Shown piece by piece: positions 1 to 64,000 of a DNA stretch of 64,000 bases. Positions within the stretch are counted from its first letter, which is position 1. The number at the start of each line of letters is the position of its first letter. The position numbers and the translations under genes are program-made. The notes beneath the pieces were generated by a model, which worked only from the letters and a program-made list of their open reading frames with translations, was not told the DNA's origin and ran no database searches. Source of the DNA: Collinsella aerofaciens (GTDB taxonomy: Bacteria; Actinomycetota; Coriobacteriia; Coriobacteriales; Coriobacteriaceae); assembly GCA_048502435.1 (NCBI GenBank), contig DBFRXD010000050.1, positions 667-64,666 on the forward strand. Direction: 5' to 3'.

Positions 1-412
1 GCATGTACAGATAGGTAGCATACAGACCGGAGTAAATGGCCAGATTAAACTGATCCATGGTGTGATCGGCGATGGTCACGCCCGAGGCGCTGGCCTGAGC
101 ATTGTTGACGACGGCGTCGATGCGGCCAAACTCCTCAATGGCCTTGTCGATGACGTTCTGGACGACGGCTTCGTTGTCCTGACCGGCTGAAACATCGGCC
201 TGAACAGGCAGAACCTTGACACCGTGCTCGGCCTCGAGAGACTCCTTGGCGGCCTCGAGCTTAGCGACGTTGCGGCCGGTGATGACGAGGTTCGCGCCCT
301 CCTTGGCAAAAGCGATATCGATGCCGTAGCCGATGGAGCCAGCGGAACCGTCCTTAAGCGTGGCCTTGCCGCCGCCGGTGACGATCACGGTCTTACCAGT
401 GAAAAGTCCCAT
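1..412 (-). CDS. Short-chain dehydrogenase/reductase (SDR) family oxidoreductase; 5' part only, the 3' end runs off the window
   Basis: Not in the ORF track because there is no stop in the window. The reverse complement from ATG 412-410 reads MGLFTGKTVIVTGGGKATLKDGSAGSIGYGIDIAFAKEGANLVITGRNVAKLEAAKESLEAEHGVKVLPVQADV...VVNNAQ. This carries the TGxxxGxG Rossmann motif and an NNAx motif typical of classical SDRs. Confidence 0.75.
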   Translation of the reverse strand, partial: MGLFTGKTVIVTGGGKATLKDGSAGSIGYGIDIAFAKEGANLVITGRNVAKLEAAKESLEAEHGVKVLPVQADVSAGQDNEAVVQNVIDKAIEEFGRIDAVVNNAQASASGVTIADHTMDQFNLAIYSGLYATYLYM

Positions 413-700
413 ACAAAGTCCTTTCAAATCGCGACGGGCCCACCCGCCGACTGCGCGCATCCAACTTCACGCGCCAAAAGCTGAAATGCAACTTTAGCGG
501 GTTCAAGTGAAAAATAAAGACCGCAGCAGGCGAACGGCACAACGTCATTCGGCGAAGGGAATGTCAAGCACGAACTGGATAAAGAGGCCGAATTTTTGTC
601 AGCCAAACGAGCCATCGAACACGTTTTGAAACTTTGCTGCGGCGCGCGGGATGTCGGCGCGAGACTTTATCATAGGGTGACAAACAACGATGAGGAGCAC

Positions 701-2470
701 ATGCCTATGACAGACGAGCTGGACCCCCAGACTCAACAGCATATTGATGATCCCGCAGACGTCACCGCAGATACTGACGCTGTGACCTGCGATGGTACCG
801 ACGTCGACGGCCGCATCTTGGACGAAAGCGCTGCGGCGGAAACCCCCGAAACAGAAAACGCCGATGAGCAAAACGACGATGCGCCCGCTCAGGACGACGC
901 CCCTGTACAGGACGACGCCCCGCAAGCAGCGGGCCCCATCGAGGTGTCTTCGGAAGAAGAGCTCGATGCCGTCATGGACTCCATGATGGATGCTGTCAAA
1001 GCGATGAAAGACGCCGTCGCCGATGCCGATATTGATGCCGAGGAAGAGGAGGCCGCCGAGGCGGCCTCGACCTTTGTGCCCGGCGAGACTCCGGTTGCCG
1101 ACCAGGGCAGCACCATGCCCTCGTTTCTGCAGCTCGAGCACCCCACGATTGGCGCCGATGCGGTCGATCCGCACGCAGCAGGCTTTTCTGTGGTCGAGGG
1201 CGGTACCGGCAATATCGCCGTGCCGCAAACTGCCGATGCGGACGCTGCCGACACCACTCGCCCGACCGCCCCGCACTCCCCCGCCGCGAGCCGCGATCTG
1301 GGGACCGCTGTCTCGAACACTGCGAACGCCGTGGGCACCTTTATCGCCCAGGGCGCCTCGGCCATGCGTGAGATGAATGCCGCGAAAAAGGCACTTGCCG
1401 ATGCCCGCACCCACCTGGCCGAACTTGAGCAGCGCATTGCCAATCAGGCCGAGGAACTCGAGACGCGCCAGGATATCGCAGGCCGCTACGAGCAGATCGT
1501 CGCCGACCAGCGTCAGGCGATCGCCACAGCGCAAAAGACCGCTGCGGCAGCCGAGATTGACCGTGATGCCCACGGCGCCAAAGCGACAGAGCTCAATGGT
1601 CAGCTCGAACAAATGAAGACAGAGGATGACGCGACTGAGCTCCGCCTGAAGGCCGCGCTCGACGCCGTGGAGGCCCGCGAGGCGAGCTCTCGCGAGACCG
1701 GCAACCGCCTCGTTCGACGCCTTGAGGATTCCAAGCGCATCCGCGACAAGGTGAAGGCCGAGCGAGACGCCGGCATTGCGGCCGCACAACAAACCGTCGA
1801 CGCCACGCGCGCCCAGCTCGAGACGCTGCGTCATGAGTATGCCGAGCTGCAACGCAATCCCTCGGCAAATCCCGCCAACTATACGGTGCGCACCAGCGAG
1901 CTCTCGATGCAGATCTCCGACACGGCGGATGCCCTGCGTAAAGCCGAAGAAGATGTCCCGCGCATCACCGCCGACCTTGAGCACTCGCTTGCCGCAGCCG
2001 AGCAGGCCGTCGAGCAGGCACAAGCCCCCATCAACGACGCCAAGCGAGCCCATCAGACCGTGACGGCAGAGGCCGATGCCGCGCGCGACGAGCTGCAGAC
2101 CGCAAAAACCGCCGCCGCGACGCGCCAGCGCGAACTGCGCGAGAAGATCGCCGCCGAGGACAAGGCACGCCGCGACCAAGAGCAGAGCATAGCCAACGCC
2201 CAAGCAGATGCCGCGCATGCGCAGTCGATTATCGAACAGGCGACCGAGGTGCACGACCACCCAGAGATCACTGAGTCGCTTGCAGGATCCTTGGCCCGAG
2301 ACAAAGCCGAACACGCCGAGACCGAGCGAGAAGTCGCCCAGCTCGAGGCCACCGAGGACGCGGTGCGCGAGCGTACCCGCGACTCACGCATCAAATTCAC
2401 CGGCGCCATCGTCTGCATCGTCGCCGCAATCCTGGTGATCATCCTGATCTGGTTGTTCGCAAGTAAGTAA
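701..2470 (+). CDS. Hypothetical acidic, Ala/Glu/Gln-rich coiled-coil-like protein with a single C-terminal transmembrane anchor
   Basis: ORF 596..2470 (+). ATG at 701 (or 707) follows GAGGAG at 692-697. It has an Asp/Glu/Pro-rich N-terminus, a long A/E/Q/R-rich heptad-like middle and a hydrophobic tail FTGAIVCIVAAILVIILIWLFASK. The opposite-strand 571-aa ORF is Arg/Gly-rich and judged a high-GC artefact. No family recognised. Confidence 0.6.
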   Translation: MPMTDELDPQTQQHIDDPADVTADTDAVTCDGTDVDGRILDESAAAETPETENADEQNDDAPAQDDAPVQDDAPQAAGPIEVSSEEELDAVMDSMMDAVKAMKDAVADADIDAEEEEAAEAASTFVPGETPVADQGSTMPSFLQLEHPTIGADAVDPHAAGFSVVEGGTGNIAVPQTADADAADTTRPTAPHSPAASRDLGTAVSNTANAVGTFIAQGASAMREMNAAKKALADARTHLAELEQRIANQAEELETRQDIAGRYEQIVADQRQAIATAQKTAAAAEIDRDAHGAKATELNGQLEQMKTEDDATELRLKAALDAVEAREASSRETGNRLVRRLEDSKRIRDKVKAERDAGIAAAQQTVDATRAQLETLRHEYAELQRNPSANPANYTVRTSELSMQISDTADALRKAEEDVPRITADLEHSLAAAEQAVEQAQAPINDAKRAHQTVTAEADAARDELQTAKTAAATRQRELREKIAAEDKARRDQEQSIANAQADAAHAQSIIEQATEVHDHPEITESLAGSLARDKAEHAETEREVAQLEATEDAVRERTRDSRIKFTGAIVCIVAAILVIILIWLFASK

Positions 2471-2497
2471 ACCAGCCGCCAAAAAGCGCTCAACGCA

Positions 2498-2561
2498 GTT
2501 GCGGTGAGATAGTTCCTGTTTAGCCCCAAAAAGGCCAATTCAAGAACTATCTCACCGCAAC
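2498..2561. repeat. Palindromic intergenic repeat, copy 1; plausible bidirectional terminator between convergent genes
   Basis: GTTGCGGTGAGATAGTTC (2498-2515) is the perfect reverse complement of GAACTATCTCACCGCAAC (2544-2561), with a 28-nt loop. A related copy lies at 56324-56386. Confidence 0.8.
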
Positions 2562-2755
2562 TTATTTAGATCGACGCAAGGCAATCTATCCCTCTTGCAC
2601 CAATCTCTTGACATAAGGAGTGTCCCCAGGTGCCGGCACAAAAGGAACGTCCCCAAGTGCCAAGTGCCCAATGACTACTCAACAACCACGGCAACACCGA
2701 TGTAATGGCAGAGTCAGCGAGCGGGTCGCATTTGTGACAAGGTGACGTGAAACGA

Positions 2756-2784
2756 AAGGGCGCTGACCTTTTGGTCGCGCCCTT
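2756..2784 (-). terminator. Intrinsic terminator candidate downstream of queA
   Basis: AAGGGCGC(T)GACC-TTTT-GGTCGCGCCCTT hairpin. On the minus strand it is followed by TTCGTTTC. Confidence 0.55.
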
Positions 2785-2859
2785 GAAGTTGAACGTCAGA
2801 TTGTCCAAATGCGGCCCGCGCAGCGTCGACTGGTTACGGCGTTTGTAAAACGCCGTAAC

Positions 2860-4071
2860 CTACTGAATGAGCATGGCGTCGCCAAAGCTGAAGAAGCGGT
2901 AGCGCTCCTCGATGGCGGCGGCGTAGGCATCCATGATCTGGTCGCGGGTGGCAAGCGCGCTTACGAGCATCATGAGCGTGGAGCGAGGCACATGGAAGTT
3001 CGTGATCAGCGCGTCGACCACATGATAGGTCGAGCCGGGCATGAGGTAGAGCTGCGTTGTCGCGTTCTCGCGCACCACGATGTCACCGCGGCCAAGTGTA
3101 TCGGCCCCGTCCTCGCGGCCCTCAAAATAGCGCGCCGTCACGGCCGGATCGGACACCGGCGCGTCCGCGTCAAAGGCGCTCTCGAGCGAGCGCACTGCGG
3201 TGGTACCGACAGCAATCACGCGATGCCCCTCGGCCTTAGCCTTATGCACGGCGTCGACAACCTCCTGCGACACGTGGTAGCGCTCGGTGTGCATCACGTG
3301 CTGCGTGGGGTCGTCCTCCTCCACCAGACGGAAGGTATCGATACCCACCTCGAGCTCGACGGCGGCAAACTTGGCACCCTTGGCCTCGATGGCAGCCATG
3401 AGCTCGGGAGTAAAATGCAGACCCGCCGTGGGAGCAGCGGCCGAATGCTCCTCCTTCATGGCGTAGACGGTCTGGTACTTCTCGGGATCGCCCTCGTAAT
3501 CGGTAATGTAGGGCGGCAGCGGCACGTGGCCGGCAGCATGGATGGCCTCGTCGAGCGTGCGCGGCTCGCCGGCGGCATTGCAACCGGCCGGCTCAAAGCG
3601 TACCAGGCGGCCGCCGCGGCTATCGGTGACAAAGTCGACAACCTCGGCCGTCAGCACCATGGGAGCCCCCTCGGGCGCATGGGCGCCACCGGCGCGATAC
3701 TCAATATGAGCACCGGGCTTCAGGCGCTTGCCCGGCTTGACCAAGCACTCCCAAACATGGCCCAGCGGATCCACGTCCTCGCGGCGCTTGAGCAGCAGAG
3801 TCTCGACCACGCCGCCCGAGCCGGCTTTGCGACCGATCAGGCGAGCCGGCATCACGCGCGTCTGATTGATGACGAGCACGTCGCCCGGCTCGATATAGTC
3901 GATGATGTCGCGGAAGATGCGGTGCTCAACGGTACCGCCGTGCTCCAGCGGCGTTCCCGCCTGGGAGCCCTTGCGATCCACCACCAGCAGGCGGCAGGAG
4001 TCGCGCGGCTCGGCAGGAGCCTGGGCAATGAGCTCTTCGGGCAGGTTATAGTCAAAATCATCGGTACGCAT
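2860..4071 (-). CDS. queA: S-adenosylmethionine:tRNA ribosyltransferase-isomerase
   Basis: ORF 2860..4122 (-). The internal ATG at 4071 is preceded by AAGAGG and gives MRTDDFDYNLPEELIAQAPAEPRDSCRLLVVDR..., the typical QueA N-terminus. Full length is about 403 aa. Confidence 0.9.
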   Translation of the reverse strand: MRTDDFDYNLPEELIAQAPAEPRDSCRLLVVDRKGSQAGTPLEHGGTVEHRIFRDIIDYIEPGDVLVINQTRVMPARLIGRKAGSGGVVETLLLKRREDVDPLGHVWECLVKPGKRLKPGAHIEYRAGGAHAPEGAPMVLTAEVVDFVTDSRGGRLVRFEPAGCNAAGEPRTLDEAIHAAGHVPLPPYITDYEGDPEKYQTVYAMKEEHSAAAPTAGLHFTPELMAAIEAKGAKFAAVELEVGIDTFRLVEEDDPTQHVMHTERYHVSQEVVDAVHKAKAEGHRVIAVGTTAVRSLESAFDADAPVSDPAVTARYFEGREDGADTLGRGDIVVRENATTQLYLMPGSTYHVVDALITNFHVPRSTLMMLVSALATRDQIMDAYAAAIEERYRFFSFGDAMLIQ

Positions 4072-4204
4072 CTTTGCCTCTTTCACAAAGCGCGTCAGTC
4101 GAAAAAATCGACTGACGCGCACATCATTCTCCCCTGTATCCTATCAGCTTGTTGAGAGAAATATAGTATGGAAACAGATTTGCGACTGTTTTCTCAACGC
4201 CCTG

Positions 4205-5215
4205 CTACTTAAGCGTTGCGTACATCACCGCCTTAATCGTATGCATGCGATTCTCCGCTTCTTGGAAAACACGAGACTTATCGGACTCAAAAACCTCGTC
4301 CGTGACTTCCATTTCGGTAACTCCAAACTTCTCAGCAATTTCGGCACCAACAGTAGTATTAGTATCGTGGAAGCTCGGAAGGCAGTGGAGGAAAATCGCC
4401 TCGGGCTTTGCCATAGACATCACCTCAGCGGTCACACGATACGGCGACATGAGCTTAATGCGGCTTTCCCACAGCTCTGCGGGCTGACCCATGCCAACCC
4501 AAACATCCGTGTAAATTACATCGGCATCACGAGCGCCTTCCTCAATATCCTCTGTAATGGTAATCGTCGATCCATGCTCGGCCGCAATACGACTACATTC
4601 TGCAAGGAGTTCAGGATCATAGGATGTAGCCCCCTCCGAATTTCCCCCGATTGGGCCGCAAGAACAGTAGTTAATGCCGAGCTTAGCGCAAATGACCATG
4701 AGCGAATCAGCGACGTTTCCGGCCGCCTTACCAAAAAATGTAAGTTTCCTGCCCTTAATCTCTCCAAACTCTTCACGCATGGTCAGAATATCGGCAAGCA
4801 CCTGAGTCGGGTGAAATTCAGTAGTCAGCCCATTCCAAACGGGAACCCCAGCTTTTGCAGCAAGCTCCTCAACCTTCGCCTGTTCAAAGCCGCGGTATTC
4901 AATTCCGTCATACATGCGGCCAAGGACGCGAGCCGTGTCCTCAATCGACTCCTTTTTACCCATCTGAGACGAGCCCGGATCCAAATAAGTTACACCCATG
5001 CCAAGGTCAAGTGCACCAACTTCGAAGGCGCAGCGAGTACGCGTGGAAGTCTTCTCAAATAGCAAAACAATATTCTTGCCTTCAAGGTATTTATGCGGAA
5101 CACCGGCACGCTTCATGCTTTTGAAGTTAGCAGAAAGCTCAAGCAGATACTCAATCTCTTCCGTCGTGTAATCAAGCAGCTTCAGAAAACTGCGCCCAGC
5201 GATATTAACACCCAT
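4205..5215 (-). CDS. arcB: Ornithine carbamoyltransferase, catabolic by context
   Basis: ORF 4205..5224 (-). It contains the STRTR carbamoyl-phosphate motif ([13 protein letters not shown]) and HCLP ([10 protein letters not shown]). The ATG at 5224 abuts GGGAG with no spacer, so the ATG at 5215 ([17 protein letters not shown]) is preferred. It lies directly downstream of arcA. Confidence 0.9.
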
Positions 5216-5247
5216 ATTCGCCATCTCCCATCACAGTGGATTTGCAA

Positions 5248-6492
5248 CTAAATATCTTCGCGCCAGAAGGGCATGCTCATGCAGCGCGGGCCACCACGAC
5301 CGCGGGACAGTTCCTCGGAGGGAACGACCAAAAGTTCCAAACCGTTCTTGTAGAGCTCATCATTTGTGACAACATTGCGCTCGTAAACACAGACTTTACC
5401 AGGAGCAACGGCAAGAGTGTTCGACCCGTCGTTCCACTGCTCGCGAGATGCCTCAACCATATCGCCGGCACCGCACTCAATAAGCTGCACCTTCTCCACG
5501 CCAGTAGCCATTTCAAGAATATGTTCAAGCGTGTCATCAATCTCTTGAACAGCGACCATTCCCTCAGAGTCACCACGAGTCAGACGATAAACACGAAGGG
5601 TCTCAAAAATACCGGGATAAACTGTGAACTTATCGAAATCCACCATGGTGCAAACGGTGTCAAGATGCATGTAAGCATAGCCGTTGGGGATTTTAATAGC
5701 GTAAACGGTATCGATCTCAGAATTCCCAGATCCCCAGAACAAATTCTTTGCAAGCTCCTCAATCGCAGCCGCCTCAGTTCGCTGGCTAATTCCAATAGCC
5801 AAGGTATGAGCGTTAATGTTAAGCACATCACCGCCCTCGATATGCCAGGGATTCTTATGGTCGTACCAAATCGGAGTCCCTGCATAATCGGGATGGTATT
5901 TGAAAATCGCTTCGTAGAAGGGCACTTCACGATCTCGCTGTTTCCAATACATATGGTGAAGCAGAACGCCTTTGCCCACGGAAGCAAGAGGATCGCGAGA
6001 GAAATATGAACTCGGAAGAGGCTTCAACACCAAATCATCGGGCTTCGCATCCTCATTATCCATCATACTAAGCGTAGTCGAAACGCGAGGCAGCTCAAGG
6101 TCACGATAACGATACCCCCCCATAGCCTCAAGTACAAACTGATACGAATCTGAAATAGCGTCGAGCTTTTCACGAACAGCCTGCTCAAGCATAGGATTGA
6201 CAATCCCGCTCTCAGCCATAAATGTATCGGTAAACTCAGCGCGAGCCGAGGGGCATGCATCCAGCGCTTCAGCAACGAGTTTCTCCATATAGAGAACCTC
6301 AACACCTTCGCTCCTCAGAAGATCCGCAAAGGCATCATGCTCCTTTTGAGCCACATCAAGATAGAAACAGTCGTGAATCCAGACATCCTCGAACTCTTCC
6401 GCCTTTACGTTCACAAGGTCACGACCGGGGCGGTGAAGCACAACTTTCTTGAGCTTACCAATCTCGCTGTGTACATTCAGTCCTTTAGACAT
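5248..6492 (-). CDS. arcA: Arginine deiminase
   Basis: 414-aa ORF starting MSKGLNVHSEIGKLKKVVLHRPG. It has the FSRD, HIEGGD and MHLDT motifs and the C-terminal GGPRCMSMPFWRED with the catalytic Cys. Confidence 0.92.
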   Translation of the reverse strand: MSKGLNVHSEIGKLKKVVLHRPGRDLVNVKAEEFEDVWIHDCFYLDVAQKEHDAFADLLRSEGVEVLYMEKLVAEALDACPSARAEFTDTFMAESGIVNPMLEQAVREKLDAISDSYQFVLEAMGGYRYRDLELPRVSTTLSMMDNEDAKPDDLVLKPLPSSYFSRDPLASVGKGVLLHHMYWKQRDREVPFYEAIFKYHPDYAGTPIWYDHKNPWHIEGGDVLNINAHTLAIGISQRTEAAAIEELAKNLFWGSGNSEIDTVYAIKIPNGYAYMHLDTVCTMVDFDKFTVYPGIFETLRVYRLTRGDSEGMVAVQEIDDTLEHILEMATGVEKVQLIECGAGDMVEASREQWNDGSNTLAVAPGKVCVYERNVVTNDELYKNGLELLVVPSEELSRGRGGPRCMSMPFWREDI

Positions 6493-6520
6493 TCCTGTTA
6501 CTCCATTTCAGCCATGAAAC

Positions 6521-7963
6521 CTACAGGGCAATAAGTCCCGAGATTGCTACGAATACGATATTGATGAGCGACACGACCAAGAAGAATTTCCAAACGGTCT
6601 TCCACCACTGGCCAAGCTTGATCTTGCACACGCCCAAACCCGCTACAAGAATGGCGCTAGTAGGACAGATCAAAGACATCGTCGCGCTACCCATGGAGAG
6701 AGCCCACACGGCGGCCTCGGGATTTAGGCCCATGAGTTCGGTCAAAGGTCCAAAAATGGGAGCGGTCAGTGCTGCAAGGCCAGATGAGCTGGGAACCAGA
6801 ATCGCCAGGAGGTTCTCAACCGCATAAAGAAGCGTAGTAAAGAGAACCGCCGGGATGCCGCCCAGACCAGTGGCGAGCGCATTGAGGATGGTATCGATGA
6901 TCATGCCGTCAGAGGCAATGACAAGGATGCCACGCGCAAGTCCAACGACAATTGCCGAGAAAGCAAAGTCAGCGATACCCGCAACAAATTCCTGAGCGAT
7001 GACGTCCTGACTAAAGCCCGCAATAACACCAGCCAACAGGCCCATGGCCAAAAAGACCGCAGAAATCTCGTTCATATACCAGCCCTGGGTCACAAGTCCC
7101 CAGATGATAAGGCACATTCCAGCGATAAATACCGCAAGCACGCCTTTTTGACGACCCGTAAATTCCGCGTCAAGGGCAGATTCATCGGCAGCGAACTCGA
7201 CTTTCTTGGCGATATCATCCTCAAATGTGATCGATGACTCAGGGTTCTTCTTTACCCTTCGTGCATAGAGGACAACCCAAGTAATTGCAACGGCGGTCAA
7301 AACAACCCAGGCAATCATACGCAGCCACAGCTGGGGGCTGTCCTGAATACCAAGAATACCCTGCGCAATGAGAACATTAAACGGATTAATCGTTGAGGCG
7401 ATGTAACCCGTGCGCGCTCCAACGAACACGACCATGAACGCCGTCATCGAGTCGAAGCCCATAGCCATCATAATTGGCATGAAGATCGCAAAGAACGGGA
7501 GAGTTTCTTCCGCCATGCCAAAGCTCGTTCCGCCCAATGCAAAGAGAACCATCGCAATAGGAATAATTAGAATGTCTTTGTTCTTAAAGCGGCGAACGAC
7601 ACGACCCATTCCGCTCGTGATAGCGCCCGTTTTAGTAATAACCTGAAACGAACCACCCACAATCAAGATGAATGCAACGACCTCAATTGCCTCTTGTATA
7701 CCGCGCGTTGGAGCCTGAAGAACATCGAAGACGCCTTGTCTGAGATCTACTTCATCCCCGGTTTCCTCGTCAATATATGTCTTTTCACTCTGCTCATACG
7801 TACCTGCGACAGTGACTTCACGACCGTTCACCTCCTGACGCTGATAGGACCCAGAGGGAACAATCCACGTGAGAACAGCGAAGATGACCATAAGTGCAAA
7901 GATGATCGCATATACGTGCGGGACCTTGAACTGCTTGATGCCTTTCGAACTTTCCGCTGCCAT
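6521..7963 (-). CDS. YfcC/DcuC-family membrane carrier; likely the arginine/ornithine antiporter of the ADI cluster
   Basis: 480-aa polytopic membrane ORF with AAGGAGGAG as RBS. The N-terminus (KVPHVYAIIFALMVIFAVLTWIVPSG) and overall pattern resemble YfcC-type carriers found in ADI operons. Substrate is inferred from context only. Confidence 0.75.
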   Translation of the reverse strand: MAAESSKGIKQFKVPHVYAIIFALMVIFAVLTWIVPSGSYQRQEVNGREVTVAGTYEQSEKTYIDEETGDEVDLRQGVFDVLQAPTRGIQEAIEVVAFILIVGGSFQVITKTGAITSGMGRVVRRFKNKDILIIPIAMVLFALGGTSFGMAEETLPFFAIFMPIMMAMGFDSMTAFMVVFVGARTGYIASTINPFNVLIAQGILGIQDSPQLWLRMIAWVVLTAVAITWVVLYARRVKKNPESSITFEDDIAKKVEFAADESALDAEFTGRQKGVLAVFIAGMCLIIWGLVTQGWYMNEISAVFLAMGLLAGVIAGFSQDVIAQEFVAGIADFAFSAIVVGLARGILVIASDGMIIDTILNALATGLGGIPAVLFTTLLYAVENLLAILVPSSSGLAALTAPIFGPLTELMGLNPEAAVWALSMGSATMSLICPTSAILVAGLGVCKIKLGQWWKTVWKFFLVVSLINIVFVAISGLIAL

Positions 7964-8089
7964 ATCTCCTCCTTCATTCCTTTTCCCATCTATCCAGCTG
8001 GCACCATAAATGTATGAGGTTGCTCAGCGGTGGTCGGCCAACCATCGCCATCGTGTCGCTTTTCACCTATGAACGGCAGCTAAAGTGAC

Positions 8090-8133
8090 GTTATTAATCA
8101 ATCTGATATTTAAAATTGATGTTATTTATCAAT
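8090..8133. promoter_or_regulatory. Candidate operator in the divergent arcD-like / arcA2 promoter region
   Basis: The 13-mers GTTATTAATCAAT (8090-8102) and GTTATTTATCAAT (8121-8133) differ at one position and lie 31 bp apart. They flank the inverted pair ATCAAT (8097-8102) / ATTGAT (8115-8120). This is the most AT-rich line in the window (14 G+C in 8101-8160 by my count). Confidence 0.35.
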
Positions 8134-8216
8134 TACATACGTCTTTTAACTTTTCCGCAACACAACAAGGAACCTGCTTTAGCCTTATATAAAAACCAGC
8201 AGGACAGGAGACAGAC

Positions 8217-9467
8217 ATGCAAGGCGTACACATAACAAATGAAATCGGTCATTTAAAAGCCGTACTTGTCCATCGACCAGGAGCTGAAACACAAAACTAC
8301 CCTGATGCCGACTTCAGCCAAGTTTTCTCCCTGCGAAAATGGAGCGGTCGTTTTGACCTCGACAAAGCAATATATGAGCACGATTCCATGGTTCAATTGC
8401 TTGAGAAACATGGCGTAGAAACCATTGAAATTAGGGACCTTCTCGAAGACTCACTTGAAACTGAGCCCCAGTCACTTAAATATTTTATTGATGACTACCT
8501 CCGTTGCAGTGGGGCAACAGGCAGAGAGTTCCTCGAGACAATAACCCAGCTGTTTGAGAACGCTAAGAACACCCAGGAATTGGTGAATATAGTACTTAAC
8601 GGCATTCGCTTTGGAGACACTGAGCTATGTTCAAACCAGTCGGAAACACTACGGGCGCTCGTGCACGAGCAATTTGACCCCGCCTCGCTCTTGGTCAATC
8701 CCCTCAGCACGCTTTTTTTCACTCGTGATCCTGCTGTGGTAGTCGGAGACGGCATCATCCTAAATCATATGTATTGGCCTGAGCGTGATCGTGAGGTCGC
8801 CTTATACCGGCAGATATTCACCCACCACAAGATCATGGGAGAAACCCCAGTATGTGATTTGAACAGGAGTAGTTACCATATCGAAGGCGGAGACATTCTT
8901 GTTATCAGTGCTAAGACAATATTAGTTGGAATCTCTGACCGAACTGAACCCGCCGCCGTCGAGTCACTTGCCAAAGAGCTCCTGACCTCAAATAAATTCC
9001 AGACCACCGAGCTAATTGCGATTCGAGTCCCCTCTGACGGGCTGCGTATCCACCTCGATACGTTCATAAGTAGAATTGATCACGACGCGTTCCTCATCGA
9101 TCGTGAGATATGCAATGCCGTTGATGCATACAGCATTCAACTAAAACGATCCGGAAAGGGCCTTACGTTCACTCCTATCGATCGCACGATTCCGGAAATA
9201 CTCTCTGCAGCCTGTTGCGAACCAATAAAAGTCATTGACTGCGGAGGCGGGAATCAAACCGCCTACGAAAGAGAGCGCCGGAACAACGCAACGTCTATCC
9301 TTGCGCTCTCGCCAGGAAAACTATGCGTATATGAAGAAAACGTTTGGACCAACGAAGCGCTTGAGAAAGCAGGAATGGAATTATTCCCGTTATCCATTGA
9401 CGAGCTCACCAAAGGCTATGGTGGCACAAACTGTCTATGCCTCCCTCTGTGGCGAGAGGATCTATAG
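8217..9467 (+). CDS. Arginine deiminase-family paralogue (divergent second copy)
   Basis: 416-aa ORF with RBS AGGAGA, starting MQGVHITNEIGHLKAVLVHRPG. It retains FFTRDP, HIEGGD and IHLDT and the C-terminal GGTNCLCLPLWREDL (Cys retained). It is clearly diverged from the arcA at 5248..6492. Confidence 0.85.
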   Translation: MQGVHITNEIGHLKAVLVHRPGAETQNYPDADFSQVFSLRKWSGRFDLDKAIYEHDSMVQLLEKHGVETIEIRDLLEDSLETEPQSLKYFIDDYLRCSGATGREFLETITQLFENAKNTQELVNIVLNGIRFGDTELCSNQSETLRALVHEQFDPASLLVNPLSTLFFTRDPAVVVGDGIILNHMYWPERDREVALYRQIFTHHKIMGETPVCDLNRSSYHIEGGDILVISAKTILVGISDRTEPAAVESLAKELLTSNKFQTTELIAIRVPSDGLRIHLDTFISRIDHDAFLIDREICNAVDAYSIQLKRSGKGLTFTPIDRTIPEILSAACCEPIKVIDCGGGNQTAYERERRNNATSILALSPGKLCVYEENVWTNEALEKAGMELFPLSIDELTKGYGGTNCLCLPLWREDL

Positions 9468-9469
9468 CC

Positions 9470-10126
9470 ATGGGCTTCGGGGCAAATATTCGTAAACTCC
9501 GCACCATGGAGCATCTTGGTCAGGCGCAACTTGCAGAGATGTTGGGGGTATCTAAAGAGACCGTTTGTCGTTGGGAAAAAAGTCGGTATGCCCCCCGTGA
9601 GCGCCATATTGAAAAGTTACAAACGCTCTTCGGTTGCACCCGCGATGAACTTGTTGGCGAGGAAAACGGTTTGGCCGTAAAACTCGCAAATAAAAGAATC
9701 GTCACCGACGAAGACCCTGCTATCCACGAAATGGAGGGCGCATTTCCCGTCATCGATATCGAATCGCAAAAGCGCCGCATCACGCACAGCCAACAAAATG
9801 TTTGCGCGCCCGTAGACGTAGCCAAGCGTCACCCACATAGCGTTTTCGTTAAAATCAAAGGTGACGAAATGTCCCGCATTTACCCTCCCGGCAGCTTACT
9901 ACTTGTCGATACCACCGCAAAGCCTTGGAACGGCTGTGCTGTATTGGCGCTCGCAGACGGTAAAACACCGGTAATTAGGCGATTTGCAGAAGGAAACGAC
10001 ATGATTGTGCTGTCGTCCCATTCTTATGCAACAGCAAGTCCGGATCTGATGTTTAACAAACGGAGAATTAGGATCATAGGAGTCGTCGTTTGGTATCAAG
10101 CAAGCCATGATCACACGCTTAATTAA
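9470..10126 (+). CDS. XRE-family HTH transcriptional regulator with a C-terminal S24 (LexA/CI)-like domain
   Basis: ORF 9437..10126. The ATG at 9470 lies 3 nt after the arcA2 stop. The N-terminus IRKLRTMEHLGQAQLAEMLGVSKETVCRWEKS is an XRE HTH. The C-terminus VKIKGDEMSRIYPPGSLLLVD...PVIRRF aligns by eye to the GxSM...KR(L) core of S24 peptidases. Confidence 0.8.
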   Translation: MGFGANIRKLRTMEHLGQAQLAEMLGVSKETVCRWEKSRYAPRERHIEKLQTLFGCTRDELVGEENGLAVKLANKRIVTDEDPAIHEMEGAFPVIDIESQKRRITHSQQNVCAPVDVAKRHPHSVFVKIKGDEMSRIYPPGSLLLVDTTAKPWNGCAVLALADGKTPVIRRFAEGNDMIVLSSHSYATASPDLMFNKRRIRIIGVVVWYQASHDHTLN

Positions 10127-10186
10127 ATCGACTTTCCCAAAAACGACCGTACCGCACAGACAGCTCAAAGCCCCAGCCCAAATGAA

Positions 10187-10768
10187 CTACTTTTTGGCGG
10201 CTTTGCGCTCGTCGCGGATACGGGCGCGGTCCATGGCCGCCTCGATAGCCGAGAAGCGGCAACCACAGTAGTTCTGCCGATACATGCCAAGCTCGCGCGA
10301 ACGGCGTGTCGCCTCGGGGTAATACGGGCGAAAATCGCGAATCACCGGGGTGAGCCCATGTGCCGCCGCCAAGCGCTCAAGCACGTCATTGCAGGTATCG
10401 AACAGCTGGTACGGCGAGACGGCGAGCGTCGTGCCCACAAACTCAAACCCGCGCTCCTGGGCCACGCGGCACGCCTCGGCCAAGCGCAAGGCATAGCACG
10501 CGCGACAGCGACGAGGCCGATCGGCGCCCAGCGGTGCCACGCCGGCCTCCCAGCGCTCGCGGTCCTCCCCCGCCTCGATGAGCTCAATGCCGCCATCGGC
10601 ACACCACCGGCACAGCTCGTCCAAGCGCCGCTGCCATTCATCGCGCGGTTGAATATTGGGGTTGGTCCAGCAAATCGTGGGCTCAAACCCTTCCTCGCGC
10701 AGCAGGCGGACCGGCTCAAGCGAGCACGGCGCACAGCACGCATGCAGCAACAACGGCTTCATCGACAT
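10187..10768 (-). CDS. queH: Epoxyqueuosine reductase QueH (DUF208)
   Basis: ORF 10187..10939. The internal ATG at 10768 follows GGTGAGGAG and gives MSMKPLLLHACCAPCSLEP, with RRCRACYALRL and YCGCRFS Cys motifs typical of QueH. The longer N-terminal extension would overlap the upstream gene. Confidence 0.85.
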   Translation of the reverse strand: MSMKPLLLHACCAPCSLEPVRLLREEGFEPTICWTNPNIQPRDEWQRRLDELCRWCADGGIELIEAGEDRERWEAGVAPLGADRPRRCRACYALRLAEACRVAQERGFEFVGTTLAVSPYQLFDTCNDVLERLAAAHGLTPVIRDFRPYYPEATRRSRELGMYRQNYCGCRFSAIEAAMDRARIRDERKAAKK

Positions 10769-10772
10769 CTCC

Positions 10773-11339
10773 TCACCCAAAAAAGCGCACGCCGAAGGAC
10801 GTATCCTCACAGGCGACAATGCGGCGGTCGCGCAAAATGGTCCGCACGTAATACCAGTCGCCCACACAGCCCGACAAATGCAAGCCGGCCGCCAGGTAGC
10901 ACAGCAGCGGATAGCCCGAGAACGCAAACCCCAGGGCAAACGCTGTCGTCACAACAACCGTCGGCGCCAGGCAAACTGCCACGTACCGCCGGCGCGAATA
11001 CACCACGCCCTCGGCGCAGGCATAGATCATCGCCGTCTCGCGATTCGCCCCAAAGGTCACCTGCGCGCCCGCAGGCGCCAGCAGCTTAAAAAACGCACCG
11101 TGCACCAGCTCGTGCACGGCAAATGACGCCGCCGAAACCGCAGCCAAGCCGACTATCCAGCCCAAGACCGTGGTCCAGCCGCCCGCGTCAGCCGCATCCA
11201 GGTCCGCAGGCCCGCCCAGCAGCATAAACACCGGCACCAGGCACACGGCAAATGCGCCAAGCACCGCCATCCCCCACACAAAGCAGGCGTGCAGAAAATC
11301 CTCGTCCTCAAACGCATGTATGTTGGAAATCTCATTCAT
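10773..11339 (-). CDS. DUF3267-like putative membrane zinc metallopeptidase
   Basis: 188-aa ORF with several hydrophobic segments and an HELVH (HExxH) motif. It ends 4 nt before the queH start. Confidence 0.65.
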   Translation of the reverse strand: MNEISNIHAFEDEDFLHACFVWGMAVLGAFAVCLVPVFMLLGGPADLDAADAGGWTTVLGWIVGLAAVSAASFAVHELVHGAFFKLLAPAGAQVTFGANRETAMIYACAEGVVYSRRRYVAVCLAPTVVVTTAFALGFAFSGYPLLCYLAAGLHLSGCVGDWYYVRTILRDRRIVACEDTSFGVRFFG

Positions 11340-11471
11340 AGCATCTTAGGATAGCGCCCCTGCCACGTACCCGTCCGCATGTGCGATAATGTCGAACGAT
11401 ATGCACGAATTGACCACCGCGTCGCCAGGCCTTGCGCCCGGCCGCGCTCTCACCATATGCGAAGGAGTCCC

Positions 11472-13622
11472 ATGGCATCCAAATACTCCATGAACGACCG
11501 TCCCAGCTGGCCTCGCCGCGCCATCGTTACCGCCGGCGAGCCCTACGGCAACAAGGGCCTTCACTTTGGCCACGTTGGTGGCGTCTTTGTCCCGGCCGAC
11601 TTCTTCGCCCGCTTCCTGCGCGACCGTCTGGGCCGCGAGAACGTCATCTTCACCTCGGGCACCGACTGCTACGGCTCGCCCATCATGGAGAGCTACCGCA
11701 AGCTCAAGGAGAACGAAGGCTACGACAAGTCCATCGGCGAGTATGTCGAGTCCAATCACTCCCGCCAGGCCGCGACCCTCAACAACTACAACATCAGCTG
11801 CGACATCTACGGCGGCTCGGGCCTTGAGCCGGCTGCGCAGATTCACAACGAGGTGACCGCCGAGATTATCAAGCGCCTGCATGAGCAGGGCACCATCTCC
11901 AAGCGCTCCACGCTGCAGTTCTACGACGCCAAGGCCGGCACGTTCCTCAACGGCCGCCAGGTCATCGGCCGCTGCCCCATCCAGGGCTGCAAGTCCGAGA
12001 AGGCTTATGCCGACGAGTGCGACCTGGGTCACCAGTTTGAGCCCGAGGAGCTCATCGCACCCAAGAGCCAGCTCACCGGCGAGGTGCCCGAGCTGCGCCC
12101 GGTCGACAACCTCTACTTCGACCTGCCGGCCTACCTCGACTTTATGAAGACCTACACCGCCAAGCTCGCCCAGAACCCGCAGGTTCGTTCCGTGGTCTCC
12201 AAGACCATGGAGGAGTGGCTGCTGCCGGCACAGCTCTATATTCAGAACAAGTTCCGCGAGGCCTTCGACGCCGTCGAGGACCAGCTGCCCGAGCACACCG
12301 TGCTGGAGCCCGAGGGCAACAAGAGCAGCTTTACCGTCACCTTCCCCAGCTGGAAGGAGCGCGACGACGCCCACGCGGTGCTCGCCAACGGCGGCGTGCG
12401 CTTCCGCAGCGGCAAGGCGCTCGTGCCCTTCCGCATCACCGGCAACATCGACTGGGGCGTTCCGGTGCCCGAGGTCGATGGCGTCTCCGACGTCACCTGC
12501 TGGTGCTGGCCCGAGAGCCTGTGGGCACCCATCAGCTACACCCGCACCGTGCTCGCACGCGATGCCAAGGCCGCCGGCGTGACCGAGGGCGTCGCCGCCC
12601 AAGATGCCGCCCTCATGGGCGAGCCCGCCGCCGATTCCACGCAGGTCCCCGCGCCCGCCTACCAGCACAGCTCGCTCGACTGGCGCGACTGGTGGTGCTC
12701 TGACGACGCTCAGATTTACCAGTTCATCGGTCAGGACAACATCTATTTCTACTGCATCGCGCAGACCGCCATGTGGGAGGCCCTGGGCTGGGACCTCACG
12801 CAGAGCACCGTCAGCGCCTGCTACCACCTGCTCTACATGGGCAAAAAGGCCAGCTCGTCCTCGCAGACGCCTCCCCCGCCGGCAGACGACCTGCTCAACC
12901 ACTACACCTGCGAGCAGATGCGTGCGCACTGGCTGTCGCTCGGCCTGTCCGAGAAGCCGGTGAGCTTTAGCCCCAAGGCATACGACACGCGTGTGACCGG
13001 CAAGGACAAGGACGGCAACGAGGTACGCGCCTGCGACGACAAACGCGTTATCGACCCGGCCCTTAAGGAGAGCGCGCTGCTGACTGGCGTGTTCAACCGT
13101 CTGGCCCGCAGCTGCTTCTACGGCGTCGCCGTCAAGGAAGGCGACGAGAGCCCCTACCGCAACGGCTGCATCCCCGCCGGTGCCGCCTCTGCCGCCGTGG
13201 TCGAGGCTGCCGAGCAGGCAGCTCTCGCCTTTGAGCAGGCCATGTACAAGTTCGAGACGCACCGCGCGCTTGCCGTGTGCGACGACTACCTGCGCGCCGC
13301 CAACAAGCGCTGGAGCGACGCCTCCAAGGCCGCCAACAAGCTCGAGGGCGAGCCGGCCAATGCCGCGATGACGCAGGCCCTCGTCGACGCCTTTACCGAG
13401 CTGCGCGTGGCGACCGTCCTGATGCACGGTATTGTGCCGGCCGGCTGCGAGCTCATCTGTGAGTACTTCGACGTCGACCCGGTCGCTTTCTTTAGCTGGG
13501 ACAACATCTTTGCCTCCACGGACGAGTTCGTGGAGAGCCTGGACGAGAAGCCCGGCGAGCACCGTGTGAAGCCGCTGCCCCCGCGCTTCGACTTCTTTAG
13601 CAAGCACGAGAGCCAGTACTAA
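11472..13622 (+). CDS. metG: Methionine--tRNA ligase (divergent class I aaRS)
   Basis: ORF 11379..13622. The ATG at 11472 follows GAAGGAG. It has a HIGH-like LHFGH, a TGTDCYG motif and a zinc-knuckle region GRCPIQGCKSEKAYADECDLGHQFEPEELIAPKS...LYFDLPAY that parallels the MetRS connective peptide, plus a KMSKS-like GKKASSS. The 770-aa antisense ORF was rejected. Confidence 0.8.
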   Translation: MASKYSMNDRPSWPRRAIVTAGEPYGNKGLHFGHVGGVFVPADFFARFLRDRLGRENVIFTSGTDCYGSPIMESYRKLKENEGYDKSIGEYVESNHSRQAATLNNYNISCDIYGGSGLEPAAQIHNEVTAEIIKRLHEQGTISKRSTLQFYDAKAGTFLNGRQVIGRCPIQGCKSEKAYADECDLGHQFEPEELIAPKSQLTGEVPELRPVDNLYFDLPAYLDFMKTYTAKLAQNPQVRSVVSKTMEEWLLPAQLYIQNKFREAFDAVEDQLPEHTVLEPEGNKSSFTVTFPSWKERDDAHAVLANGGVRFRSGKALVPFRITGNIDWGVPVPEVDGVSDVTCWCWPESLWAPISYTRTVLARDAKAAGVTEGVAAQDAALMGEPAADSTQVPAPAYQHSSLDWRDWWCSDDAQIYQFIGQDNIYFYCIAQTAMWEALGWDLTQSTVSACYHLLYMGKKASSSSQTPPPPADDLLNHYTCEQMRAHWLSLGLSEKPVSFSPKAYDTRVTGKDKDGNEVRACDDKRVIDPALKESALLTGVFNRLARSCFYGVAVKEGDESPYRNGCIPAGAASAAVVEAAEQAALAFEQAMYKFETHRALAVCDDYLRAANKRWSDASKAANKLEGEPANAAMTQALVDAFTELRVATVLMHGIVPAGCELICEYFDVDPVAFFSWDNIFASTDEFVESLDEKPGEHRVKPLPPRFDFFSKHESQY

Positions 13623-13681
13623 AGCACGCCAGCAGCGGCGTGCCCGGAAAGTAGTCAAATTGGGACGGGAAGGAAAGACGG

Positions 13682-14785
13682 ATGTCCAAGCCGCGTCGTC
13701 GTAAGCAGAAAAAGCAGGTTAAGCCCGAGCTCAAGCTTAGGCAGTTTGCCGCCACCGAGCTTTCCGACCAGCTTGCCGCCCTTCCCTGCGCCGCCGACCT
13801 GCCGCGCTTTATGGTCGACACGGTCGCCGGCGACTATGCGCCCGCCGATGCTCACCTCATGATCGAGGGCTTCGGCGCCGCGGCCACACGCCCGGTCACG
13901 CTGCGCGCCAACACGCTCAAGGCGACCGCCGAGGACATCGCTGCGGCGCTCGATGCCGCCGGCATCGCCCACAACCCCGTCGCCTGGTACCCAGACGCCT
14001 TTATCCTGCCCGAGGCCCAGGTTTCCGATCTGTGGGATCTCGACATCTATCGCGACGGCAAGATCTATCTGCAGAGCCTGTCGTCCATGATGCCGCCTTT
14101 GGTGTTGGGCGCCCAGACAGGCGAGGACATCCTGGACATGTGCGCAGCCCCTGGCGGCAAGACGACGCAGATCGCCGCCCTCACCCAGGGCCAGGCACAC
14201 CTCACCGCCTGTGAGATGAGCATCCCCCGCGCCGAAAAGCTCGAGTCGAACCTCCATCGCCAGGGCGCCAAAAACGTGCCCGTCATGCGCATCGACGCAC
14301 GCGAGCTCGACGAGTTCTTCCGCTTTGACCGCATCCTGCTCGACGCTCCCTGCACCGGCACGGGCACCGTCATCAGCGGCAACGAGAAAAGCCTGCGCGG
14401 CCTCACCGAGCAGTTGCTGAGCAAGTGCGCCCGCTCGCAGCGAGCACTTCTGGACCGCGCCATGGGTGCCCTCAAACCGGGCGGCACGCTCGTCTATTCG
14501 ACCTGTTCGATCTTGCCGCAGGAAAACGAGGACGCCCTGCAAGAGGCCCTCGACAAGCACATGGACTGCGAGCTTATCCCCCTCGACGGCACGCCGAGCG
14601 AAAGTGAAACGCGCCGTGCTCAGGAAGCTGGTGAGGAGCCACGCATCGAGTCCAACGCCCTGACCGAGGCCATTGCCGCGGGTCAGGTATCGGCCATCGC
14701 CAACGGCCTGCCCGGCACGCTAACCATTCCGCCCAGCCGCGACTTTGAGGGCTTCTACATTGCCCTGATCCGAAAACGCAGCTAG
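13682..14785 (+). CDS. RsmB/NOP2/Sun-family SAM-dependent RNA m5C methyltransferase
   Basis: 367-aa ORF with DMCAAPGGKTTQIA (SAM binding), LLDAPCTGTG and YSTCS catalytic Cys motifs. Confidence 0.85.
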   Translation: MSKPRRRKQKKQVKPELKLRQFAATELSDQLAALPCAADLPRFMVDTVAGDYAPADAHLMIEGFGAAATRPVTLRANTLKATAEDIAAALDAAGIAHNPVAWYPDAFILPEAQVSDLWDLDIYRDGKIYLQSLSSMMPPLVLGAQTGEDILDMCAAPGGKTTQIAALTQGQAHLTACEMSIPRAEKLESNLHRQGAKNVPVMRIDARELDEFFRFDRILLDAPCTGTGTVISGNEKSLRGLTEQLLSKCARSQRALLDRAMGALKPGGTLVYSTCSILPQENEDALQEALDKHMDCELIPLDGTPSESETRRAQEAGEEPRIESNALTEAIAAGQVSAIANGLPGTLTIPPSRDFEGFYIALIRKRS

Positions 14786-14809
14786 CGCACGGATCCAAAA
14801 CTCAACAAG

Positions 14810-14980
14810 CTATCTCTGTGCGCGTTTGCCCTGCTGGTCGCGATGCTGTTTAAGCATCGCGCGCTCTTTGCGTTCGGCTCTTTTGCCCTTAATGGCCGTG
14901 ACCACAAAGTAGATGACCGCGGCGGCAACGATTGCGGCCACACACAGGCCAATCGAGCCAAACATTGCTGTCAATTCCAT
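14810..14980 (-). CDS. Small (56 aa) single-pass membrane protein, hypothetical
   Basis: Below the ORF-track cutoff. My own translation is MELTAMFGSIGLCVAAIVAAAVIYFVVTAIKGKRAERKERAMLKQHRDQQGKRAQR*. GAGAGGTG lies about 8 nt upstream of the ATG at 14980. It has a hydrophobic N-terminal half and a basic C-terminal half. Confidence 0.4.
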   Translation of the reverse strand: MELTAMFGSIGLCVAAIVAAAVIYFVVTAIKGKRAERKERAMLKQHRDQQGKRAQR

Positions 14981-15171
14981 ACCGCGTCACCTCTCTTTTA
15001 AACGGGACTTTCAAGATAGCACCTCGATACCCGCCACCACAGCTCCTTCACGTTCGCCAGCTCTTCGGTCTAACGGATGGCGCGGCGGGGAAAAATCAAC
15101 TCGTCAAACGATTTAGCATTCGCAATTCCGGCTGCATAGCGCCGGCCGTCATCACATAGAATCGAGCCTCC

Positions 15172-16263
15172 ATGGATACCCTCAACGACCTAAACGAGCG
15201 CGTCGACGCCTTCGTCGGCACCAGCTCCTTCGACACGCCTGCCGCGGCAAACGACCAAGCTCCCATCGATGTGCCCGCCGAGGTTCACGAGGATATCGTC
15301 GCCTCGGTCGATTTCTCCGAGGTCGAGCTCGCAGACGAGTTCACCGAGCCCCAGGTAGCCGTGACCCCCAACGGACTGCTCCCCATGGAGCCGCTGCCCA
15401 TCGACGGGCGTTTGCGCAAGGCGGCCCTCCGCATGCCCGACGAGATCGAGGAGGCCAGCGGCTTTACGCTCTTCGGCCGTCGTATCAAATCGCTCATCTA
15501 CACCACCGATGTCGCGGTTATCCGCAACTCCAACGCCGATGCCGTCTTTGCGGTCTACCCCTTCACGCCGCAGCCCGCCATTACGCAAGCGCTGCTGACC
15601 GTCGCCGAGTGCCCGGTCTTTGTAGGCGTGGGCGGTGGCACCACCACCGGTAAGCGCTCCGTGCAGATGGCAGCCGTCTCCGAGATGCAGGGCGCGGCGG
15701 GCTGCGTGGTCAACTCCCCCGCCACCGCCGAGATGGTCGAGCACATCACCAACATCGCCGACATCCCCGTCATCGCCACGGTCGTTCGTTGCGACGACGA
15801 TGCTCACGCAAAGGTGCGCGCCGGCGCCAAGATCCTCAACATCGCAGCCGGCAAGAACACGCCGCAGGTCCTGCGCGAGCTGCGCGAGCACTATCCCAAC
15901 CTGCCGCTCATCGCGCCGGGCGGCAAGACGTCCGAGAGCATTCGCGAGACCATCGCCGCCGGCGCCAACGCCATCATCTGGACGCCGCCTTCGGCCCAGC
16001 AGCTACAGACCGACATGATGCAGCGTTATCGCAAGATGAAGGAAGACGCCACACCTGTCATCTCGCGCGACGATGTGCCCATTATCGACCAGGTCGCCGC
16101 CGCCGAGGTCAGCCAGGTCGAGAACATGAATCCCGACGTACCGATTCCCGACGAGGTTATCGAGCGCGTCGCTTCGATCCACGAGCGCGTCGAGGAGCAT
16201 CGCGCCAACCGCGGCCTCAAGCCGTCACTGCACGGCTTCTTCTTCCGCGGAAAGAAACGTTAG
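15172..16263 (+). CDS. Hypothetical protein; acidic N-terminal region followed by a probable alpha/beta (TIM-barrel-like) domain
   Basis: 363-aa ORF. Alternating hydrophobic strand / helix pattern with Gly-rich loops (VFVGVGGGTTTGKRS, LIAPGGKTSESIRETIAAGANAIIW). No family confidently recognised. Confidence 0.6.
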   Translation: MDTLNDLNERVDAFVGTSSFDTPAAANDQAPIDVPAEVHEDIVASVDFSEVELADEFTEPQVAVTPNGLLPMEPLPIDGRLRKAALRMPDEIEEASGFTLFGRRIKSLIYTTDVAVIRNSNADAVFAVYPFTPQPAITQALLTVAECPVFVGVGGGTTTGKRSVQMAAVSEMQGAAGCVVNSPATAEMVEHITNIADIPVIATVVRCDDDAHAKVRAGAKILNIAAGKNTPQVLRELREHYPNLPLIAPGGKTSESIRETIAAGANAIIWTPPSAQQLQTDMMQRYRKMKEDATPVISRDDVPIIDQVAAAEVSQVENMNPDVPIPDEVIERVASIHERVEEHRANRGLKPSLHGFFFRGKKR

Positions 16264-16267
16264 CCGC

Positions 16268-16312
16268 AACAGCAAGGCCCGCCCCACAAACAACGGGACG
16301 GGCCTTGCTGTT
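16268..16312. terminator. Bidirectional terminator hairpin between convergent genes
   Basis: AACAGCAAGGCCCG (16268-16281) pairs with CGGGCCTTGCTGTT (16299-16312). It lies between the stops at 16263 (+) and 16369 (-). Confidence 0.6.
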
Positions 16313-16368
16313 ATCGAATGTCAGGAGGGACAGGCGCAGCGGTTAAACTGTCAGCCAGCCCACGAACG

Positions 16369-17259
16369 TTAATCCACGCGCTTGTCGCCCATAAAGAAGA
16401 GCGCCACCGTACCAGGTCCGGTATGCGAGCCAATCAGAGTACCGATGTCATTGATCTCAATCTTGCCTTTAAGCTGCGGGACCTGTTCCTCAATCAGCGT
16501 CGCAACTGCCTCGGCATCCTCGCGGCACGCCGAGTGCGACATGATGCACTTACCCGAATAATCCACACCGTCCTGCACGTGTGCCATCATGGTCTTGGCC
16601 ATCTCGGAAATCGCGCGCTTCTTAGTGCGAATCTTCTCACGTGGCGACAGCTTACCTTCGCAATCGACCGTCATAAGCGGGCAAATCTTAAGCGCCGTGC
16701 CGATGATCGCGCTCGCGGCCGAAATGCGACCGCCGCGCAGGTAGCTCGACAGATCGGTCGAGAAGAACCAGTGGTGCAGGTTGAGCTTGTGCTCCTCGAT
16801 CCAGGCAGCCGTCTCGTCGAGTGAAGCCCCACTATCGCGCACATCGGCGGCATATTCCAACAACAGGCCAAAGCCCGAAGACGCCGCCAGCGAATCGATG
16901 ACGCGCACCTTGCCGCCCTCGGGATAGCGATCCGCAAGCATCTGCGCCGCGACGCAGGCCGATCCATACGTGCCCGAAATACCCGACGACAACGTCAGGT
17001 GCAGCACGTCTTTACCCTCGGCAACAAACGGCTCCCAAAACTCCTCGTACTCACCCACGCTCACCTGAGACGTCTTGGGCATGGCGCCCGCGGCAATCTG
17101 GGCAAAAAACTCGTCCGGCGTAATCGACTGATACAGATCGTCCGTATAGACAACATCGTCGATCTCGTAATGAAAACACACGACAGGGATATTGCGCGAC
17201 GCAAAGAACTCACGGGTTCGATCGGCGGCGGATTCACAGGTCAGGACAAAATCACTCAT
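16369..17259 (-). CDS. DegV-family fatty-acid-binding protein
   Basis: ORF 16369..17277. The ATG at 17259 follows AAGGAG. MSDFVLTCESAADRT...HLTLSSGISGTYGSA...VIDSLAASSGFGLL is typical of DegV. Confidence 0.85.
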   Translation of the reverse strand: MSDFVLTCESAADRTREFFASRNIPVVCFHYEIDDVVYTDDLYQSITPDEFFAQIAAGAMPKTSQVSVGEYEEFWEPFVAEGKDVLHLTLSSGISGTYGSACVAAQMLADRYPEGGKVRVIDSLAASSGFGLLLEYAADVRDSGASLDETAAWIEEHKLNLHHWFFSTDLSSYLRGGRISAASAIIGTALKICPLMTVDCEGKLSPREKIRTKKRAISEMAKTMMAHVQDGVDYSGKCIMSHSACREDAEAVATLIEEQVPQLKGKIEINDIGTLIGSHTGPGTVALFFMGDKRVD

Positions 17260-17579
17260 ATGAGGCTCCTTACTCATTGCTGCGCAAATTATCGCACAGT
17301 GAGCCTACATGCGGTACATATGTCCACTATTTACCAAATCGAACCAAAAATAGTGAACATCTTTACCACCATCGTCTCCACCGACCCGACGCATAAATAT
17401 CTGAGAAAACACCCTCTGTCGTCTCCACCCGACCAACACATCTACCTTCACTAAATCGATTTACCAAACCGTTCAGCCGACAATTCAGCCGCTGGCGCAA
17501 AATCGAAACAAAAGCGGCGCATACTGGTAAACGTTTGACGCTGTTTATCAGTTTTACCAGCCCCATCGGAAGGTGTTTC

Positions 17580-19496
17580 ATGGTCGCATTCGATCGCAAC
17601 CCGCAAGACTTCAAGTATCTGCGCCTGCTTTCGAGACAGTTCCCCACCGAACAATCCGCATTTACCGAAATTATCAACCTCTCGGCCATCCTCAACCTAC
17701 CCAAGGGCACCGAGCATTTTATGAGCGACGTGCACGGCGAGTACGAAGCCTTTATGCACATCCTCAACAACTGCTCGGGCGTCGTGCGCGAGCATGTCGA
17801 CGAGATTTTTGGCGACACGCTCTCCTTTGACGAAAAGGGCGAGCTGTGCACGCTCATCTACTACCCGCGCGAGAAGATTGAGCTGGTCCGCAGCCAGCGC
17901 GAGGACTCGCCAACTTGGTACAAGACGATGCTTGACCAGCTCATCATGGTCGCTCGCTCGCTTTCAAGCCGCTACACGCGCTCCAAGGTGCGTAAGGCCA
18001 TCCCGCGCGACTACGCCTACATCATCGACGAGTTGTTGCACACGCACCCGGACGAGAACAACTATCGCGTGCGCTATCACGAGCGCATCGTGGAGTCCAT
18101 CCTGGAGACCGCCAGCGCCGACGACTTTATCGAGTCGCTCGCTTCGCTCATCAAGCGCCTGGCCGTCGACCACCTGCACCTGGTGGGCGATATCTTCGAC
18201 CGCGGCGGCGGCGCGGCCAAGATTATGGACCGCCTGCTCACCTACCATTCGCTCGACATCCAGTGGGGCAACCACGACCTGCTGTGGATGGGCGCTGCGG
18301 CCGGTGAGCCCGCCTGCATCGCCACGGTATTGCGCAACAACCTACGCTACGACAACTACGAGATCTTGGAGAATGACTACGGCATCTCGCTGCGTGAGCT
18401 TGTCGCCTTTGCCGATGCCACCTACACCGCCGGTGAGTCCATCGCCCCGCTGATCAAGGCTATCAACGTGCTGCTCTTTAAGCTCGAGGGCCAGATTATC
18501 CAGCGCCACCCCGAGTTCGATATGACCGACCGCCTGTTACTCGACAAGATCAATCACGACACCGGCACGGTCACGCTCGCCGACGGCAGCGTGTGGCCGC
18601 TCACGACCAACGACTTCCCCACCGTCGACCCGGTAGACCCCTATACGCTCACGCCCCAGGAGCAGCACATCATCGACAAGCTCGTGTCCGAGTTTGTCAC
18701 CGCCGATCACCTGCATCGCCATATCGATTTCCTCTTTTCCCACGGCTCGATGTACAAGGTCGCCAACGGCAACCTGCTCTTCCACGGCTGCGTTCCGCTC
18801 AACGAAGACGGCACCTTTAGCAGCATGAACTGTCTGGGCACATGGCACGCTGGCCGCGATTATCTCGATTTTTGCGACCACATCGCCCGCCGCGCCTGGC
18901 GCGTGGGCGACCGCGATGCCCTCGACTGGATGTGGTGCCTGTGGATTGGCTTCAATTCACCCGCCAGCGGACGCCTGGTGCGTACCTTTGAGCGCGCCTA
19001 TATCGCCGATAAGAGCACCTGGGTCGAGCCGATGGACCCGTACTTTACGCTTACCAAGTCGCCCTCGGTCTGCGATGACATCATGCGCGAGTTTGGCGTC
19101 GCGCCCATGGCATGCTCGCCGACCGGCCACATCATCAACGGCCACACGCCCGTTAAAACCACCAAGGGCGAGCAGCCCATTCGCGCCGAGGGCAAGCTGC
19201 TGGTCATCGATGGCGGCTTCTGCCGCGCTTACCATCCCAAGACGGGTATCGCCGGCTATACGCTCATCTCGAGCTCGCGCGGCTGCCGCCTCAAGTCGCA
19301 CCGGGCCTTTACGACGGTTGCCGAGGCACTCACGCGCAACGTGGACATCGAAAGCGAGACCAACCGTTTTGACCAAGCAGACCGTCGCCGCATGGTGAGC
19401 GACACCGATACCGGAGCTGCAATTCGCAGCCAAATCCAGGATCTGCGTCAGCTGCTCGATGCATATAGAAACGGTGCTATCGAGGAGCGCGCCTAG
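17580..19496 (+). CDS. fbp: Fructose-1,6-bisphosphatase, class 3
   Basis: ORF 17535..19496. The ATG at 17580 follows GGAAGGTG. It reads YLRLLSRQFPTEQSAFTEIINLSAILNLPKGTEHFMSDVHGEYEAF...HLVGDIFDRG...WGNHD, a metallophosphoesterase signature at class 3 FBPase length (about 638 aa). Confidence 0.9.
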   Translation: MVAFDRNPQDFKYLRLLSRQFPTEQSAFTEIINLSAILNLPKGTEHFMSDVHGEYEAFMHILNNCSGVVREHVDEIFGDTLSFDEKGELCTLIYYPREKIELVRSQREDSPTWYKTMLDQLIMVARSLSSRYTRSKVRKAIPRDYAYIIDELLHTHPDENNYRVRYHERIVESILETASADDFIESLASLIKRLAVDHLHLVGDIFDRGGGAAKIMDRLLTYHSLDIQWGNHDLLWMGAAAGEPACIATVLRNNLRYDNYEILENDYGISLRELVAFADATYTAGESIAPLIKAINVLLFKLEGQIIQRHPEFDMTDRLLLDKINHDTGTVTLADGSVWPLTTNDFPTVDPVDPYTLTPQEQHIIDKLVSEFVTADHLHRHIDFLFSHGSMYKVANGNLLFHGCVPLNEDGTFSSMNCLGTWHAGRDYLDFCDHIARRAWRVGDRDALDWMWCLWIGFNSPASGRLVRTFERAYIADKSTWVEPMDPYFTLTKSPSVCDDIMREFGVAPMACSPTGHIINGHTPVKTTKGEQPIRAEGKLLVIDGGFCRAYHPKTGIAGYTLISSSRGCRLKSHRAFTTVAEALTRNVDIESETNRFDQADRRRMVSDTDTGAAIRSQIQDLRQLLDAYRNGAIEERA

Positions 19497-19574
19497 CCCC
19501 GCCTACGGGGATTGGCTAAACTTGCTGAGTTTGTCATCCCCACGGCGCCCCGGCGCCACCCTAAGGCAGGTACC

Positions 19575-19970
19575 ATGCAAAAGCTCCTTGCGCAGATCAT
19601 GAAGTTTGGCGTCGTCGGCGTCATTGCCACCGTCATCGACTTTGGCATCATGAATCTGCTCCATTATGGCCTGGGCCTCAACATCCTAATCGCCAACACC
19701 AGCGGCTTTATCGTCTCACTCATCTTTAACTACCTCGCAAGCATGAAGTACGTGTTTGCGCACAAGGAAGGCATGAGCCGCCGCCGCGAGTTCATTATCT
19801 TTGTCGTACTGTCCGTGATCGGCCTGGTACTCAACGATGGCATCGTGCTGACACTCAACGCCGGTCTGGGGCTCGAGGCCAATATCGCCAAGATATGCGC
19901 CACCGCGCTTGTCATGGTCTACAACTTTGTGACCCGAAAGATCTTCCTGGAGGGCGACGAGACCAAATAG
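19575..19970 (+). CDS. GtrA-family membrane protein
   Basis: ORF 19512..19970; ATG at 19575. MQKLLAQIMKFGVVGVIATVIDFGIMNLL... has four hydrophobic segments in the typical GtrA pattern. Confidence 0.75.
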   Translation: MQKLLAQIMKFGVVGVIATVIDFGIMNLLHYGLGLNILIANTSGFIVSLIFNYLASMKYVFAHKEGMSRRREFIIFVVLSVIGLVLNDGIVLTLNAGLGLEANIAKICATALVMVYNFVTRKIFLEGDETK

Positions 19971-20189
19971 CTCGACACCCCTGCAGCATTACGGCGCCCA
20001 CGTACGACGCGCACTCAGCGCAGTATCGTCCGTGGGTGCCGCTCGTTTACGGGCCATTTTTCAACGTCTGCGGATTAGCTCTTGAAAATTTGACGAGTTC
20101 GTATAGTTCTTGGCAAAGACCTTACGTTTCCCTTGCAAAAGCTCTAAAGTATCCTCTGCTCGATTCATCAACGCATTGGATGTGATTAC

Positions 20190-20597
20190 GTGCGCAAGGC
20201 GCTGGCACAACCTCATACCAAGCAGTTCCTCAAGTTTGCCGTCGTGGGTCTTATCTCCTTTGGCATCGACTGGGGCATGCTCATTGCGCTCGTCGAGCTG
20301 TTCCACCTCGACTTTTTGATGAGCACCACGGTTTCGTTTATCACGTCCGTCGTGGTCAACTACTGGCTCAGCATGAAGTACGTGTTCGACCACCGCGAGG
20401 GCATGAGCCGCAAGCGCGAGTTCACGATCTTCACCATCCTGTCGGTGATCGGCCTGGGCCTCAACGACCTGTACATGTTTGTGGGTGTCACGTTTTTGAG
20501 CATCGGCTACCAGGCCATGAAGGCCATCGCAACGTTCCTCGTCACCTGGTACAACTACTTCAGCCGCCGCTTCTTCCTCGAGGGTGCACGGTCGTAG
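20190..20597 (+). CDS. GtrA-family membrane protein (paralogue)
   Basis: 135-aa ORF with a GTG start. FLKFAVVGLISFGIDWGMLIALVELF...NYWLSMKYVFDHREGMSRKREF parallels the preceding gene (NYLASMKYVFAHKEGMSRRREF). Confidence 0.7.
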   Translation: MRKALAQPHTKQFLKFAVVGLISFGIDWGMLIALVELFHLDFLMSTTVSFITSVVVNYWLSMKYVFDHREGMSRKREFTIFTILSVIGLGLNDLYMFVGVTFLSIGYQAMKAIATFLVTWYNYFSRRFFLEGARS

Positions 20598-20623
20598 TCG
20601 ATTCACTATTTGCTTGAATGTAT

Positions 20624-20660
20624 AACCGGTTGGAATTCCCGTTCCAACCGGTTTTTTGTT
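20624..20660 (+). terminator. Rho-independent terminator after the GtrA genes
   Basis: AACCGGTTGGAA-TTCCCG-TTCCAACCGGTT, followed by TTTTGTTTG. Confidence 0.8.
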
Positions 20661-20692
20661 TGCCGAGAGACCCAGCGGCCAGTCCCATTCGC

Positions 20693-20734
20693 ATGAAAAA
20701 CGGGCGGTCCGGATGTTGGTCCGAACCGCCCGTT
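20693..20734 (-). terminator. Rho-independent terminator ending the riboswitch-controlled operon
   Basis: AACGGGCGGTCCGGA...TCCGAACCGCCCGTT stem with one mismatch. On the minus strand it is followed by TTTTTCAT. Confidence 0.75.
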
Positions 20735-20755
20735 TGATGCAATATGTCGAGGCCT

Positions 20756-21667
20756 CTAGCCTGTAACGTAATACCAGACTACGTTGTCGCCGTTTGAGAG
20801 AACGTAGTTGCTGCAGGCCGTCATGGGCGTCGTGCCGTTGACGGAGTACATCCAGCCGCTCGTGCCGCCGTGCTGTTTCTCGGCCAAACCACCAATCGCG
20901 GAAACATACGTGCCGTACGACGAGCCGTGCGCGTTGACAGAAAGGCCCAGCGCGCACAGGGCATCGTAAACGGTAGCGCCTTCGTTAAAGGTAAAGGTGC
21001 CACCAGAGGACACAGGATTGCCCACAGAGCTCGATGTGACCGAAACCGTCACCGTAACGTAGTTGGACTCCTGCGAGCCGCTCTGGCCGCCCGAGGAGGC
21101 GTTTCCACCATTAGAGGATGAGGCTCCATTAGACGACTGGCCACCGCCCGAAGAAGCACCACCAGACACCTTGGAAGTATCGCCGGCTCCCGTATTCTGG
21201 GCAGCGGATTTATCGCCAGACTTCTTACCGTCCTGGTCCTCGGACTTCTTGCTATCCGAGTTTTTGTCCGATTCCTTGTCCGAAGACTCGGAATCGTCCT
21301 TGCCGTCGTTCGAACCCTTGAACTCATCTTTTGCGTCATTCGATGACTTGGAATCCTTGGAACTGGCCTCGCCCGAAGTCGTAGTCGAGCCAGACGCCTT
21401 GGTGTCCTTGGTGACGACGCTCTCCCCCGTCACGGTCTGAATGATCCAGTCGATGGACCAGGCACCGCTTGTGGAAGGATGGACGAAACCCAGCGAGACG
21501 ACGATCAGAATGGTGCATGCAGCAGTCAGAACGCCGAGGAGCGCCTTGCGACGAGAGGTGGACGCCGCCGAAGCGGCGCCCTTTTGCTTTGGATCATCGA
21601 GCTGGATAAACGAGGAGTCGGGCTGTTGCCCGCTGGTCTCCTTGGGCTTATCGGGCATTACCGTCAC
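20756..21667 (-). CDS. Membrane-anchored protein with Ser/Asp/Lys-rich stalk and a C-terminal DUF4430 (transcobalamin-like C-terminal) domain
   Basis: 303-aa ORF with an N-terminal TM (ALLGVLTAACTILIVVSLGFV) and a low-complexity S/D/K region. The C-terminus VTVSVTSSSVGNPVSSGGTFTFNEGATVYDALCALGL...GGTSGWMYSVNGTTPMTACSNYVLSNGDNVVWYYV matches the GW.Y.VNG....LsdGD.i.W.Y signature I associate with DUF4430. Its start overlaps the stop of the upstream gene by 20 nt. Confidence 0.75.
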   Translation of the reverse strand: MTVMPDKPKETSGQQPDSSFIQLDDPKQKGAASAASTSRRKALLGVLTAACTILIVVSLGFVHPSTSGAWSIDWIIQTVTGESVVTKDTKASGSTTTSGEASSKDSKSSNDAKDEFKGSNDGKDDSESSDKESDKNSDSKKSEDQDGKKSGDKSAAQNTGAGDTSKVSGGASSGGGQSSNGASSSNGGNASSGGQSGSQESNYVTVTVSVTSSSVGNPVSSGGTFTFNEGATVYDALCALGLSVNAHGSSYGTYVSAIGGLAEKQHGGTSGWMYSVNGTTPMTACSNYVLSNGDNVVWYYVTG

Positions 21668-24600
21668 CCTTGCCGCGCTTGGTCAGCACGAAGACGGCGA
21701 TGAGTGCGAGGCCAATCACGCCGGCGGCGATGCCAACGATGGCGAGCGGATTGGTGCCAGTCTCCTGCTCGGAAGCACTAGAGGACTTCTTAGCAGTGGT
21801 CGTGGAAACAGCACCCGTATCGGACTTGGAATCGGACTTCTTGTCGGACTTGCTGTCCTTCTTGTCAGACTTCTTGTCAGACTTCTTCTCGTCCTTCTTA
21901 TCGGACTTATCGGAGTCCTTCTTGTCGGACTTGTTGTCCTTGGTCTCGGTCTTGGTCGACACCGTCGTCTTGGTCGTCGGCTTATGACCCGGGGCGACAG
22001 CGCCGCCAGCCTGCTGGCCCTTCGTGCCGGAGCCGGAACCCGTGCCAGTGCCAGCGCCAGCGCCGGAACCGTTGCCAGCGCCACCGTTGCCACCATTAGT
22101 GCCAGAACCGCCATTACCGCCAGGGTTAACGGCATTCTTGGTCCACTTGGCATACAGCGTCAGATCGGCCGTCACCGGCGTACTGAAGTCATACGCCTGC
22201 GTGCAAGCCTCATCGGTATACCAACCGCCGAAAGTGTAGCCATCGCGCGTCGGATCGGCCGGCTTGACCAGCTTGCCATCGGCCGTAGCAACAAACTTAG
22301 TGTCGCAAGCAGACCCGCCGTTGGAGTTAAAGGCAACCGTCCAAGACTCGACAGCTCCAAGTTTAAACAGCGTGCCCGAATCATTAATGTAGTAGAGATT
22401 GCCAGAAGCATCGGCAATGACCGGAGAGTCACAGTACTGGTAATGGCCAGCCGCATCATAAATCTGCGTCGCCTCTGCATCGCCGAGCGTATAGCGATAC
22501 ACGCCACCACCAGCAGAGTAGTTGACGTAATCCTTGCTATCCGCGCTGTTAACGGTGAAGTACACATAGGTCTTGCCGCCCTGAACACTCACCAGCGGAG
22601 TAGCAGCAATACCGTTGAGGCCAGCCGGCAGCGCCTTGCCGTCGGCAGCAGCGACCATCGTGGTCTTACCCGTCTTCAGGTTATAGAGAACCAGAGCAGA
22701 GCCAGTAGCCGTCTGTCCGCCGACAATCAGATTGTCACCAGACACCGCAGGGGCGCTCAGATTATTCGTAAGGCCCAGATCAACCGTCTTCTGTTCACTC
22801 AGCACGCCCTTCGCCGAAAGCGAAATCACATGGAGCTTTCCGTCGTGCGTCATCTGATAGAAGGTCGAACCATTGGACGGATCGGCAATGCAATCGGCAT
22901 TTGCGACAGCGCCGAGCTTCATGGTCGAAACGACATCGCCCGTCGTCTTATCAATGCACTTAAGCGTACCCGCGCTCGTAGGAACGATGGCATACTTATC
23001 CGTCAAAGCCGCACCAGTCCAGTAATAGCCCTCGGCAGGGTCGATGTTCTGCCAAGAAACTTCGCCCGTGGCAATCTTAATGCGTGCAAAGGAGCCGTTG
23101 CCGTAGGTCGCGTTGTAATTCTCGTCATACGAAATATCGACCGAGCCTACATAGACGTACTCGCCGTCCGAAACGACGGTGCAGGAGCTCTGCGTCAAGT
23201 CCGTCAAACCAGGCGTCAGCCACTTGCAGATCAGCTTGTCTGCAGTAATCGCCTGGACCGCACCGCCGTTGAGCGGAACGACGATAAGGCCATTGGTATA
23301 GATCGGACGAGAGGTATAGCTCACCTTGGAGGCAAGCGGCGCAGAGGCAACCTTTTTGCCCGTGGACGAATCGATCTTAATGAGCTCGTTCTCGGTCGCG
23401 ATGTACACAAAGCCGTTAGCAATGACAGGCTCGCTGCAGTTGGCATACTGCTGACCAGACTCGGCCTTCCAATCGAAGGCCCACTTAAGACCGGCGGCCT
23501 GCGCAGGCGTCTTGGCATCCGTTACGGTCGAACCGTTGCCGCTGTTGCCGTAGCCGGCCCACTCGGCATCCCAATCAGGAGTCGTCGCGCTCGGATCCAC
23601 GACAATCTTGTCGGGATCGGGCATGGGCGAATTATCGGTGGTATAGGCAAGCGTGACCTTATCGCCGCTCTGGAGCGTAATCTGATTGGCGCAGAGTAAG
23701 GAGGGCTCTCCGTTGATATACAGATGCCAATATTTATTGGTCGCAGCATCCCAACCATACGGCTTGTGATCGAACGGCGAAGTAATGGAATTCAGGAACC
23801 AGTACTCACCACTCTGGGAGCCGTTGTACGCAACGCCCTTGGCCTTCAGAACTGCCTCAATAAGGTTCTGGGCCGTGGAGCCTTCGGGCAGAGAAACATT
23901 GCTTGCCGTGCCCCAACGCGTATTGTTCCCGTTGACATCGGGACCGATAACATCGACAGACCCAAGAACCTGGCCAGGAAGGGCATCGGCGTCAGCACCA
24001 TACATAAAGGTGACGGCATCGCCCTCATGGAGCTCGTAGGCACCGGCGCCAACGTCGGCGAACTTGCCATTTACGTAGAAGCGCCAATAGCTATTGGTCG
24101 CAGCATCCCAGCCATAGGACTTGCCATCGAATGGCGAATAAATGCCGTTGAGGAACCAGCCCCAAGACGATTCGCTGGCATCGAGCTTAAGGCCGGTCTG
24201 CTCAAGGAGATCCTTGGCAGTGGAGCCTGCCTTGAGACTCGTCTGGCCCGTCGAAGCCCAAACCTGCTGCTTGCCGTCCTTGTCCTTACCGAGAACCTGA
24301 ACAGAAGCATGGACAGAATCGGAGGGCAGCTGGTCGCCCCAGCCACCGTAGAACCACGTAACGGTATCGCCGGCATGGATGGTGACATTGTCCGCCGTAT
24401 AGTCACTCGACTTGCCGTTGATGAACAGCTGCCAATAGGTCGAATAATCTTGGGGCGTACCCAGCTCAACACCGTTGTACTTAAGGCTCAGAATGAAGGA
24501 GCCCGCAGCAACGGCGTCAATGTCGTTCGCCTCGAGTGCGGCCTTCGTAAGGTCAAGCGCGCTCGAACCGGACGTCACCACATACTGCGCGTTATCGACC

Positions 24601-25463
24601 CAAGTCTGAGTCTTGCCCTGGGCATCGCGACCAATGACGGTCACATTTGCGGCAACCTGGTCCTTAACGACAGGGGACGCGCTACCAGCCGTATAGGCAA
24701 ACTCAATCTTCTGCCCTTGGGTGAGCTTGACGCTGCTCGCGCCAACCGAGGAAGACGCGCCGTCGACGAACAGCTGCCAGTAGGCATAAGTCGCCGGATC
24801 GAAGGCAAGCGTACGGCCATCGCTCGGGGATGTGATGCTTTTGAGGTAGAAACCGTATGCCGTGTTCGGATCGTAATCCGCCTTGAAGCCCGTCTTCTGC
24901 TGCAGCTTAACGAAGGCATCCGCAGCCGTCGCGCCCTCGTCGAGCTTGAGTTGCGTAGGTGCCACCCAGGTCTGAGCCTTGCCGTCGGCATCGGTGCCGA
25001 TAATCGAGAACGAGACCTCGACTTGCTTCTTGGCGACATCGCCGGTTTCTGTCGGGTTCTCTGTCTGGACGGCAGCCGCGGCGGCAGATCCTGCTTGGCC
25101 AGCGGATACCGTCGAAGACTGCTCGCTCGTGGCAGGGCTCTCCCCCGTCGCCGAGCCTTCGTCGCCAGTTGCTGCCTCTGTAGTGGCGGCACTAGCTGCA
25201 GGCGCGCTCCCGGAATCCGAAACCTCGGCGCCGCTCTGCTCAGCGGTACCGCCCGCAAGCGCTGCGTCCTCGCCTGGCGTCGTAGCCTGAGCCACAGCGT
25301 CGGTAATGCCCTCGGCACCCTCGGCCCACAGCTGAGCCGGCGTGGTGCCAAAGGCCATCGCGAAGGCCAGGAATGCCACCAGGCAGCGCTTTGCCACACC
25401 GCGCGCGATTACGCCACGGCGACGAAGCGAGGAACGCTGGCACTCGTCCTCAAACATATCCAT
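21648..25463 (-). CDS. Giant cell-surface protein: signal peptide, 4 tandem DUF4430/transcobalamin-like modules, PQQ/BamB-like beta-propeller, Listeria-Bacteroides (Flg_new) repeat, Gly/Ser and Lys/Ser/Asp stalk, C-terminal sorting-signal-like anchor
   Basis: ORF 21648..25607. I choose the ATG at 25463 because AGGAGA lies 4 nt upstream and the longer version would run into the riboswitch. Signal-like segment: RRRGVIARGVAKRCLVAFLAFAMAFG. The four repeats end ...YWQLFVDGASS..GQKIEFAY, ...YWQLFINGKSS..GDTVTWFY, ...YWRFYVNGKFA..GDAVTFMY and ...YWHLYINGEPS..GDKVTLAY. Propeller-blade-like repeats include NGFVYIATENELIKIDSSTGKKV and YAIVPTSAGTLKCIDKTTGDVV. The Flg_new-like repeat is GYTFGGWYTDEACTQAYDFSTPVTADLTLYAKW. 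The tail is ...QETGTNPLAIVGIAAGVIGLALIAVFVLTKRGKG. Confidence 0.8.
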   Translation of the reverse strand: MDMFEDECQRSSLRRRGVIARGVAKRCLVAFLAFAMAFGTTPAQLWAEGAEGITDAVAQATTPGEDAALAGGTAEQSGAEVSDSGSAPAASAATTEAATGDEGSATGESPATSEQSSTVSAGQAGSAAAAAVQTENPTETGDVAKKQVEVSFSIIGTDADGKAQTWVAPTQLKLDEGATAADAFVKLQQKTGFKADYDPNTAYGFYLKSITSPSDGRTLAFDPATYAYWQLFVDGASSSVGASSVKLTQGQKIEFAYTAGSASPVVKDQVAANVTVIGRDAQGKTQTWVDNAQYVVTSGSSALDLTKAALEANDIDAVAAGSFILSLKYNGVELGTPQDYSTYWQLFINGKSSDYTADNVTIHAGDTVTWFYGGWGDQLPSDSVHASVQVLGKDKDGKQQVWASTGQTSLKAGSTAKDLLEQTGLKLDASESSWGWFLNGIYSPFDGKSYGWDAATNSYWRFYVNGKFADVGAGAYELHEGDAVTFMYGADADALPGQVLGSVDVIGPDVNGNNTRWGTASNVSLPEGSTAQNLIEAVLKAKGVAYNGSQSGEYWFLNSITSPFDHKPYGWDAATNKYWHLYINGEPSLLCANQITLQSGDKVTLAYTTDNSPMPDPDKIVVDPSATTPDWDAEWAGYGNSGNGSTVTDAKTPAQAAGLKWAFDWKAESGQQYANCSEPVIANGFVYIATENELIKIDSSTGKKVASAPLASKVSYTSRPIYTNGLIVVPLNGGAVQAITADKLICKWLTPGLTDLTQSSCTVVSDGEYVYVGSVDISYDENYNATYGNGSFARIKIATGEVSWQNIDPAEGYYWTGAALTDKYAIVPTSAGTLKCIDKTTGDVVSTMKLGAVANADCIADPSNGSTFYQMTHDGKLHVISLSAKGVLSEQKTVDLGLTNNLSAPAVSGDNLIVGGQTATGSALVLYNLKTGKTTMVAAADGKALPAGLNGIAATPLVSVQGGKTYVYFTVNSADSKDYVNYSAGGGVYRYTLGDAEATQIYDAAGHYQYCDSPVIADASGNLYYINDSGTLFKLGAVESWTVAFNSNGGSACDTKFVATADGKLVKPADPTRDGYTFGGWYTDEACTQAYDFSTPVTADLTLYAKWTKNAVNPGGNGGSGTNGGNGGAGNGSGAGAGTGTGSGSGTKGQQAGGAVAPGHKPTTKTTVSTKTETKDNKSDKKDSDKSDKKDEKKSDKKSDKKDSKSDKKSDSKSDTGAVSTTTAKKSSSASEQETGTNPLAIVGIAAGVIGLALIAVFVLTKRGKGDGNAR

Positions 25464-25606
25464 TTGTCTCCTACTGTCTGTACTTGGAGCGTTGCCTTGA
25501 AGCTGCCCCACGTCATCGCGCATGTTGCGCTCGAGTTCCCCCATCGGGGTCCCCCTTCCCTCCAGAGCCCTATGCACACCGGCGGCATACGCCGCAGCCG
25601 CATGCA

Positions 25607-25779
25607 AGATGGGAGGCGATCCGACTTAACCTTAACGACTCGGGCGCGCCGTCCGATCTGCGACGCGAACATTCCGAGCCAAGAGGAATTACGGTTACTG
25701 GTACAGCCGGGGACTTGCACCCCGATTCTCCCAAACGCGCAGGAAAACCGCGCATTCGTGCGTCTCCGCACCACCATCT
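25607..25779 (-). ncRNA. Cobalamin (B12) riboswitch aptamer, candidate
   Basis: The minus-strand core GGGAGAAUCGGGGUGCAAGUCCCCGGCUGUACCAGUAACCGUAA (reverse complement of 25689-25732) matches the conserved GGGAA..GGUGnAAnUCC..GCUG..GUAA core. A B12-box-like AAGUCGGAUCGCCUCCC lies at 25611-25627 (reverse complement). AGAUGG (25779-25774) and CCAUCU (25612-25607) can form P1. All recognised by eye from memory of the class consensus; no covariance-model search was possible. Confidence 0.7.
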
Positions 25780-25788
25780 AGGCCATCG

Positions 25789-25817
25789 ATTAAAACCGTC
25801 AATATGCTATCACGCAA
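25789..25817 (-). promoter_or_regulatory. Sigma70-like promoter candidate for the riboswitch operon
   Basis: On the minus strand: TTGCGT (25817-25812), a 17-nt spacer, then TTTAAT (25794-25789). The predicted start lies a few nt before the P1 5' strand. Confidence 0.35.
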
Positions 25818-25843
25818 AAGGGCCTCGCACGCAGGCGAAGCCC
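25816..25843 (-). terminator. Rho-independent terminator after the ABC1-kinase gene
   Basis: Minus strand: GGGCUUCGC-CUGCGU-GCGAGGCCC followed by UUUUG. Confidence 0.7.
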
Positions 25844-25894
25844 AAGGTAAAAGCTATTGTTTGCGATAGGAGAATGCGGTGACGGTCACAGCCT

Positions 25895-27658
25895 CTAGTG
25901 CTTGCCGCCGTGGCTGTTGAGCCAGATATTGCGACCCAGCATAAGCGCCAGCACCAGCGCGCTCACGTAGCCCATAAAGCCAATGACTGGGATACCAAAC
26001 ACAACCGGCTCGATGCGTGCATAGTACACCACCGACGAACCGATAAACAGACCGGCGATCACAATCGCCATCGACATGCGGTCGATGATTCCGCCCAGCT
26101 GTCGCAGCGCCTTATCGCTGCTCATAATCTGCGTGTTCACCTTAAGCTGGCCGCGCGTGAGCATACGCGAAGCCAAGCCCAGATACTCGGCCGCCTCGAG
26201 CGAGCCTTTTGCCGCGCGATAGCTGCTCGCGGCAAAGTCGCGGCTCATCTCGCGCATGCGGGCGTAGGTGCTCTTCTCGTTTTTGATGTGCGTCTGGATA
26301 ATCTGGATCATGTTGACGTTGGGCATGTACTCGGTCAACAGGCCCTCGAGCGTCACCATGCCGCGGGCGAACATCGTCACCACGCTCGGCAGCTCAACGT
26401 CATTCTTACGCGCGAGGTTTAACAGCGAGGTCAAAAACTCGCCGATATCCAGATCCTTCAGGTCAAGGCCCGCAAAGTCAGCCACGATAAAGTCAAGGTC
26501 GGACAAAAACGCTGAATGATCGAGCTCGGCCGAATCGCCACGCGTCACGGCGAAGCGCATGAGCGAATCCTTGAGCTTGGGCACGTCACCCTCGGCCACG
26601 GCGAAAATCATGTCCTTGACGATACCGCGATCGTGACTCGACATGCGTCCGACCATGCCCAAGTCGATAAAGTAGACGATGCCGTCCTTGAGAATGATGT
26701 TTCCCGCATGCGGGTCGGCATGGAAAAAACCGTCATCGAGCACCTGCGTAGAGTAGTCCTCGACAATCGCGGCACCGATCTTTTCCAAGTCATAGCCCTC
26801 GGCCACCAAGCGTTCGGGATCGGCGATCGAAATGCCGTCGACGTAGTCCATAACCACCACGTGCTCGGTGCACAGGTCCAGATAGGATTTAGGGCACGTC
26901 ACGCCATGAACGCTCTTATGGAACTCGTAGAAGTCGTTGAGGTTTTTGGCCTCGGCCAAAAAGTTGGTCTCCTCGCGAAACGAGGTCCACAACTCCTCGA
27001 CTACGCCGTGCAGATCAACGAATTGATCGGTGTTGACGAACTTGGAAACGATACGCACCACCGAGCGGATGATATCGATGTCCTGTGCCATAACCTGCTG
27101 CGCACCGGGGCGCTGCACCTTAACGGCCACGTCCTCGCCGGTCACCAGGCGGGCGCGGTGCACCTGCGCGAGCGATGCGCTACCAAGCGGATTGGGGTCG
27201 ATCGCGTCGAACATCTCCCCCAGGCGCAGGCCGTATTCCTCTTCCAAGCAGCGAAGCACTACCTCGTACGGCACCGGCTCCACGTCGGAGCGCAGACGAC
27301 GCAGCTCGTCGCAAAAGCGTTGCGGCAGAATCTCGGACCGGTTGGCCAGAATCTGCCCCATCTTGACGAACATGGGGCCGAGCTCCTCGAGCAGGCGGCG
27401 CAAACGAACCGGCGTGAGGTTATCCCACACGCGGTACTTTTTGACCAGGCGAACAATCTGCCCGATGCGTTCGCGACGACCCGCCGGCGTGAGCTGGTAT
27501 TCCTCGTCCGGCGCCATCGCGTCGGGCTCTTCGGGCACCATATCGACAGCGCGCGGCTTTTTGCGAGCGCCCGAGACGGCGGCATCGACCTCATCGACAA
27601 CCGCCGCCTCGTCACCCAAAGGATCTAGATTGTTGTAATCGGTGGTGGAATCTGCCAT
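25895..27658 (-). CDS. ABC1/UbiB (AarF)-family atypical kinase with C-terminal transmembrane segments
   Basis: 587-aa ORF. FVKMGQILANRSEILPQRFCDELRRLRSDV...GSASLAQVHRARL...AVKVQRPG...HADPHAGNI...IDLGMVG is the typical ABC1 pattern. The C-terminus is hydrophobic. Confidence 0.85.
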   Translation of the reverse strand: MADSTTDYNNLDPLGDEAAVVDEVDAAVSGARKKPRAVDMVPEEPDAMAPDEEYQLTPAGRRERIGQIVRLVKKYRVWDNLTPVRLRRLLEELGPMFVKMGQILANRSEILPQRFCDELRRLRSDVEPVPYEVVLRCLEEEYGLRLGEMFDAIDPNPLGSASLAQVHRARLVTGEDVAVKVQRPGAQQVMAQDIDIIRSVVRIVSKFVNTDQFVDLHGVVEELWTSFREETNFLAEAKNLNDFYEFHKSVHGVTCPKSYLDLCTEHVVVMDYVDGISIADPERLVAEGYDLEKIGAAIVEDYSTQVLDDGFFHADPHAGNIILKDGIVYFIDLGMVGRMSSHDRGIVKDMIFAVAEGDVPKLKDSLMRFAVTRGDSAELDHSAFLSDLDFIVADFAGLDLKDLDIGEFLTSLLNLARKNDVELPSVVTMFARGMVTLEGLLTEYMPNVNMIQIIQTHIKNEKSTYARMREMSRDFAASSYRAAKGSLEAAEYLGLASRMLTRGQLKVNTQIMSSDKALRQLGGIIDRMSMAIVIAGLFIGSSVVYYARIEPVVFGIPVIGFMGYVSALVLALMLGRNIWLNSHGGKH

Positions 27659-27666
27659 CTGCGCTG

Positions 27667-28083
27667 CTACTCGGCCTCTTCGGTATCCTTCGCATCATCG
27701 GGCTCAACGGACTCGACGGGCACCGAGGTCACGTTGTCCTCGACCGAATCGACGATGTCGCGCACATGGGCCAGGAAGGCCGTGCGCTCGGGGGCGGTCA
27801 TGACGCGGACCCGGGCAAGGATGAGCTCGTCAAGCACGCGCTGGGCCGCGGTCTCGCCCTGCATGCCCAAGCGCTCGGTCAGATCGGAGATGGTACCGCC
27901 GGCCTGCTCGAACATGTCGGACACACTGCGGGCGATATCGGGGGTGGCGGTGTCCTTGCGGACCTGCTCGCCCTTGGTGTTAAGGTCGTCGAGGACCTTC
28001 TTGCCGCCTTCGACAGCAACGGCGGCAGCGCCAAAGCCCACGTTAATGGCGCCGTTAACAAGCTGATCGAGTTTCATAACCAT
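27667..28083 (-). CDS. Small helical hypothetical protein (phasin-like), co-oriented with the ABC1 kinase
   Basis: ORF 27667..28095. The ATG at 28083 follows GGAGA. It is Ala/Glu/Asp-rich with an acidic C-terminus and stops 8 nt before the ABC1 kinase start. The family call is weak. Confidence 0.5.
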   Translation of the reverse strand: MVMKLDQLVNGAINVGFGAAAVAVEGGKKVLDDLNTKGEQVRKDTATPDIARSVSDMFEQAGGTISDLTERLGMQGETAAQRVLDELILARVRVMTAPERTAFLAHVRDIVDSVEDNVTSVPVESVEPDDAKDTEEAE

Positions 28084-28182
28084 GGTTATCTCCAATCACA
28101 AACAACTGCATTGGCGTTCTTGTACCCAAGATTGAGCGAAAGCGACAAAGCGTTTTAGCGCTATTCGATCGACGGGAAATCC

Positions 28183-29706
28183 CTACCTCACGTTGTCATT
28201 CATCGCGAAAGAGTTCTTCATGGCGCAGCTCGTGGTGTAAAGCACCTTGCCCAGCAGGGCATCGGTCTCCACGCGAACACGCTCGGCAAAGGCCTCGTTG
28301 GCGCGTGCAAGCTCGGCAGGCACCTCGACCTCGGGCAGAGCGGCTACGGCAGCGTCGACGTCATGGATCTGCTTGTGGCCCATGCCACCGATCTTCTCCT
28401 GATAATCCTCGACCGCGCGGCCGCACTCATGGAAGCGGACGTCAGCCAGCGCGCCGATCAGGCGGTTGGCCCAGTAGAAGTTTTCGGACGTCACGCGAGC
28501 CTGCGTGTCGGCATAGTACTCGGGCATAGTCTCGACGTTGGCGTACAGCGGAACCAGCGCGTTAAACGAGTTGGAACCAAAGGCCATCCACTGCACGGCG
28601 CGGTAGGCCGGCTGCGCATAGGGGCGCAGCTGCAACACGGCAAGCTGGCTGTTGCGGTTGATGCCGATGGGGCGATAGGCACCACGCGTAGCGGGCGTGC
28701 CCTTGCTGCCGTAGCAGTCGTACTCCGTGCCCTGGTAGTGGCTCGAGAGCACGTACTTGATGTCCTCGATGGTCACCTTGCGCTCGGGCACGCGGCTCCA
28801 GGGGATATCGTCGCTCTCGGGCGTGTAGTCGGCGTCGGGGCCATCCCACACGTCGCTGGGGTTGAGGCAGCGCTGCATGTACCAGGCGCGCGGCGTGTTG
28901 TAGACATGGTCGCTGTCGCTGTGCGAGCCAAAGGCCTCGCGCGGGTTAAAGACGGCAGCCGGGCCGTCGCTCTCGACGCCCAGCGTCAGGTCCAGATGCC
29001 ACTCGGCCATCCAGGCGCGCAGGTCGGCGGAGCACATATGGTCGGCCTGGGCGCCCTCGGCGTCATCCAGGTCAAAGCTGTCGATGCCCAGCTGGTTGGG
29101 CATGGTCACATAGGCGTCGTCAGGCACGCGCTTGGCGATCCAGTGGTGACCGCCGATGGTCTCGAGCCACCAGATCTCGTCCACGTCGCTAAAGGCGATG
29201 CCGTTGTTCTCGTAAGTGCCGTAGCGCTCGAGCAGGTCGCCCAAGATACGCACGCCGTCGCGGGCGGACTTGGCATACGGCAGCACCAGGGTCACCATGT
29301 CCTCCTCGCCCAGACCGCCGGGCTGCGCCGGCACATAGCCGTCCTCGCCCTCGCTGCCCTTGGCGGGCACGTAGTCCACGAGCGGATCGGCGCCGCGGAC
29401 GCGCTCGTTGGTGGTGAGCGTCTCGGTTGCGGACATGCCAACATTGAGCTCGTTGAAGCCCGCCTCGGCCCAAATGCCGTGACCGGGAATAACATCGGGG
29501 ACGCTCGTGTAGCGCATGGGATTATCGGGCAGTTCAACGGTCAGGTGACTCAGGACGCTCGTGTAGACGCGCGGCTGCTCGTCGGGATGCACTACGCGCA
29601 TGTGCTTGGGCTCAAACACCCCGTTGGACGAGTCCTCGTTACGCGCGACCAGGGTCGACCCGTCGTAGCTCGCGTTCTTACCAACCAAAATCGTTGTGCA
29701 CGGCAT
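28183..29706 (-). CDS. C69-family dipeptidase
   Basis: ORF 28183..29712. The second ATG (29706) is better spaced from AAGGAGG. The N-terminus MPCTTILVGKNASYDGSTLVARNEDS has the N-terminal nucleophile Cys typical of peptidase C69. Confidence 0.85.
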   Translation of the reverse strand: MPCTTILVGKNASYDGSTLVARNEDSSNGVFEPKHMRVVHPDEQPRVYTSVLSHLTVELPDNPMRYTSVPDVIPGHGIWAEAGFNELNVGMSATETLTTNERVRGADPLVDYVPAKGSEGEDGYVPAQPGGLGEEDMVTLVLPYAKSARDGVRILGDLLERYGTYENNGIAFSDVDEIWWLETIGGHHWIAKRVPDDAYVTMPNQLGIDSFDLDDAEGAQADHMCSADLRAWMAEWHLDLTLGVESDGPAAVFNPREAFGSHSDSDHVYNTPRAWYMQRCLNPSDVWDGPDADYTPESDDIPWSRVPERKVTIEDIKYVLSSHYQGTEYDCYGSKGTPATRGAYRPIGINRNSQLAVLQLRPYAQPAYRAVQWMAFGSNSFNALVPLYANVETMPEYYADTQARVTSENFYWANRLIGALADVRFHECGRAVEDYQEKIGGMGHKQIHDVDAAVAALPEVEVPAELARANEAFAERVRVETDALLGKVLYTTSCAMKNSFAMNDNVR

Positions 29707-29793
29707 GCGCATCCTCCTTGAGCGAAGAAATCAAACGATAACAGTGTATCGCTTCGGCGCAGAAAGGGCGAAACCACGGCCTCGGCAGCCCCG

Positions 29794-30021
29794 TGGTCAA
29801 AAAATGCCAAATATGAGTACTGTCACCAATTTAGTGGCAGCAAATTTCCCTGTAACGAGTGCCGAAAATCCCCATTTGCCCAAAAGCAAGACAACGTTAT
29901 TCCCCATAAGTTCAATAAAATAGGCTTCCTAACGATAATGGATACCGTTAGGAAGCCAAAAAGACGTAAGACATATGTGACTATCTTGGCAACAGTACTC
30001 ATATTTGGCATTGTTTGACCA
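29794..30021. mobile_element. MITE-like non-autonomous element with 36-bp terminal inverted repeats
   Basis: TGGTCAAAAAATGCCAAATATGAGTACTGTCACCAA (29794-29829) matches the reverse complement of 29986-30021 (TGGTCAAACAATGCCAAATATGAGTACTGTTGCCAA) at 33 of 36 positions. The interior is AT-rich (21 G+C in 29881-29940 by my count). No transposase gene is present. Confidence 0.6.
29923..29957 (-). terminator. Terminator hairpin carried inside the MITE-like element, downstream of folD
   Basis: GGCTTCCTAACG (29923-29934) and CGTTAGGAAGCC (29946-29957) form a perfect 12-bp stem. T/A runs lie on both sides (TATTTTATT on the minus strand). Confidence 0.65.
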
Positions 30022-30060
30022 CGTGGTATATAGCTAACCCCCTCAAACAGCCCAAAACGC

Positions 30061-30915
30061 CTATTTCGATGCGCGCTCCGCCGCCTCAATCACGTGTTTG
30101 GCGAGAATCGCCGTTGTCACGGCGCCCACGCCGCCCGGCACGGGGGTGATGGCACCAACAACCGGCTCCGCGGCAACAAAATCGACGTCACCCACCAGCT
30201 TGCCAGCGTCCTCATCCCAGTTAATGCCCACATCAATGATCGTCTGGTCCTCGCGAACGGCATCCACGCCAATCGTGCGCGCGCGTCCAACGGCTGCGAC
30301 CACAATATCAGCCGCACGACATTCGGCAGCCAAGTCGCGCGTATGCGTATGGCACGTCGTCACCGTGGCATTGCGAGCCGTAAGCATGGCGGCAACGGGA
30401 CGGCCAATCACCAGCGATCGACCGACGACCGCGACCTTGGCCCCATCCAGCTCAACGCCGTAATGGCCCAGCAACGCCAGCACGGCCTCGGCCGTGCAGG
30501 GAGCAAAACCCTCGCCGCGCCCCGAAAGCGTGGTAAGCAGCGAAGACGGCGTCATGGAGTCAACGTCCTTGGCGGGATCGAGCGCTGCGGCGACGGCGTT
30601 CTCGTCAAGGCCGGCGGGCAGCGGGCGGAACATCAGACAGCCATGAACAGCCGAATCAGTATTGATGTCCTCGATGGCCGCCAGCAGCTCGTCCTGCGAA
30701 ACATCGGCAGGAAGCAAAACGCGGCGCGCCTCAATGCCAACCTTCTCGCAGCGCTTGAGAGCGCCGCGCTCGTAGGATAGGTCGTCCTCGCGCTCACCCA
30801 CACGCACGATAGCCAACGTCGGAACAACGCCCCGCTCGCGCAGGGCTGCGCAGCGAGCAGCAAGTTCCTCAGTCAAAGCGCGAGCAACGGGAGCACCCTT
30901 CAGCAGCTCGGCCAT
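30061..30915 (-). CDS. folD: Bifunctional methylenetetrahydrofolate dehydrogenase / methenyl-THF cyclohydrolase
   Basis: ORF 30061..30981; ATG at 30915. MAELLKGAPVARALTEEL...PTLAIVRVGEREDDLSYERGALKRCEKVGI...GRSLVIGRPVAAML...VTTCH...PVPGGVGAVT. Confidence 0.92.
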   Translation of the reverse strand: MAELLKGAPVARALTEELAARCAALRERGVVPTLAIVRVGEREDDLSYERGALKRCEKVGIEARRVLLPADVSQDELLAAIEDINTDSAVHGCLMFRPLPAGLDENAVAAALDPAKDVDSMTPSSLLTTLSGRGEGFAPCTAEAVLALLGHYGVELDGAKVAVVGRSLVIGRPVAAMLTARNATVTTCHTHTRDLAAECRAADIVVAAVGRARTIGVDAVREDQTIIDVGINWDEDAGKLVGDVDFVAAEPVVGAITPVPGGVGAVTTAILAKHVIEAAERASK

Positions 30916-30917
30916 GG

Positions 30918-31550
30918 CTATCCCCTCTTCCTGGCGGCATCGGCGGCACGGCGCGCCAGCGCATCGGCGCGCGGCAGCCACGTATCCAGCAGCTCATCGC
31001 ACGCCGCCTCAAGCTCCTCAGCGCGTGCCCGATCTTTCATAGACGTAGTGTTGGCAAAGAGCGTCAGGCTCGCGCCCTGCATGGCGGCGCGGCAGAATAC
31101 GGCGCCGCACGCCACGTCGGACAGCAGCTGTCGGGAGCCCTTGTCCGCCATGTCCTCGAGCAGCGCCAGCGCGCGCCCGCAGGCATCCATAATGCGATAC
31201 GGTGGCATGGCGGCCACATGCAGCGCATCCTGAATCGCGGTCGCTCGAGCCGGATCGTCACGCGGAATACCGTACGCCGCGGACACCTGCCCGTAGGCAC
31301 GAACGTCCTCGGCAACCAGACCCACAAGTTCCTGCGCCAACTCATCCGCCTGGGCAAACGCGCGCGTCAGATCGTCTGCGCGATCGGCAAGCGCGGGGTT
31401 TGTCGCCCCATAGCGGGCAACCATTCCGCAAAGCGAGGCGCCCAGCGCACCTACAAAGGCGCTCGCGCTGCCACCACCGGGAACCGGCTCGCGCGCGGCC
31501 AGCGCCTCGGCAAAACCGCGACAGGTTTTATCCATCATCTCTTGGCTCAT
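30918..31550 (-). CDS. Cyclodeaminase/cyclohydrolase-family protein (FTCD C-terminal / FchA-like)
   Basis: ORF 30918..31610; ATG at 31550. FAEALAAREPVPGGGSASAFVGALGASLCGMVARY is the typical FTCD_C motif. Its stop lies 2 nt from the folD start. Confidence 0.8.
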   Translation of the reverse strand: MSQEMMDKTCRGFAEALAAREPVPGGGSASAFVGALGASLCGMVARYGATNPALADRADDLTRAFAQADELAQELVGLVAEDVRAYGQVSAAYGIPRDDPARATAIQDALHVAAMPPYRIMDACGRALALLEDMADKGSRQLLSDVACGAVFCRAAMQGASLTLFANTTSMKDRARAEELEAACDELLDTWLPRADALARRAADAARKRG

Positions 31551-31929
31551 ACGCACACGCACCTTCAAGTCATATATATCGGTCGGGCGGCCGACGCCGG
31601 CCGACCGCATCGATCACGTAATGGTGCTAAGTCTAGCCCATAAGTACGCGAGCGTCAGCGCATCTGGCCATCGCGGATTTCTATGGCACGCGATAGGCGT
31701 CGACAACGCAAGCATGGGACACATGGCCCATCTTTCGAGACTCCCGAGCAGCACAAGCTGGGGCATATCTATAAGTAAGGAACCCGTTGGGGAACGGCCG
31801 CGCAACGGCCACAAGCGATGAACGGAGGCATAAGTCGCACAGTACACAGAGACATCCGCCGCCAGCGCAATCAGTACCCCAACAGCATGCGGCGCCGTGA
31901 TGTCATCAGCAGACAAGGAGGACGCCACC

Positions 31930-32529
31930 ATGATGAAAAAGACCCTATCAATCCTTTCCCTTTGCATCGCCCTCTTTGCCGCGCTCGCCCTTGTGCGCTG
32001 CGGCGGGAGCGCATCGGGCGGCGGCAGCGCCCCCAAGAGCGAGAGCAAGGAAAAGGCCCCCGTCGCCAAGAAGACCGACTACATCTGGTTTAAGGTCGAG
32101 ATGCCCGAGGGCGTCGGCGTAAGCGACTCTGCCGGCAAGAATGCCGACAGAGTCCAGCTCACCTTCCCCGAAGACGAGAACGCCTCGGCCGATCGCTTTA
32201 TCCCCGTTTGGAAAAAAGCGCTGACGGCCGAGGAATCCCACGCCGACCAGGCGGAAAAGAAGGGGGATACGTTCCAGTGGAAGGATGGCGGGTCCGTCGA
32301 GTATAACGGCAGGACGTGGCTCGTCGGAACATACGAGGACAACAGCGGCATCTCAACCATGCTTTTTACCGATGTTGAGCCGGGAAGCGTCTACGTCCTC
32401 ATCTCGAACTTCGACCAGCACAAGAAAGAAGCCGAGACACTCCTCAACTCCATCGAGTTCCCCGATGACATGGAAGAGGCAGTTTCCGAGGCACGCGAAG
32501 TCGAGATTTCGAGCATCGAGATCAAGTAA
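31930..32529 (+). CDS. Lipoprotein, hypothetical (tandem paralogue 1)
   Basis: The ATG at 31930 follows AAGGAGGA. MMKKTLSILSLCIALFAALALVRCGG carries a lipobox. The mature part is paralogous to the next gene (DYIWFKVEMPEGV, DRFIPV, YNGRTW, GSVYV, IEIK). Confidence 0.8.
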   Translation: MMKKTLSILSLCIALFAALALVRCGGSASGGGSAPKSESKEKAPVAKKTDYIWFKVEMPEGVGVSDSAGKNADRVQLTFPEDENASADRFIPVWKKALTAEESHADQAEKKGDTFQWKDGGSVEYNGRTWLVGTYEDNSGISTMLFTDVEPGSVYVLISNFDQHKKEAETLLNSIEFPDDMEEAVSEAREVEISSIEIK

Positions 32530-32598
32530 CGGGACACCCGCACGCGCCTACGCGCACCCGCGCACATGCGCCCCATTAAAACAACGGGCGCCCAACCC

Positions 32599-32634
32599 GG
32601 GGAGGGCCGACAGCACCAGCCCTCCCCTCTTTTG
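32599..32634 (+). terminator. Rho-independent terminator after lipoprotein 1
   Basis: GGGGAGGG...CCCTCCCC followed by TCTTTTG. Confidence 0.7.
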
Positions 32635-32770
32635 CGCCCGAACATATTGCCACTTAACGGCGCAAATCCGGCCCTCAGAATGGGACACATGGCCCACCCT
32701 AGCGAGCCGTCCACGCGTACAGTAAAGACAGGTAATCCATGGGCGGTTACAGATCGAGGAGGACACGACC

Positions 32771-33364
32771 ATGAAAAAGAAGGCCTTTGCGATTCTCACC
32801 CTCTGCATCAGTCTCTTTGCCGCAGTTGCCCTGGTGGGCTGCGGTGGCAGCGGCGACGCTACCGGAAGTGGCGGTGGCGGCGGGGCAGAAAAGCCAGCCG
32901 TGGATATGAGGACCGACTTCATTTGGTTTAAGGTCGAGGTTCCCGAGGGCGTCGAGATCACCGACGTTGCCGGCGACACGGCCGATAGGACCCAGTTTAA
33001 GTTCACCGAGAGCGAGCACGCCAGCGATCGCTTCATCCCCGTCTTCGACTCTGACAAGAACGCCGATGAGCTGTTCGACTACGAGGCAAAGTGGAAGGCC
33101 AGCTTTGAGTGGACCGAGAATGACCCCGTCAAGTACAACGGCAAGACTTGGCGCAACGCTTCCTATACACACTCGGGCGGCGTGACGACTGAGTACTTCA
33201 CCGAAGCCGGCGGCGGCAGCGTCTACGTGAGCATCGACAACGTCGAAGAGCACAAGGACGCCGTCGAGACCATGATGAAGTCCCTGGAATTTGCCGATGA
33301 TATCGCCAAGGCCAAGACCGAGGCTATGGATGTTAAGCTCGACGATATCGAGATTAAGCGCTAA
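32771..33364 (+). CDS. Lipoprotein, hypothetical (tandem paralogue 2)
   Basis: MKKKAFAILTLCISLFAAVALVGCGG carries a lipobox. Shared motifs: DFIWFKVEVPEGV, DRFIPV, YNGKTW, GSVYV, IEIKR. Confidence 0.8.
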   Translation: MKKKAFAILTLCISLFAAVALVGCGGSGDATGSGGGGGAEKPAVDMRTDFIWFKVEVPEGVEITDVAGDTADRTQFKFTESEHASDRFIPVFDSDKNADELFDYEAKWKASFEWTENDPVKYNGKTWRNASYTHSGGVTTEYFTEAGGGSVYVSIDNVEEHKDAVETMMKSLEFADDIAKAKTEAMDVKLDDIEIKR

Positions 33365-33435
33365 GCGACTGGCGAGCGCAACGGGAAACACGAGCGCAGC
33401 GAAGCAAGCGACAGTAACCCAGCGCTTCGCACCAA

Positions 33436-33467
33436 GGGAGGGTCGGCTCACCGGCCCTCCCTTTCTT
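33436..33467 (+). terminator. Rho-independent terminator after lipoprotein 2
   Basis: GGGAGGGTCGG...CCGGCCCTCCC followed by TTTCTT. Confidence 0.65.
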
Positions 33468-33668
33468 ATGCCGGTAGCTGGCGAACGCGAGGATGCCGGA
33501 CTCCAAAACTATCCCAAGCGCGCCAGTAGCACCAATAGACAAGCGCCTCAGCACGTCCGCCCGCCGATCAATAGCGCCATGCAGACAATTTAAGCCGACG
33601 CCTTTAAACATCTGGGCAGTATAGTATCCAAAACGAGCGCATAACCGCACCCTGCGAACGGAGGAGTT

Positions 33669-36155
33669 ATGACCGAACACCACGCCATCAGCCGTCGAGC
33701 ATTCACGTTGGGCCTAGGACTCGCAGCATTGTCGCCTTTTGTAAGCCTGCCCGAAACCGCGGGATTGGGCCTTCCCGTGCGCGCGGCATTTGCAGACGAC
33801 GCTGCCACAGCGTCGGACAGCCTCCACAATTTCGTCATTCGCCTTCGCCCCGCGGGCTATTTTCGCACCGCGAGCGTCAACCAAGACGGCAACGTTCGCG
33901 GCAACGTCTGCCACCTGTTTAACGACGGCACGTCCAGCAAGCTCATCCTTGAGAACGTAACGACCAAGAATGACGATACAAACTGGTATGCTATCCGCAC
34001 CTTGCTCAATTTCGAAGAGCATAAAAAGACGGGCTACAGCATTTGGTCGGTCGACGACGACTCTGACAAAGATGGAAAGGTCATCCACGTATGGAGCGGC
34101 GAGTATGACAACAAGCCCAGCCGCGCTTTTGCGTTCGAGCGTCAATCAAACGGAACCTATATCATCCGAGACCGCACGGTCGAGAAAGAAACCGAGAAAA
34201 AAGACATTAAGTACCTGGCAATAGAATCGAACGGCGAAGACCAGGACAACAATAAGATCTGCCATAAGAGTAAGAGCATTCCGTGGGAGCTCGAACTTAT
34301 CGGTTACGACATGAAAAAGAACGATGCCACGGTTAGCAGCCTCGACTGGATCACGTACAGCAGCTACGTCGACGGACCATGTTGGATGAAATACGTCGAC
34401 GACAACAAGTTCCTCGACGAGCTGAGCATCCCGGGTACGCACGATTCGGGCACCTGCAGCGTGGACAACGACACTGAGCCCCAATCCTCGCAAGTAAAAT
34501 GCCAGCAGGATTACATTCCCACGCAGTTGCTCGAAGGCATTCGCTATTTTGATATCCGGCTCGGAAAGGGCGATGACCCCGGCATCGACCACGGGATTTT
34601 CTACCTACTCAAAAAAGACGGGAACTATCTGCATCTCTCCGATGTCATCGGGTACTTCAAAACGTTTTTGAACGAAAACCCGTCAGAAGCGCTCATCATG
34701 CTCGCATCGCGCGGCAACGATGAGGCTACCGACGAAAGCATAACGACGGCCTTCGCCAAGGTTATGGCCGATAACCCCAACCTGTTCTACACGTCGAGCC
34801 ACGTCCCCACGCTGGGCGAGGTGCGCGGAAAGATCGTCCTGCTGCGTCGATTTGGGCTCGCCGGCAACAGCGTAAGCGGCCACACGTGGGGCCTCGACCT
34901 CACCCAATGGGATGACAAGATCAAGGCGCATTCCGGGCAGTCGATGTGTCTCGTCCAAGACGCGCGGGGATTTGAAGCCATAGGGGAAACGGGCAATGAA
35001 GAGCCCTATTGCACCAAGGTATATGCCCAGGACAAGTACAAACTCACGGGAACCGACAAGCTCAGCTGGGTCGATAATGCGCTGAAGGAAACGACCGGGC
35101 GCACGTGCAACAAGGTGGACGTCGTGGACGATGCCGGGGCCGAGGTGCAAGTCCAGGAGCGTTGCTGGTCTATCAACTACACCAGCTGCACGGGCTTGTC
35201 GCACGGAGGCAATCCTTTTACCTCGGCACGAGTAGTCAACGAGCATCTGTACAAGAGCCCGTACATCAATCCCAGCGGCACCGAGGATACAAAGTCAGAT
35301 TACCTCAAGCACATTGGCATCATCGCATCCGACTTTGTTGATGCGGCGCTGGCCCGGAGCATCTACCAGCGCAATTACAATTACGATACGAAGCACACGC
35401 AGTCGGCTTCGTGCTGCCTCCCGACCCGCATGCGCATGACGTACGGCGACTCGCTGAGCGATGCCTCGCTCCAGGATGGCAAGACCGTTGGCGAGGGCCA
35501 TTTCCGCCTTGTCGACAGCAGCAACGTACTCAACGTGGCGGCTTCGGGCCATGCGTTTACCATCGAATACGTGGATGTCGACGCCTTGGGCAACGAGACC
35601 GTTACGGGGCTGCAGGGATCCGTACCCATCGATATCGATCCGCGCGCACTGACACCCCACTTTGAGGGGCTCGAAGGCCTTAAGGCCGGCGAGGATGTGC
35701 GCACAAAGGTCGCGGCGCTGCTCGAGGGCAAACTCGAAAACGATGCTTGCACGGCTCAGCTCGAGTTTGTGCACGACGCGGACGGCGCTCCGGGCACGGC
35801 AATGGTCGAGGGCGAGGCATTTACCGCGGGAACGTACTGGGTGCGCGCGAACGGTCTTTTGGGCGACGCGGCGCAAAACTACAAGCTTGCTAATGACGGA
35901 GCCGCGAGCTTTACCGTAGCGGCCTCGAGCAGTGCAGGCGGCACCGGCACCGACGGTGGCACGGGTTCCAACGCAGGCAGCGCTGATAAGAACGGTAAGG
36001 GCAACAAGGGCAAGAACTCGGGCGGAAAACTCGCCGACACGGGCGACGGCTCCGGCATTGCCGCCGGGCTCGCTGCCGCCGCCGTAGCGACAACGGTCGC
36101 CGGCGCGGCAATGCTTGCCAACGACCGCGAAAACGCTGGGGACGGTAGCGAATAG
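33669..36155 (+). CDS. Secreted, wall-anchored phosphatidylinositol-specific phospholipase C (PI-PLC X domain)-like protein with an N-terminal lectin-like region
   Basis: 828-aa ORF with RBS GGAGGAG and a twin-arginine signal (HAISRRAFTLGLGLAAL). PI-PLC X motifs: LSIPGTHDSGT, YFDIRLG, IDHGIFY. The C-terminus is KLADTG followed by a hydrophobic stretch (an LAxTG-type sorting signal). Confidence 0.75.
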   Translation: MTEHHAISRRAFTLGLGLAALSPFVSLPETAGLGLPVRAAFADDAATASDSLHNFVIRLRPAGYFRTASVNQDGNVRGNVCHLFNDGTSSKLILENVTTKNDDTNWYAIRTLLNFEEHKKTGYSIWSVDDDSDKDGKVIHVWSGEYDNKPSRAFAFERQSNGTYIIRDRTVEKETEKKDIKYLAIESNGEDQDNNKICHKSKSIPWELELIGYDMKKNDATVSSLDWITYSSYVDGPCWMKYVDDNKFLDELSIPGTHDSGTCSVDNDTEPQSSQVKCQQDYIPTQLLEGIRYFDIRLGKGDDPGIDHGIFYLLKKDGNYLHLSDVIGYFKTFLNENPSEALIMLASRGNDEATDESITTAFAKVMADNPNLFYTSSHVPTLGEVRGKIVLLRRFGLAGNSVSGHTWGLDLTQWDDKIKAHSGQSMCLVQDARGFEAIGETGNEEPYCTKVYAQDKYKLTGTDKLSWVDNALKETTGRTCNKVDVVDDAGAEVQVQERCWSINYTSCTGLSHGGNPFTSARVVNEHLYKSPYINPSGTEDTKSDYLKHIGIIASDFVDAALARSIYQRNYNYDTKHTQSASCCLPTRMRMTYGDSLSDASLQDGKTVGEGHFRLVDSSNVLNVAASGHAFTIEYVDVDALGNETVTGLQGSVPIDIDPRALTPHFEGLEGLKAGEDVRTKVAALLEGKLENDACTAQLEFVHDADGAPGTAMVEGEAFTAGTYWVRANGLLGDAAQNYKLANDGAASFTVAASSSAGGTGTDGGTGSNAGSADKNGKGNKGKNSGGKLADTGDGSGIAAGLAAAAVATTVAGAAMLANDRENAGDGSE

Positions 36156-36187
36156 GTAAGCCGGCCTTTTAGACACATCGACTCAAT

Positions 36188-36225
36188 GGGGGGCGCAGGA
36201 CACCGTTCTGTGCCCCCGATTTTTA
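36188..36225 (+). terminator. Rho-independent terminator after the PI-PLC-like gene
   Basis: GGGGGGCGCAG...CTGTGCCCCC followed by GATTTTT. Confidence 0.7.
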
Positions 36226-36249
36226 CCTTGGCCCAAACGCCGCCATAGG

Positions 36250-36519
36250 CTACATCACCATGTTCAGCGCGTTAACAAACTCCTGGGCCTTCGCACGGCT
36301 GCTCAGGCTAAAAACACAAGCAGTCAACAGCCTGTTACGCAGAAAAACATCGCGGCCCTTGATCCTGTTGACCCCCGTAATGTCCTTAAGATAGACAATC
36401 TCGGTGTGCTTGCCACCAAAAGTGCCCTTCTTGAGCACCTCGATACGATTGGGGTAGATCTTAACGTCTTTAAACCTACCCGAACCTTTGTCCTGGAATA
36501 GCAGCGTGTTGTTGTCCAT
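36250..36519 (-). CDS. Small hypothetical protein (about 89 aa)
   Basis: ORF 36250..36564 (GTG). The ATG at 36519 follows GGGAG. MDNNTLLFQDKGSGRFKDVKIYPNRIEVLKKGTFGGKHTEIVYLKDITGV... has a beta-rich, PH-like feel, but no family was recognised with confidence. Confidence 0.45.
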   Translation of the reverse strand: MDNNTLLFQDKGSGRFKDVKIYPNRIEVLKKGTFGGKHTEIVYLKDITGVNRIKGRDVFLRNRLLTACVFSLSSRAKAQEFVNALNMVM

Positions 36520-36687
36520 ACGCGTCACTCCCGTGGGGTTCGCTAAAACTGTCTCTATTGCCACATTTTAGTCACCGCAAGGCTCCCATGCGAAGGTGCC
36601 AGACAGCAAAGCAATTCGTGTCCGCGCGAGGCTTTAAACTAAATGCAATCAAGATGCATTCCACAAGAGGAAAGTGGGGCGACAGTG

Positions 36688-37737
36688 ATGGGCGAACTGG
36701 TAAACCGTGGAGAATCGGCAATCGTGCCCGAAGGTTTTTACAAGCAGGTCTCCTCAATTCTCAACGCCGCTCGCGACAAGGCCTATACCGCCGTTAACTT
36801 TGCGATGGTTGAGGCGTATTGGGAGATCGGCAAGAGCATTGTTGACGAGCAGGGCGGAGAGGAGCGCGCAGCATATGGGGAGGCATTGATTGCAGGCCTC
36901 TCCAGAAGGCTTACCGCGGATTTCGGAAGAGGCTTTGGCATCGCAAACCTTCGCAATATGCGTCAGTTCTTTCTTGCGTTTCCAATTCGCGACGCACTGC
37001 GTAGCGAATTGAGCTGGACTCATTACCGCAGGTTGATGCGCATCCCCGACCCTGATGCTCGCGCCTGGTACATGAACGAATGCGCCGATTCTCGTTGGAG
37101 CACGCGTCAGCTCGAGCGCCAGATCAACACCATGTTCCGCGAGCGCCTACTTGCCAGCAAGGACAAAGAGGCCGTCACCCAGGAAATCCAAAAGAGCGCC
37201 CCGGCTCGTCGCCCCGAGGATATCATCCGCGACCCATATGTACTGGAGTTTTTAGGTTTCTCGGACGATGCTACGTTTCGTGAGAGCGATCTAGAGCAGG
37301 CGCTCATCACGCATCTTCAGAAGTTCCTGCTGGAGCTTGGCCGTGGCTTCGCTTTCGAGGCGCGCCAAAAGCGCATCACCTTTGATGGGCGCCATTTCTA
37401 TATTGACCTTGTTTTTTACAACTATCTGATGCGCTGCTTCGTGCTCATCGACCTTAAGACCGATGACCTTACGCATCAGGACCTGAGCCAGATGCAAATG
37501 TATGTGAACTACTACACGCGCGAACTCATGAACGAAGGCGACAATCCGCCCATAGGCATCGTGCTCTGCGCGGACAAAAGCGATTCGATCGTCGAGTACA
37601 CGCTGCCCGAAGACAACGACCAAGTGTTTGCCGCCAAATACCTGCCATATCTTCCAAGCAAGGAAGAGCTGGCGCGCGAGCTGAGTGCCGAGTACCGCGC
37701 CATCAACGAAGCGACCAATGGCGAAACGCAAGGGTAG
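36688..37737 (+). CDS. DUF1016 / YhcG-family PD-(D/E)XK nuclease-domain protein
   Basis: ORF 36643..37737; ATG at 36688. VEAYWEIGKSIVDEQGG...GFGIANLRNMRQFFLAFP, with the C-terminal FYIDLVFYNYLMRCFVLIDLK (D..D/ExK-like core) typical of YhcG. Confidence 0.8.
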   Translation: MGELVNRGESAIVPEGFYKQVSSILNAARDKAYTAVNFAMVEAYWEIGKSIVDEQGGEERAAYGEALIAGLSRRLTADFGRGFGIANLRNMRQFFLAFPIRDALRSELSWTHYRRLMRIPDPDARAWYMNECADSRWSTRQLERQINTMFRERLLASKDKEAVTQEIQKSAPARRPEDIIRDPYVLEFLGFSDDATFRESDLEQALITHLQKFLLELGRGFAFEARQKRITFDGRHFYIDLVFYNYLMRCFVLIDLKTDDLTHQDLSQMQMYVNYYTRELMNEGDNPPIGIVLCADKSDSIVEYTLPEDNDQVFAAKYLPYLPSKEELARELSAEYRAINEATNGETQG

Positions 37738-37916
37738 CAGCACGTTGCGACCGAAACCACCGCAGCCGTCGCAGGCGCACTCGCGGTTGCGACGCACGCT
37801 ACGAAACAATACCGGTCATGGACGCCGGCAACGACATTCTAGCCGTGGCTGGCGAGCGTGACCTGACAGGCAAAGACGCGGCCTTCGTCTGATGTTGGTC
37901 CATTGGCTGCCACAGA

Positions 37917-37942
37917 AAAGGGCCGGTTGCAGCCGGCCCTTT
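37917..37942. terminator. Bidirectional terminator-like hairpin in a 395-nt non-coding gap
   Basis: AAAGGGCCGG-TTGCAG-CCGGCCCTTT, a perfect 10-bp stem. The minus strand continues TTTTCTG. Confidence 0.5.
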
Positions 37943-38132
37943 AGACGATAGCACCTGCGTTGCCCGCGCTTCCGAAGTGTGACTAACTGAGGAGCGGGTT
38001 CCGTGGCACAACCTGATCTTGCCCAGCGAGGCGGCCCTTTTGCAGCCGGTCCACCGTTTATTTACATCTACCCCCTGCCAAACTACCGGATGGCAGCCCC
38101 CATGCCTGCGAGCCGTCCCGTGCTGCGCTTCC

Positions 38133-39470
38133 CTACTTCCCAAAGATCGCAGCGAGCAAGCCCTTGCGTTTGGGCTTCTCCTCTCGGCAGGAACCCTCGG
38201 CAACCGCTGCAACCTGGCGCGGTTGCTCGCCGCCTCCACGGCGCACGATCTGGTATAGGAACGGAGATTTAACATATTTGACCTCGACGGGCGTGGCGTG
38301 TACGGTGCTCTCACCGGACAGATGCAGGCTCGGGCTGAGCGGCGCCACGATATGCGTTTCGCGCTTGTCGCTAAACACCACCGCGGCCGCACGACCCGTC
38401 TGGCCGTTTACGGCAATGCGCACCTGCTCGCCATCGCGGCCATCCGTCGCCGGACGATCGACAAAGTAGACCGGCACCATCACCAGGCCATCCTTATGCT
38501 TGCGGGCCTTGCGCGCCCAGGTTCGGATGCTCTTTTTATTGAGCCCCAGTACGGCCTCGGCATCGTTGCCCGCAACGTCGAGCGCCAACTTATCAATGAC
38601 CACCTGGTCCTTGGTAGATGCATCGACGGAGACAACGCGGAAGTCGCCTTCCTGCATGGCGGGATCGAACGGACCGACCTTGGCAAAGTCCCACGGCTCC
38701 AAAATGCCCATGAGGCGAACGTCCAGGTAGTTTGCTCTGGGGTATGCCCAGTCGAGCACCTCGTAGTACACCAGGGTTTCCTTGCTCAGGCCCTTGCCCG
38801 GGAAGCTCGCCATCATGCGCAGGTCCGCCAGCGCCATGGGGAAATAGAAGAGCATCATGTCGTTTTGGATCGCATCTTCCACGTCGTGCCCGGCAAAGGC
38901 ATCCGGATACTGGCGCACCAGCTGCAGCGCGTTGGCACGTGCCTGCTGCGGCGAGATTTCGCAGGGAATACCCTGATCCGGCACATACTCCGCACCCACG
39001 CCCATGGTCAGACGCTTGCTAAACGTCCCTGGCTTGAGCAGGTCCGCAATGCCGATCTTATTGCCGCAGGACGGGCACTCAAACACGCGCTGGGTCGACT
39101 CGCCCTCAAAGGACGCACCACAGAAGGGGCAAGGAATGCTCACATGCGTGGCCTCTTGGAACTCCTGCGCCGTGCCGCGATCCTCCCACAGCAGATGTTC
39201 CAGGACCGACTGATTGCGCCAGTGCGAATTGAAGAAATACCAGTCCGGGTCCTCCGGGCGCTCGAGTTGCGACACATGCGTGAGCTTGAGCAGTCCATTC
39301 ACCACCGTCAGCGGCGTATGGCGAATGCCCAGGGCGCTCTTGGGCTCCCCCGCATCAGCCTGCCACGGAACGACCGTGCCGCAATAGGCGCACTCAAAGC
39401 TGCGCTTAGCCTGGTGCGAGTACATAGGGCCGCCGCAGTTTTGACATTTAATGGCAAACATCTCGTCCAT
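38133..39470 (-). CDS. Hypothetical protein with two zinc-ribbon motifs
   Basis: ORF 38133..39521. The ATG at 39470 follows AAGGAGGA. The zinc-ribbon motifs are CQNCGG-x17-CAYCG and CPFCGA-x15-CPSCGN. A roughly 300-aa unrecognised C-terminal region follows, ending in a basic tail. Confidence 0.7.
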   Translation of the reverse strand: MDEMFAIKCQNCGGPMYSHQAKRSFECAYCGTVVPWQADAGEPKSALGIRHTPLTVVNGLLKLTHVSQLERPEDPDWYFFNSHWRNQSVLEHLLWEDRGTAQEFQEATHVSIPCPFCGASFEGESTQRVFECPSCGNKIGIADLLKPGTFSKRLTMGVGAEYVPDQGIPCEISPQQARANALQLVRQYPDAFAGHDVEDAIQNDMMLFYFPMALADLRMMASFPGKGLSKETLVYYEVLDWAYPRANYLDVRLMGILEPWDFAKVGPFDPAMQEGDFRVVSVDASTKDQVVIDKLALDVAGNDAEAVLGLNKKSIRTWARKARKHKDGLVMVPVYFVDRPATDGRDGEQVRIAVNGQTGRAAAVVFSDKRETHIVAPLSPSLHLSGESTVHATPVEVKYVKSPFLYQIVRRGGGEQPRQVAAVAEGSCREEKPKRKGLLAAIFGK

Positions 39471-39688
39471 GGAAACGTCCTCCTTTGCACAGGGGCTGTC
39501 GACATTAAGTATGTCGAGCAAGCAGGCACATGCCCATACCCATGTGGCCCAAAATGGACCACCCAGGCAGACGAGAAGGCTCGCTCGTTAGCACCGGCAG
39601 ACTATTGCTGCATTTTCTGAGCATCGGTGCACGGCGCCCCCGCGCGAGCTACACTATCCCCTTAAACATGATTGTGAGGACGACCGCT

Positions 39689-40870
39689 ATGCTATTTGTA
39701 AATCGGCTGGTACATACGCTTGTTCCCGGCAGTGAGAGCGAGCCGGTCGATGCATCTTGCCGCACCAACGCGGGCTTTTCCGCAAGCCTCGTCTGCATTG
39801 GCCTCAACATCACCCTGTGCCTAGCCAAGGGCATCGCGGGCCTGCTCGCCGGTTCCGTCTCCCTCATCGCCGACGCTTTCAACAACCTCTCCGATGCCTC
39901 GAGCAACATCGTGAGCCTGCTCGGGTTCCGCCTTGCCAGCCGCCCGGCAGACGAAGGCCACCCCTATGGCCACGGCCGCTATGAATACCTAGCCGGCCTA
40001 TTCGTCGCCGTCCTGGTTTGCGCCGTCGGCATCAACCTGATCCTCGAGTCGGTCGCTAAGATCATCAAGCCTTCCCCCACTGCATATTCGGTGCTCTCCT
40101 TAGCCGCCCTCGTCTTGTCCATGCTCGTTAAGCTCTGGATGGCAGCGTTCAACCGCACGCTGGGCAACCGCATCGATTCCGAGACGCTCATCGCCACGGC
40201 GCAGGACTCCAAAAACGACGTCATCACCTCGGGCTCGGTCTTGGTGGCGGCGCTTATTTCGCAGACGACCGGCTTTGATCTCGATGGCTGGGCAGGCCTG
40301 GGTGTGGGCGTCTTCATCTGCATCAGCGGTCTGGGCCTGGTGCGCGACGCCATCAGCCCGTTGCTGGGGCAAGCGCCCGACCCCAAGCTCGTCCAGGCAA
40401 TCCGCGACAAGATCATGTCCTATCCGCAGGTCTTGGGCACACACGACCTCATGGTGCACGACTACGGCCCCGGTCGTCAGTTTGCCAGCGCCCACGTGGA
40501 GATGCCCGGCGAGGGCGACGCGTTTGAGCACCACGAGATTCTGGACACCATCGAGCACGACATCAAGCGCCAGATGGGCATTGGTATCACGCTGCACTGC
40601 GACCCCATCGCGACAACCGGCGATGACTTGCGCGGCTGGGTCAAGCGCGGCGTCATGCAGATCGATCCCGCGCTCTCCATCCACGATCTGCACGAGCACG
40701 ACGGGTTCGTTTCGTTTGACCTGGTGCGTCCCGACGGCTTTGACATATCCGACGAGGAGCTGCTGGAGCTCGTCACGCGCATCGTGCACGAGCGCCGGCC
40801 CGATGTCTCATGCGTCGTCACGTTTGATTCGGGCTTCAGCTCGCCCGAGCGTCCGGCCGAGCAGCTGTAG
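39689..40870 (+). CDS. Cation diffusion facilitator (CDF) family metal efflux transporter
   Basis: ORF 39530..40870. The ATG at 39689 has GAGGA 9 nt upstream. SLIADAFNNLSDASSNIVSL...HPYGHGRYEYLAG... and a C-terminal cytoplasmic domain are typical of CDF. The start is uncertain (39668 is an alternative). Confidence 0.8.
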   Translation: MLFVNRLVHTLVPGSESEPVDASCRTNAGFSASLVCIGLNITLCLAKGIAGLLAGSVSLIADAFNNLSDASSNIVSLLGFRLASRPADEGHPYGHGRYEYLAGLFVAVLVCAVGINLILESVAKIIKPSPTAYSVLSLAALVLSMLVKLWMAAFNRTLGNRIDSETLIATAQDSKNDVITSGSVLVAALISQTTGFDLDGWAGLGVGVFICISGLGLVRDAISPLLGQAPDPKLVQAIRDKIMSYPQVLGTHDLMVHDYGPGRQFASAHVEMPGEGDAFEHHEILDTIEHDIKRQMGIGITLHCDPIATTGDDLRGWVKRGVMQIDPALSIHDLHEHDGFVSFDLVRPDGFDISDEELLELVTRIVHERRPDVSCVVTFDSGFSSPERPAEQL

Positions 40871-40888
40871 CCCCGCTCCGCTCGTCCG

Positions 40889-41857
40889 CTAGTTTCCCTG
40901 CGCGCCCGAGATGCCGTTTTGCAGGGCGTTCCAGGCATCCGTCGCCATGCCGCCCAAGTTCTGCGCGGTATCGCCCAGGTTCTGAGCGGTGTCGCCCAGC
41001 TCCTGCGCCTTGTTGCTCAAGTCCTCCAGCGTATTGGAGCTCGAGCCGTCGGTACCGCTTTGGCCGTCGGACGAGTTGCCCGAACTGTTCTTGTGCGTGA
41101 GTTGAATTTCGAGGTTGCCGTTGTCGTTATAGTAGGCAGAAGTAACGACCCAGTTGGCATCGACGACGGGCGTTGAGCCATCATCAGTCAGGACCACGGC
41201 ATTCGAAAGATCGGCGCCGCGCGACTTGAGGATCTTCTTGGCGTTGGACCAGTACTGCCCCGGGATATCACTCAAATCGACGGTGCTAGACGAGGCGGAC
41301 TCGGTTTGCTCGGCAGTGGTATCGGCCGTTGAACTCCCTCGCTTGTTGAGCATGCCCGACACGATGGCAAACACAACCGACAGCGCAAAGAAGATCGCCA
41401 GCACGATGAGGATCTTCTTAATCACGCTCGACGAACGCGACGGCGTCTCTTCCTCGTCCTCGCCATATTGCGGAATCGACTTGGGGTACTCGCGATACGG
41501 CTCGCGCGACTCGTAGCGAGGCTGCGCCGTGCGAGGCATATACGTCGTCTGCTGAGGCTGCGGAATGGGATTTTGCGGCAGGTCATCATAGGGATTCGGC
41601 GTCGAGGCAGCATAAGAATCCTGCGGCGCGTAATCAAACGGATCCGGAGCTGCGTTGCCATAGGGGCCTTGCGAAGATGCAGCGTAAGAATCCTGCGCCG
41701 TGTCGCCATAGCCCATAACCCGGGTGGGCTCGGCAGAAGGCTGCGTCGCGGCGGGGTCGGTATAACCGGGGTTGGGAACAACGCGGGTCGCATCGGCGCT
41801 ATCGCCAGCCTGCGCGGAACCGCAGCCGCCCATCACGGTTGTCTTGTCCTGATCCAT
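40889..41857 (-). CDS. Hypothetical single-pass membrane protein with a Pro/Tyr/Gln-rich N-terminal region
   Basis: 322-aa ORF with one TM (ILIVLAIFFALSVVFAIVSGML). The C-terminus carries three tandem 21-nt DNA repeats (40951-41013) encoding (E)LGDTAQN LGDTAQN LGG. Confidence 0.6.
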   Translation of the reverse strand: MDQDKTTVMGGCGSAQAGDSADATRVVPNPGYTDPAATQPSAEPTRVMGYGDTAQDSYAASSQGPYGNAAPDPFDYAPQDSYAASTPNPYDDLPQNPIPQPQQTTYMPRTAQPRYESREPYREYPKSIPQYGEDEEETPSRSSSVIKKILIVLAIFFALSVVFAIVSGMLNKRGSSTADTTAEQTESASSSTVDLSDIPGQYWSNAKKILKSRGADLSNAVVLTDDGSTPVVDANWVVTSAYYNDNGNLEIQLTHKNSSGNSSDGQSGTDGSSSNTLEDLSNKAQELGDTAQNLGDTAQNLGGMATDAWNALQNGISGAQGN

Positions 41858-42037
41858 GCAACGATTCCTTTCCGTCGCCTGTAAGCATCAAGTTATCCAT
41901 GCATTCTACCAGCGCAAAAGCCTATGATGGGCAGAGTCCGTCGGTATCTACAAGACATGCGCGGGCCTAAGGATCAAAAAGCCCCGCCGGGCCTTGGTAG
42001 GCGCGACGGGGCGGGCAAGCGGCTATGAGCAGCGAGC

Positions 42038-43705
42038 TTAGAACAGGCCGGTGATGTTGCCGTCGTTGTCGACGTCGATGTTCTCGGCCGCAGGGACCTT
42101 GGGCAGGCCCGGCATGGTCAGAACACTGCCAGTCAGTGCGACCACAAAGTGGGCGCCGGCGGAAACCTTGAGCTCACGCACCGTGATGCGGAAGTTCTCG
42201 GGAGCGCCCAGGGCCTTGGCGTTGTCGCTAAAGCTGTACTGCGTCTTGGCGACGCACACCGGCAGGTTGCCAAAGCCATTCTCGCGCAGCTCGGCGAGCT
42301 GGCGCTTGGCGGCCGGCGTAAAGTCAACGCCGTCGGCGCGGTAGACCTTGGTGGCAACGGCCTCGAGGGCATCAGCGACATCGGCGCCGTCCTCATAGGC
42401 AAACTTGAGCTCGCTCGGCTGCTCAATCAGACGCATGACCTCATCGGCAAGCTCGAGCGCGCCCTCGCCGCCCTTGGCCCAGACCTCGGAAAGCTTAACG
42501 TTGACGCCGAGCTTCTGGCACTCGGACTCAATGAGCGCGAGCTCGGCCTCGGTGTCCGTCGGGAAGCGGTTGATGGCGACCACGCAGGGCAGACCATATA
42601 CGTTCTGGATGTTGTCGACGTGACGCAGCAGGTTGGGCATGCCAGCCTTGAGTGCCTCGAGGTTCTCCTCGTTGAGATCGGCCTTGGCGACGCCACCGTT
42701 GTACTTCAACGCGCGAGCGGTGGCGACGACCACGACGGCGTTGGGACGAACGCCCGTCATGCGGCACTTGATGTCCAGGAATTTCTCGGCACCCAGGTCG
42801 GCACCAAAGCCCGCCTCGGTAATGGCGACATCGCCAAAACGCATAGCCATACGCGTGGCCATGATGGAGTTGCAGCCGTGGGCGATATTGGCGAAGGGAC
42901 CGCCGTGGACAAACGCAGGCGTGCCCTCGAGTGTTTGCACCAAGTTGGGCTTGAGCGCATCCTTAAGCAGCGCAGCCATGGCGCCCTGAGCCTTGAGGTC
43001 GCGGGCGCGGACGGGGTCGCCGGCATAGCTGTAGCCGACGACGATCTCGCCCAAGCGCTCCTTGAGGTCGTTGATGCTCGTGGACAGGCACAGGATTGCC
43101 ATGACCTCGGAGGCAACGGTGATATCGAAGCCGTCCTCGCGCGGCACGCCCTGGGCCTTGCCGCCAATGCCGTCGATAACATGGCGCAGCTGGCGGTCGT
43201 TCATGTCGACAACGCGCTTCCAGGTGATGCGCTTAACGTCAATACCGAGCTGATTGCCCTGCTGGATGTGGTTATCGAGCATGGCGGCCAGCAGGTTGTT
43301 GGCAGCACCGATAGCGTGGAAGTCGCCGGTAAAGTGCAGGTTGATGTCCTCCATAGGGATGACCTGGGCCCAACCGCCGCCGGCGGCACCACCCTTTACG
43401 CCAAAGACGGGACCGAGCGAAGGCTCGCGCAGGGCCACGGCGCTCTTAACACCGCGACGGCGCAGACCATCGGCCAGACCGATGGTCGTGGTGGTCTTGC
43501 CCTCGCCGGCGGGCGTGGGGTTGATGGCGGTCACGAGGACGAGCTTGGCCTGGTGATCAGTCGACTCGTTGAGCAGTGAATAGTCGACCTTAGCCTTGTC
43601 GAAGCCGTACGGAATAAGGTGCTTAACGTCGACGCCGGCGTTCTTGGCCACCTCGGTAATAGGCAGCGGCGTGACAGAACGTGCGATTTCGATGTCAGTA
43701 GGCAT
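42038..43705 (-). CDS. fhs: Formate--tetrahydrofolate ligase
   Basis: ORF 42038..43780; ATG at 43705. [24 protein letters not shown]...[14 protein letters not shown]... is typical Fhs. Confidence 0.93.
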
Positions 43706-43849
43706 GGGCGGTCCTTTCGTTACCGAATGAGAAAAAGACCAATTCAGCATAGCACGGGCGCGCAACAGTAAAACGCCCATACCCGATGAACGGCGATATG
43801 TTTACCCGATGCCCAGCGATAGCCCAACAGCCCGCCAAAACAAAGCGCC

Positions 43850-44917
43850 CTAAACGGTAGGTTCAATCCCCAGGTGCTCAAAGGTGCGAAGGGTTGCCTG
43901 ACGGCCCTGCGGCGTACGAATCATCAACCCGCACTGCAGCAAATAGGGCTCATAGACATCCTCGAGCGTGCCCGGGTCCTCGCCCACCGCGCTGGCAAGG
44001 GTCGTAAGTCCCACGGCACGGCCGGAGAACGTCTTGGCGAGCGTCTCCAAAATGCGAATATCCATCCAGTCCAGACCGAGTTCGTCGATCTCGAAGAACT
44101 CGAGCGCCTGGCGACAGATATCGAGCTCGATGGGGCCGTTGCCGCGCACCTGTGCGTAATCGCGCACGCGCTTGAGCAGACGGTTGGCAAGACGTGGCGT
44201 GCCGCGCGAACGCGAGCCGATCTCGAGTGCACTGGGATGGTCGATCGTCACGCCCAGGATAGTCGCCGAGCGCGTCACAATCTGCGCGAGCTCCTCGACC
44301 GTGTAGTAATCCAGGCGATATGAAATGCCAAAGCGGTCGCGCAACGGGCCGGTCAACATGCCTGAGCGGGTCGTTGCCGCCACCAGCGTAAACTTGGGGA
44401 TATCCAGGCGAATCGAGCGCGCCGCCGGGCCTTTACCGATCACAATATCGAGCGCAAAGTCCTCCATCGCGGGATACAGGACTTCCTCGACCGAACGGTT
44501 AAGACGGTGGATCTCGTCGATAAACAGCACGTCACCCGGCTGCAGGTTGGTAAGGATAGCCGCCAGGTCGCCGGTGCGCGCGATGGCAGGGCCACTCGTC
44601 GTCTTGATCTGAGCGCCCAGCTCGTTAGCGATAACGGTGGCCAGCGTGGTCTTGCCCAGGCCCGGAGGACCCGAGAAGATCACGTGGTCGAGCGTCTCGC
44701 CACGGCTCTGCGCCGCTTCGATCAACACGCGCAGGCTTTGCTTGATGTGCTCCTGGCCGCAGTAATCGTCCAGGCGCTGAGGGCGCAAAGTGCGGTCGAC
44801 ATCGAGATCCTCGGCCGTCAGCTCCGAGCCCACCATGCGCTCGCCGTGCGCCATGGATGCCGCCGGCGAGTTACCGGGCGTCGCCCACAGGTCCTGAGAG
44901 TCATCGGCTTCCCACAT
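43850..44917 (-). CDS. ruvB: Holliday junction branch migration helicase RuvB
   Basis: Walker [10 protein letters not shown] and DEIHRL are present. The ATG at 44917 overlaps the ruvA stop (TGATG); a GTG at 44920 is the alternative start. Confidence 0.93.
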
Positions 44918-45537
44918 CACGCATCCATTCCGAGTCGCTTAAGCGCCGCGCCGAGCAGATCCTCGACACGCATATTCTGCCCATCATACCCGCTCAGGGC
45001 AACATCGGTCTCCTGCGGGCTAAAGCCCATGGAAAGGAGCGCCGCACGGGCATCATCGATCGCCGAGGGAGCGGCAGCGGGCACGGGCATCGCAACCTGT
45101 CCGGGAATCACGTCGACCGGCACAAAGCCCTTATCCTTGGCAAAGGTGCTCTTGAGTTCCAGGATCAGGCGCTGAGCTGTCTTTTTGCCCACACCGGGTA
45201 CCTTGGCCATGCCCTTGTCGTCCTCGGCCATCACCAGCGAATACAGCTGCCCCACGGTATAGGTGGAAAGCACGGCAAGCGCCAGGCGCGGGCCAACGCC
45301 CGAAACGGACACGAGCCGGTCGAACATCGTGCGCTCATCCTTTGAGGAAAAACCGAAAAGTGTCATGGCGTCCTCGCGCACCTGCATACGCGTGTAGAGG
45401 CGGACCTCGCCACCGGGCGTCGGCAACGTGGCCGCAGTGCTGCCCGAAATGCCGAGCTCAAAGCCAACGCCCGACACATCGACGACAGCAGAGCTCATCG
45501 TGGACTCGACAAGCGTTCCGTGGAGCTGGGAAATCAT
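44917..45537 (-). CDS. ruvA: Holliday junction DNA-binding protein RuvA
   Basis: ORF 44917..45777. The ATG at 45537 gives a 206-aa protein, [11 protein letters not shown]...[14 protein letters not shown]...[16 protein letters not shown]. The start overlaps the ruvC stop (TGATG). Confidence 0.9.
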
Positions 45538-46058
45538 CAGTATCCGGTTCCTCTCTGTTGATAGAACTCGCCACCAGTGAGGGCGCGGGTGCGGCTGAGG
45601 TTTACGTGGCAGATGGCGCAGGCCAGGGCATCGGCGGCATGGTCGGGATGCGGGTCGTGGTCGAGCTGTGTTAGCGTGCGTACCATGTAGGCGACCTGCC
45701 GCTTGTCCGCGGCGCCGGTGCCCACCACAGCCTGTTTGATCTGCATGGGCGTGTACTCGCCAATCTCGAGCGCGCACTCCGAAAGCGCCACAAGCGCAGC
45801 ACCTCGGGCATGCGCCGTGGGAATGGCCGAACGAACGTTGGCACCAAAGTAGATGCTCTCGACAGCAGCCGTGTCGGGTCGATAACGCTCAACGACATCC
45901 TTAAGGTCATGGGCGATATGCGACAGGCGCACCGCGAGCGGACTTCCGGCACTGGTCTCGATGCAGCCATAGGCACGGCAGCGAACCTCGCCACGCCGCT
46001 CCTCGATAATCCCCCAACCCGTATGAGCCAAACCGGGGTCAATGCCCAAGATAACCAA
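45537..46058 (-). CDS. ruvC: Crossover junction endodeoxyribonuclease RuvC
   Basis: ORF 45537..46079 (TTG). An internal TTG at 46058 is preceded by GGGGAGG and gives (M)VILGIDPGLAHTGWG, the usual RuvC N-terminus. The start choice is uncertain. Confidence 0.88.
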   Translation of the reverse strand: MVILGIDPGLAHTGWGIIEERRGEVRCRAYGCIETSAGSPLAVRLSHIAHDLKDVVERYRPDTAAVESIYFGANVRSAIPTAHARGAALVALSECALEIGEYTPMQIKQAVVGTGAADKRQVAYMVRTLTQLDHDPHPDHAADALACAICHVNLSRTRALTGGEFYQQRGTGY

Positions 46059-46113
46059 GCCGACCTCCCCTCGCCACAAGCACAGCGCAAGGCAAGGCCC
46101 CGCGCATCATTCA

Positions 46114-46127
46114 CGAACGTCTGTTCT
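46114..46127. promoter_or_regulatory. LexA (SOS/Cheo-type) box candidate upstream of ruvC-ruvA-ruvB
   Basis: CGAACGTCTGTTCT contains GAAC-N4-GTTC. It lies about 55-70 nt upstream of the ruvC start candidates. Confidence 0.55.
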
Positions 46128-46194
46128 AGAATAACACAACGCTAGCCCTATAAGTCAGCCGAGATCGAATTGTAGGTTGAGTATACGCAAGCGA

Positions 46195-46292
46195 GCGCCC
46201 GCCAGAGCGAGCAAGGTGCCTTGAAAGAGGAGGGCATTGACCTGGCGGTCATGTCCGACGATTGAAAGGCAGATTGCCGCTCTGGCGGGCGC
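46195..46292. repeat. Perfect 15-bp inverted repeat enclosing a 68-nt loop, immediately 3' of the NadE-like gene
   Basis: GCGCCCGCCAGAGCG (46195-46209) pairs with CGCTCTGGCGGGCGC (46278-46292). The loop contains a small hairpin CAAGG-TG-CCTTG and two TTGAAAG repeats. Confidence 0.7.
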
Positions 46293-46300
46293 GCAGCGAC

Positions 46301-48286
46301 CTAGTTCTGAGAGAAGAACGGGAATTGTCGGGGATCAACCGGCGGATGCGGCATCGGGCCACCCTGGGGACTACCTTGCGAGCCGCCCTGACCGCCCATC
46401 ATCTTATCGATGGCGTCCTGAACCTCGCCCTCGAACTTTTTCATTCCCTCGTGCAAACGACGCTGACCGTCCTCGGAGCGCAGCTCCTCCATTTGCTCGG
46501 GCGAAATACCCAGCAGCTCGCCCAGCACGCCCATCATCTCGTTTCGCACGCGCTCGCTCGTATCCTCGTCAGCAAAACGGCGCACCTCGGCGTGCGCCAG
46601 CGAATCGACCGACATGCGCTCCTTGCCGTTAAGCCCCAGGTCGGACCACGCGAGCATGTACGGCCAGGCACGCTCGGCAAACGAACGGGACGAGACGATC
46701 GGCGCCGTCGGCAACATGCGGCGGGCAGCCTCGCCCTGTCGAACGAGCATCAGCAGCAGCGAGCAGGCCTCGGGCTTGCCGGCGGCCATCGGGATGTCGT
46801 CGAAAGGACGGTTGCGGTCGACGTGTGACTCGAGCGTGCCATCGACCTCGCCCGGCTCAAGTCCGCCGAGCAGCTGCGCCGCACGATCGAGCATGTCGAC
46901 CGGGCCGTCGAGCGTCGAGAGCGCCCGCGCCAGCACGCGCTCCATGCAATCCTCCACCGCGTTGAGCGTCACGAGCTCCTGCGGCACCACGGCAGACGTA
47001 CGGTTGCGCACACGCGCCACAAACTCGAGCGTCGACAGGTATACGTCACCAAAGGGCGCGTAATCGCCCTGGTAGCCGCCGCAAAGCGCGGGCGCCGCCA
47101 GCGCGTACTCAGTTTTGGACAGCGGGCTCAACGCCATCGCACCCAGCTCGAGCGCCGTGTCCTCCAGCATGAGACCCAGCGTGCGAGAGCGCAGGCGCTC
47201 GGCGTCGCCCGCCGACACATTGCGGTCGAGCACACGCGCAGCATCCGGCGCATCGCGCTCGACGGTGCGAATGTGCAGGCGCTCGGCAATGGCGCGAACG
47301 GCGGCACAGCGAGCAGCCTCGGCCTCCTCCTGCGCCGGCGTAAAGATGCGGTTGCGCCCCAGCACCAGGCCGACCACATTGCGCGGACCCAGGGCGTCGA
47401 CGGCAAGCGCCGCAAGCAAAGACGACGGCAAGTCGCCCTCGAGCGCCACCACGGCGCGCGACGTACCGCGGGCGCGGGCGTTATCGCGAACGGCGAGCAC
47501 CAGCGCCTGCCACAGCCATTCCTCGGAGCGAAACTCGGGCAGCTCGTGGTCCTCCAAGGCATCGAGCATCACACCGCGCTGGATCTCCTGAACCAGCAGG
47601 CTCTCCTCAAAACACGGCGCTTGGGCCACCACGCGGCCGCAGTCGTCGAGCACAAACGAGCCGCCGGTATACACCGACTCATCGTACGCACCGACCGGCG
47701 CCATGCAGGCAAACCACACACTGCGCTTAGATGCGATCTTGCGGTAGGCTCCGCTGCGCACGGCGGCGATCGCAGCGCTCTCGCGGTCGGTCATATCAAA
47801 CGCGTTGAACTGGAAATAGGCGATGAGGTCGACGCCGGTCGGCAGCATCTCGAGCTCGCGGTCCAAGTCGAAGATCACGGCGATACGCACGCCGTCCACA
47901 TCGAAGACTGGCGGCGCCCAACGGGCATCGCCGGTCCCACCGCGCTGCAGGGCAATGCTCGAACGGGCCGGCACCACATGGCCGTCCTTGAGCATCATGT
48001 AGTCGAGCAGGGGCTGGCCCTCAAACGAAACTGCCGCGGGCACGATGCAGATCATATCGAGCTCTTGGATACGCTCGGCGACGCCGGTCAAGCCGGCAAG
48101 TATGTCGTGCTCAAAGTCGGCAGCGCCCACCAGGCCGCCGGGCAGGGCTCCCATAAAGAGCGGAGCCGGCACGCACAACACGCGCGCACCGCGCTCATGG
48201 GCCAGGCGCGCCTGGTCCTCGATGCGACCGCAGATACCCTCAATATCACCCAGGCGCATATCGATCTGTGCAAGTGCGAGCTTCAT
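46301..48286 (-). CDS. Glutamine-dependent NAD+ synthetase (NadE)-like protein with substituted catalytic motifs (probable pseudoenzyme)
   Basis: 661-aa ORF with a two-domain layout (CN-hydrolase-like N-terminus and NAD-synthetase-like C-terminus, e.g. LLAALAVDALGPRNVVGLVLG and APFGDVY). The expected PE, K and C of the glutaminase triad read VPAP, VPARS and VIFDLD. The PP-loop SGGxDS reads EGDLPS. Confidence 0.7.
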   Translation of the reverse strand: MKLALAQIDMRLGDIEGICGRIEDQARLAHERGARVLCVPAPLFMGALPGGLVGAADFEHDILAGLTGVAERIQELDMICIVPAAVSFEGQPLLDYMMLKDGHVVPARSSIALQRGGTGDARWAPPVFDVDGVRIAVIFDLDRELEMLPTGVDLIAYFQFNAFDMTDRESAAIAAVRSGAYRKIASKRSVWFACMAPVGAYDESVYTGGSFVLDDCGRVVAQAPCFEESLLVQEIQRGVMLDALEDHELPEFRSEEWLWQALVLAVRDNARARGTSRAVVALEGDLPSSLLAALAVDALGPRNVVGLVLGRNRIFTPAQEEAEAARCAAVRAIAERLHIRTVERDAPDAARVLDRNVSAGDAERLRSRTLGLMLEDTALELGAMALSPLSKTEYALAAPALCGGYQGDYAPFGDVYLSTLEFVARVRNRTSAVVPQELVTLNAVEDCMERVLARALSTLDGPVDMLDRAAQLLGGLEPGEVDGTLESHVDRNRPFDDIPMAAGKPEACSLLLMLVRQGEAARRMLPTAPIVSSRSFAERAWPYMLAWSDLGLNGKERMSVDSLAHAEVRRFADEDTSERVRNEMMGVLGELLGISPEQMEELRSEDGQRRLHEGMKKFEGEVQDAIDKMMGGQGGSQGSPQGGPMPHPPVDPRQFPFFSQN

Positions 48287-48326
48287 GGCTCAGCCCTTTC
48301 CGTCGTAAACCATCGTTGTCGTAGTA

Positions 48327-48357
48327 AAAGCGCCGGCCGCATGATGCAGTCGGCGCT
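48327..48357 (-). terminator. Terminator candidate after the superoxide reductase gene
   Basis: AGCGCCG...CGGCGCT forms a 7-bp stem. The minus strand continues TTTAC, a weak T run. Confidence 0.4.
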
Positions 48358-48403
48358 CGCATGTGCATATGCTAGCTATGATACCCCGAGCGGGGGCGCG
48401 CTC

Positions 48404-48766
48404 CTAGAACGTCGCGGACCACAGCCCGTGCAGGTTGCAATAGGCATAGACGGTACCGGTCTTGGAGCCGCCGGCAAAAAACGTCGCGGGCTTCATGCCG
48501 GGCTGGAGGTAATGGACCTCCAGACGGCCCTCGGCCTCAAGGGCAATCCACTCGATGTAGTGCTCGGGCGCCATAGGATGCTCGACCGAGCCCACGCGCG
48601 CACGGATCACGTGACCGTCGCGCTCGCTCTCGACGACGGGCACGTGCTTCTCGTGCGCCGCGTCCTCGGTGTTCGCGGTCAGCTCCGTGCAGCCGGCAGG
48701 GGTTGCAACGTCGTTGCCCAGGGCGGCAATGAGCTTGCCATCGGGGTCCTTAAAGAATTTCGCCAT
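48404..48766 (-). CDS. 1Fe superoxide reductase (neelaredoxin / desulfoferrodoxin family)
   Basis: ORF 48404..49150. The ATG at 48766 follows AAGGAGA and gives a 120-aa protein, MAKFFKDPDGKL...EKHVPVV...EHPM...HYIEWI...YCNLHGLW, carrying the SOR iron-ligand motifs. Confidence 0.85.
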   Translation of the reverse strand: MAKFFKDPDGKLIAALGNDVATPAGCTELTANTEDAAHEKHVPVVESERDGHVIRARVGSVEHPMAPEHYIEWIALEAEGRLEVHYLQPGMKPATFFAGGSKTGTVYAYCNLHGLWSATF

Positions 48767-48915
48767 GATGTTCTCCTTTGCTGATGTGCCGATGTTCTTG
48801 AGGTTCTTATGCCCAAAGGCAAGCGAACCATCCACGACATCGCAAATGAACACATAACGAGCGGGGACGATGGGGCAACGTGCGCTATCCGCCCTGGCGG
48901 CCCCACCCGAGCGGG

Positions 48916-51900
48916 TTAGCGCCCGTCGCCGCCGAGCAGCGCCAGAACGTCCTCGCGGGTAAACAGCGCCGAGGAGATGCCGTCGCCGCCGAGCACGCTG
49001 TTGACCAGGTCGCGCTTGGACTCCTGCATCTGCATGATGCGCTCCTCGATCGTGTCCTTGGCGATGAGCTTGTACACGGTCACGGTATGTTGCTGGCCAA
49101 TACGGTGCGCGCGGTCGGTCGCCTGGTCCTGCGCGGCCACGTTCCACCACGGGTCGTAGTGGATGACCACGTCGGCCGCCGTCAGGTTGAGGCCCACGCC
49201 GCCCGCCTTGAGCGAGATCAGAAACACCGGCACCTCGCCCGCCTGGAACTGCGCGACCATCTTGGCGCGGCTCTCCTTGGACGAAGCGCCCGTGAGCTTA
49301 AGAAAGCCGATGTCCTCCTTGGCCAGGCGCTTGCCAATGATATCGAGCATGCCCGTGAACTGGCTGAACAGCAGAATGTGGTGCCCGCCGTCGAGCGCAC
49401 CGTGCACGAGCTCCATGCAAGCGTCGAGCTTGGCGCTCCCTGCCTTGTAGTCCTCGTAGTGTAGATGCGGGTCGCAGCAGATCTGGCGCAGCTTGGTGAG
49501 CTCGGCGAGCACCTTGAGTTTGTCTTTCTTAAACTCGGATGCCTCGCGGTGCTGCACCTGCTGGGCGATGCGCTCTTGGTTGGCCAGGTAGAGCTTGCGC
49601 TGTTCGCCGGTGAGCTGCGCCATGACGGTGTCTTCGATCTTCTCGGGCAGGTCAGCAACCACGTCTTCCTTGACACGGCGCAGCACAAACGGCGACACGA
49701 GCGCTTGCAAGCGAGCGGCGCTGTCACCCTCGGCGTGCTCGACCGGGCTTTCGAAGCGCTTGGCAAACGACTCGCGCGTGCCAAGCAGGCCCGGCATCAA
49801 AAAGTCGAAGATGCTCCAGAGCTCGGACAGGCGGTTTTCGATGGGCGTTCCCGTCAAGGCAAAGCGCACGCCGGCCGGCAAACGCTTGGCAGCGCGGGCC
49901 ACCTGCGTGAGCGGGTTTTTAATGTACTGGGCCTCGTCGAGCACAACGCGGGCAAAGTCCTGCTCGGCATACTCGTCGACATCGCGGCGCATGAGGTCAT
50001 ACGATGTCACGACCACGTTATGCTCGTCGGCGCCGGCTATCTGCACGCGGCGCTGCGCTTTGGCGCCCACAATGGCACACACATCGAGCGAAGGCGCAAA
50101 GCGCTCCAGCTCGGCGGTCCAGTTGTACACAAGCGACGCAGGACATACCACGAGCGTGGGCTTAGTGTCCCCCGCCTCCACGCGCGCCAGGATATGTGCG
50201 ATCATCTGCAGCGTTTTGCCCAGGCCCATATCGTCGGCCAAGATACCGCCGAGGCCCAGGTGTTCGAGCGAGCCAAGCCACTGGTAGCCGTCGACCTGGT
50301 AGCCGCGCATCGTTGCCTTGAGCGATGCCGGCACCGTAAAGTCCATCTTGCCGAGCGTGTCCAGGCGCTCGACGGTACGGCGGAACGCCGCGTCGCGATC
50401 GGCCTCGAGCGCGGGTGTGCGCGCAAGCATGCTATCGACGAACAGGGTGCTCGACGCGGGAAGCGAAACGCCGTCGAGCAGGTCGACAGCATCGACCCCC
50501 AAATCCTCGGCAAGGCCAAACGCGGCGCGGGCACCCTCGTCCAGGCGAATGATGTCGCCCGACGTGAGACGCGCAAACGTCTGGTGGCGCTTATATGAAT
50601 CGAGATAGATGGCAAGATCTGCCGCCGAAAGACCGCTCGCGCCCAGTTCGACATCGAGCAGGTTGCTCTTGACGGTCGCGCACACCGAGAGCTTGGGCGC
50701 AGGGCGAACCGAGACCTGGCGCAGGCGGTCGCTGAGCATGACCTCGCCCAGCTCGGACAGGGCGGACAGGCCCTCGGTCAGCAAGTGGAACAGGCTCTCG
50801 TCGTCGCGCTCCTCAAACGCCAGGCCGCCCTCGTAAAAGTCGAAATACAGGGCCGCCGTGTCCATAACGCGAAACTCTGCTATCTCGTCGCGCGGCGGCA
50901 CGCCCGGTCGCTGCTCTTCGAAGAGGCTGCCCGGAGCGCCCAGGCTAAAGAGATCTGCCGACCAGTCGCCGTAGGCAACTGTAATCTTGCAGGTCACAAG
51001 CCCATCATCGACACCGATTGCCATGGCAAAGCTCGGCTCGGGCGCCACGGTGTCGAGCACGGCGGGAGCGGTGAGGTCGGTGTATTCGCGTAGCACGGGC
51101 AGCGCCATGCGGCAGAATTCGCCCACCTGTTCGGCGGCGATATGGACCGGCGCGCGACAGGGCAGCAGACGCGACAGAAACGGTGCGGCATGCTGGGCAA
51201 ACGCCGCATCGGCGCGGCGCGCGCGGTGCGCGTCGACCAGATAGGCAACGTCGCCCGAGGCAAAGCAGTACATATCGGCGGGCAGGCGCAGGTCGTAGCT
51301 GCCACCGGCCGCCGGCGCGATCTTGGCGGCAAGGAGCGGCGGTTGTTTTGCCGAGGCCTCGTCCTCCCCCACCGGCGACAACTCAACCGCTAACTCGTAG
51401 GAACGATGCGTCGTCGTTCCCCGCGACCAGGCGGGCTCAAAGGAGATGGTCCGGCCACGCAGCAAGTCCAGCACATATACGATGTCATGCTCGGACAGCG
51501 GCAGCTGGCGCTCGGCGACAAAACCGCTGCGTGCAAAATCGTACGACGCCGAACGCGAGCTTGTGATGTCGCTCAGATACACAACCGTTGCCACAACAAG
51601 GTCGAGCAGACGCACCGAAACCTCGTCAAAGGCCTCGGGCGTATGGAGGAATGTGAGCTTCTTGCCGTACGAGAACGTGCCGCCGCGCACGTAGGCGGCG
51701 GCCATGCCGTCGATGTCCTTGACCACGTAGGACACCGAGCCGCAGCGGATGCGAAGCTCGAGCGCCCAGCTAAAGCGGTCGGCGAACAGCGGATTGTAGT
51801 ACGGCACCAGCGAGGGCTCCAACACCGCCTTGGGGGCATCGGGGTCGACAGTACCGGCGAGCTTGCGGCGCATGCCCGCCAACTCATCCATGCGCGCGTC

Positions 51901-52380
51901 CGAAAGATCGGAGAGCGCCTTCATGAGGCTCGGGCTCGTGGGGACGGGCGCCGGGAAGGGAAAGTTAGGGTTGACCGCCGGTGCGGCAGACGCAGGACGC
52001 GCGGCTTGCTTAGGCGCCGCCGTAAACGTGCGAACCGGTGTGCGCAGGCCCTCGACGGGATCGGCGCCGCTTGCGTCCAGATACGCAAGCGCCGTGGCGA
52101 TGGCGTGCTTGCACATGCCGGGGTAGCGATAGGCAGCGGGGCAATCGCAGTCGTAGTCGATCACCTCGTGCTCGTCCATATCGAGTTCCACATGCGTCTT
52201 GTACAGGTCGCCGCGCGAGCCGCGCACCGAGCCCTCAACCGTCACGTTTTTGGAGAAGCGCGAGCCGCTGTCCTCGATCGACAGCACGGCGCCGTTGAGC
52301 ATGAGCGAACGCCCCTTCATAAAGGTGCCGCTCAACGCCGCCTCTTTGCGAAGCGCCTGCACAAACGTCCCCTGTGCCAT
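48916..52380 (-). CDS. SNF2-family helicase with an N-terminal SWIM zinc finger
   Basis: ORF 48916..52410. The ATG at 52380 follows GGAGGAAG. The SWIM motif is CDCPAAYRYPGMCKHAIA. Helicase motifs: ILADDMGLGKTLQ, DEAQYIKN, LTGTPIENRLSELWS, SLKAGGVGLNLT, DPWWNVAAQDQATDRAHRIGQ. Confidence 0.9.
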   Translation of the reverse strand: MAQGTFVQALRKEAALSGTFMKGRSLMLNGAVLSIEDSGSRFSKNVTVEGSVRGSRGDLYKTHVELDMDEHEVIDYDCDCPAAYRYPGMCKHAIATALAYLDASGADPVEGLRTPVRTFTAAPKQAARPASAAPAVNPNFPFPAPVPTSPSLMKALSDLSDARMDELAGMRRKLAGTVDPDAPKAVLEPSLVPYYNPLFADRFSWALELRIRCGSVSYVVKDIDGMAAAYVRGGTFSYGKKLTFLHTPEAFDEVSVRLLDLVVATVVYLSDITSSRSASYDFARSGFVAERQLPLSEHDIVYVLDLLRGRTISFEPAWSRGTTTHRSYELAVELSPVGEDEASAKQPPLLAAKIAPAAGGSYDLRLPADMYCFASGDVAYLVDAHRARRADAAFAQHAAPFLSRLLPCRAPVHIAAEQVGEFCRMALPVLREYTDLTAPAVLDTVAPEPSFAMAIGVDDGLVTCKITVAYGDWSADLFSLGAPGSLFEEQRPGVPPRDEIAEFRVMDTAALYFDFYEGGLAFEERDDESLFHLLTEGLSALSELGEVMLSDRLRQVSVRPAPKLSVCATVKSNLLDVELGASGLSAADLAIYLDSYKRHQTFARLTSGDIIRLDEGARAAFGLAEDLGVDAVDLLDGVSLPASSTLFVDSMLARTPALEADRDAAFRRTVERLDTLGKMDFTVPASLKATMRGYQVDGYQWLGSLEHLGLGGILADDMGLGKTLQMIAHILARVEAGDTKPTLVVCPASLVYNWTAELERFAPSLDVCAIVGAKAQRRVQIAGADEHNVVVTSYDLMRRDVDEYAEQDFARVVLDEAQYIKNPLTQVARAAKRLPAGVRFALTGTPIENRLSELWSIFDFLMPGLLGTRESFAKRFESPVEHAEGDSAARLQALVSPFVLRRVKEDVVADLPEKIEDTVMAQLTGEQRKLYLANQERIAQQVQHREASEFKKDKLKVLAELTKLRQICCDPHLHYEDYKAGSAKLDACMELVHGALDGGHHILLFSQFTGMLDIIGKRLAKEDIGFLKLTGASSKESRAKMVAQFQAGEVPVFLISLKAGGVGLNLTAADVVIHYDPWWNVAAQDQATDRAHRIGQQHTVTVYKLIAKDTIEERIMQMQESKRDLVNSVLGGDGISSALFTREDVLALLGGDGR

Positions 52381-52418
52381 CACTTCCTCCAATCTCGCGC
52401 GGACCAGCAAGGTCGCCC

Positions 52419-55400
52419 TTAGATCACCGTCACGCGACCCTGGTTACCCACGATGGCTTTTGCCTCTGCCAGCAGCGGAATCGAGCGCGCGTTGACCTTG
52501 GCAGGTACCTCGGCGCGCAGCACGCGTCCGTCCACCTGCTCGATAAAGATCTCCACGCGGTCGCCGCCCGGGTTAGTGGTGAGCACCGTGGCCAGGCGCG
52601 CCATATTGCCCTGGCTAAAGCGGCTGTTGGGCACCATGACCTCAAACACCTTGGGCTTGTTGTTCTCCTCGTTGAGCTCCAGCGGCACGATCTCCTGCGC
52701 GATGATCTGGTCGCCGCGGTCCGAGCGCTCGAGTTTGCCCTTGATGCGCACAAAGGCGTCGGACAGCTGCGCACCGGTCTCGGGATCGACCTCGCCGTAC
52801 AGGTACCCCTCGGCCTCTTTATAGGTCTTGGGGAACACGACGACGGTGGCCTCGCCTTCCATGTCCTCGAGCTGCACGATGCCCATGGGGTCGCCGTTTT
52901 TGGTCACGCGCTTGGACACGCTCGAGACCATGCCGGCCCACCACAGCGCCTTGCCCTCGGGAATCTCCTGGTTGATGGTGCCGCCCGTAGGATTCTGAAC
53001 TTCGTAGCCGGTGTCGATCTGCGAGAACGAAAAGTCGCGCGCTTTGCTGAGCGCATACTCAAACGGGCGCAGCGGATGGTCCGAGACATAGATGCCCAGA
53101 ACCTCCTTCTCCTGGCTCAGCTTGAGGTGGCGGTCCCATTCCTGGCCGTCCGGATCGGGCACGCTGACCTCGAAACCCGAGCCCTCAACATCACCAAACA
53201 TGTCGAAGAACGAAGTCTGGCCGCTCGCGCGGTCCTTCTGGCGCTTTATCGCGGCGTCGATGATGTTCTCGGGGTTGTTCTTGTCCACAAAGTGCATCAT
53301 CTGGCGGCGCGGATAGCCCGTGGAGTCGAAGGCACCTGCCTTGATCAGCGATTCGATCACGCGGCGGTTGGCCTGGCTCGAGTCCACGCGCTCAACAAAG
53401 TCGTGCAGCGTCTTAAACGGACCGCCTGCCTCGCGCTCAGCGATAATCGCCTGCGCCACGCCGGTGCCCACGCCTCGAATACCGGCCAGACCAAAGCGCA
53501 CGCCCTCCTTGGTAGCCGTGAACTCGGTGCCGGACTCGTTGACATCTGGCGACAGCACGGGGATGCCGTCGTGACGGCACGCCGAGACGTAGTGCACGAT
53601 CTTGTCGGTCTTGCCCGTATAGGACGTCAGAACGGCCGCCATGTACTCGTGTGGATAGTGCGCCTTGAGCCACGCCGTCTGCATAACCAGGATGGCGTAG
53701 CCGGCGGAGTGCGACTTGTTGAAGGCGTAAGATGCGAACTCGAGAACATCGTCCCAAATCTTCTGGGCGACCTCGCGCGTGTAGTTGTTCTTGATAGCGC
53801 CGTTCATCCAGTGGTCGTAGGTGGTCTCGTCCGAGCCATCCTCCCAGTGGAGCACCGTCGACGTGAGCAGCTTGATCTTCTTCTTAGCCACGGGCTTACG
53901 GATACGCGAGTCCGATTCGCCCTTGGAGAAGCCGCACATCTCGACGGAGATGAGCATAACCTGCTCCTGGTAGACCATGGTGCCGTAGGTTTCACCCAGG
54001 ATGTCGTCCAGACGGTCGTCGTAGGAGACGGCCGGCTCCTTGCCGTTCATACGGTTGATGTAGGACGAAACCATGCCGGCGCCCAGCGGGCCCGGGCGGT
54101 ACAGGGCGATCAATGCCACGACGTGCTTGTACTCGGTGGGCTTCATGTTCTTGATCGTGGCCGTCATGCCGGCGGACTCGACCTGGAAGACGCCGGCAGT
54201 GTGGCCGGAGCCCATGAGCTTAAAGATCTCGGGATCGTCAAAGGGAATCTCTTCCTCTTTGATGTCGATGCCGAAGTTCTTCTTGATGTTTGCTTTGGCC
54301 TTGGAGATAACCGTCAGCGTACGCAGGCCCAGGAAGTCCATCTTGAGCAGGCCCATGTCGGCAACGGTATGGCCCTCGTACTGGGTAATCTCGACGCCGC
54401 CCTTAGTATCGAGCTTGGTGGGCACGTGCTCGTTGACGGGGTCGCGGCAGATCAGAACGGCGCACGCGTGCACACCCTCGCCACGGGTGAGGCCCTCAAT
54501 CGAGAGCGCCGTGTCGATGATGCGGCGGGCGTCGTCGTCCTTTTTATAGGCCTCGGCAAAATCGGGGTTAAACAAATCCTCTTTGCCGGGTTGTTTGTCG
54601 AGCACCTGCTTGAGCTTGACCTTGGGGTCGCTCGAGACCATCTTGGACAGGCGCTGGCCCATGTAGACCGGGTAGTCTAGGACGCGCGCGGCGTCGTTAA
54701 TGGCCTGCTTGGCCTTAATGGTCGAGTAGGTGATGACGTGGGTGACCTTCTCGGGGCCGTAGAGCTGGCGAACGTGCTCCACGACCTCGAGGCGCCGCTC
54801 ATCGTCGAAGTCCATATCGATATCGGGCATCTCGGTACGCTGCGGGGACAGGAACCTCTCGAACATCAGGCCGTTCTCGAGCGGGTCGAACGCGGTGATG
54901 TTCATGGCGTAGGCGACGATAGCGCCGGCGGCCGAGCCACGGCCGGGGCCGACGCCGATGCCGTTGTCCTTGGCCCATTGCACGTACTCGGCAACGATCA
55001 AAAAGTAGGCGGCAAAGCCCTTGTCGCAAATGACCTTGTATTCGTACTCAAAGCGCTCTTTGATGTTGACGCCGCCGATCTCGCGCGTGGCCCAGTCGTC
55101 ACCGTAGTGCTGGCGCAGGCCCTTCTCGCACTCGCGGCGGAACTGGCTCTCGTGCGTCTCGCCGGGATCGAGCAACGGGAAGCGCGGCAGGATGATGGAG
55201 TCCCAGTCCAGTTCCACGTAGCACTTGTCGGCAATCTCGAGCGTGTTGTCACAGGCCTCGGGGCAATACGGAAACATCGCCCGCATCTCCTCCTCGGTCT
55301 TCATGTAAAACTCCGAGCCGGTCATGCGCATGCGGTTGGGGTCGTCGACCTTGGCGTTCATGCCGATGCACATGATGACGTCCTGCACGGGCGCGTCCTC

Positions 55401-56222
55401 GCGGCGCAGGTAGTGAAAGTCGTTGGTAGCGATGACCTTGACGCCCACCTGTTTGGCAATGTCGATGAGCGTGCGGTCCATCTGCTCGTCGGTCAGGCCG
55501 TTATCGGTGGTGATGCCGTGCTCCTGGATCTCGATGTAGAAGTCGCCGGGGTCGAAAGTATCACGGAAGGTCTCGGCCCACTTGATGGCGCCTTCCATGT
55601 CACCGCGGTCGATGTATTTGGGGATGATGCCCGCGATACAGGCACTCGTGCAGATCATGCCCTTGGCGTGGCGGCGCAGGTTGTCGAGCGTCACGCGCGG
55701 CTTGTAGTAAAAGCCCTGCACGGCGGCCTCGGAAACCGTCTGCATCAGGTTGACATAGCCCTCCTGGTCCTTGGCCAGAAGGATCATGTGGTAGAGCTCG
55801 GGCTTGTGGTCGCGGGCAAGGGTCTCGTCCGGCGTAAAGTAGACCTCGCAGCCAAAGATGGGTTTGATGACCAGGGGCGGCTTGAGCTCGTCGATATTGC
55901 CCTTCTCGTCCCACATGGCCATGTCCTTCACATACTGGGCATGCTCGCGCGGGTTTTCCTCGGGATCGGGCTCCACCAGCTCGTCACGACGGTCCTTTTC
56001 CAAGAAGGCCTTGTCGTGGCTCCAGGTTTTGTACTCGGGCGTGTTGTGGTTGACGGCGTCGCAGGCCAGCGCCAGGTCGGGCACGCCATACATGTAGCCG
56101 TGGTCGGTAATGGCCACGGCGGGCATGCCCAGCTCAACGGCACGGTTGACCATATCCTGGATACGGGTTGCGCCGTCGAGCATGGAAAAGACAGTGTGGT
56201 TGTGCAGATGGACGAATGCCAT
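52419..56222 (-). CDS. dnaE: DNA polymerase III alpha subunit
   Basis: 1267-aa ORF starting MAFVHLHNHTVFSMLDGA (PHP domain). It contains PDIDMDF and GLLKMDFLGLRTL motifs. Confidence 0.95.
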   Translation of the reverse strand: MAFVHLHNHTVFSMLDGATRIQDMVNRAVELGMPAVAITDHGYMYGVPDLALACDAVNHNTPEYKTWSHDKAFLEKDRRDELVEPDPEENPREHAQYVKDMAMWDEKGNIDELKPPLVIKPIFGCEVYFTPDETLARDHKPELYHMILLAKDQEGYVNLMQTVSEAAVQGFYYKPRVTLDNLRRHAKGMICTSACIAGIIPKYIDRGDMEGAIKWAETFRDTFDPGDFYIEIQEHGITTDNGLTDEQMDRTLIDIAKQVGVKVIATNDFHYLRREDAPVQDVIMCIGMNAKVDDPNRMRMTGSEFYMKTEEEMRAMFPYCPEACDNTLEIADKCYVELDWDSIILPRFPLLDPGETHESQFRRECEKGLRQHYGDDWATREIGGVNIKERFEYEYKVICDKGFAAYFLIVAEYVQWAKDNGIGVGPGRGSAAGAIVAYAMNITAFDPLENGLMFERFLSPQRTEMPDIDMDFDDERRLEVVEHVRQLYGPEKVTHVITYSTIKAKQAINDAARVLDYPVYMGQRLSKMVSSDPKVKLKQVLDKQPGKEDLFNPDFAEAYKKDDDARRIIDTALSIEGLTRGEGVHACAVLICRDPVNEHVPTKLDTKGGVEITQYEGHTVADMGLLKMDFLGLRTLTVISKAKANIKKNFGIDIKEEEIPFDDPEIFKLMGSGHTAGVFQVESAGMTATIKNMKPTEYKHVVALIALYRPGPLGAGMVSSYINRMNGKEPAVSYDDRLDDILGETYGTMVYQEQVMLISVEMCGFSKGESDSRIRKPVAKKKIKLLTSTVLHWEDGSDETTYDHWMNGAIKNNYTREVAQKIWDDVLEFASYAFNKSHSAGYAILVMQTAWLKAHYPHEYMAAVLTSYTGKTDKIVHYVSACRHDGIPVLSPDVNESGTEFTATKEGVRFGLAGIRGVGTGVAQAIIAEREAGGPFKTLHDFVERVDSSQANRRVIESLIKAGAFDSTGYPRRQMMHFVDKNNPENIIDAAIKRQKDRASGQTSFFDMFGDVEGSGFEVSVPDPDGQEWDRHLKLSQEKEVLGIYVSDHPLRPFEYALSKARDFSFSQIDTGYEVQNPTGGTINQEIPEGKALWWAGMVSSVSKRVTKNGDPMGIVQLEDMEGEATVVVFPKTYKEAEGYLYGEVDPETGAQLSDAFVRIKGKLERSDRGDQIIAQEIVPLELNEENNKPKVFEVMVPNSRFSQGNMARLATVLTTNPGGDRVEIFIEQVDGRVLRAEVPAKVNARSIPLLAEAKAIVGNQGRVTVI

Positions 56223-56323
56223 GTGATGAGCTCCGATGCGGGTTCGTGTTCTGACTGAACGATTTTACCGCACGGCGCGGACGGCACCCGAACCTAGCCA
56301 AACCCACACGGCTCCTCTTGCAG

Positions 56324-56386
56324 TTGCGGTGGAATAGTTCCCGCTTGGGCCACCTGGGCCGCAATGCAGGAACTATTCCACCGCAA
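56324..56386. repeat. Palindromic intergenic repeat, copy 2 (between the addA-like stop and the dnaE start)
   Basis: TTGCGGTGGAATAGTTCC (56324-56341) is the perfect reverse complement of GGAACTATTCCACCGCAA (56369-56386), with a 27-nt loop. It is related to the copy at 2498-2561. Confidence 0.8.
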
Positions 56387-56398
56387 GCTATCTGAGGG

Positions 56399-59300
56399 CT
56401 AGAGATTGTAGGTGACTACTTGGGGCTCGGCGGGTTCGACGAAGATGGTTGGATCCGGCTGCTCCACGCGGACGAACTTGACCGTCACCGTCTCAAAGCC
56501 CGCCTTGTGCAACACGTCGGCGTAGACGCGCGCCTGCAGGGCGTGCTTCTCGAGCAGCTGGTCCGGCGTCTCATCCGGCGTGCCACCCGTCTTGTAATCG
56601 ATGACCAGTGCGCGTGACGGATCGGCCGGGTCGGTCGCCAAAGCGTCGATGGCGCCTTCGGCATATGCACCGTAGCGGGCGATGTCCTCGTCCTCGCAGC
56701 CCAGCGAGAAGAACGGCACCTCGGCACGAACGCACGGCCACGCGAGCAGGTCAGCACGAACAGCCGACTTGAGCCAGCGATTCAGGGCGACATCGAAGCG
56801 CTCGCGCTGCTCCGGCGTCAGGCGCCACAGGCGCGCCAGCGCATCGGCGCGCGCAGCGGGCAGCGCATCGGCACCCATCTCGATGAGCCACTGGCAAGCG
56901 GCGTGGAACGCCGAGCCCAGCGCCATGGGGTTGCCGGCGGGCTCAACGGCGGCCACGTCTGCATCCGTCATCTCCGAGCCATCCGACTCCGCATCATCGC
57001 CGGCCTCGTCCATGGGCACGTGTGCCTCGGCGGCACGATCTTCCGTCTCGGCATGGAGCGCCGCGGCGATTGACGAGTAGCTATACGAATCACGCATCGG
57101 ATACGGACAGATGCCCATGCGCACGCCCACTGCCTGGGGATACACAAGCTCAAACGAATCGGGCTTGGGGTCGGCAGGACCGGGCACGGTTGAGCGCGCA
57201 GCATTATCGGCGGCATCGGCATCGCCGCGAACAAGCCTGCCCTCGACATCCAGCGAAGCGTTGGCCTCAAACGCCTGCTCGCCAAACGTAAAGCCCGCGA
57301 GCGAGATAAGCTCGTAGTCGCCCGGCTTGGAGTTGTCGAACACCAAACGGTCGCTATCGAGCTGCGGCATGTCCAGACTGTCGGCCGGCAGGATGCGGCG
57401 CAGCACGTCGTAGGTCAGATCGATCTCGACGTCGAAGGTCGGCGCCGTCACCTTGCCACGGCTCACGCCGGCATCCATCGCCAAGATCACCAGCTCGCGC
57501 GCACGCGTCATGGCGACATAGAGCAAACGAGCCCGCTCTTCGAGCGAAAGTTGCAGGTCGTCGTTGCGCAGACGGGCAAATGCCTCGGCGGGAGAGCCCG
57601 TCGCGCATACGTCCTCCATAAGCTCTGGCGGCAACCACAGCGACGTGCCCTTGCCCTTAAACGCGTGTTCAAACTGCTTTTTGACGTCATCGCCCTTCAC
57701 GAACGTACCGTCCGCGAGTTTAACGCCGTCGAAGCGTGCCGGCAGCGCCACGACCTGCGCTCCGCCCTCGACGCGACCCATCTGCGCCGCACCGGACGGC
57801 TTGCGCACGCCAAAACACTCGGCAACCGCCACGACCGGATACTCCAGACCCTTGGACGCATGCACCGTCATGATGCGCACTGCGCCGTCACCCTCCTCGT
57901 TGAGGGCACCCGGGGCCTCCTTGCCCGCCAAGAAGCGGTCGAAGGCCAGCGCGATGGAACGCGGAGAATTGCCGAGCTCGGCCTCTGCCTCGGCCACGGC
58001 GTCGAGCGCCTTGAGCACGTTGGCGGCAATGGCCTTGCCTTCGGGGCCGCGCTGCGCCAGGCGCACGAACCAGCCGGAGGCATTGACCACGTCGCGCGCG
58101 ATGGCGGCGAACGAATCGCGCCCCACGCGGCGCAGTGCATAGCGCAGCACCTCTCGGGCACGCGTCACGAGCGGCAGGTCTTGCAAACCCGGCACGTCGG
58201 AATCGCTCATGATGCCCATGTCGATATTCCGGCGCGAGGTCTCCCCTGTCTCGCTATCGAGCTTGGTCGCCAGCGCCAGGAACTCCTGAGCGCCGAGCGC
58301 AAACATCGGCGAGGCGAGCAGCGGCATAAGGCCCCGCGCCGTATCGGCCGGATTGGCGAGCGCACATACCAGGGCGCGCACCGTCTGCACCTCGGCTGCC
58401 TGGGCAAAGACCGAACCACCCGCGATGACGCAGTCGAGCCCCTGGTCGCGGAAGGCCTGGGCGTAGACGTCGGCGTTGGTCATGCGGCCCAGCAGCAGCA
58501 CCATGCCGCCCTGGGGCTGGCCGGCATCGGCAAGCGCGCGGAATCGCTCGGCGATCGCACGGGCCTTGGCCTGTGTGCGTTCCTGCGTACTGCCGCCGGC
58601 AACAAAGAGGGCCTGGCGACGCGAGGCGTCTGCCACCAGCGTGTCCTTGCGGCCGTCGCTCGCCTCAAGATCCAAAAAGCCCTGCATCAGGCCGCCGTCA
58701 TCGCCGTCGAAGACGCGTGCCACGTAACGCAGTACCTCGTCATGGCTGCGGAAGTTGCGCACGAGTTTGACGAGTTCGCCGGCAGGGGCGTCGGCCACGG
58801 CAGTCGCCTCGGGCGCGGCAGACGAGCCCACCTTGCGCTCCTGACGACGGAACACCTCGACCTCGGCGCCACGGAAGCGATAGATGGACTGCTGCGCATC
58901 GCCCACAGTGCACAGCGCGCGCTCCCCCGCACCCGTCAGGTAACGGATCAGATCGACCTGCATCTGGTCGGTATCCTGAAACTCATCGATCATGACCATC
59001 TTAAAGCGGCCCTCGTACGCAGCACGGATGGCAGGGTAATCGCGCAACGCCTCGTAAGCCATACGCAGCAGGTCGTTGTTATCGAGCGCGGACTGGCCGG
59101 CCTTGAGCGCACGGTACTCCGCCTCTACGGCACGGGCGAGCCCCACCAGCGCATCGAGCGCCGAACCGCCGCAGGCAAGCACGATATTGATAAACGCATC
59201 AGCCGCCTCGGCCTTGAGTAGCTCCACCTGCTCCTTAGGAAACGCCTTGCTCGCGCGCGGCATGGTGCACGACATCATAAGTCGCGCCGCATCGGCCATG

Positions 59301-60025
59301 GTCTTGCCGCTCGCCTCAAACGCATCGATGGCATCGAGCGCCACCTGCGCTTTCTCGGTCGCGGCCTTGCTTGCGCCCAGCGCCGCACGATAGGCATCGG
59401 CGAGTGCCGAGGTATCGGCCTGGCCGCGCGCCACGCGCACGTCGTCCATGCCGCCCGGCAACTGGCTCGACAGCTCCAGCAGCTCGCGCACCAGGCCCTT
59501 AATGGTCGTGCCGGTACCAAACGGCCCGCCCTCGCCCGCCATGGGATACCAGGCGTAAAGGGCCTTGAGCGAGGCGGCGAGCTCGGGGGCGGCATCGGGT
59601 GCCGTCGCGCGGGCCAGCACATGCTCAACAGCCTGGTCCATAAGCTCGTCGGTATCGGTGAGCACCGTGAACTCGGGATCGATGCCCAGCTCCAACGCGT
59701 GTGCGCGCAGGATGCGCGAGCACATGCCGTGAATGGTCGAAATCCACGCGTCGTCGACGGTCAGTGCTTCCTCGTCCATGCCCTCGTCGATAAGCGCACG
59801 GCGCACGCGGTCGCGAATCTCGGCCGCGGCATCTTTGGTAAAGGTAATGGCGAGCACCTGGTCCAGATGCTCAACGAACGGACCGGATTCGGGCGAGAGC
59901 GCATAGACGATGCGGCGCGTGAGGGTAAAGGTCTTACCCGAACCGGCGCCCGCCGAGACAAACAGCGGGCGGTCGAGCGTTTTGACAATCTGCAGCTGTT
60001 GCGGCATCAAAGTCGAAAGATCCAT
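56399..60025 (-). CDS. addA: UvrD/PcrA-type helicase with C-terminal PD-(D/E)XK nuclease (AddA/RexA-like)
   Basis: 1208-aa ORF with Walker A GAGSGKTF, DEFQDTD and a C-terminal nuclease-like GAIDAL...LVIDYKTG. Confidence 0.8.
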   Translation of the reverse strand: MDLSTLMPQQLQIVKTLDRPLFVSAGAGSGKTFTLTRRIVYALSPESGPFVEHLDQVLAITFTKDAAAEIRDRVRRALIDEGMDEEALTVDDAWISTIHGMCSRILRAHALELGIDPEFTVLTDTDELMDQAVEHVLARATAPDAAPELAASLKALYAWYPMAGEGGPFGTGTTIKGLVRELLELSSQLPGGMDDVRVARGQADTSALADAYRAALGASKAATEKAQVALDAIDAFEASGKTMADAARLMMSCTMPRASKAFPKEQVELLKAEAADAFINIVLACGGSALDALVGLARAVEAEYRALKAGQSALDNNDLLRMAYEALRDYPAIRAAYEGRFKMVMIDEFQDTDQMQVDLIRYLTGAGERALCTVGDAQQSIYRFRGAEVEVFRRQERKVGSSAAPEATAVADAPAGELVKLVRNFRSHDEVLRYVARVFDGDDGGLMQGFLDLEASDGRKDTLVADASRRQALFVAGGSTQERTQAKARAIAERFRALADAGQPQGGMVLLLGRMTNADVYAQAFRDQGLDCVIAGGSVFAQAAEVQTVRALVCALANPADTARGLMPLLASPMFALGAQEFLALATKLDSETGETSRRNIDMGIMSDSDVPGLQDLPLVTRAREVLRYALRRVGRDSFAAIARDVVNASGWFVRLAQRGPEGKAIAANVLKALDAVAEAEAELGNSPRSIALAFDRFLAGKEAPGALNEEGDGAVRIMTVHASKGLEYPVVAVAECFGVRKPSGAAQMGRVEGGAQVVALPARFDGVKLADGTFVKGDDVKKQFEHAFKGKGTSLWLPPELMEDVCATGSPAEAFARLRNDDLQLSLEERARLLYVAMTRARELVILAMDAGVSRGKVTAPTFDVEIDLTYDVLRRILPADSLDMPQLDSDRLVFDNSKPGDYELISLAGFTFGEQAFEANASLDVEGRLVRGDADAADNAARSTVPGPADPKPDSFELVYPQAVGVRMGICPYPMRDSYSYSSIAAALHAETEDRAAEAHVPMDEAGDDAESDGSEMTDADVAAVEPAGNPMALGSAFHAACQWLIEMGADALPAARADALARLWRLTPEQRERFDVALNRWLKSAVRADLLAWPCVRAEVPFFSLGCEDEDIARYGAYAEGAIDALATDPADPSRALVIDYKTGGTPDETPDQLLEKHALQARVYADVLHKAGFETVTVKFVRVEQPDPTIFVEPAEPQVVTYNL

Positions 60026-60028
60026 GGT

Positions 60029-63000
60029 CTACACGTCCCTCCTTACAAACGTTCCTTCGTGGTTATACGAGCAGCGCGCATGCGCGGCCTGAGCCGACGC
60101 CGGGTCGACGGCGGCAACGTTGCCCGCCTCGAGCTCGCGCAGGCGCTCGGCGATGTCGGCCTCCACGCGATCGAGCAGGGCATCGAAGTCCATGCTGCCG
60201 CCCTCGCCCGGGAAGCCCTTCTTGAGGCCCGGGATGCGACCGTCACCGCGCTCTTCCTCGAGCAACTCGGCGCTCGCCGCACCGCGCAGCGCGGGCTTGC
60301 CGCCCTTGGTCGAAAAATAGAGCGCTGCACGGGTATCCAAGCCCAGTGCCCGACGCATGGCCTGCGCGTAGATGAGCGTTTGGGTATGGGGCGGCAGCCA
60401 GCGCGGGTCGTCGATGGGAGCCTCGCCCGTCTCCTCGTCACGCACCGTGGGGTCGGCAAGCTTAAACTCCTCGACACCCGAACGATGCTTGTAGTCGATT
60501 ACCACGGCGCGATTCTCGGCATCCACATCTACGCGGTCGATGCGCCCGCCGAGCGGCCAACCGGCATACTCGACCTGGAGCTCGTTGAACGCAAACTCCA
60601 GGTAGCGCGGGGCAAAGGGGGCAAGTGCCTCGGACTCGTAGGCAAGCACACCCTCCAGCTGCGGCAAGATCTCGGCCACCTGGCGTTCCTCCACCGCAGA
60701 GAGCGGCACCAGCGGGCCCTCCGTGCCGCGCTTGCCGGCGTGCTCGGCCAACGTCTCGTCAAAGACCTCGTGCAGCAGCTCCTGTGCGCGCGGCAGATTC
60801 TCGGGCGTCACGCGCTCCATGCCCTCTTGGGGCAGACGGGCATGCAGATGCTCCAGCACGTCGTGGACAAAGTTGCCCTTTTCCATGTTGCCAAAGCCCG
60901 CGTCGATCGACTGGGGCTTCACGCGGTACGAGACGAACCAGCATAGCGGGCAGGTCGAATAGGCCTCGATCTGCGAGGCGGACGTCAGACGCGGCACGAG
61001 CGGCGCGTCCTCACCCTCGCCATCGCGACGGCGCAGGACCAAATACGGCACGGCCTCGGCACTCAGATGCTGAGGGGCTTCACAGGTCACGCGCTCGCGC
61101 TTGAGGCCTTCACCTGCCGCGGGATCAAAGTCGGCGATGATATCGCCCTCGCCCACGCGCATGGGCTTGGCAGCGCCAGCGGCCTCGGCATGTGCCCACA
61201 GCTCGGTCCATACGGCTGCCGGGTAGCACTCGCGTGCCTGGCGATCGTGCGTCACACGGGCGAGCGCGACCGGACCGCTCGCCGCCTGCATCGCACGGCC
61301 AAAGCGCACGCGCAGCAGGGCAGCGGGCTCCAAAGACACGCCGTCGCGGCGCAGCTCGGCTGTCAACGTGGCAAGCGGGCCCTCTTCGTGCGAAAGCGGA
61401 TAGCTGTCCAGGTCGACATCGGCAAACAGCACGGCATCGTAGCTGCCAGGGCGAAGAACCGACGCATCGGCAAGCGACGCGAAGCGCACTTGTGCTCGTG
61501 GTGTGCGATCGACCTCATAGGTCTCGTAATCGTAGGCGGTACTGCGCTTGTCCACCTTGGTTCGAACGCCGTCGAGAACCGGCACGGTCGCGGCCTGCGA
61601 CACGTCGAGCGCGCGAGCATCGTTCATAAGGATGTCGATGGCATGGCGCAGCAAAGCCGTCTCTGCCTGGCGACGGGCCTGGCCGTCAAGGCCGCCTAGA
61701 GCGCGATCGGGCAACGCCTCGGCAACGACAAGCATGGCCTTAAGCGCCGTCACGGGCTTGTCACGCCACAGCGCCTGGAACACGTCCGAGACCACACACG
61801 GTACGTTCTTAAACCAGTTATCGTCGCTCGTCGCCTTGCGCGCGCCCCTCACCTGGCCCTGAACGCTCTGCAGCAGGCTCTTGACGCCCGCGGTAGTCTT
61901 GCTGCGCGAGAGACGCATATTCTTATCGAAGGTACGGGCATTGACGGCATCAGCGCCCGAAAGCGGACTGTAGATCCAGTCGGTAAGCTCCGGCGCGGGC
62001 CACCACTCAGTCTTGGAAGCGGTGCCCTCGTCGGCGGCTTTCATACGCTCGATCAGGTTGGCGAGCGCCGTAAACTGCCTGCCCGCGATGGACTGGGAAA
62101 ACGCCGTGAACTCAGTCGTCTCGGCCGCAATGTGACGCGCCGCCAAACGGGCGGCGAGCTCGCCGAACAGCTGGGGTGCCCGGGCAGAAACGACGAGCAC
62201 GCGCACGGGGTCGGCGGGCGTTGCAGTAGCTTTATCGGCCTTGGACTCCTTGTGCGCTTTCACCAACTTATCGATGGCGTCCGCATAGACATGAGCACGG
62301 GCATGGGGGCCGGCGACCTCAATAAAGGCAGGCTGAGCGGCGGCCCCGCAAGCGACATCAGACGCGACGGCGTCCTCCCCCAGCGGCGCGATCTCAAACA
62401 GCACACCGCGGGCATCAAATGCCGTGGCAAGCTCCTCGCGCATCGCCGCCTGCTCGCGGGCAAGCAGCACGACGACCTCTCCCCCATTGTTCGCCACGGC
62501 AGACAGCAGCTCGAGTAGACCGTGCGTAAACGACGTGGTACCGCGCACGCATACGGCGCGGTCGCACGCCGGCAGGCTATCGGCCAGGGCACCGGCCATA
62601 ATGTCGGCTGCCTCGCAGGGCTCGACCATATCTCGACGGTCCAAACCGCCCGCGTAGGCACGCAAAAGCTCAAACACACGAGCCTCGGCATCGCTTTTTG
62701 GCTCAGGCTGGCAATTGTTGCCACCGCATCGCTCGGCCGTCGTCCCCGCCACACCCGGCAGCACATCGCGGGCCATGCGCGCGAGCATGCGCACCGTGCC
62801 CTGGCTACGCGAAAGCGGCTGCAGGTCGGCATCGTCGCGGCGGGCAATCATATCCGAAAACAGCATCTGACGTTGCAGGTTGTCGACGAAACCGCGCCCG
62901 TCGCCCAAAAGCTCCCAAAGCGAGCGAAGCCACGATGCGGGTGTCTTGTAGTCGATACCCAGCGAAATGCCGGCTTCCGCCGCATCATGACGGCACAGAT

Positions 63001-63127
63001 CGAGCTCGGCAAACGTTGGTGCCAGCAACACGGCACGCCCGTGACGGGCAATAAGGTCGGCAAGCAGCGCCGACTCGGCATCGCTCAAATCCGTGCCGGC
63101 ATTGGTGGTATAGATTCGAACAGGCAT
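60029..63127 (-). CDS. addB: AddB/RexB-like helicase-nuclease subunit (PD-(D/E)XK nuclease, no Walker A seen)
   Basis: 1032-aa ORF directly upstream of, and 3 nt from, the addA-like gene. The C-terminal nuclease-like motif is GRIDRVDVD...VVIDYKHR. I found no GK[ST] Walker A; the N-terminus reads IYTTNAGTDLSD where AddB usually has GxxGxGKT. Cys residues lie at VTCEAP, STCPLCW and ARCSYN. Confidence 0.7.
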   Translation of the reverse strand: MPVRIYTTNAGTDLSDAESALLADLIARHGRAVLLAPTFAELDLCRHDAAEAGISLGIDYKTPASWLRSLWELLGDGRGFVDNLQRQMLFSDMIARRDDADLQPLSRSQGTVRMLARMARDVLPGVAGTTAERCGGNNCQPEPKSDAEARVFELLRAYAGGLDRRDMVEPCEAADIMAGALADSLPACDRAVCVRGTTSFTHGLLELLSAVANNGGEVVVLLAREQAAMREELATAFDARGVLFEIAPLGEDAVASDVACGAAAQPAFIEVAGPHARAHVYADAIDKLVKAHKESKADKATATPADPVRVLVVSARAPQLFGELAARLAARHIAAETTEFTAFSQSIAGRQFTALANLIERMKAADEGTASKTEWWPAPELTDWIYSPLSGADAVNARTFDKNMRLSRSKTTAGVKSLLQSVQGQVRGARKATSDDNWFKNVPCVVSDVFQALWRDKPVTALKAMLVVAEALPDRALGGLDGQARRQAETALLRHAIDILMNDARALDVSQAATVPVLDGVRTKVDKRSTAYDYETYEVDRTPRAQVRFASLADASVLRPGSYDAVLFADVDLDSYPLSHEEGPLATLTAELRRDGVSLEPAALLRVRFGRAMQAASGPVALARVTHDRQARECYPAAVWTELWAHAEAAGAAKPMRVGEGDIIADFDPAAGEGLKRERVTCEAPQHLSAEAVPYLVLRRRDGEGEDAPLVPRLTSASQIEAYSTCPLCWFVSYRVKPQSIDAGFGNMEKGNFVHDVLEHLHARLPQEGMERVTPENLPRAQELLHEVFDETLAEHAGKRGTEGPLVPLSAVEERQVAEILPQLEGVLAYESEALAPFAPRYLEFAFNELQVEYAGWPLGGRIDRVDVDAENRAVVIDYKHRSGVEEFKLADPTVRDEETGEAPIDDPRWLPPHTQTLIYAQAMRRALGLDTRAALYFSTKGGKPALRGAASAELLEEERGDGRIPGLKKGFPGEGGSMDFDALLDRVEADIAERLRELEAGNVAAVDPASAQAAHARCSYNHEGTFVRRDV

Positions 63128-63260
63128 GGTCCTCCGCTCAAACCGTTCGCAATAATCAATGCATCCATCCTACCCGCCCAAGCGGACACATTGCCACCGC
63201 AGTTCCATCTTTTGGTACAAAGCAACCTGAACCCAACGCACCAGCCGATTGCAGGCATAT

Positions 63261-63285
63261 AAAAACCGCCCCCGGAGGGACGGTT
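63261..63285 (-). terminator. Rho-independent terminator after the yerC-like gene
   Basis: Minus strand: AACCGUCCC-UCCGG-GGGCGGUU followed by UUUUAUAU. Confidence 0.65.
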
Positions 63286-63311
63286 CTTCGTAATTCAATG
63301 TTGTCGCTGGC

Positions 63312-63611
63312 CTACTCGCCATCCTCCAACTTAATGAGGATCTTGCGGTAGCCACCGTACTCGCCGTTCAGCGCCTTTGAAACGCGGCTCACCGTGGTGG
63401 ACGAAGCGCCGGTACGGGCCTGAACCTCAACATAAGGCTCGCCCTCGTCCAAATAGCGCGCAACCTGCAAACGCTGAGAAAGGTCGCAAATCTCGCGCGG
63501 CGTGCAGATATCGGTCAAAAACGCTTGGATATCCTTCTCGTCGTCCAAAAGGCTAAATGCGTGGACCAGCTGCTTGACATCAGGCTTGTCAAACATGTTC
63601 TCGATATTCAT
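63312..63611 (-). CDS. YerC/YecD (TrpR-like) family DNA-binding protein
   Basis: 99-aa ORF. LLDDEKDIQAFLTDICTPREICDLSQRLQVARYLDEGEPYVEVQARTGASSTTVSRVSKAL is the typical YerC pattern. Confidence 0.8.
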   Translation of the reverse strand: MNIENMFDKPDVKQLVHAFSLLDDEKDIQAFLTDICTPREICDLSQRLQVARYLDEGEPYVEVQARTGASSTTVSRVSKALNGEYGGYRKILIKLEDGE

Positions 63612-63935
63612 CGATCACCGCCAAACCCGCCAAAAGGCATCGAAGTTGATACTGACATCGGGCATCGTTCACCCGTTCTATGCAATAGGGCAACGCCTGT
63701 GGCTTTTGCCCGTAGCAGTGTAGCACACCACCAAACTAAAGCGACAAGACTCTCTGCCAGCGGCGCGTTTTTCAGGACGAACGCCGTTTAGAAACCATAT
63801 GCGCACGTAAGCTCCACGAATATTTGAGACAATGGGCGCCCAAACACCGCGGCGCGCCCGCGCAACCATCCAGGTCGCCGCCGTAAGCCGCTTCACGCGA
63901 CGCCAGCAATCCCGGCGCAAGAAAGGATTCACGCC

Positions 63936-64000
63936 ATGCGCTTTATGCTTAACTGGCTCTTCACCTCGATCGCCATCGCGATCGCCACGTTCCTCGTCCC
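63936..64000 (+). CDS. Small membrane protein, N-terminal fragment (phage holin family 4 / YvlD-like); continues beyond the window
   Basis: The ATG at 63936 follows GAAAGGA. MRFMLNWLFTSIAIAIATFLV resembles the N-terminus of the 4-TMS holin-superfamily-IV proteins. Only 21 codons are visible. Confidence 0.4.
   Translation, partial: MRFMLNWLFTSIAIAIATFLV

Follow-up and report, generated by a model that had tools for sequence, protein, structure and literature searches.

A two-gene DUF4430–propeller unit of Collinsella aerofaciens behind a cobalamin-riboswitch-like element, a candidate for corrinoid capture outside the cell

Of the interfaces in transcobalamin, that of cobalamin (Cbl) with the beta domain is the most favorable (PMC11107200), and the isolated beta domain binds both Cbl and cobinamide (Cbi) (PMC5599065). 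Bacterial surface proteins with transcobalamin-like SLBB domains were defined in silico by Burroughs, Balaji, Iyer and Aravind in 2007, who described the fusion of such a domain to a propeller (Clostridium tetani), a second SLBB paralog and CbiO/CbiQ neighbors, and who predicted a role in B12 scavenging (PMC1796856). The multi-module architecture for which the preliminary description of the present locus knew of no characterized monoderm example had thus already been published; it is not new, and the Collinsella protein is a member of this predicted B12-scavenging kind. In a literature search, no binding experiment was found for any bacterial protein of DUF4430-propeller architecture. Competition for vitamin B12 and other cobamides shapes gut communities, and detailed knowledge of the machinery for extracellular capture is confined to Bacteroides, in which capture runs in several steps; BtuGH joins a small B12-binding domain to a beta-propeller, and a propeller face can bind B12 (PMC13616437). 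Transcobalamin and DUF4430 are not mentioned in the BtuH paper, and the role of the Gram-positive B12-binder homologs was called ‘entirely uncharacterized’ in a 2026 review (PMC13616437). On the import side, the ECF-CbrT complex of Lactobacillus delbrueckii (PDB 6FNP) was characterized by itself, in E. coli and in proteoliposomes, without an added extracellular binding protein; it transports both Cbl and Cbi, and hemin is no competitor (PMC5997447). Growth of C. aerofaciens reportedly requires B12 (PMC6593275).

The window (the whole 64-kb stretch of C. aerofaciens DNA that was analyzed) carries two adjoining DUF4430 genes on the minus strand (Table 1). The minus-strand reading frame 21648-25463 of about 1271 aa given in the preliminary description was borne out by the sequence, and the order of parts proposed for its product was confirmed by Pfam, the structure model and the sequence. 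The frame is open further 5′ of ATG 25463. In the alignment with orthologs, a second ATG at 25544, which lies 27 codons 5′ of ATG 25463, adjoins the riboswitch-like element and is preceded immediately by a conserved purine-rich sequence (GCYCUGGAGG) at the 3′ end of the leader; protein P0129, with the N-terminus MGELERNM, was part of the start-codon comparison for this ATG. The ortholog alignment points to ATG 25544 as the probable start codon. Upstream, the terminator-like hairpin behind the ABC1-kinase gene is predicted to separate the locus from upstream transcription, and the palindromic hairpin on the other side likely marks the end of the transcription unit, where it would serve in both directions.

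Table 1. Positions of the features of the two-gene unit and its flanks within the window, in the direction of transcription of the unit
Feature	Positions	Strand	Details
Terminator-like hairpin after upstream ABC1-kinase gene	25820..25843	-	9-bp stem, 7 GC pairs, then TTTTGCGTGA T-run
5′ leader with aptamer, kept in orthologs	25545..25790	-	two alignments
AdoCbl-II (RF01689)-like aptamer core	25658..25742	-	Rfam covariance model, sub-threshold
Alternative in-frame ATG	25542..25544	-	M22 of long ORF; aligned with ortholog start codons
Large DUF4430-propeller gene, CDS	21648..25463	-	1271 aa + stop; ATG preceded by AGGAG
Signal-peptide-like N-terminus	25323..25463	-	aa 1-47; basic n-region, LVAFLAFAMAFG core, PAQLWA/EG
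Low-complexity linker, Ala/Ser/Thr/Glu/Gly-rich	25029..25322	-	aa 48-145
DUF4430 repeat 1	24690..25028	-	aa 146-258; Pfam, local HMM
DUF4430 repeat 2	24345..24659	-	aa 269-373; Pfam, local HMM
DUF4430 repeat 3	23997..24317	-	aa 383-489; Pfam, local HMM
DUF4430 repeat 4	23640..23975	-	aa 497-608; local HMM, AlphaFold, Foldseek
Ordered linker, repeat 4 to propeller	23499..23639	-	aa 609-655; pLDDT mostly 91-97 in two-domain model
BamB/PQQ-like beta-propeller	22353..23498	-	aa 656-1037; about eight blades; AlphaFold, Foldseek, PDB sequence match
Flg_new / Listeria-Bacteroides repeat	22143..22349	-	aa 1039-1107; Pfam, TIGR02543, PDB InlB B-repeat
Stalk, Gly/Ser-rich then Lys/Ser/Asp-rich	21759..22142	-	aa 1108-1235
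C-terminal anchor	21651..21758	-	aa 1236-1271; TNPLAIVG, hydrophobic segment, then KRGKGDGNAR; no LPXTG
Downstream small DUF4430 gene	20756..21667	-	303 aa from GTG; ATG at 21658; overlaps large-gene stop
13-bp palindromic hairpin	20624..20653	.	between convergent operon and GtrA gene; called on + strand

DUF4430 (PF14478) was detected by Pfam in four stretches of the large protein (E 1e-46, 157.7 bits against a cut-off of 23.8). The tandem repeats, which had been placed at nt 23628-25022, were located by a local HMM at nt 23640-25028 (with the fourth at aa 498-608), and their proposed likeness to transcobalamin was upheld by Pfam, by the repeat profile, whose best PDB sequence matches were transcobalamin-2 and transcobalamin-1, and by the model of repeat 4. 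This repeat, which throughout the family is the copy that immediately precedes the propeller, was modeled by AlphaFold with a pLDDT of 97.2, and its top 19 Foldseek matches consisted only of the beta domains of transcobalamin, haptocorrin and intrinsic factor together with the bacterial DUF4430 structure 3u7z from R. gnavus (TM normalized on the query 0.52-0.74 over the 19, with matches at 0.65-0.74 and probability 1.0 to these carriers and to 3u7z). As modeled, the repeat fold is a beta-grasp like the transcobalamin/intrinsic-factor beta domain. The family comprises at least 285 clusters at 50% identity (E<=1e-30), and 127 of 150 cluster representatives have the DUF4430-propeller module without interruption; the number of DUF4430 copies per representative (n=150) was 0 in 10, 1 in 47, 2 in 60, 3 in 26 and 4 in 7. 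A hairpin insert (SPxDGxxxGWDAATNxYW) in the repeats of the large protein is longer than that of transcobalamin or of the small partner, and given this longer insert the ligand specificity of these repeats could be different.

The propeller was assigned from structure rather than from Pfam, because the PF13570 match (32.4 bits) was far below its curated cut-off of 133, and the Pfam check for PQQ repeats therefore gave no support. The AlphaFold model of aa 497-1037 (pLDDT 95.7, pTM 0.91) matched BamB, YxaL, tetrathionate hydrolase and PQQ dehydrogenases in Foldseek, with a TM on target of 0.70-0.77 and E of about 1e-12 for BamB, and it contained about 30 strands in the propeller, which is compatible with eight blades. 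The propeller sequence alone retrieved BamB from the PDB (E 5e-6), so that the PQQ/BamB-like propeller of the preliminary description was supported by both the structure model and the sequence match. Two motifs, YVYFTVN and YCDSPV..D..G.LYYINDSG, were kept across the family. With the eight-bladed propellers of the BamB, YxaL and PQQ type, the fold is common and the sequence similarity to BamB weak; the protein lacks the outer-membrane assembly context of BamB, and no sign of the PQQ cofactor or of catalysis of the PQQ enzymes was seen. A kinship with BtuG, the comparison drawn in the preliminary description, did not hold, since the propeller is eight-bladed and BamB-like and neither BtuG nor BtuK was found among the top 50 Foldseek matches or the PDB sequence matches at E<=10. 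The eight-bladed BamB-like fold speaks against a BtuG-type seven-bladed propeller. A BtuG-type lipoprotein with a BtuB partner was likewise rejected, given that the N-terminus has no lipobox, the window has no BtuB and the host is a monoderm actinobacterium.

The remaining parts of the large protein are those of a secreted, tethered protein. Its N-terminus agrees with the consensus P-x-x-A-x-A of the family alignments, and the low-complexity linker behind it is between 68 and 104 aa long in the Collinsella orthologs. The single Flg_new repeat that had been claimed was confirmed above the Pfam cut-off (PF09479, aa 1042-1106, E 3e-22, 78.8 bits against 27), by TIGR02543 (44.6 against 20.95 bits) and by the InlB B-repeat as its PDB match. 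The Gly/Ser and then Lys/Ser/Asp stalk was also read from the sequence as described; part of it is encoded by a 12-nt tandem array (21832-21938), and it ranges from 78 to 146 aa among orthologs with a constant core. As for the anchor, the hydrophobic segment with its basic tail was recovered but the term "wall-anchored" was not sustained, as no L[PA]xT[GAS] motif is present in the C-terminus of the large protein (...SEQETGTNPLAIVGIAAGVIGLALIAVFVLTKRGKGDGNAR). This motif occurs in just 3 of 150 family representatives, and the C-terminal NPxA / PxW[PA] motif might be an unrecognized sorting signal.

No cobalamin riboswitch was found at the Rfam gathering threshold in the 64-kb window. The AdoCbl-II match in the leader scored 30.7 bits against a gathering threshold of 36.5 (E 4.4e-5 in 801 nt, and 0.0036 in the whole window, where it was the sole riboswitch-type match). 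Directly upstream of three orthologs with 46-49% identity, an element was matched at the same place, in each case also below threshold (L082, 21.1 against 31.5 bits; L087, 28.7, and L088, 28.2, against 36.5). Of 89 related loci, 82 had a single copy of the core GGTG..CC...GCT.TACCAG.AACCGT, on the strand of the gene and 5′ of it; for the Collinsella loci the figure was 78 of 80. The core was also present in L090, and in the five diverged lineages in which it was kept (the window, L082, L087, L088 and L090) its placement upstream on the coding strand was invariable. In the alignment, pairing of the P4 hairpin was preserved through two CG<->GC swaps, giving two compensatory pairs, with weak covariation statistics as the sample comprises only four or five lineages. 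The operon of a distant relative, L086, carries a full RF00174 Cobalamin riboswitch (87 bits), and no riboswitch match was obtained for L084 and L089. Of the cobalamin riboswitch that had been placed upstream of the gene, the position and its conservation in orthologs were thus supported, but the score stays under the Rfam cut-off; judged from sequence, the element is a candidate divergent, class-II-like cobalamin riboswitch.

The small gene is translationally coupled to the large gene. Its product has a transmembrane segment at the N-terminus, a stalk of Ser, Asp, Lys and Gly, and a single DUF4430 at the C-terminus (aa 230-301, nt 20765-20980, 69.3 bits in Pfam), and the coupled partner was also present in L082, L084, L087, L089 and L090. 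In L081, L084, L086 and L089 the gene order is large protein, small DUF4430 protein, EcfT-like protein, fused ABC ATPase and S component; L090 has the same order up to the ATPase, and L087 its first three genes, before the contig ends. When three of the S components were compared with the PDB, ECF-CbrT was the only significant match (E 3e-8 to 2e-7). Unlike these ECF-CbrT-linked operons, the window has no ECF genes; a B12 transporter, a B12-dependent enzyme and BtuB were not found in its 64 kb either, and in the syntenic relative L082 no transporter gene adjoins the DUF4430 pair. The operon of L081 is followed by feoA, feoA, feoB and fur.

On this evidence, the two-gene unit of C. aerofaciens is probably B12-responsive, and its most likely role is the extracellular capture of corrinoids. 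The corrinoid role is strengthened by the riboswitch-like element upstream of the orthologs, by the coupled second DUF4430 gene and by the CbrT-type ECF genes of relatives. When cobalamin is scarce, the riboswitch would permit expression. The first product would be secreted and held by its C-terminal membrane anchor, with the four DUF4430 domains, the BamB-like eight-bladed propeller and the Flg_new repeat presented on a flexible, roughly 130-aa stalk; the second, N-terminally anchored, would carry one further DUF4430 on its stalk. The DUF4430 domains are predicted to bind cobalamin or cobinamide like the isolated transcobalamin beta domain, with the conserved module of last DUF4430 and propeller as the core capture unit. 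From there the ligand might be handed to the small DUF4430 partner at the membrane and then to an ECF-CbrT-type importer, whose genes adjoin the pair in relatives and would lie outside the window in Collinsella. A more specific proposal, which we put forward tentatively and regard as possible rather than probable, is that the last DUF4430 and the propeller form a composite corrinoid pocket, in which the BamB-like propeller replaces the alpha6/alpha6 toroid, and that together with the small partner and a CbrT-type ECF importer they make up a wall-spanning relay; the shared pocket is a conjecture. Such a corrinoid relay would resemble the Isd heme relay.

Other roles were weighed against corrinoid capture for uptake. 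The pair could serve as a corrinoid reservoir, hoarding the ligand at the surface or denying it to competitors, with no obligatory hand-over to a transporter. The absence of a transporter gene next to the pair in the window and in L082 fits this, as do the four repeats, a number at the high end for the family (7/150), and in a preprint a reservoir function is proposed for Bacteroides BtuJ1 (bioRxiv 10.1101/2025.07.01.662609). The pair, however, shares one operon with ECF genes in five other lineages, which argues for a functional link to import. A reservoir in place of a relay seems unlikely; sequestration and uptake are not mutually exclusive.

Rather less likely, the large protein would serve mainly in adhesion or in the binding of glycans or of the host at the surface, its DUF4430/SLBB domains would bind polysaccharide or act as spacers, and the RNA would match by chance or through decay. 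Surface proteins of this sort typically have a propeller, a Flg_new repeat and a stalk, polymorphic stalk length is common in adhesins, the neighboring genes are GtrA-type, the Rfam score is below threshold, and it has been suggested that SLBB-fused domains may tether to peptidoglycan or capsule (PMC1796856). A chance RNA match sits poorly with a core kept in position and pairing across orthologs that are 46-49% identical, the CbrT-type ECF linkage recurs in relatives, and the repeats fall in the transcobalamin-like and not in the polysaccharide-export clade. The least probable of the readings considered is that heme or another tetrapyrrole is the ligand, as in the ECF-linked heme scavenging proposed for the Lactobacillus sakei lsa1836-1840 operon, an ECF-like operon with proteins resembling the transcobalamin alpha and beta domains, which has been tied to heme content (bioRxiv 10.1101/864751). 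The iron-related genes behind the L081 operon would suit such a ligand. Against it stand the regulatory RNA, which belongs to the cobalamin clan here and is a full RF00174 in L086, the linked S components, which match CbrT, a transporter with which hemin does not compete, and the fold matches of repeat 4, which are to B12 carriers only.

Corrinoid capture for uptake remains the preferred reading, and the Collinsella locus is a strong candidate for B12 capture by a bacterium without an outer membrane. Together with its family it gives experimental work a concrete, abundant candidate and a good place to start. Should the domains bind corrinoids, they would reveal by what means monoderm bacteria of the gut obtain B12 across a thick wall and would be bacterial counterparts of the human B12 carrier domain, and a divergent cobalamin riboswitch lineage missed by current Rfam thresholds would be added.

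Compared with mammalian transcobalamin, haptocorrin and intrinsic factor, each repeat has the beta-domain fold and Pfam family in common at a sequence identity of just 12-17%; unlike these carriers, the large protein has four copies, is membrane-tethered and lacks the alpha6/alpha6 toroid partner domain, in whose place a propeller follows. With the Burroughs SLBB family it shares the signal peptide, the extracellular transcobalamin-like beta-grasp, the propeller fusion, the paralogous operon partner and, in relatives, the CbiO/CbiQ-type (ECF) linkage. It differs in its high-GC Coriobacteriia genome, in four tandem SLBB copies (rare in the family), in a membrane anchor without LPXTG, in a candidate divergent riboswitch and in the loss of transporter adjacency. 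The logic common with Bacteroides BtuG, BtuK1 and BtuGH is that of surface-exposed, riboswitch-controlled proteins (PMC13616437), whereas the Bacteroides propellers are seven-bladed and belong to lipoproteins docked on the outer-membrane transporter BtuB, and the Collinsella protein is eight-bladed, BamB-like, from a monoderm and ECF-linked in relatives. The wall-spanning relay, if true, would be the first system of extracellular cobamide capture to be described in a bacterium that lacks an outer membrane, analogous to the Bacteroides BtuG/H/J/K relay and evolutionarily independent of it.

On the minus strand, a long open reading frame with its stop codon ending at 21648 was found. Read from ATG 25463, with AGGAG ahead of it, the frame specifies 1271 amino acid residues, in agreement with the preliminary description. 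Four stretches of this large protein were matched by the Pfam model of DUF4430 at 157.7 bits (cut-off 23.8; E = 1e-46), and an HMM trained locally on the repeats returned the coordinates first proposed for them; the single Flg_new repeat was likewise recovered (E = 3e-22). The Pfam propeller model PF13570 gave only a weak match in the large protein (32 bits, cut-off 133). A protein search with aa 146-1040 returned only Collinsella proteins, 94-97% identical, and the database name of the Collinsella protein is "DUF4430 domain-containing protein".

Features of the DUF4430-propeller locus and of other genes in the window
Feature	Position	Strand	Size	Remarks
Large gene, from ATG 25463	21648-25463	(-)	1271 aa
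Alternative start codon	25542-25544	(-)		ATG 25544
AdoCbl-II match	25658-25742	(-)		Rfam, E-value reporting
Signal-like N-terminus, large protein				basic and hydrophobic, ending PAQLWA/EG; read from sequence
DUF4430 repeats 1-4	aa 146-258, 269-373, 383-489, 498-608	(-)		local HMM built from the repeats
Linker, large protein				Ala/Ser/Thr/Glu; read from sequence
Flg_new repeat	aa 1042-1106	(-)		Pfam
Stalk	aa 1108-1235, nt 21759-22142	(-)		Gly/Ser, then Lys/Ser/Asp; read from sequence
12-nt tandem array	21832-21938			encodes part of the stalk
C-terminal segment, large protein				TNPLAIVGIAAGVIGLALIAVFVLTKRGKGDGNAR; read from sequence
C-terminal anchor region	21651-21758	(-)		compared with the C-termini of P0121-P0270
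Small partner gene	20756-21667		303 aa	overlaps the large-gene stop codon
Collinsella-1 RNA (RF01700)	37920-38113	(-)		156 bits
ORF 3' of which Collinsella-1 lies	38133-39521	(-)	462 aa	Cas12f1-like/TnpB TNB-domain match
Arginine deiminase and folate one-carbon genes	4205-9467, 30061-31610, 42038-43780			joint positions

When repeat 4 was modelled alone with AlphaFold (pLDDT 97.2), its top 19 Foldseek matches were all beta domains of transcobalamin, haptocorrin or intrinsic factor, or 3u7z, the Ruminococcus gnavus DUF4430 structure (probability 1.0; TM normalised on the query 0.52-0.74). For a profile built from the five DUF4430 domains of the window and three from relatives, the best PDB sequence matches were transcobalamin-2 and transcobalamin-1. 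The "transcobalamin-like" label given to the repeats is thus confirmed by both sequence and structure. A hairpin insert (SPxDGxxxGWDAATNxYW) is longer in the repeats of the large protein than in transcobalamin or in the small partner, the product of the overlapping downstream gene. BtuH of Bacteroides was also considered as a possible bearer of a DUF4430-like domain and was rejected, the BtuH paper making no mention of transcobalamin or DUF4430 and BtuH being missing from the Foldseek matches of the repeat.

The segment comprising repeat 4, the linker and the propeller (aa 497-1037) was modelled by AlphaFold from an 87-sequence family alignment, with pLDDT 95.7 and pTM 0.91. The best PDB matches of this model by Foldseek were BamB, YxaL, tetrathionate hydrolase and PQQ dehydrogenases (TM on target ≤0.77), and BamB was found in the PDB by the propeller sequence alone (E = 5e-6); neither BtuG nor BtuK was present among the top 50 Foldseek matches of the model or among the PDB sequence matches. 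These matches indicate that the propeller, as modelled, is BamB/PQQ-like with about eight blades and unrelated to the seven-bladed Bacteroides B12 binders. The PQQ/BamB-like propeller proposed earlier was thus upheld by the model and by the sequence match to BamB, with Pfam below its cut-off, and the supposed kinship with BtuG was not.

An LPXTG-type motif is absent from the large protein sequence; therefore, the protein is either membrane-anchored or bears an unrecognised sorting signal, and the wall anchoring originally claimed is not demonstrable. Among the C-termini of the 150 best family representatives (P0121-P0270), an L[PA]xT[GAS] motif was found in only three. PxW[PA] (e.g., LPIWPFVG) or NPxA (e.g., NPLAIVG) was observed in 82/150, directly before the hydrophobic segment and Arg/Lys tail, and could be either an unrecognised Coriobacteriia C-terminal sorting signal or just a motif that opens the transmembrane segment. 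Across 92 close Collinsella orthologues, stalk length ranged over 78-146 aa and that of the N-terminal linker over 68-104 aa, and the DUF4430-propeller-Flg_new core stayed 949-963 aa long. The length polymorphism of the stalk probably arises by slippage of repeats, because its Lys/Ser/Asp part is encoded by the 12-nt tandem repeat.

No cobalamin riboswitch was found in the window at the Rfam gathering threshold. The riboswitch that had been placed directly upstream of the large gene corresponds to a conserved AdoCbl-II-like element below the cut-off (30.7 bits against 36.5; E = 4.4e-5 in an 801-nt region and 0.0036 in the whole window), which is the sole riboswitch-type match in the window. 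Sub-threshold matches were also located directly upstream of orthologues with 46-49% protein identity (L082, RF00174, 21.1 bits; L087, 28.7 bits; L088, 28.2 bits). A search for related loci with nine sequences yielded 586 relatives, of which 80, all near-identical Collinsella loci, were retained and used only for riboswitch conservation. A 31-nt core pattern, with a chance expectation of none, was present in exactly one copy in 82 of 89 loci, where it lies upstream on the strand of the gene, and likewise in L090. Pairing of the P4 hairpin was preserved across two CG<->GC swaps, and the RNAalifold consensus of four leaders was reliable only for the P4 and P2-like hairpins. In L086, a more distant relative, a DUF4430 operon lies behind a full Cobalamin riboswitch (87 bits). 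Given the orthologue matches, the 31-nt core, the P4 swaps and the full riboswitch of L086, the riboswitch-like element is regarded as real, and we conclude from the sequences that it likely represents a divergent, short class-II-type lineage of cobalamin riboswitches below the Rfam cut-offs. A scan found no promoter upstream of the leader, the consensus being that of sigma-70, which says little for an actinobacterium. The start codon of the orthologues directly follows a conserved GCYCUGGAGG stretch, and its equivalent in the alignment is ATG 25544 (N-terminus MGELERNM...), 27 codons upstream of the originally chosen ATG 25463. Both starts are used by gene callers in homologues (P0129 versus P0121), and either is possible for the large gene.

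A family search over 1.84 billion cluster representatives, from which the diversity was drawn, detected 1143 relatives of the large protein at E ≤ 1e-3, including 285 at E ≤ 1e-30. The last DUF4430 domain, linker and propeller were contiguous in 127 of the best 150. The DUF4430 copy number was 0 in 10 representatives, 1 in 47, 2 in 60, 3 in 26 and 4 in 7; four copies, found in only these 7, are therefore unusual for the family. Some relatives consist of a signal peptide, propeller, low-complexity stalk and anchor without DUF4430 (P0143, P0157, P0180, P0168, P0177 and P0182). In the one such locus examined (L084, 8001-13714; P0143), genes for the small DUF4430 protein and for an ECF transporter of CbrT type still follow. 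As this propeller-only member retains these neighbours, it is the propeller rather than the DUF4430 array that is constant in the large gene. Four contigs bearing 98-99% identical copies of the Collinsella gene are filed under the genome bins of Sodaliphilus, Methanobrevibacter smithii, "Firmicutes bacterium" and Bacteroidaceae (L018, L034, L036 and L040), most likely through metagenome binning contamination rather than gene transfer.

A common gene order was observed in L081, L084, L086 and L089: the gene for the large propeller protein comes first, followed by those for the small DUF4430 membrane protein, an EcfT/CbiQ-like protein, a fused ABC ATPase and, last, an ECF S component. The order was the same in L090 up to the ATPase, where the contig ends, and L087 has the first three genes; L090 thereby unites the variant riboswitch core, large gene, small gene, EcfT-like gene and ATPase in one row. 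ECF-CbrT (PDB 6FNP), which imports cobalamin and cobinamide with no competition by hemin (PMC5997447), was the sole significant PDB match of the three S components tested (E = 3e-8 to 2e-7). In the window and the syntenic L082, the gene pair stands alone, without ECF genes beside it, and a search for a CbrT-like S component aimed at Collinsella gave, among the matches listed, Atopobiaceae proteins only.

One related locus is 100% identical, which places the window in C. aerofaciens or a very near relative. In the small partner, an N-terminal transmembrane segment and a Ser/Asp/Lys/Gly stalk are followed by a single DUF4430 domain at the C-terminus (E = 4e-19). An ABC1-kinase gene ending in a terminator-like hairpin lies upstream of the large gene, two convergent GtrA genes lie downstream, and no other B12-related genes were found elsewhere in the 64-kb window. 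Unlinked to the locus are an arginine deiminase cluster (two ADI genes, ornithine carbamoyltransferase and a DcuC-type carrier) and folate one-carbon genes (FolD, an FTCD_C-domain protein and formate-tetrahydrofolate ligase). The Collinsella-1 RNA lies immediately 3' of the TnpB-like ORF. As the omega/guide RNA of TnpB usually sits immediately 3' of the tnpB ORF, this orphan motif may be the putative omega-RNA of an IS200/IS605-type element.

The locus thus combines an extracellular transcobalamin-beta-like array and propeller borne by a flexible stalk, another, coupled DUF4430 protein with an N-terminal anchor, a conserved cobalamin-type leader and, in relatives, operon linkage to CbrT-type importers. 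Plentiful cobalamin would repress expression through the riboswitch. The DUF4430 domains would bind corrinoids by analogy with the isolated transcobalamin beta domain, which does so (PMC5599065); in transcobalamin, the contact of cobalamin with the beta domain is its most favourable one (PMC11107200). The ligand would be handed by the large protein to the small partner, and then to an ECF-CbrT importer whose genes would lie elsewhere in the genome. The propeller may, as a conjecture, take the role of the transcobalamin alpha-toroid, since it is the constant element and was modelled confidently as one unit with the neighbouring DUF4430 domain (pTM 0.91). Growth of C. aerofaciens reportedly requires B12 even though synthesis genes are present (PMC6593275), which fits a scavenging system for corrinoids or precursors.

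The missing transporter genes and the four repeats would also suit a reservoir or sequestration of corrinoids instead of import. For haem as ligand there is a precedent in the ECF-like operon of L. sakei with transcobalamin-like proteins (bioRxiv 10.1101/864751), and feo and fur genes adjoin one operon: in L081, the DUF4430-propeller/ECF operon (6807-10479) is directly followed by feoA, feoA, feoB and fur, which possibly reflects an iron or haem connection, or coincidence. The cobalamin-type RNA and the CbrT match, however, weaken this reading in favour of corrinoids, and an adhesin without a corrinoid role is weakened by the conserved riboswitch and the ECF linkage.

The nearest prior description of this putative corrinoid-scavenging arrangement is the in silico study of Burroughs et al. 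2007 (PMC1796856). It lists SLBB domains of the transcobalamin-like type in Gram-positive proteins that are secreted or anchored, their joining to a beta-propeller, a further SLBB paralogue encoded within the operon and CbiO/CbiQ neighbours, and it predicts B12 scavenging. The novelty implied at the outset was therefore too strong, and the overall interpretation was largely right apart from this, the anchor type, the BtuG kinship and the sub-threshold riboswitch. No experimental study of the DUF4430-propeller architecture was found in the literature searched, and a 2026 review called the role of B12-binder homologues in Gram-positive Firmicutes uncharacterised (PMC13616437). The locus belongs to a known, computationally predicted kind, made directly testable here in an abundant gut commensal, and would come as no surprise to a specialist. 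In its predicted function the Collinsella system resembles the BtuG/H/J/K relay and the BtuGH fusion of Bacteroides, but the parts are not homologous.
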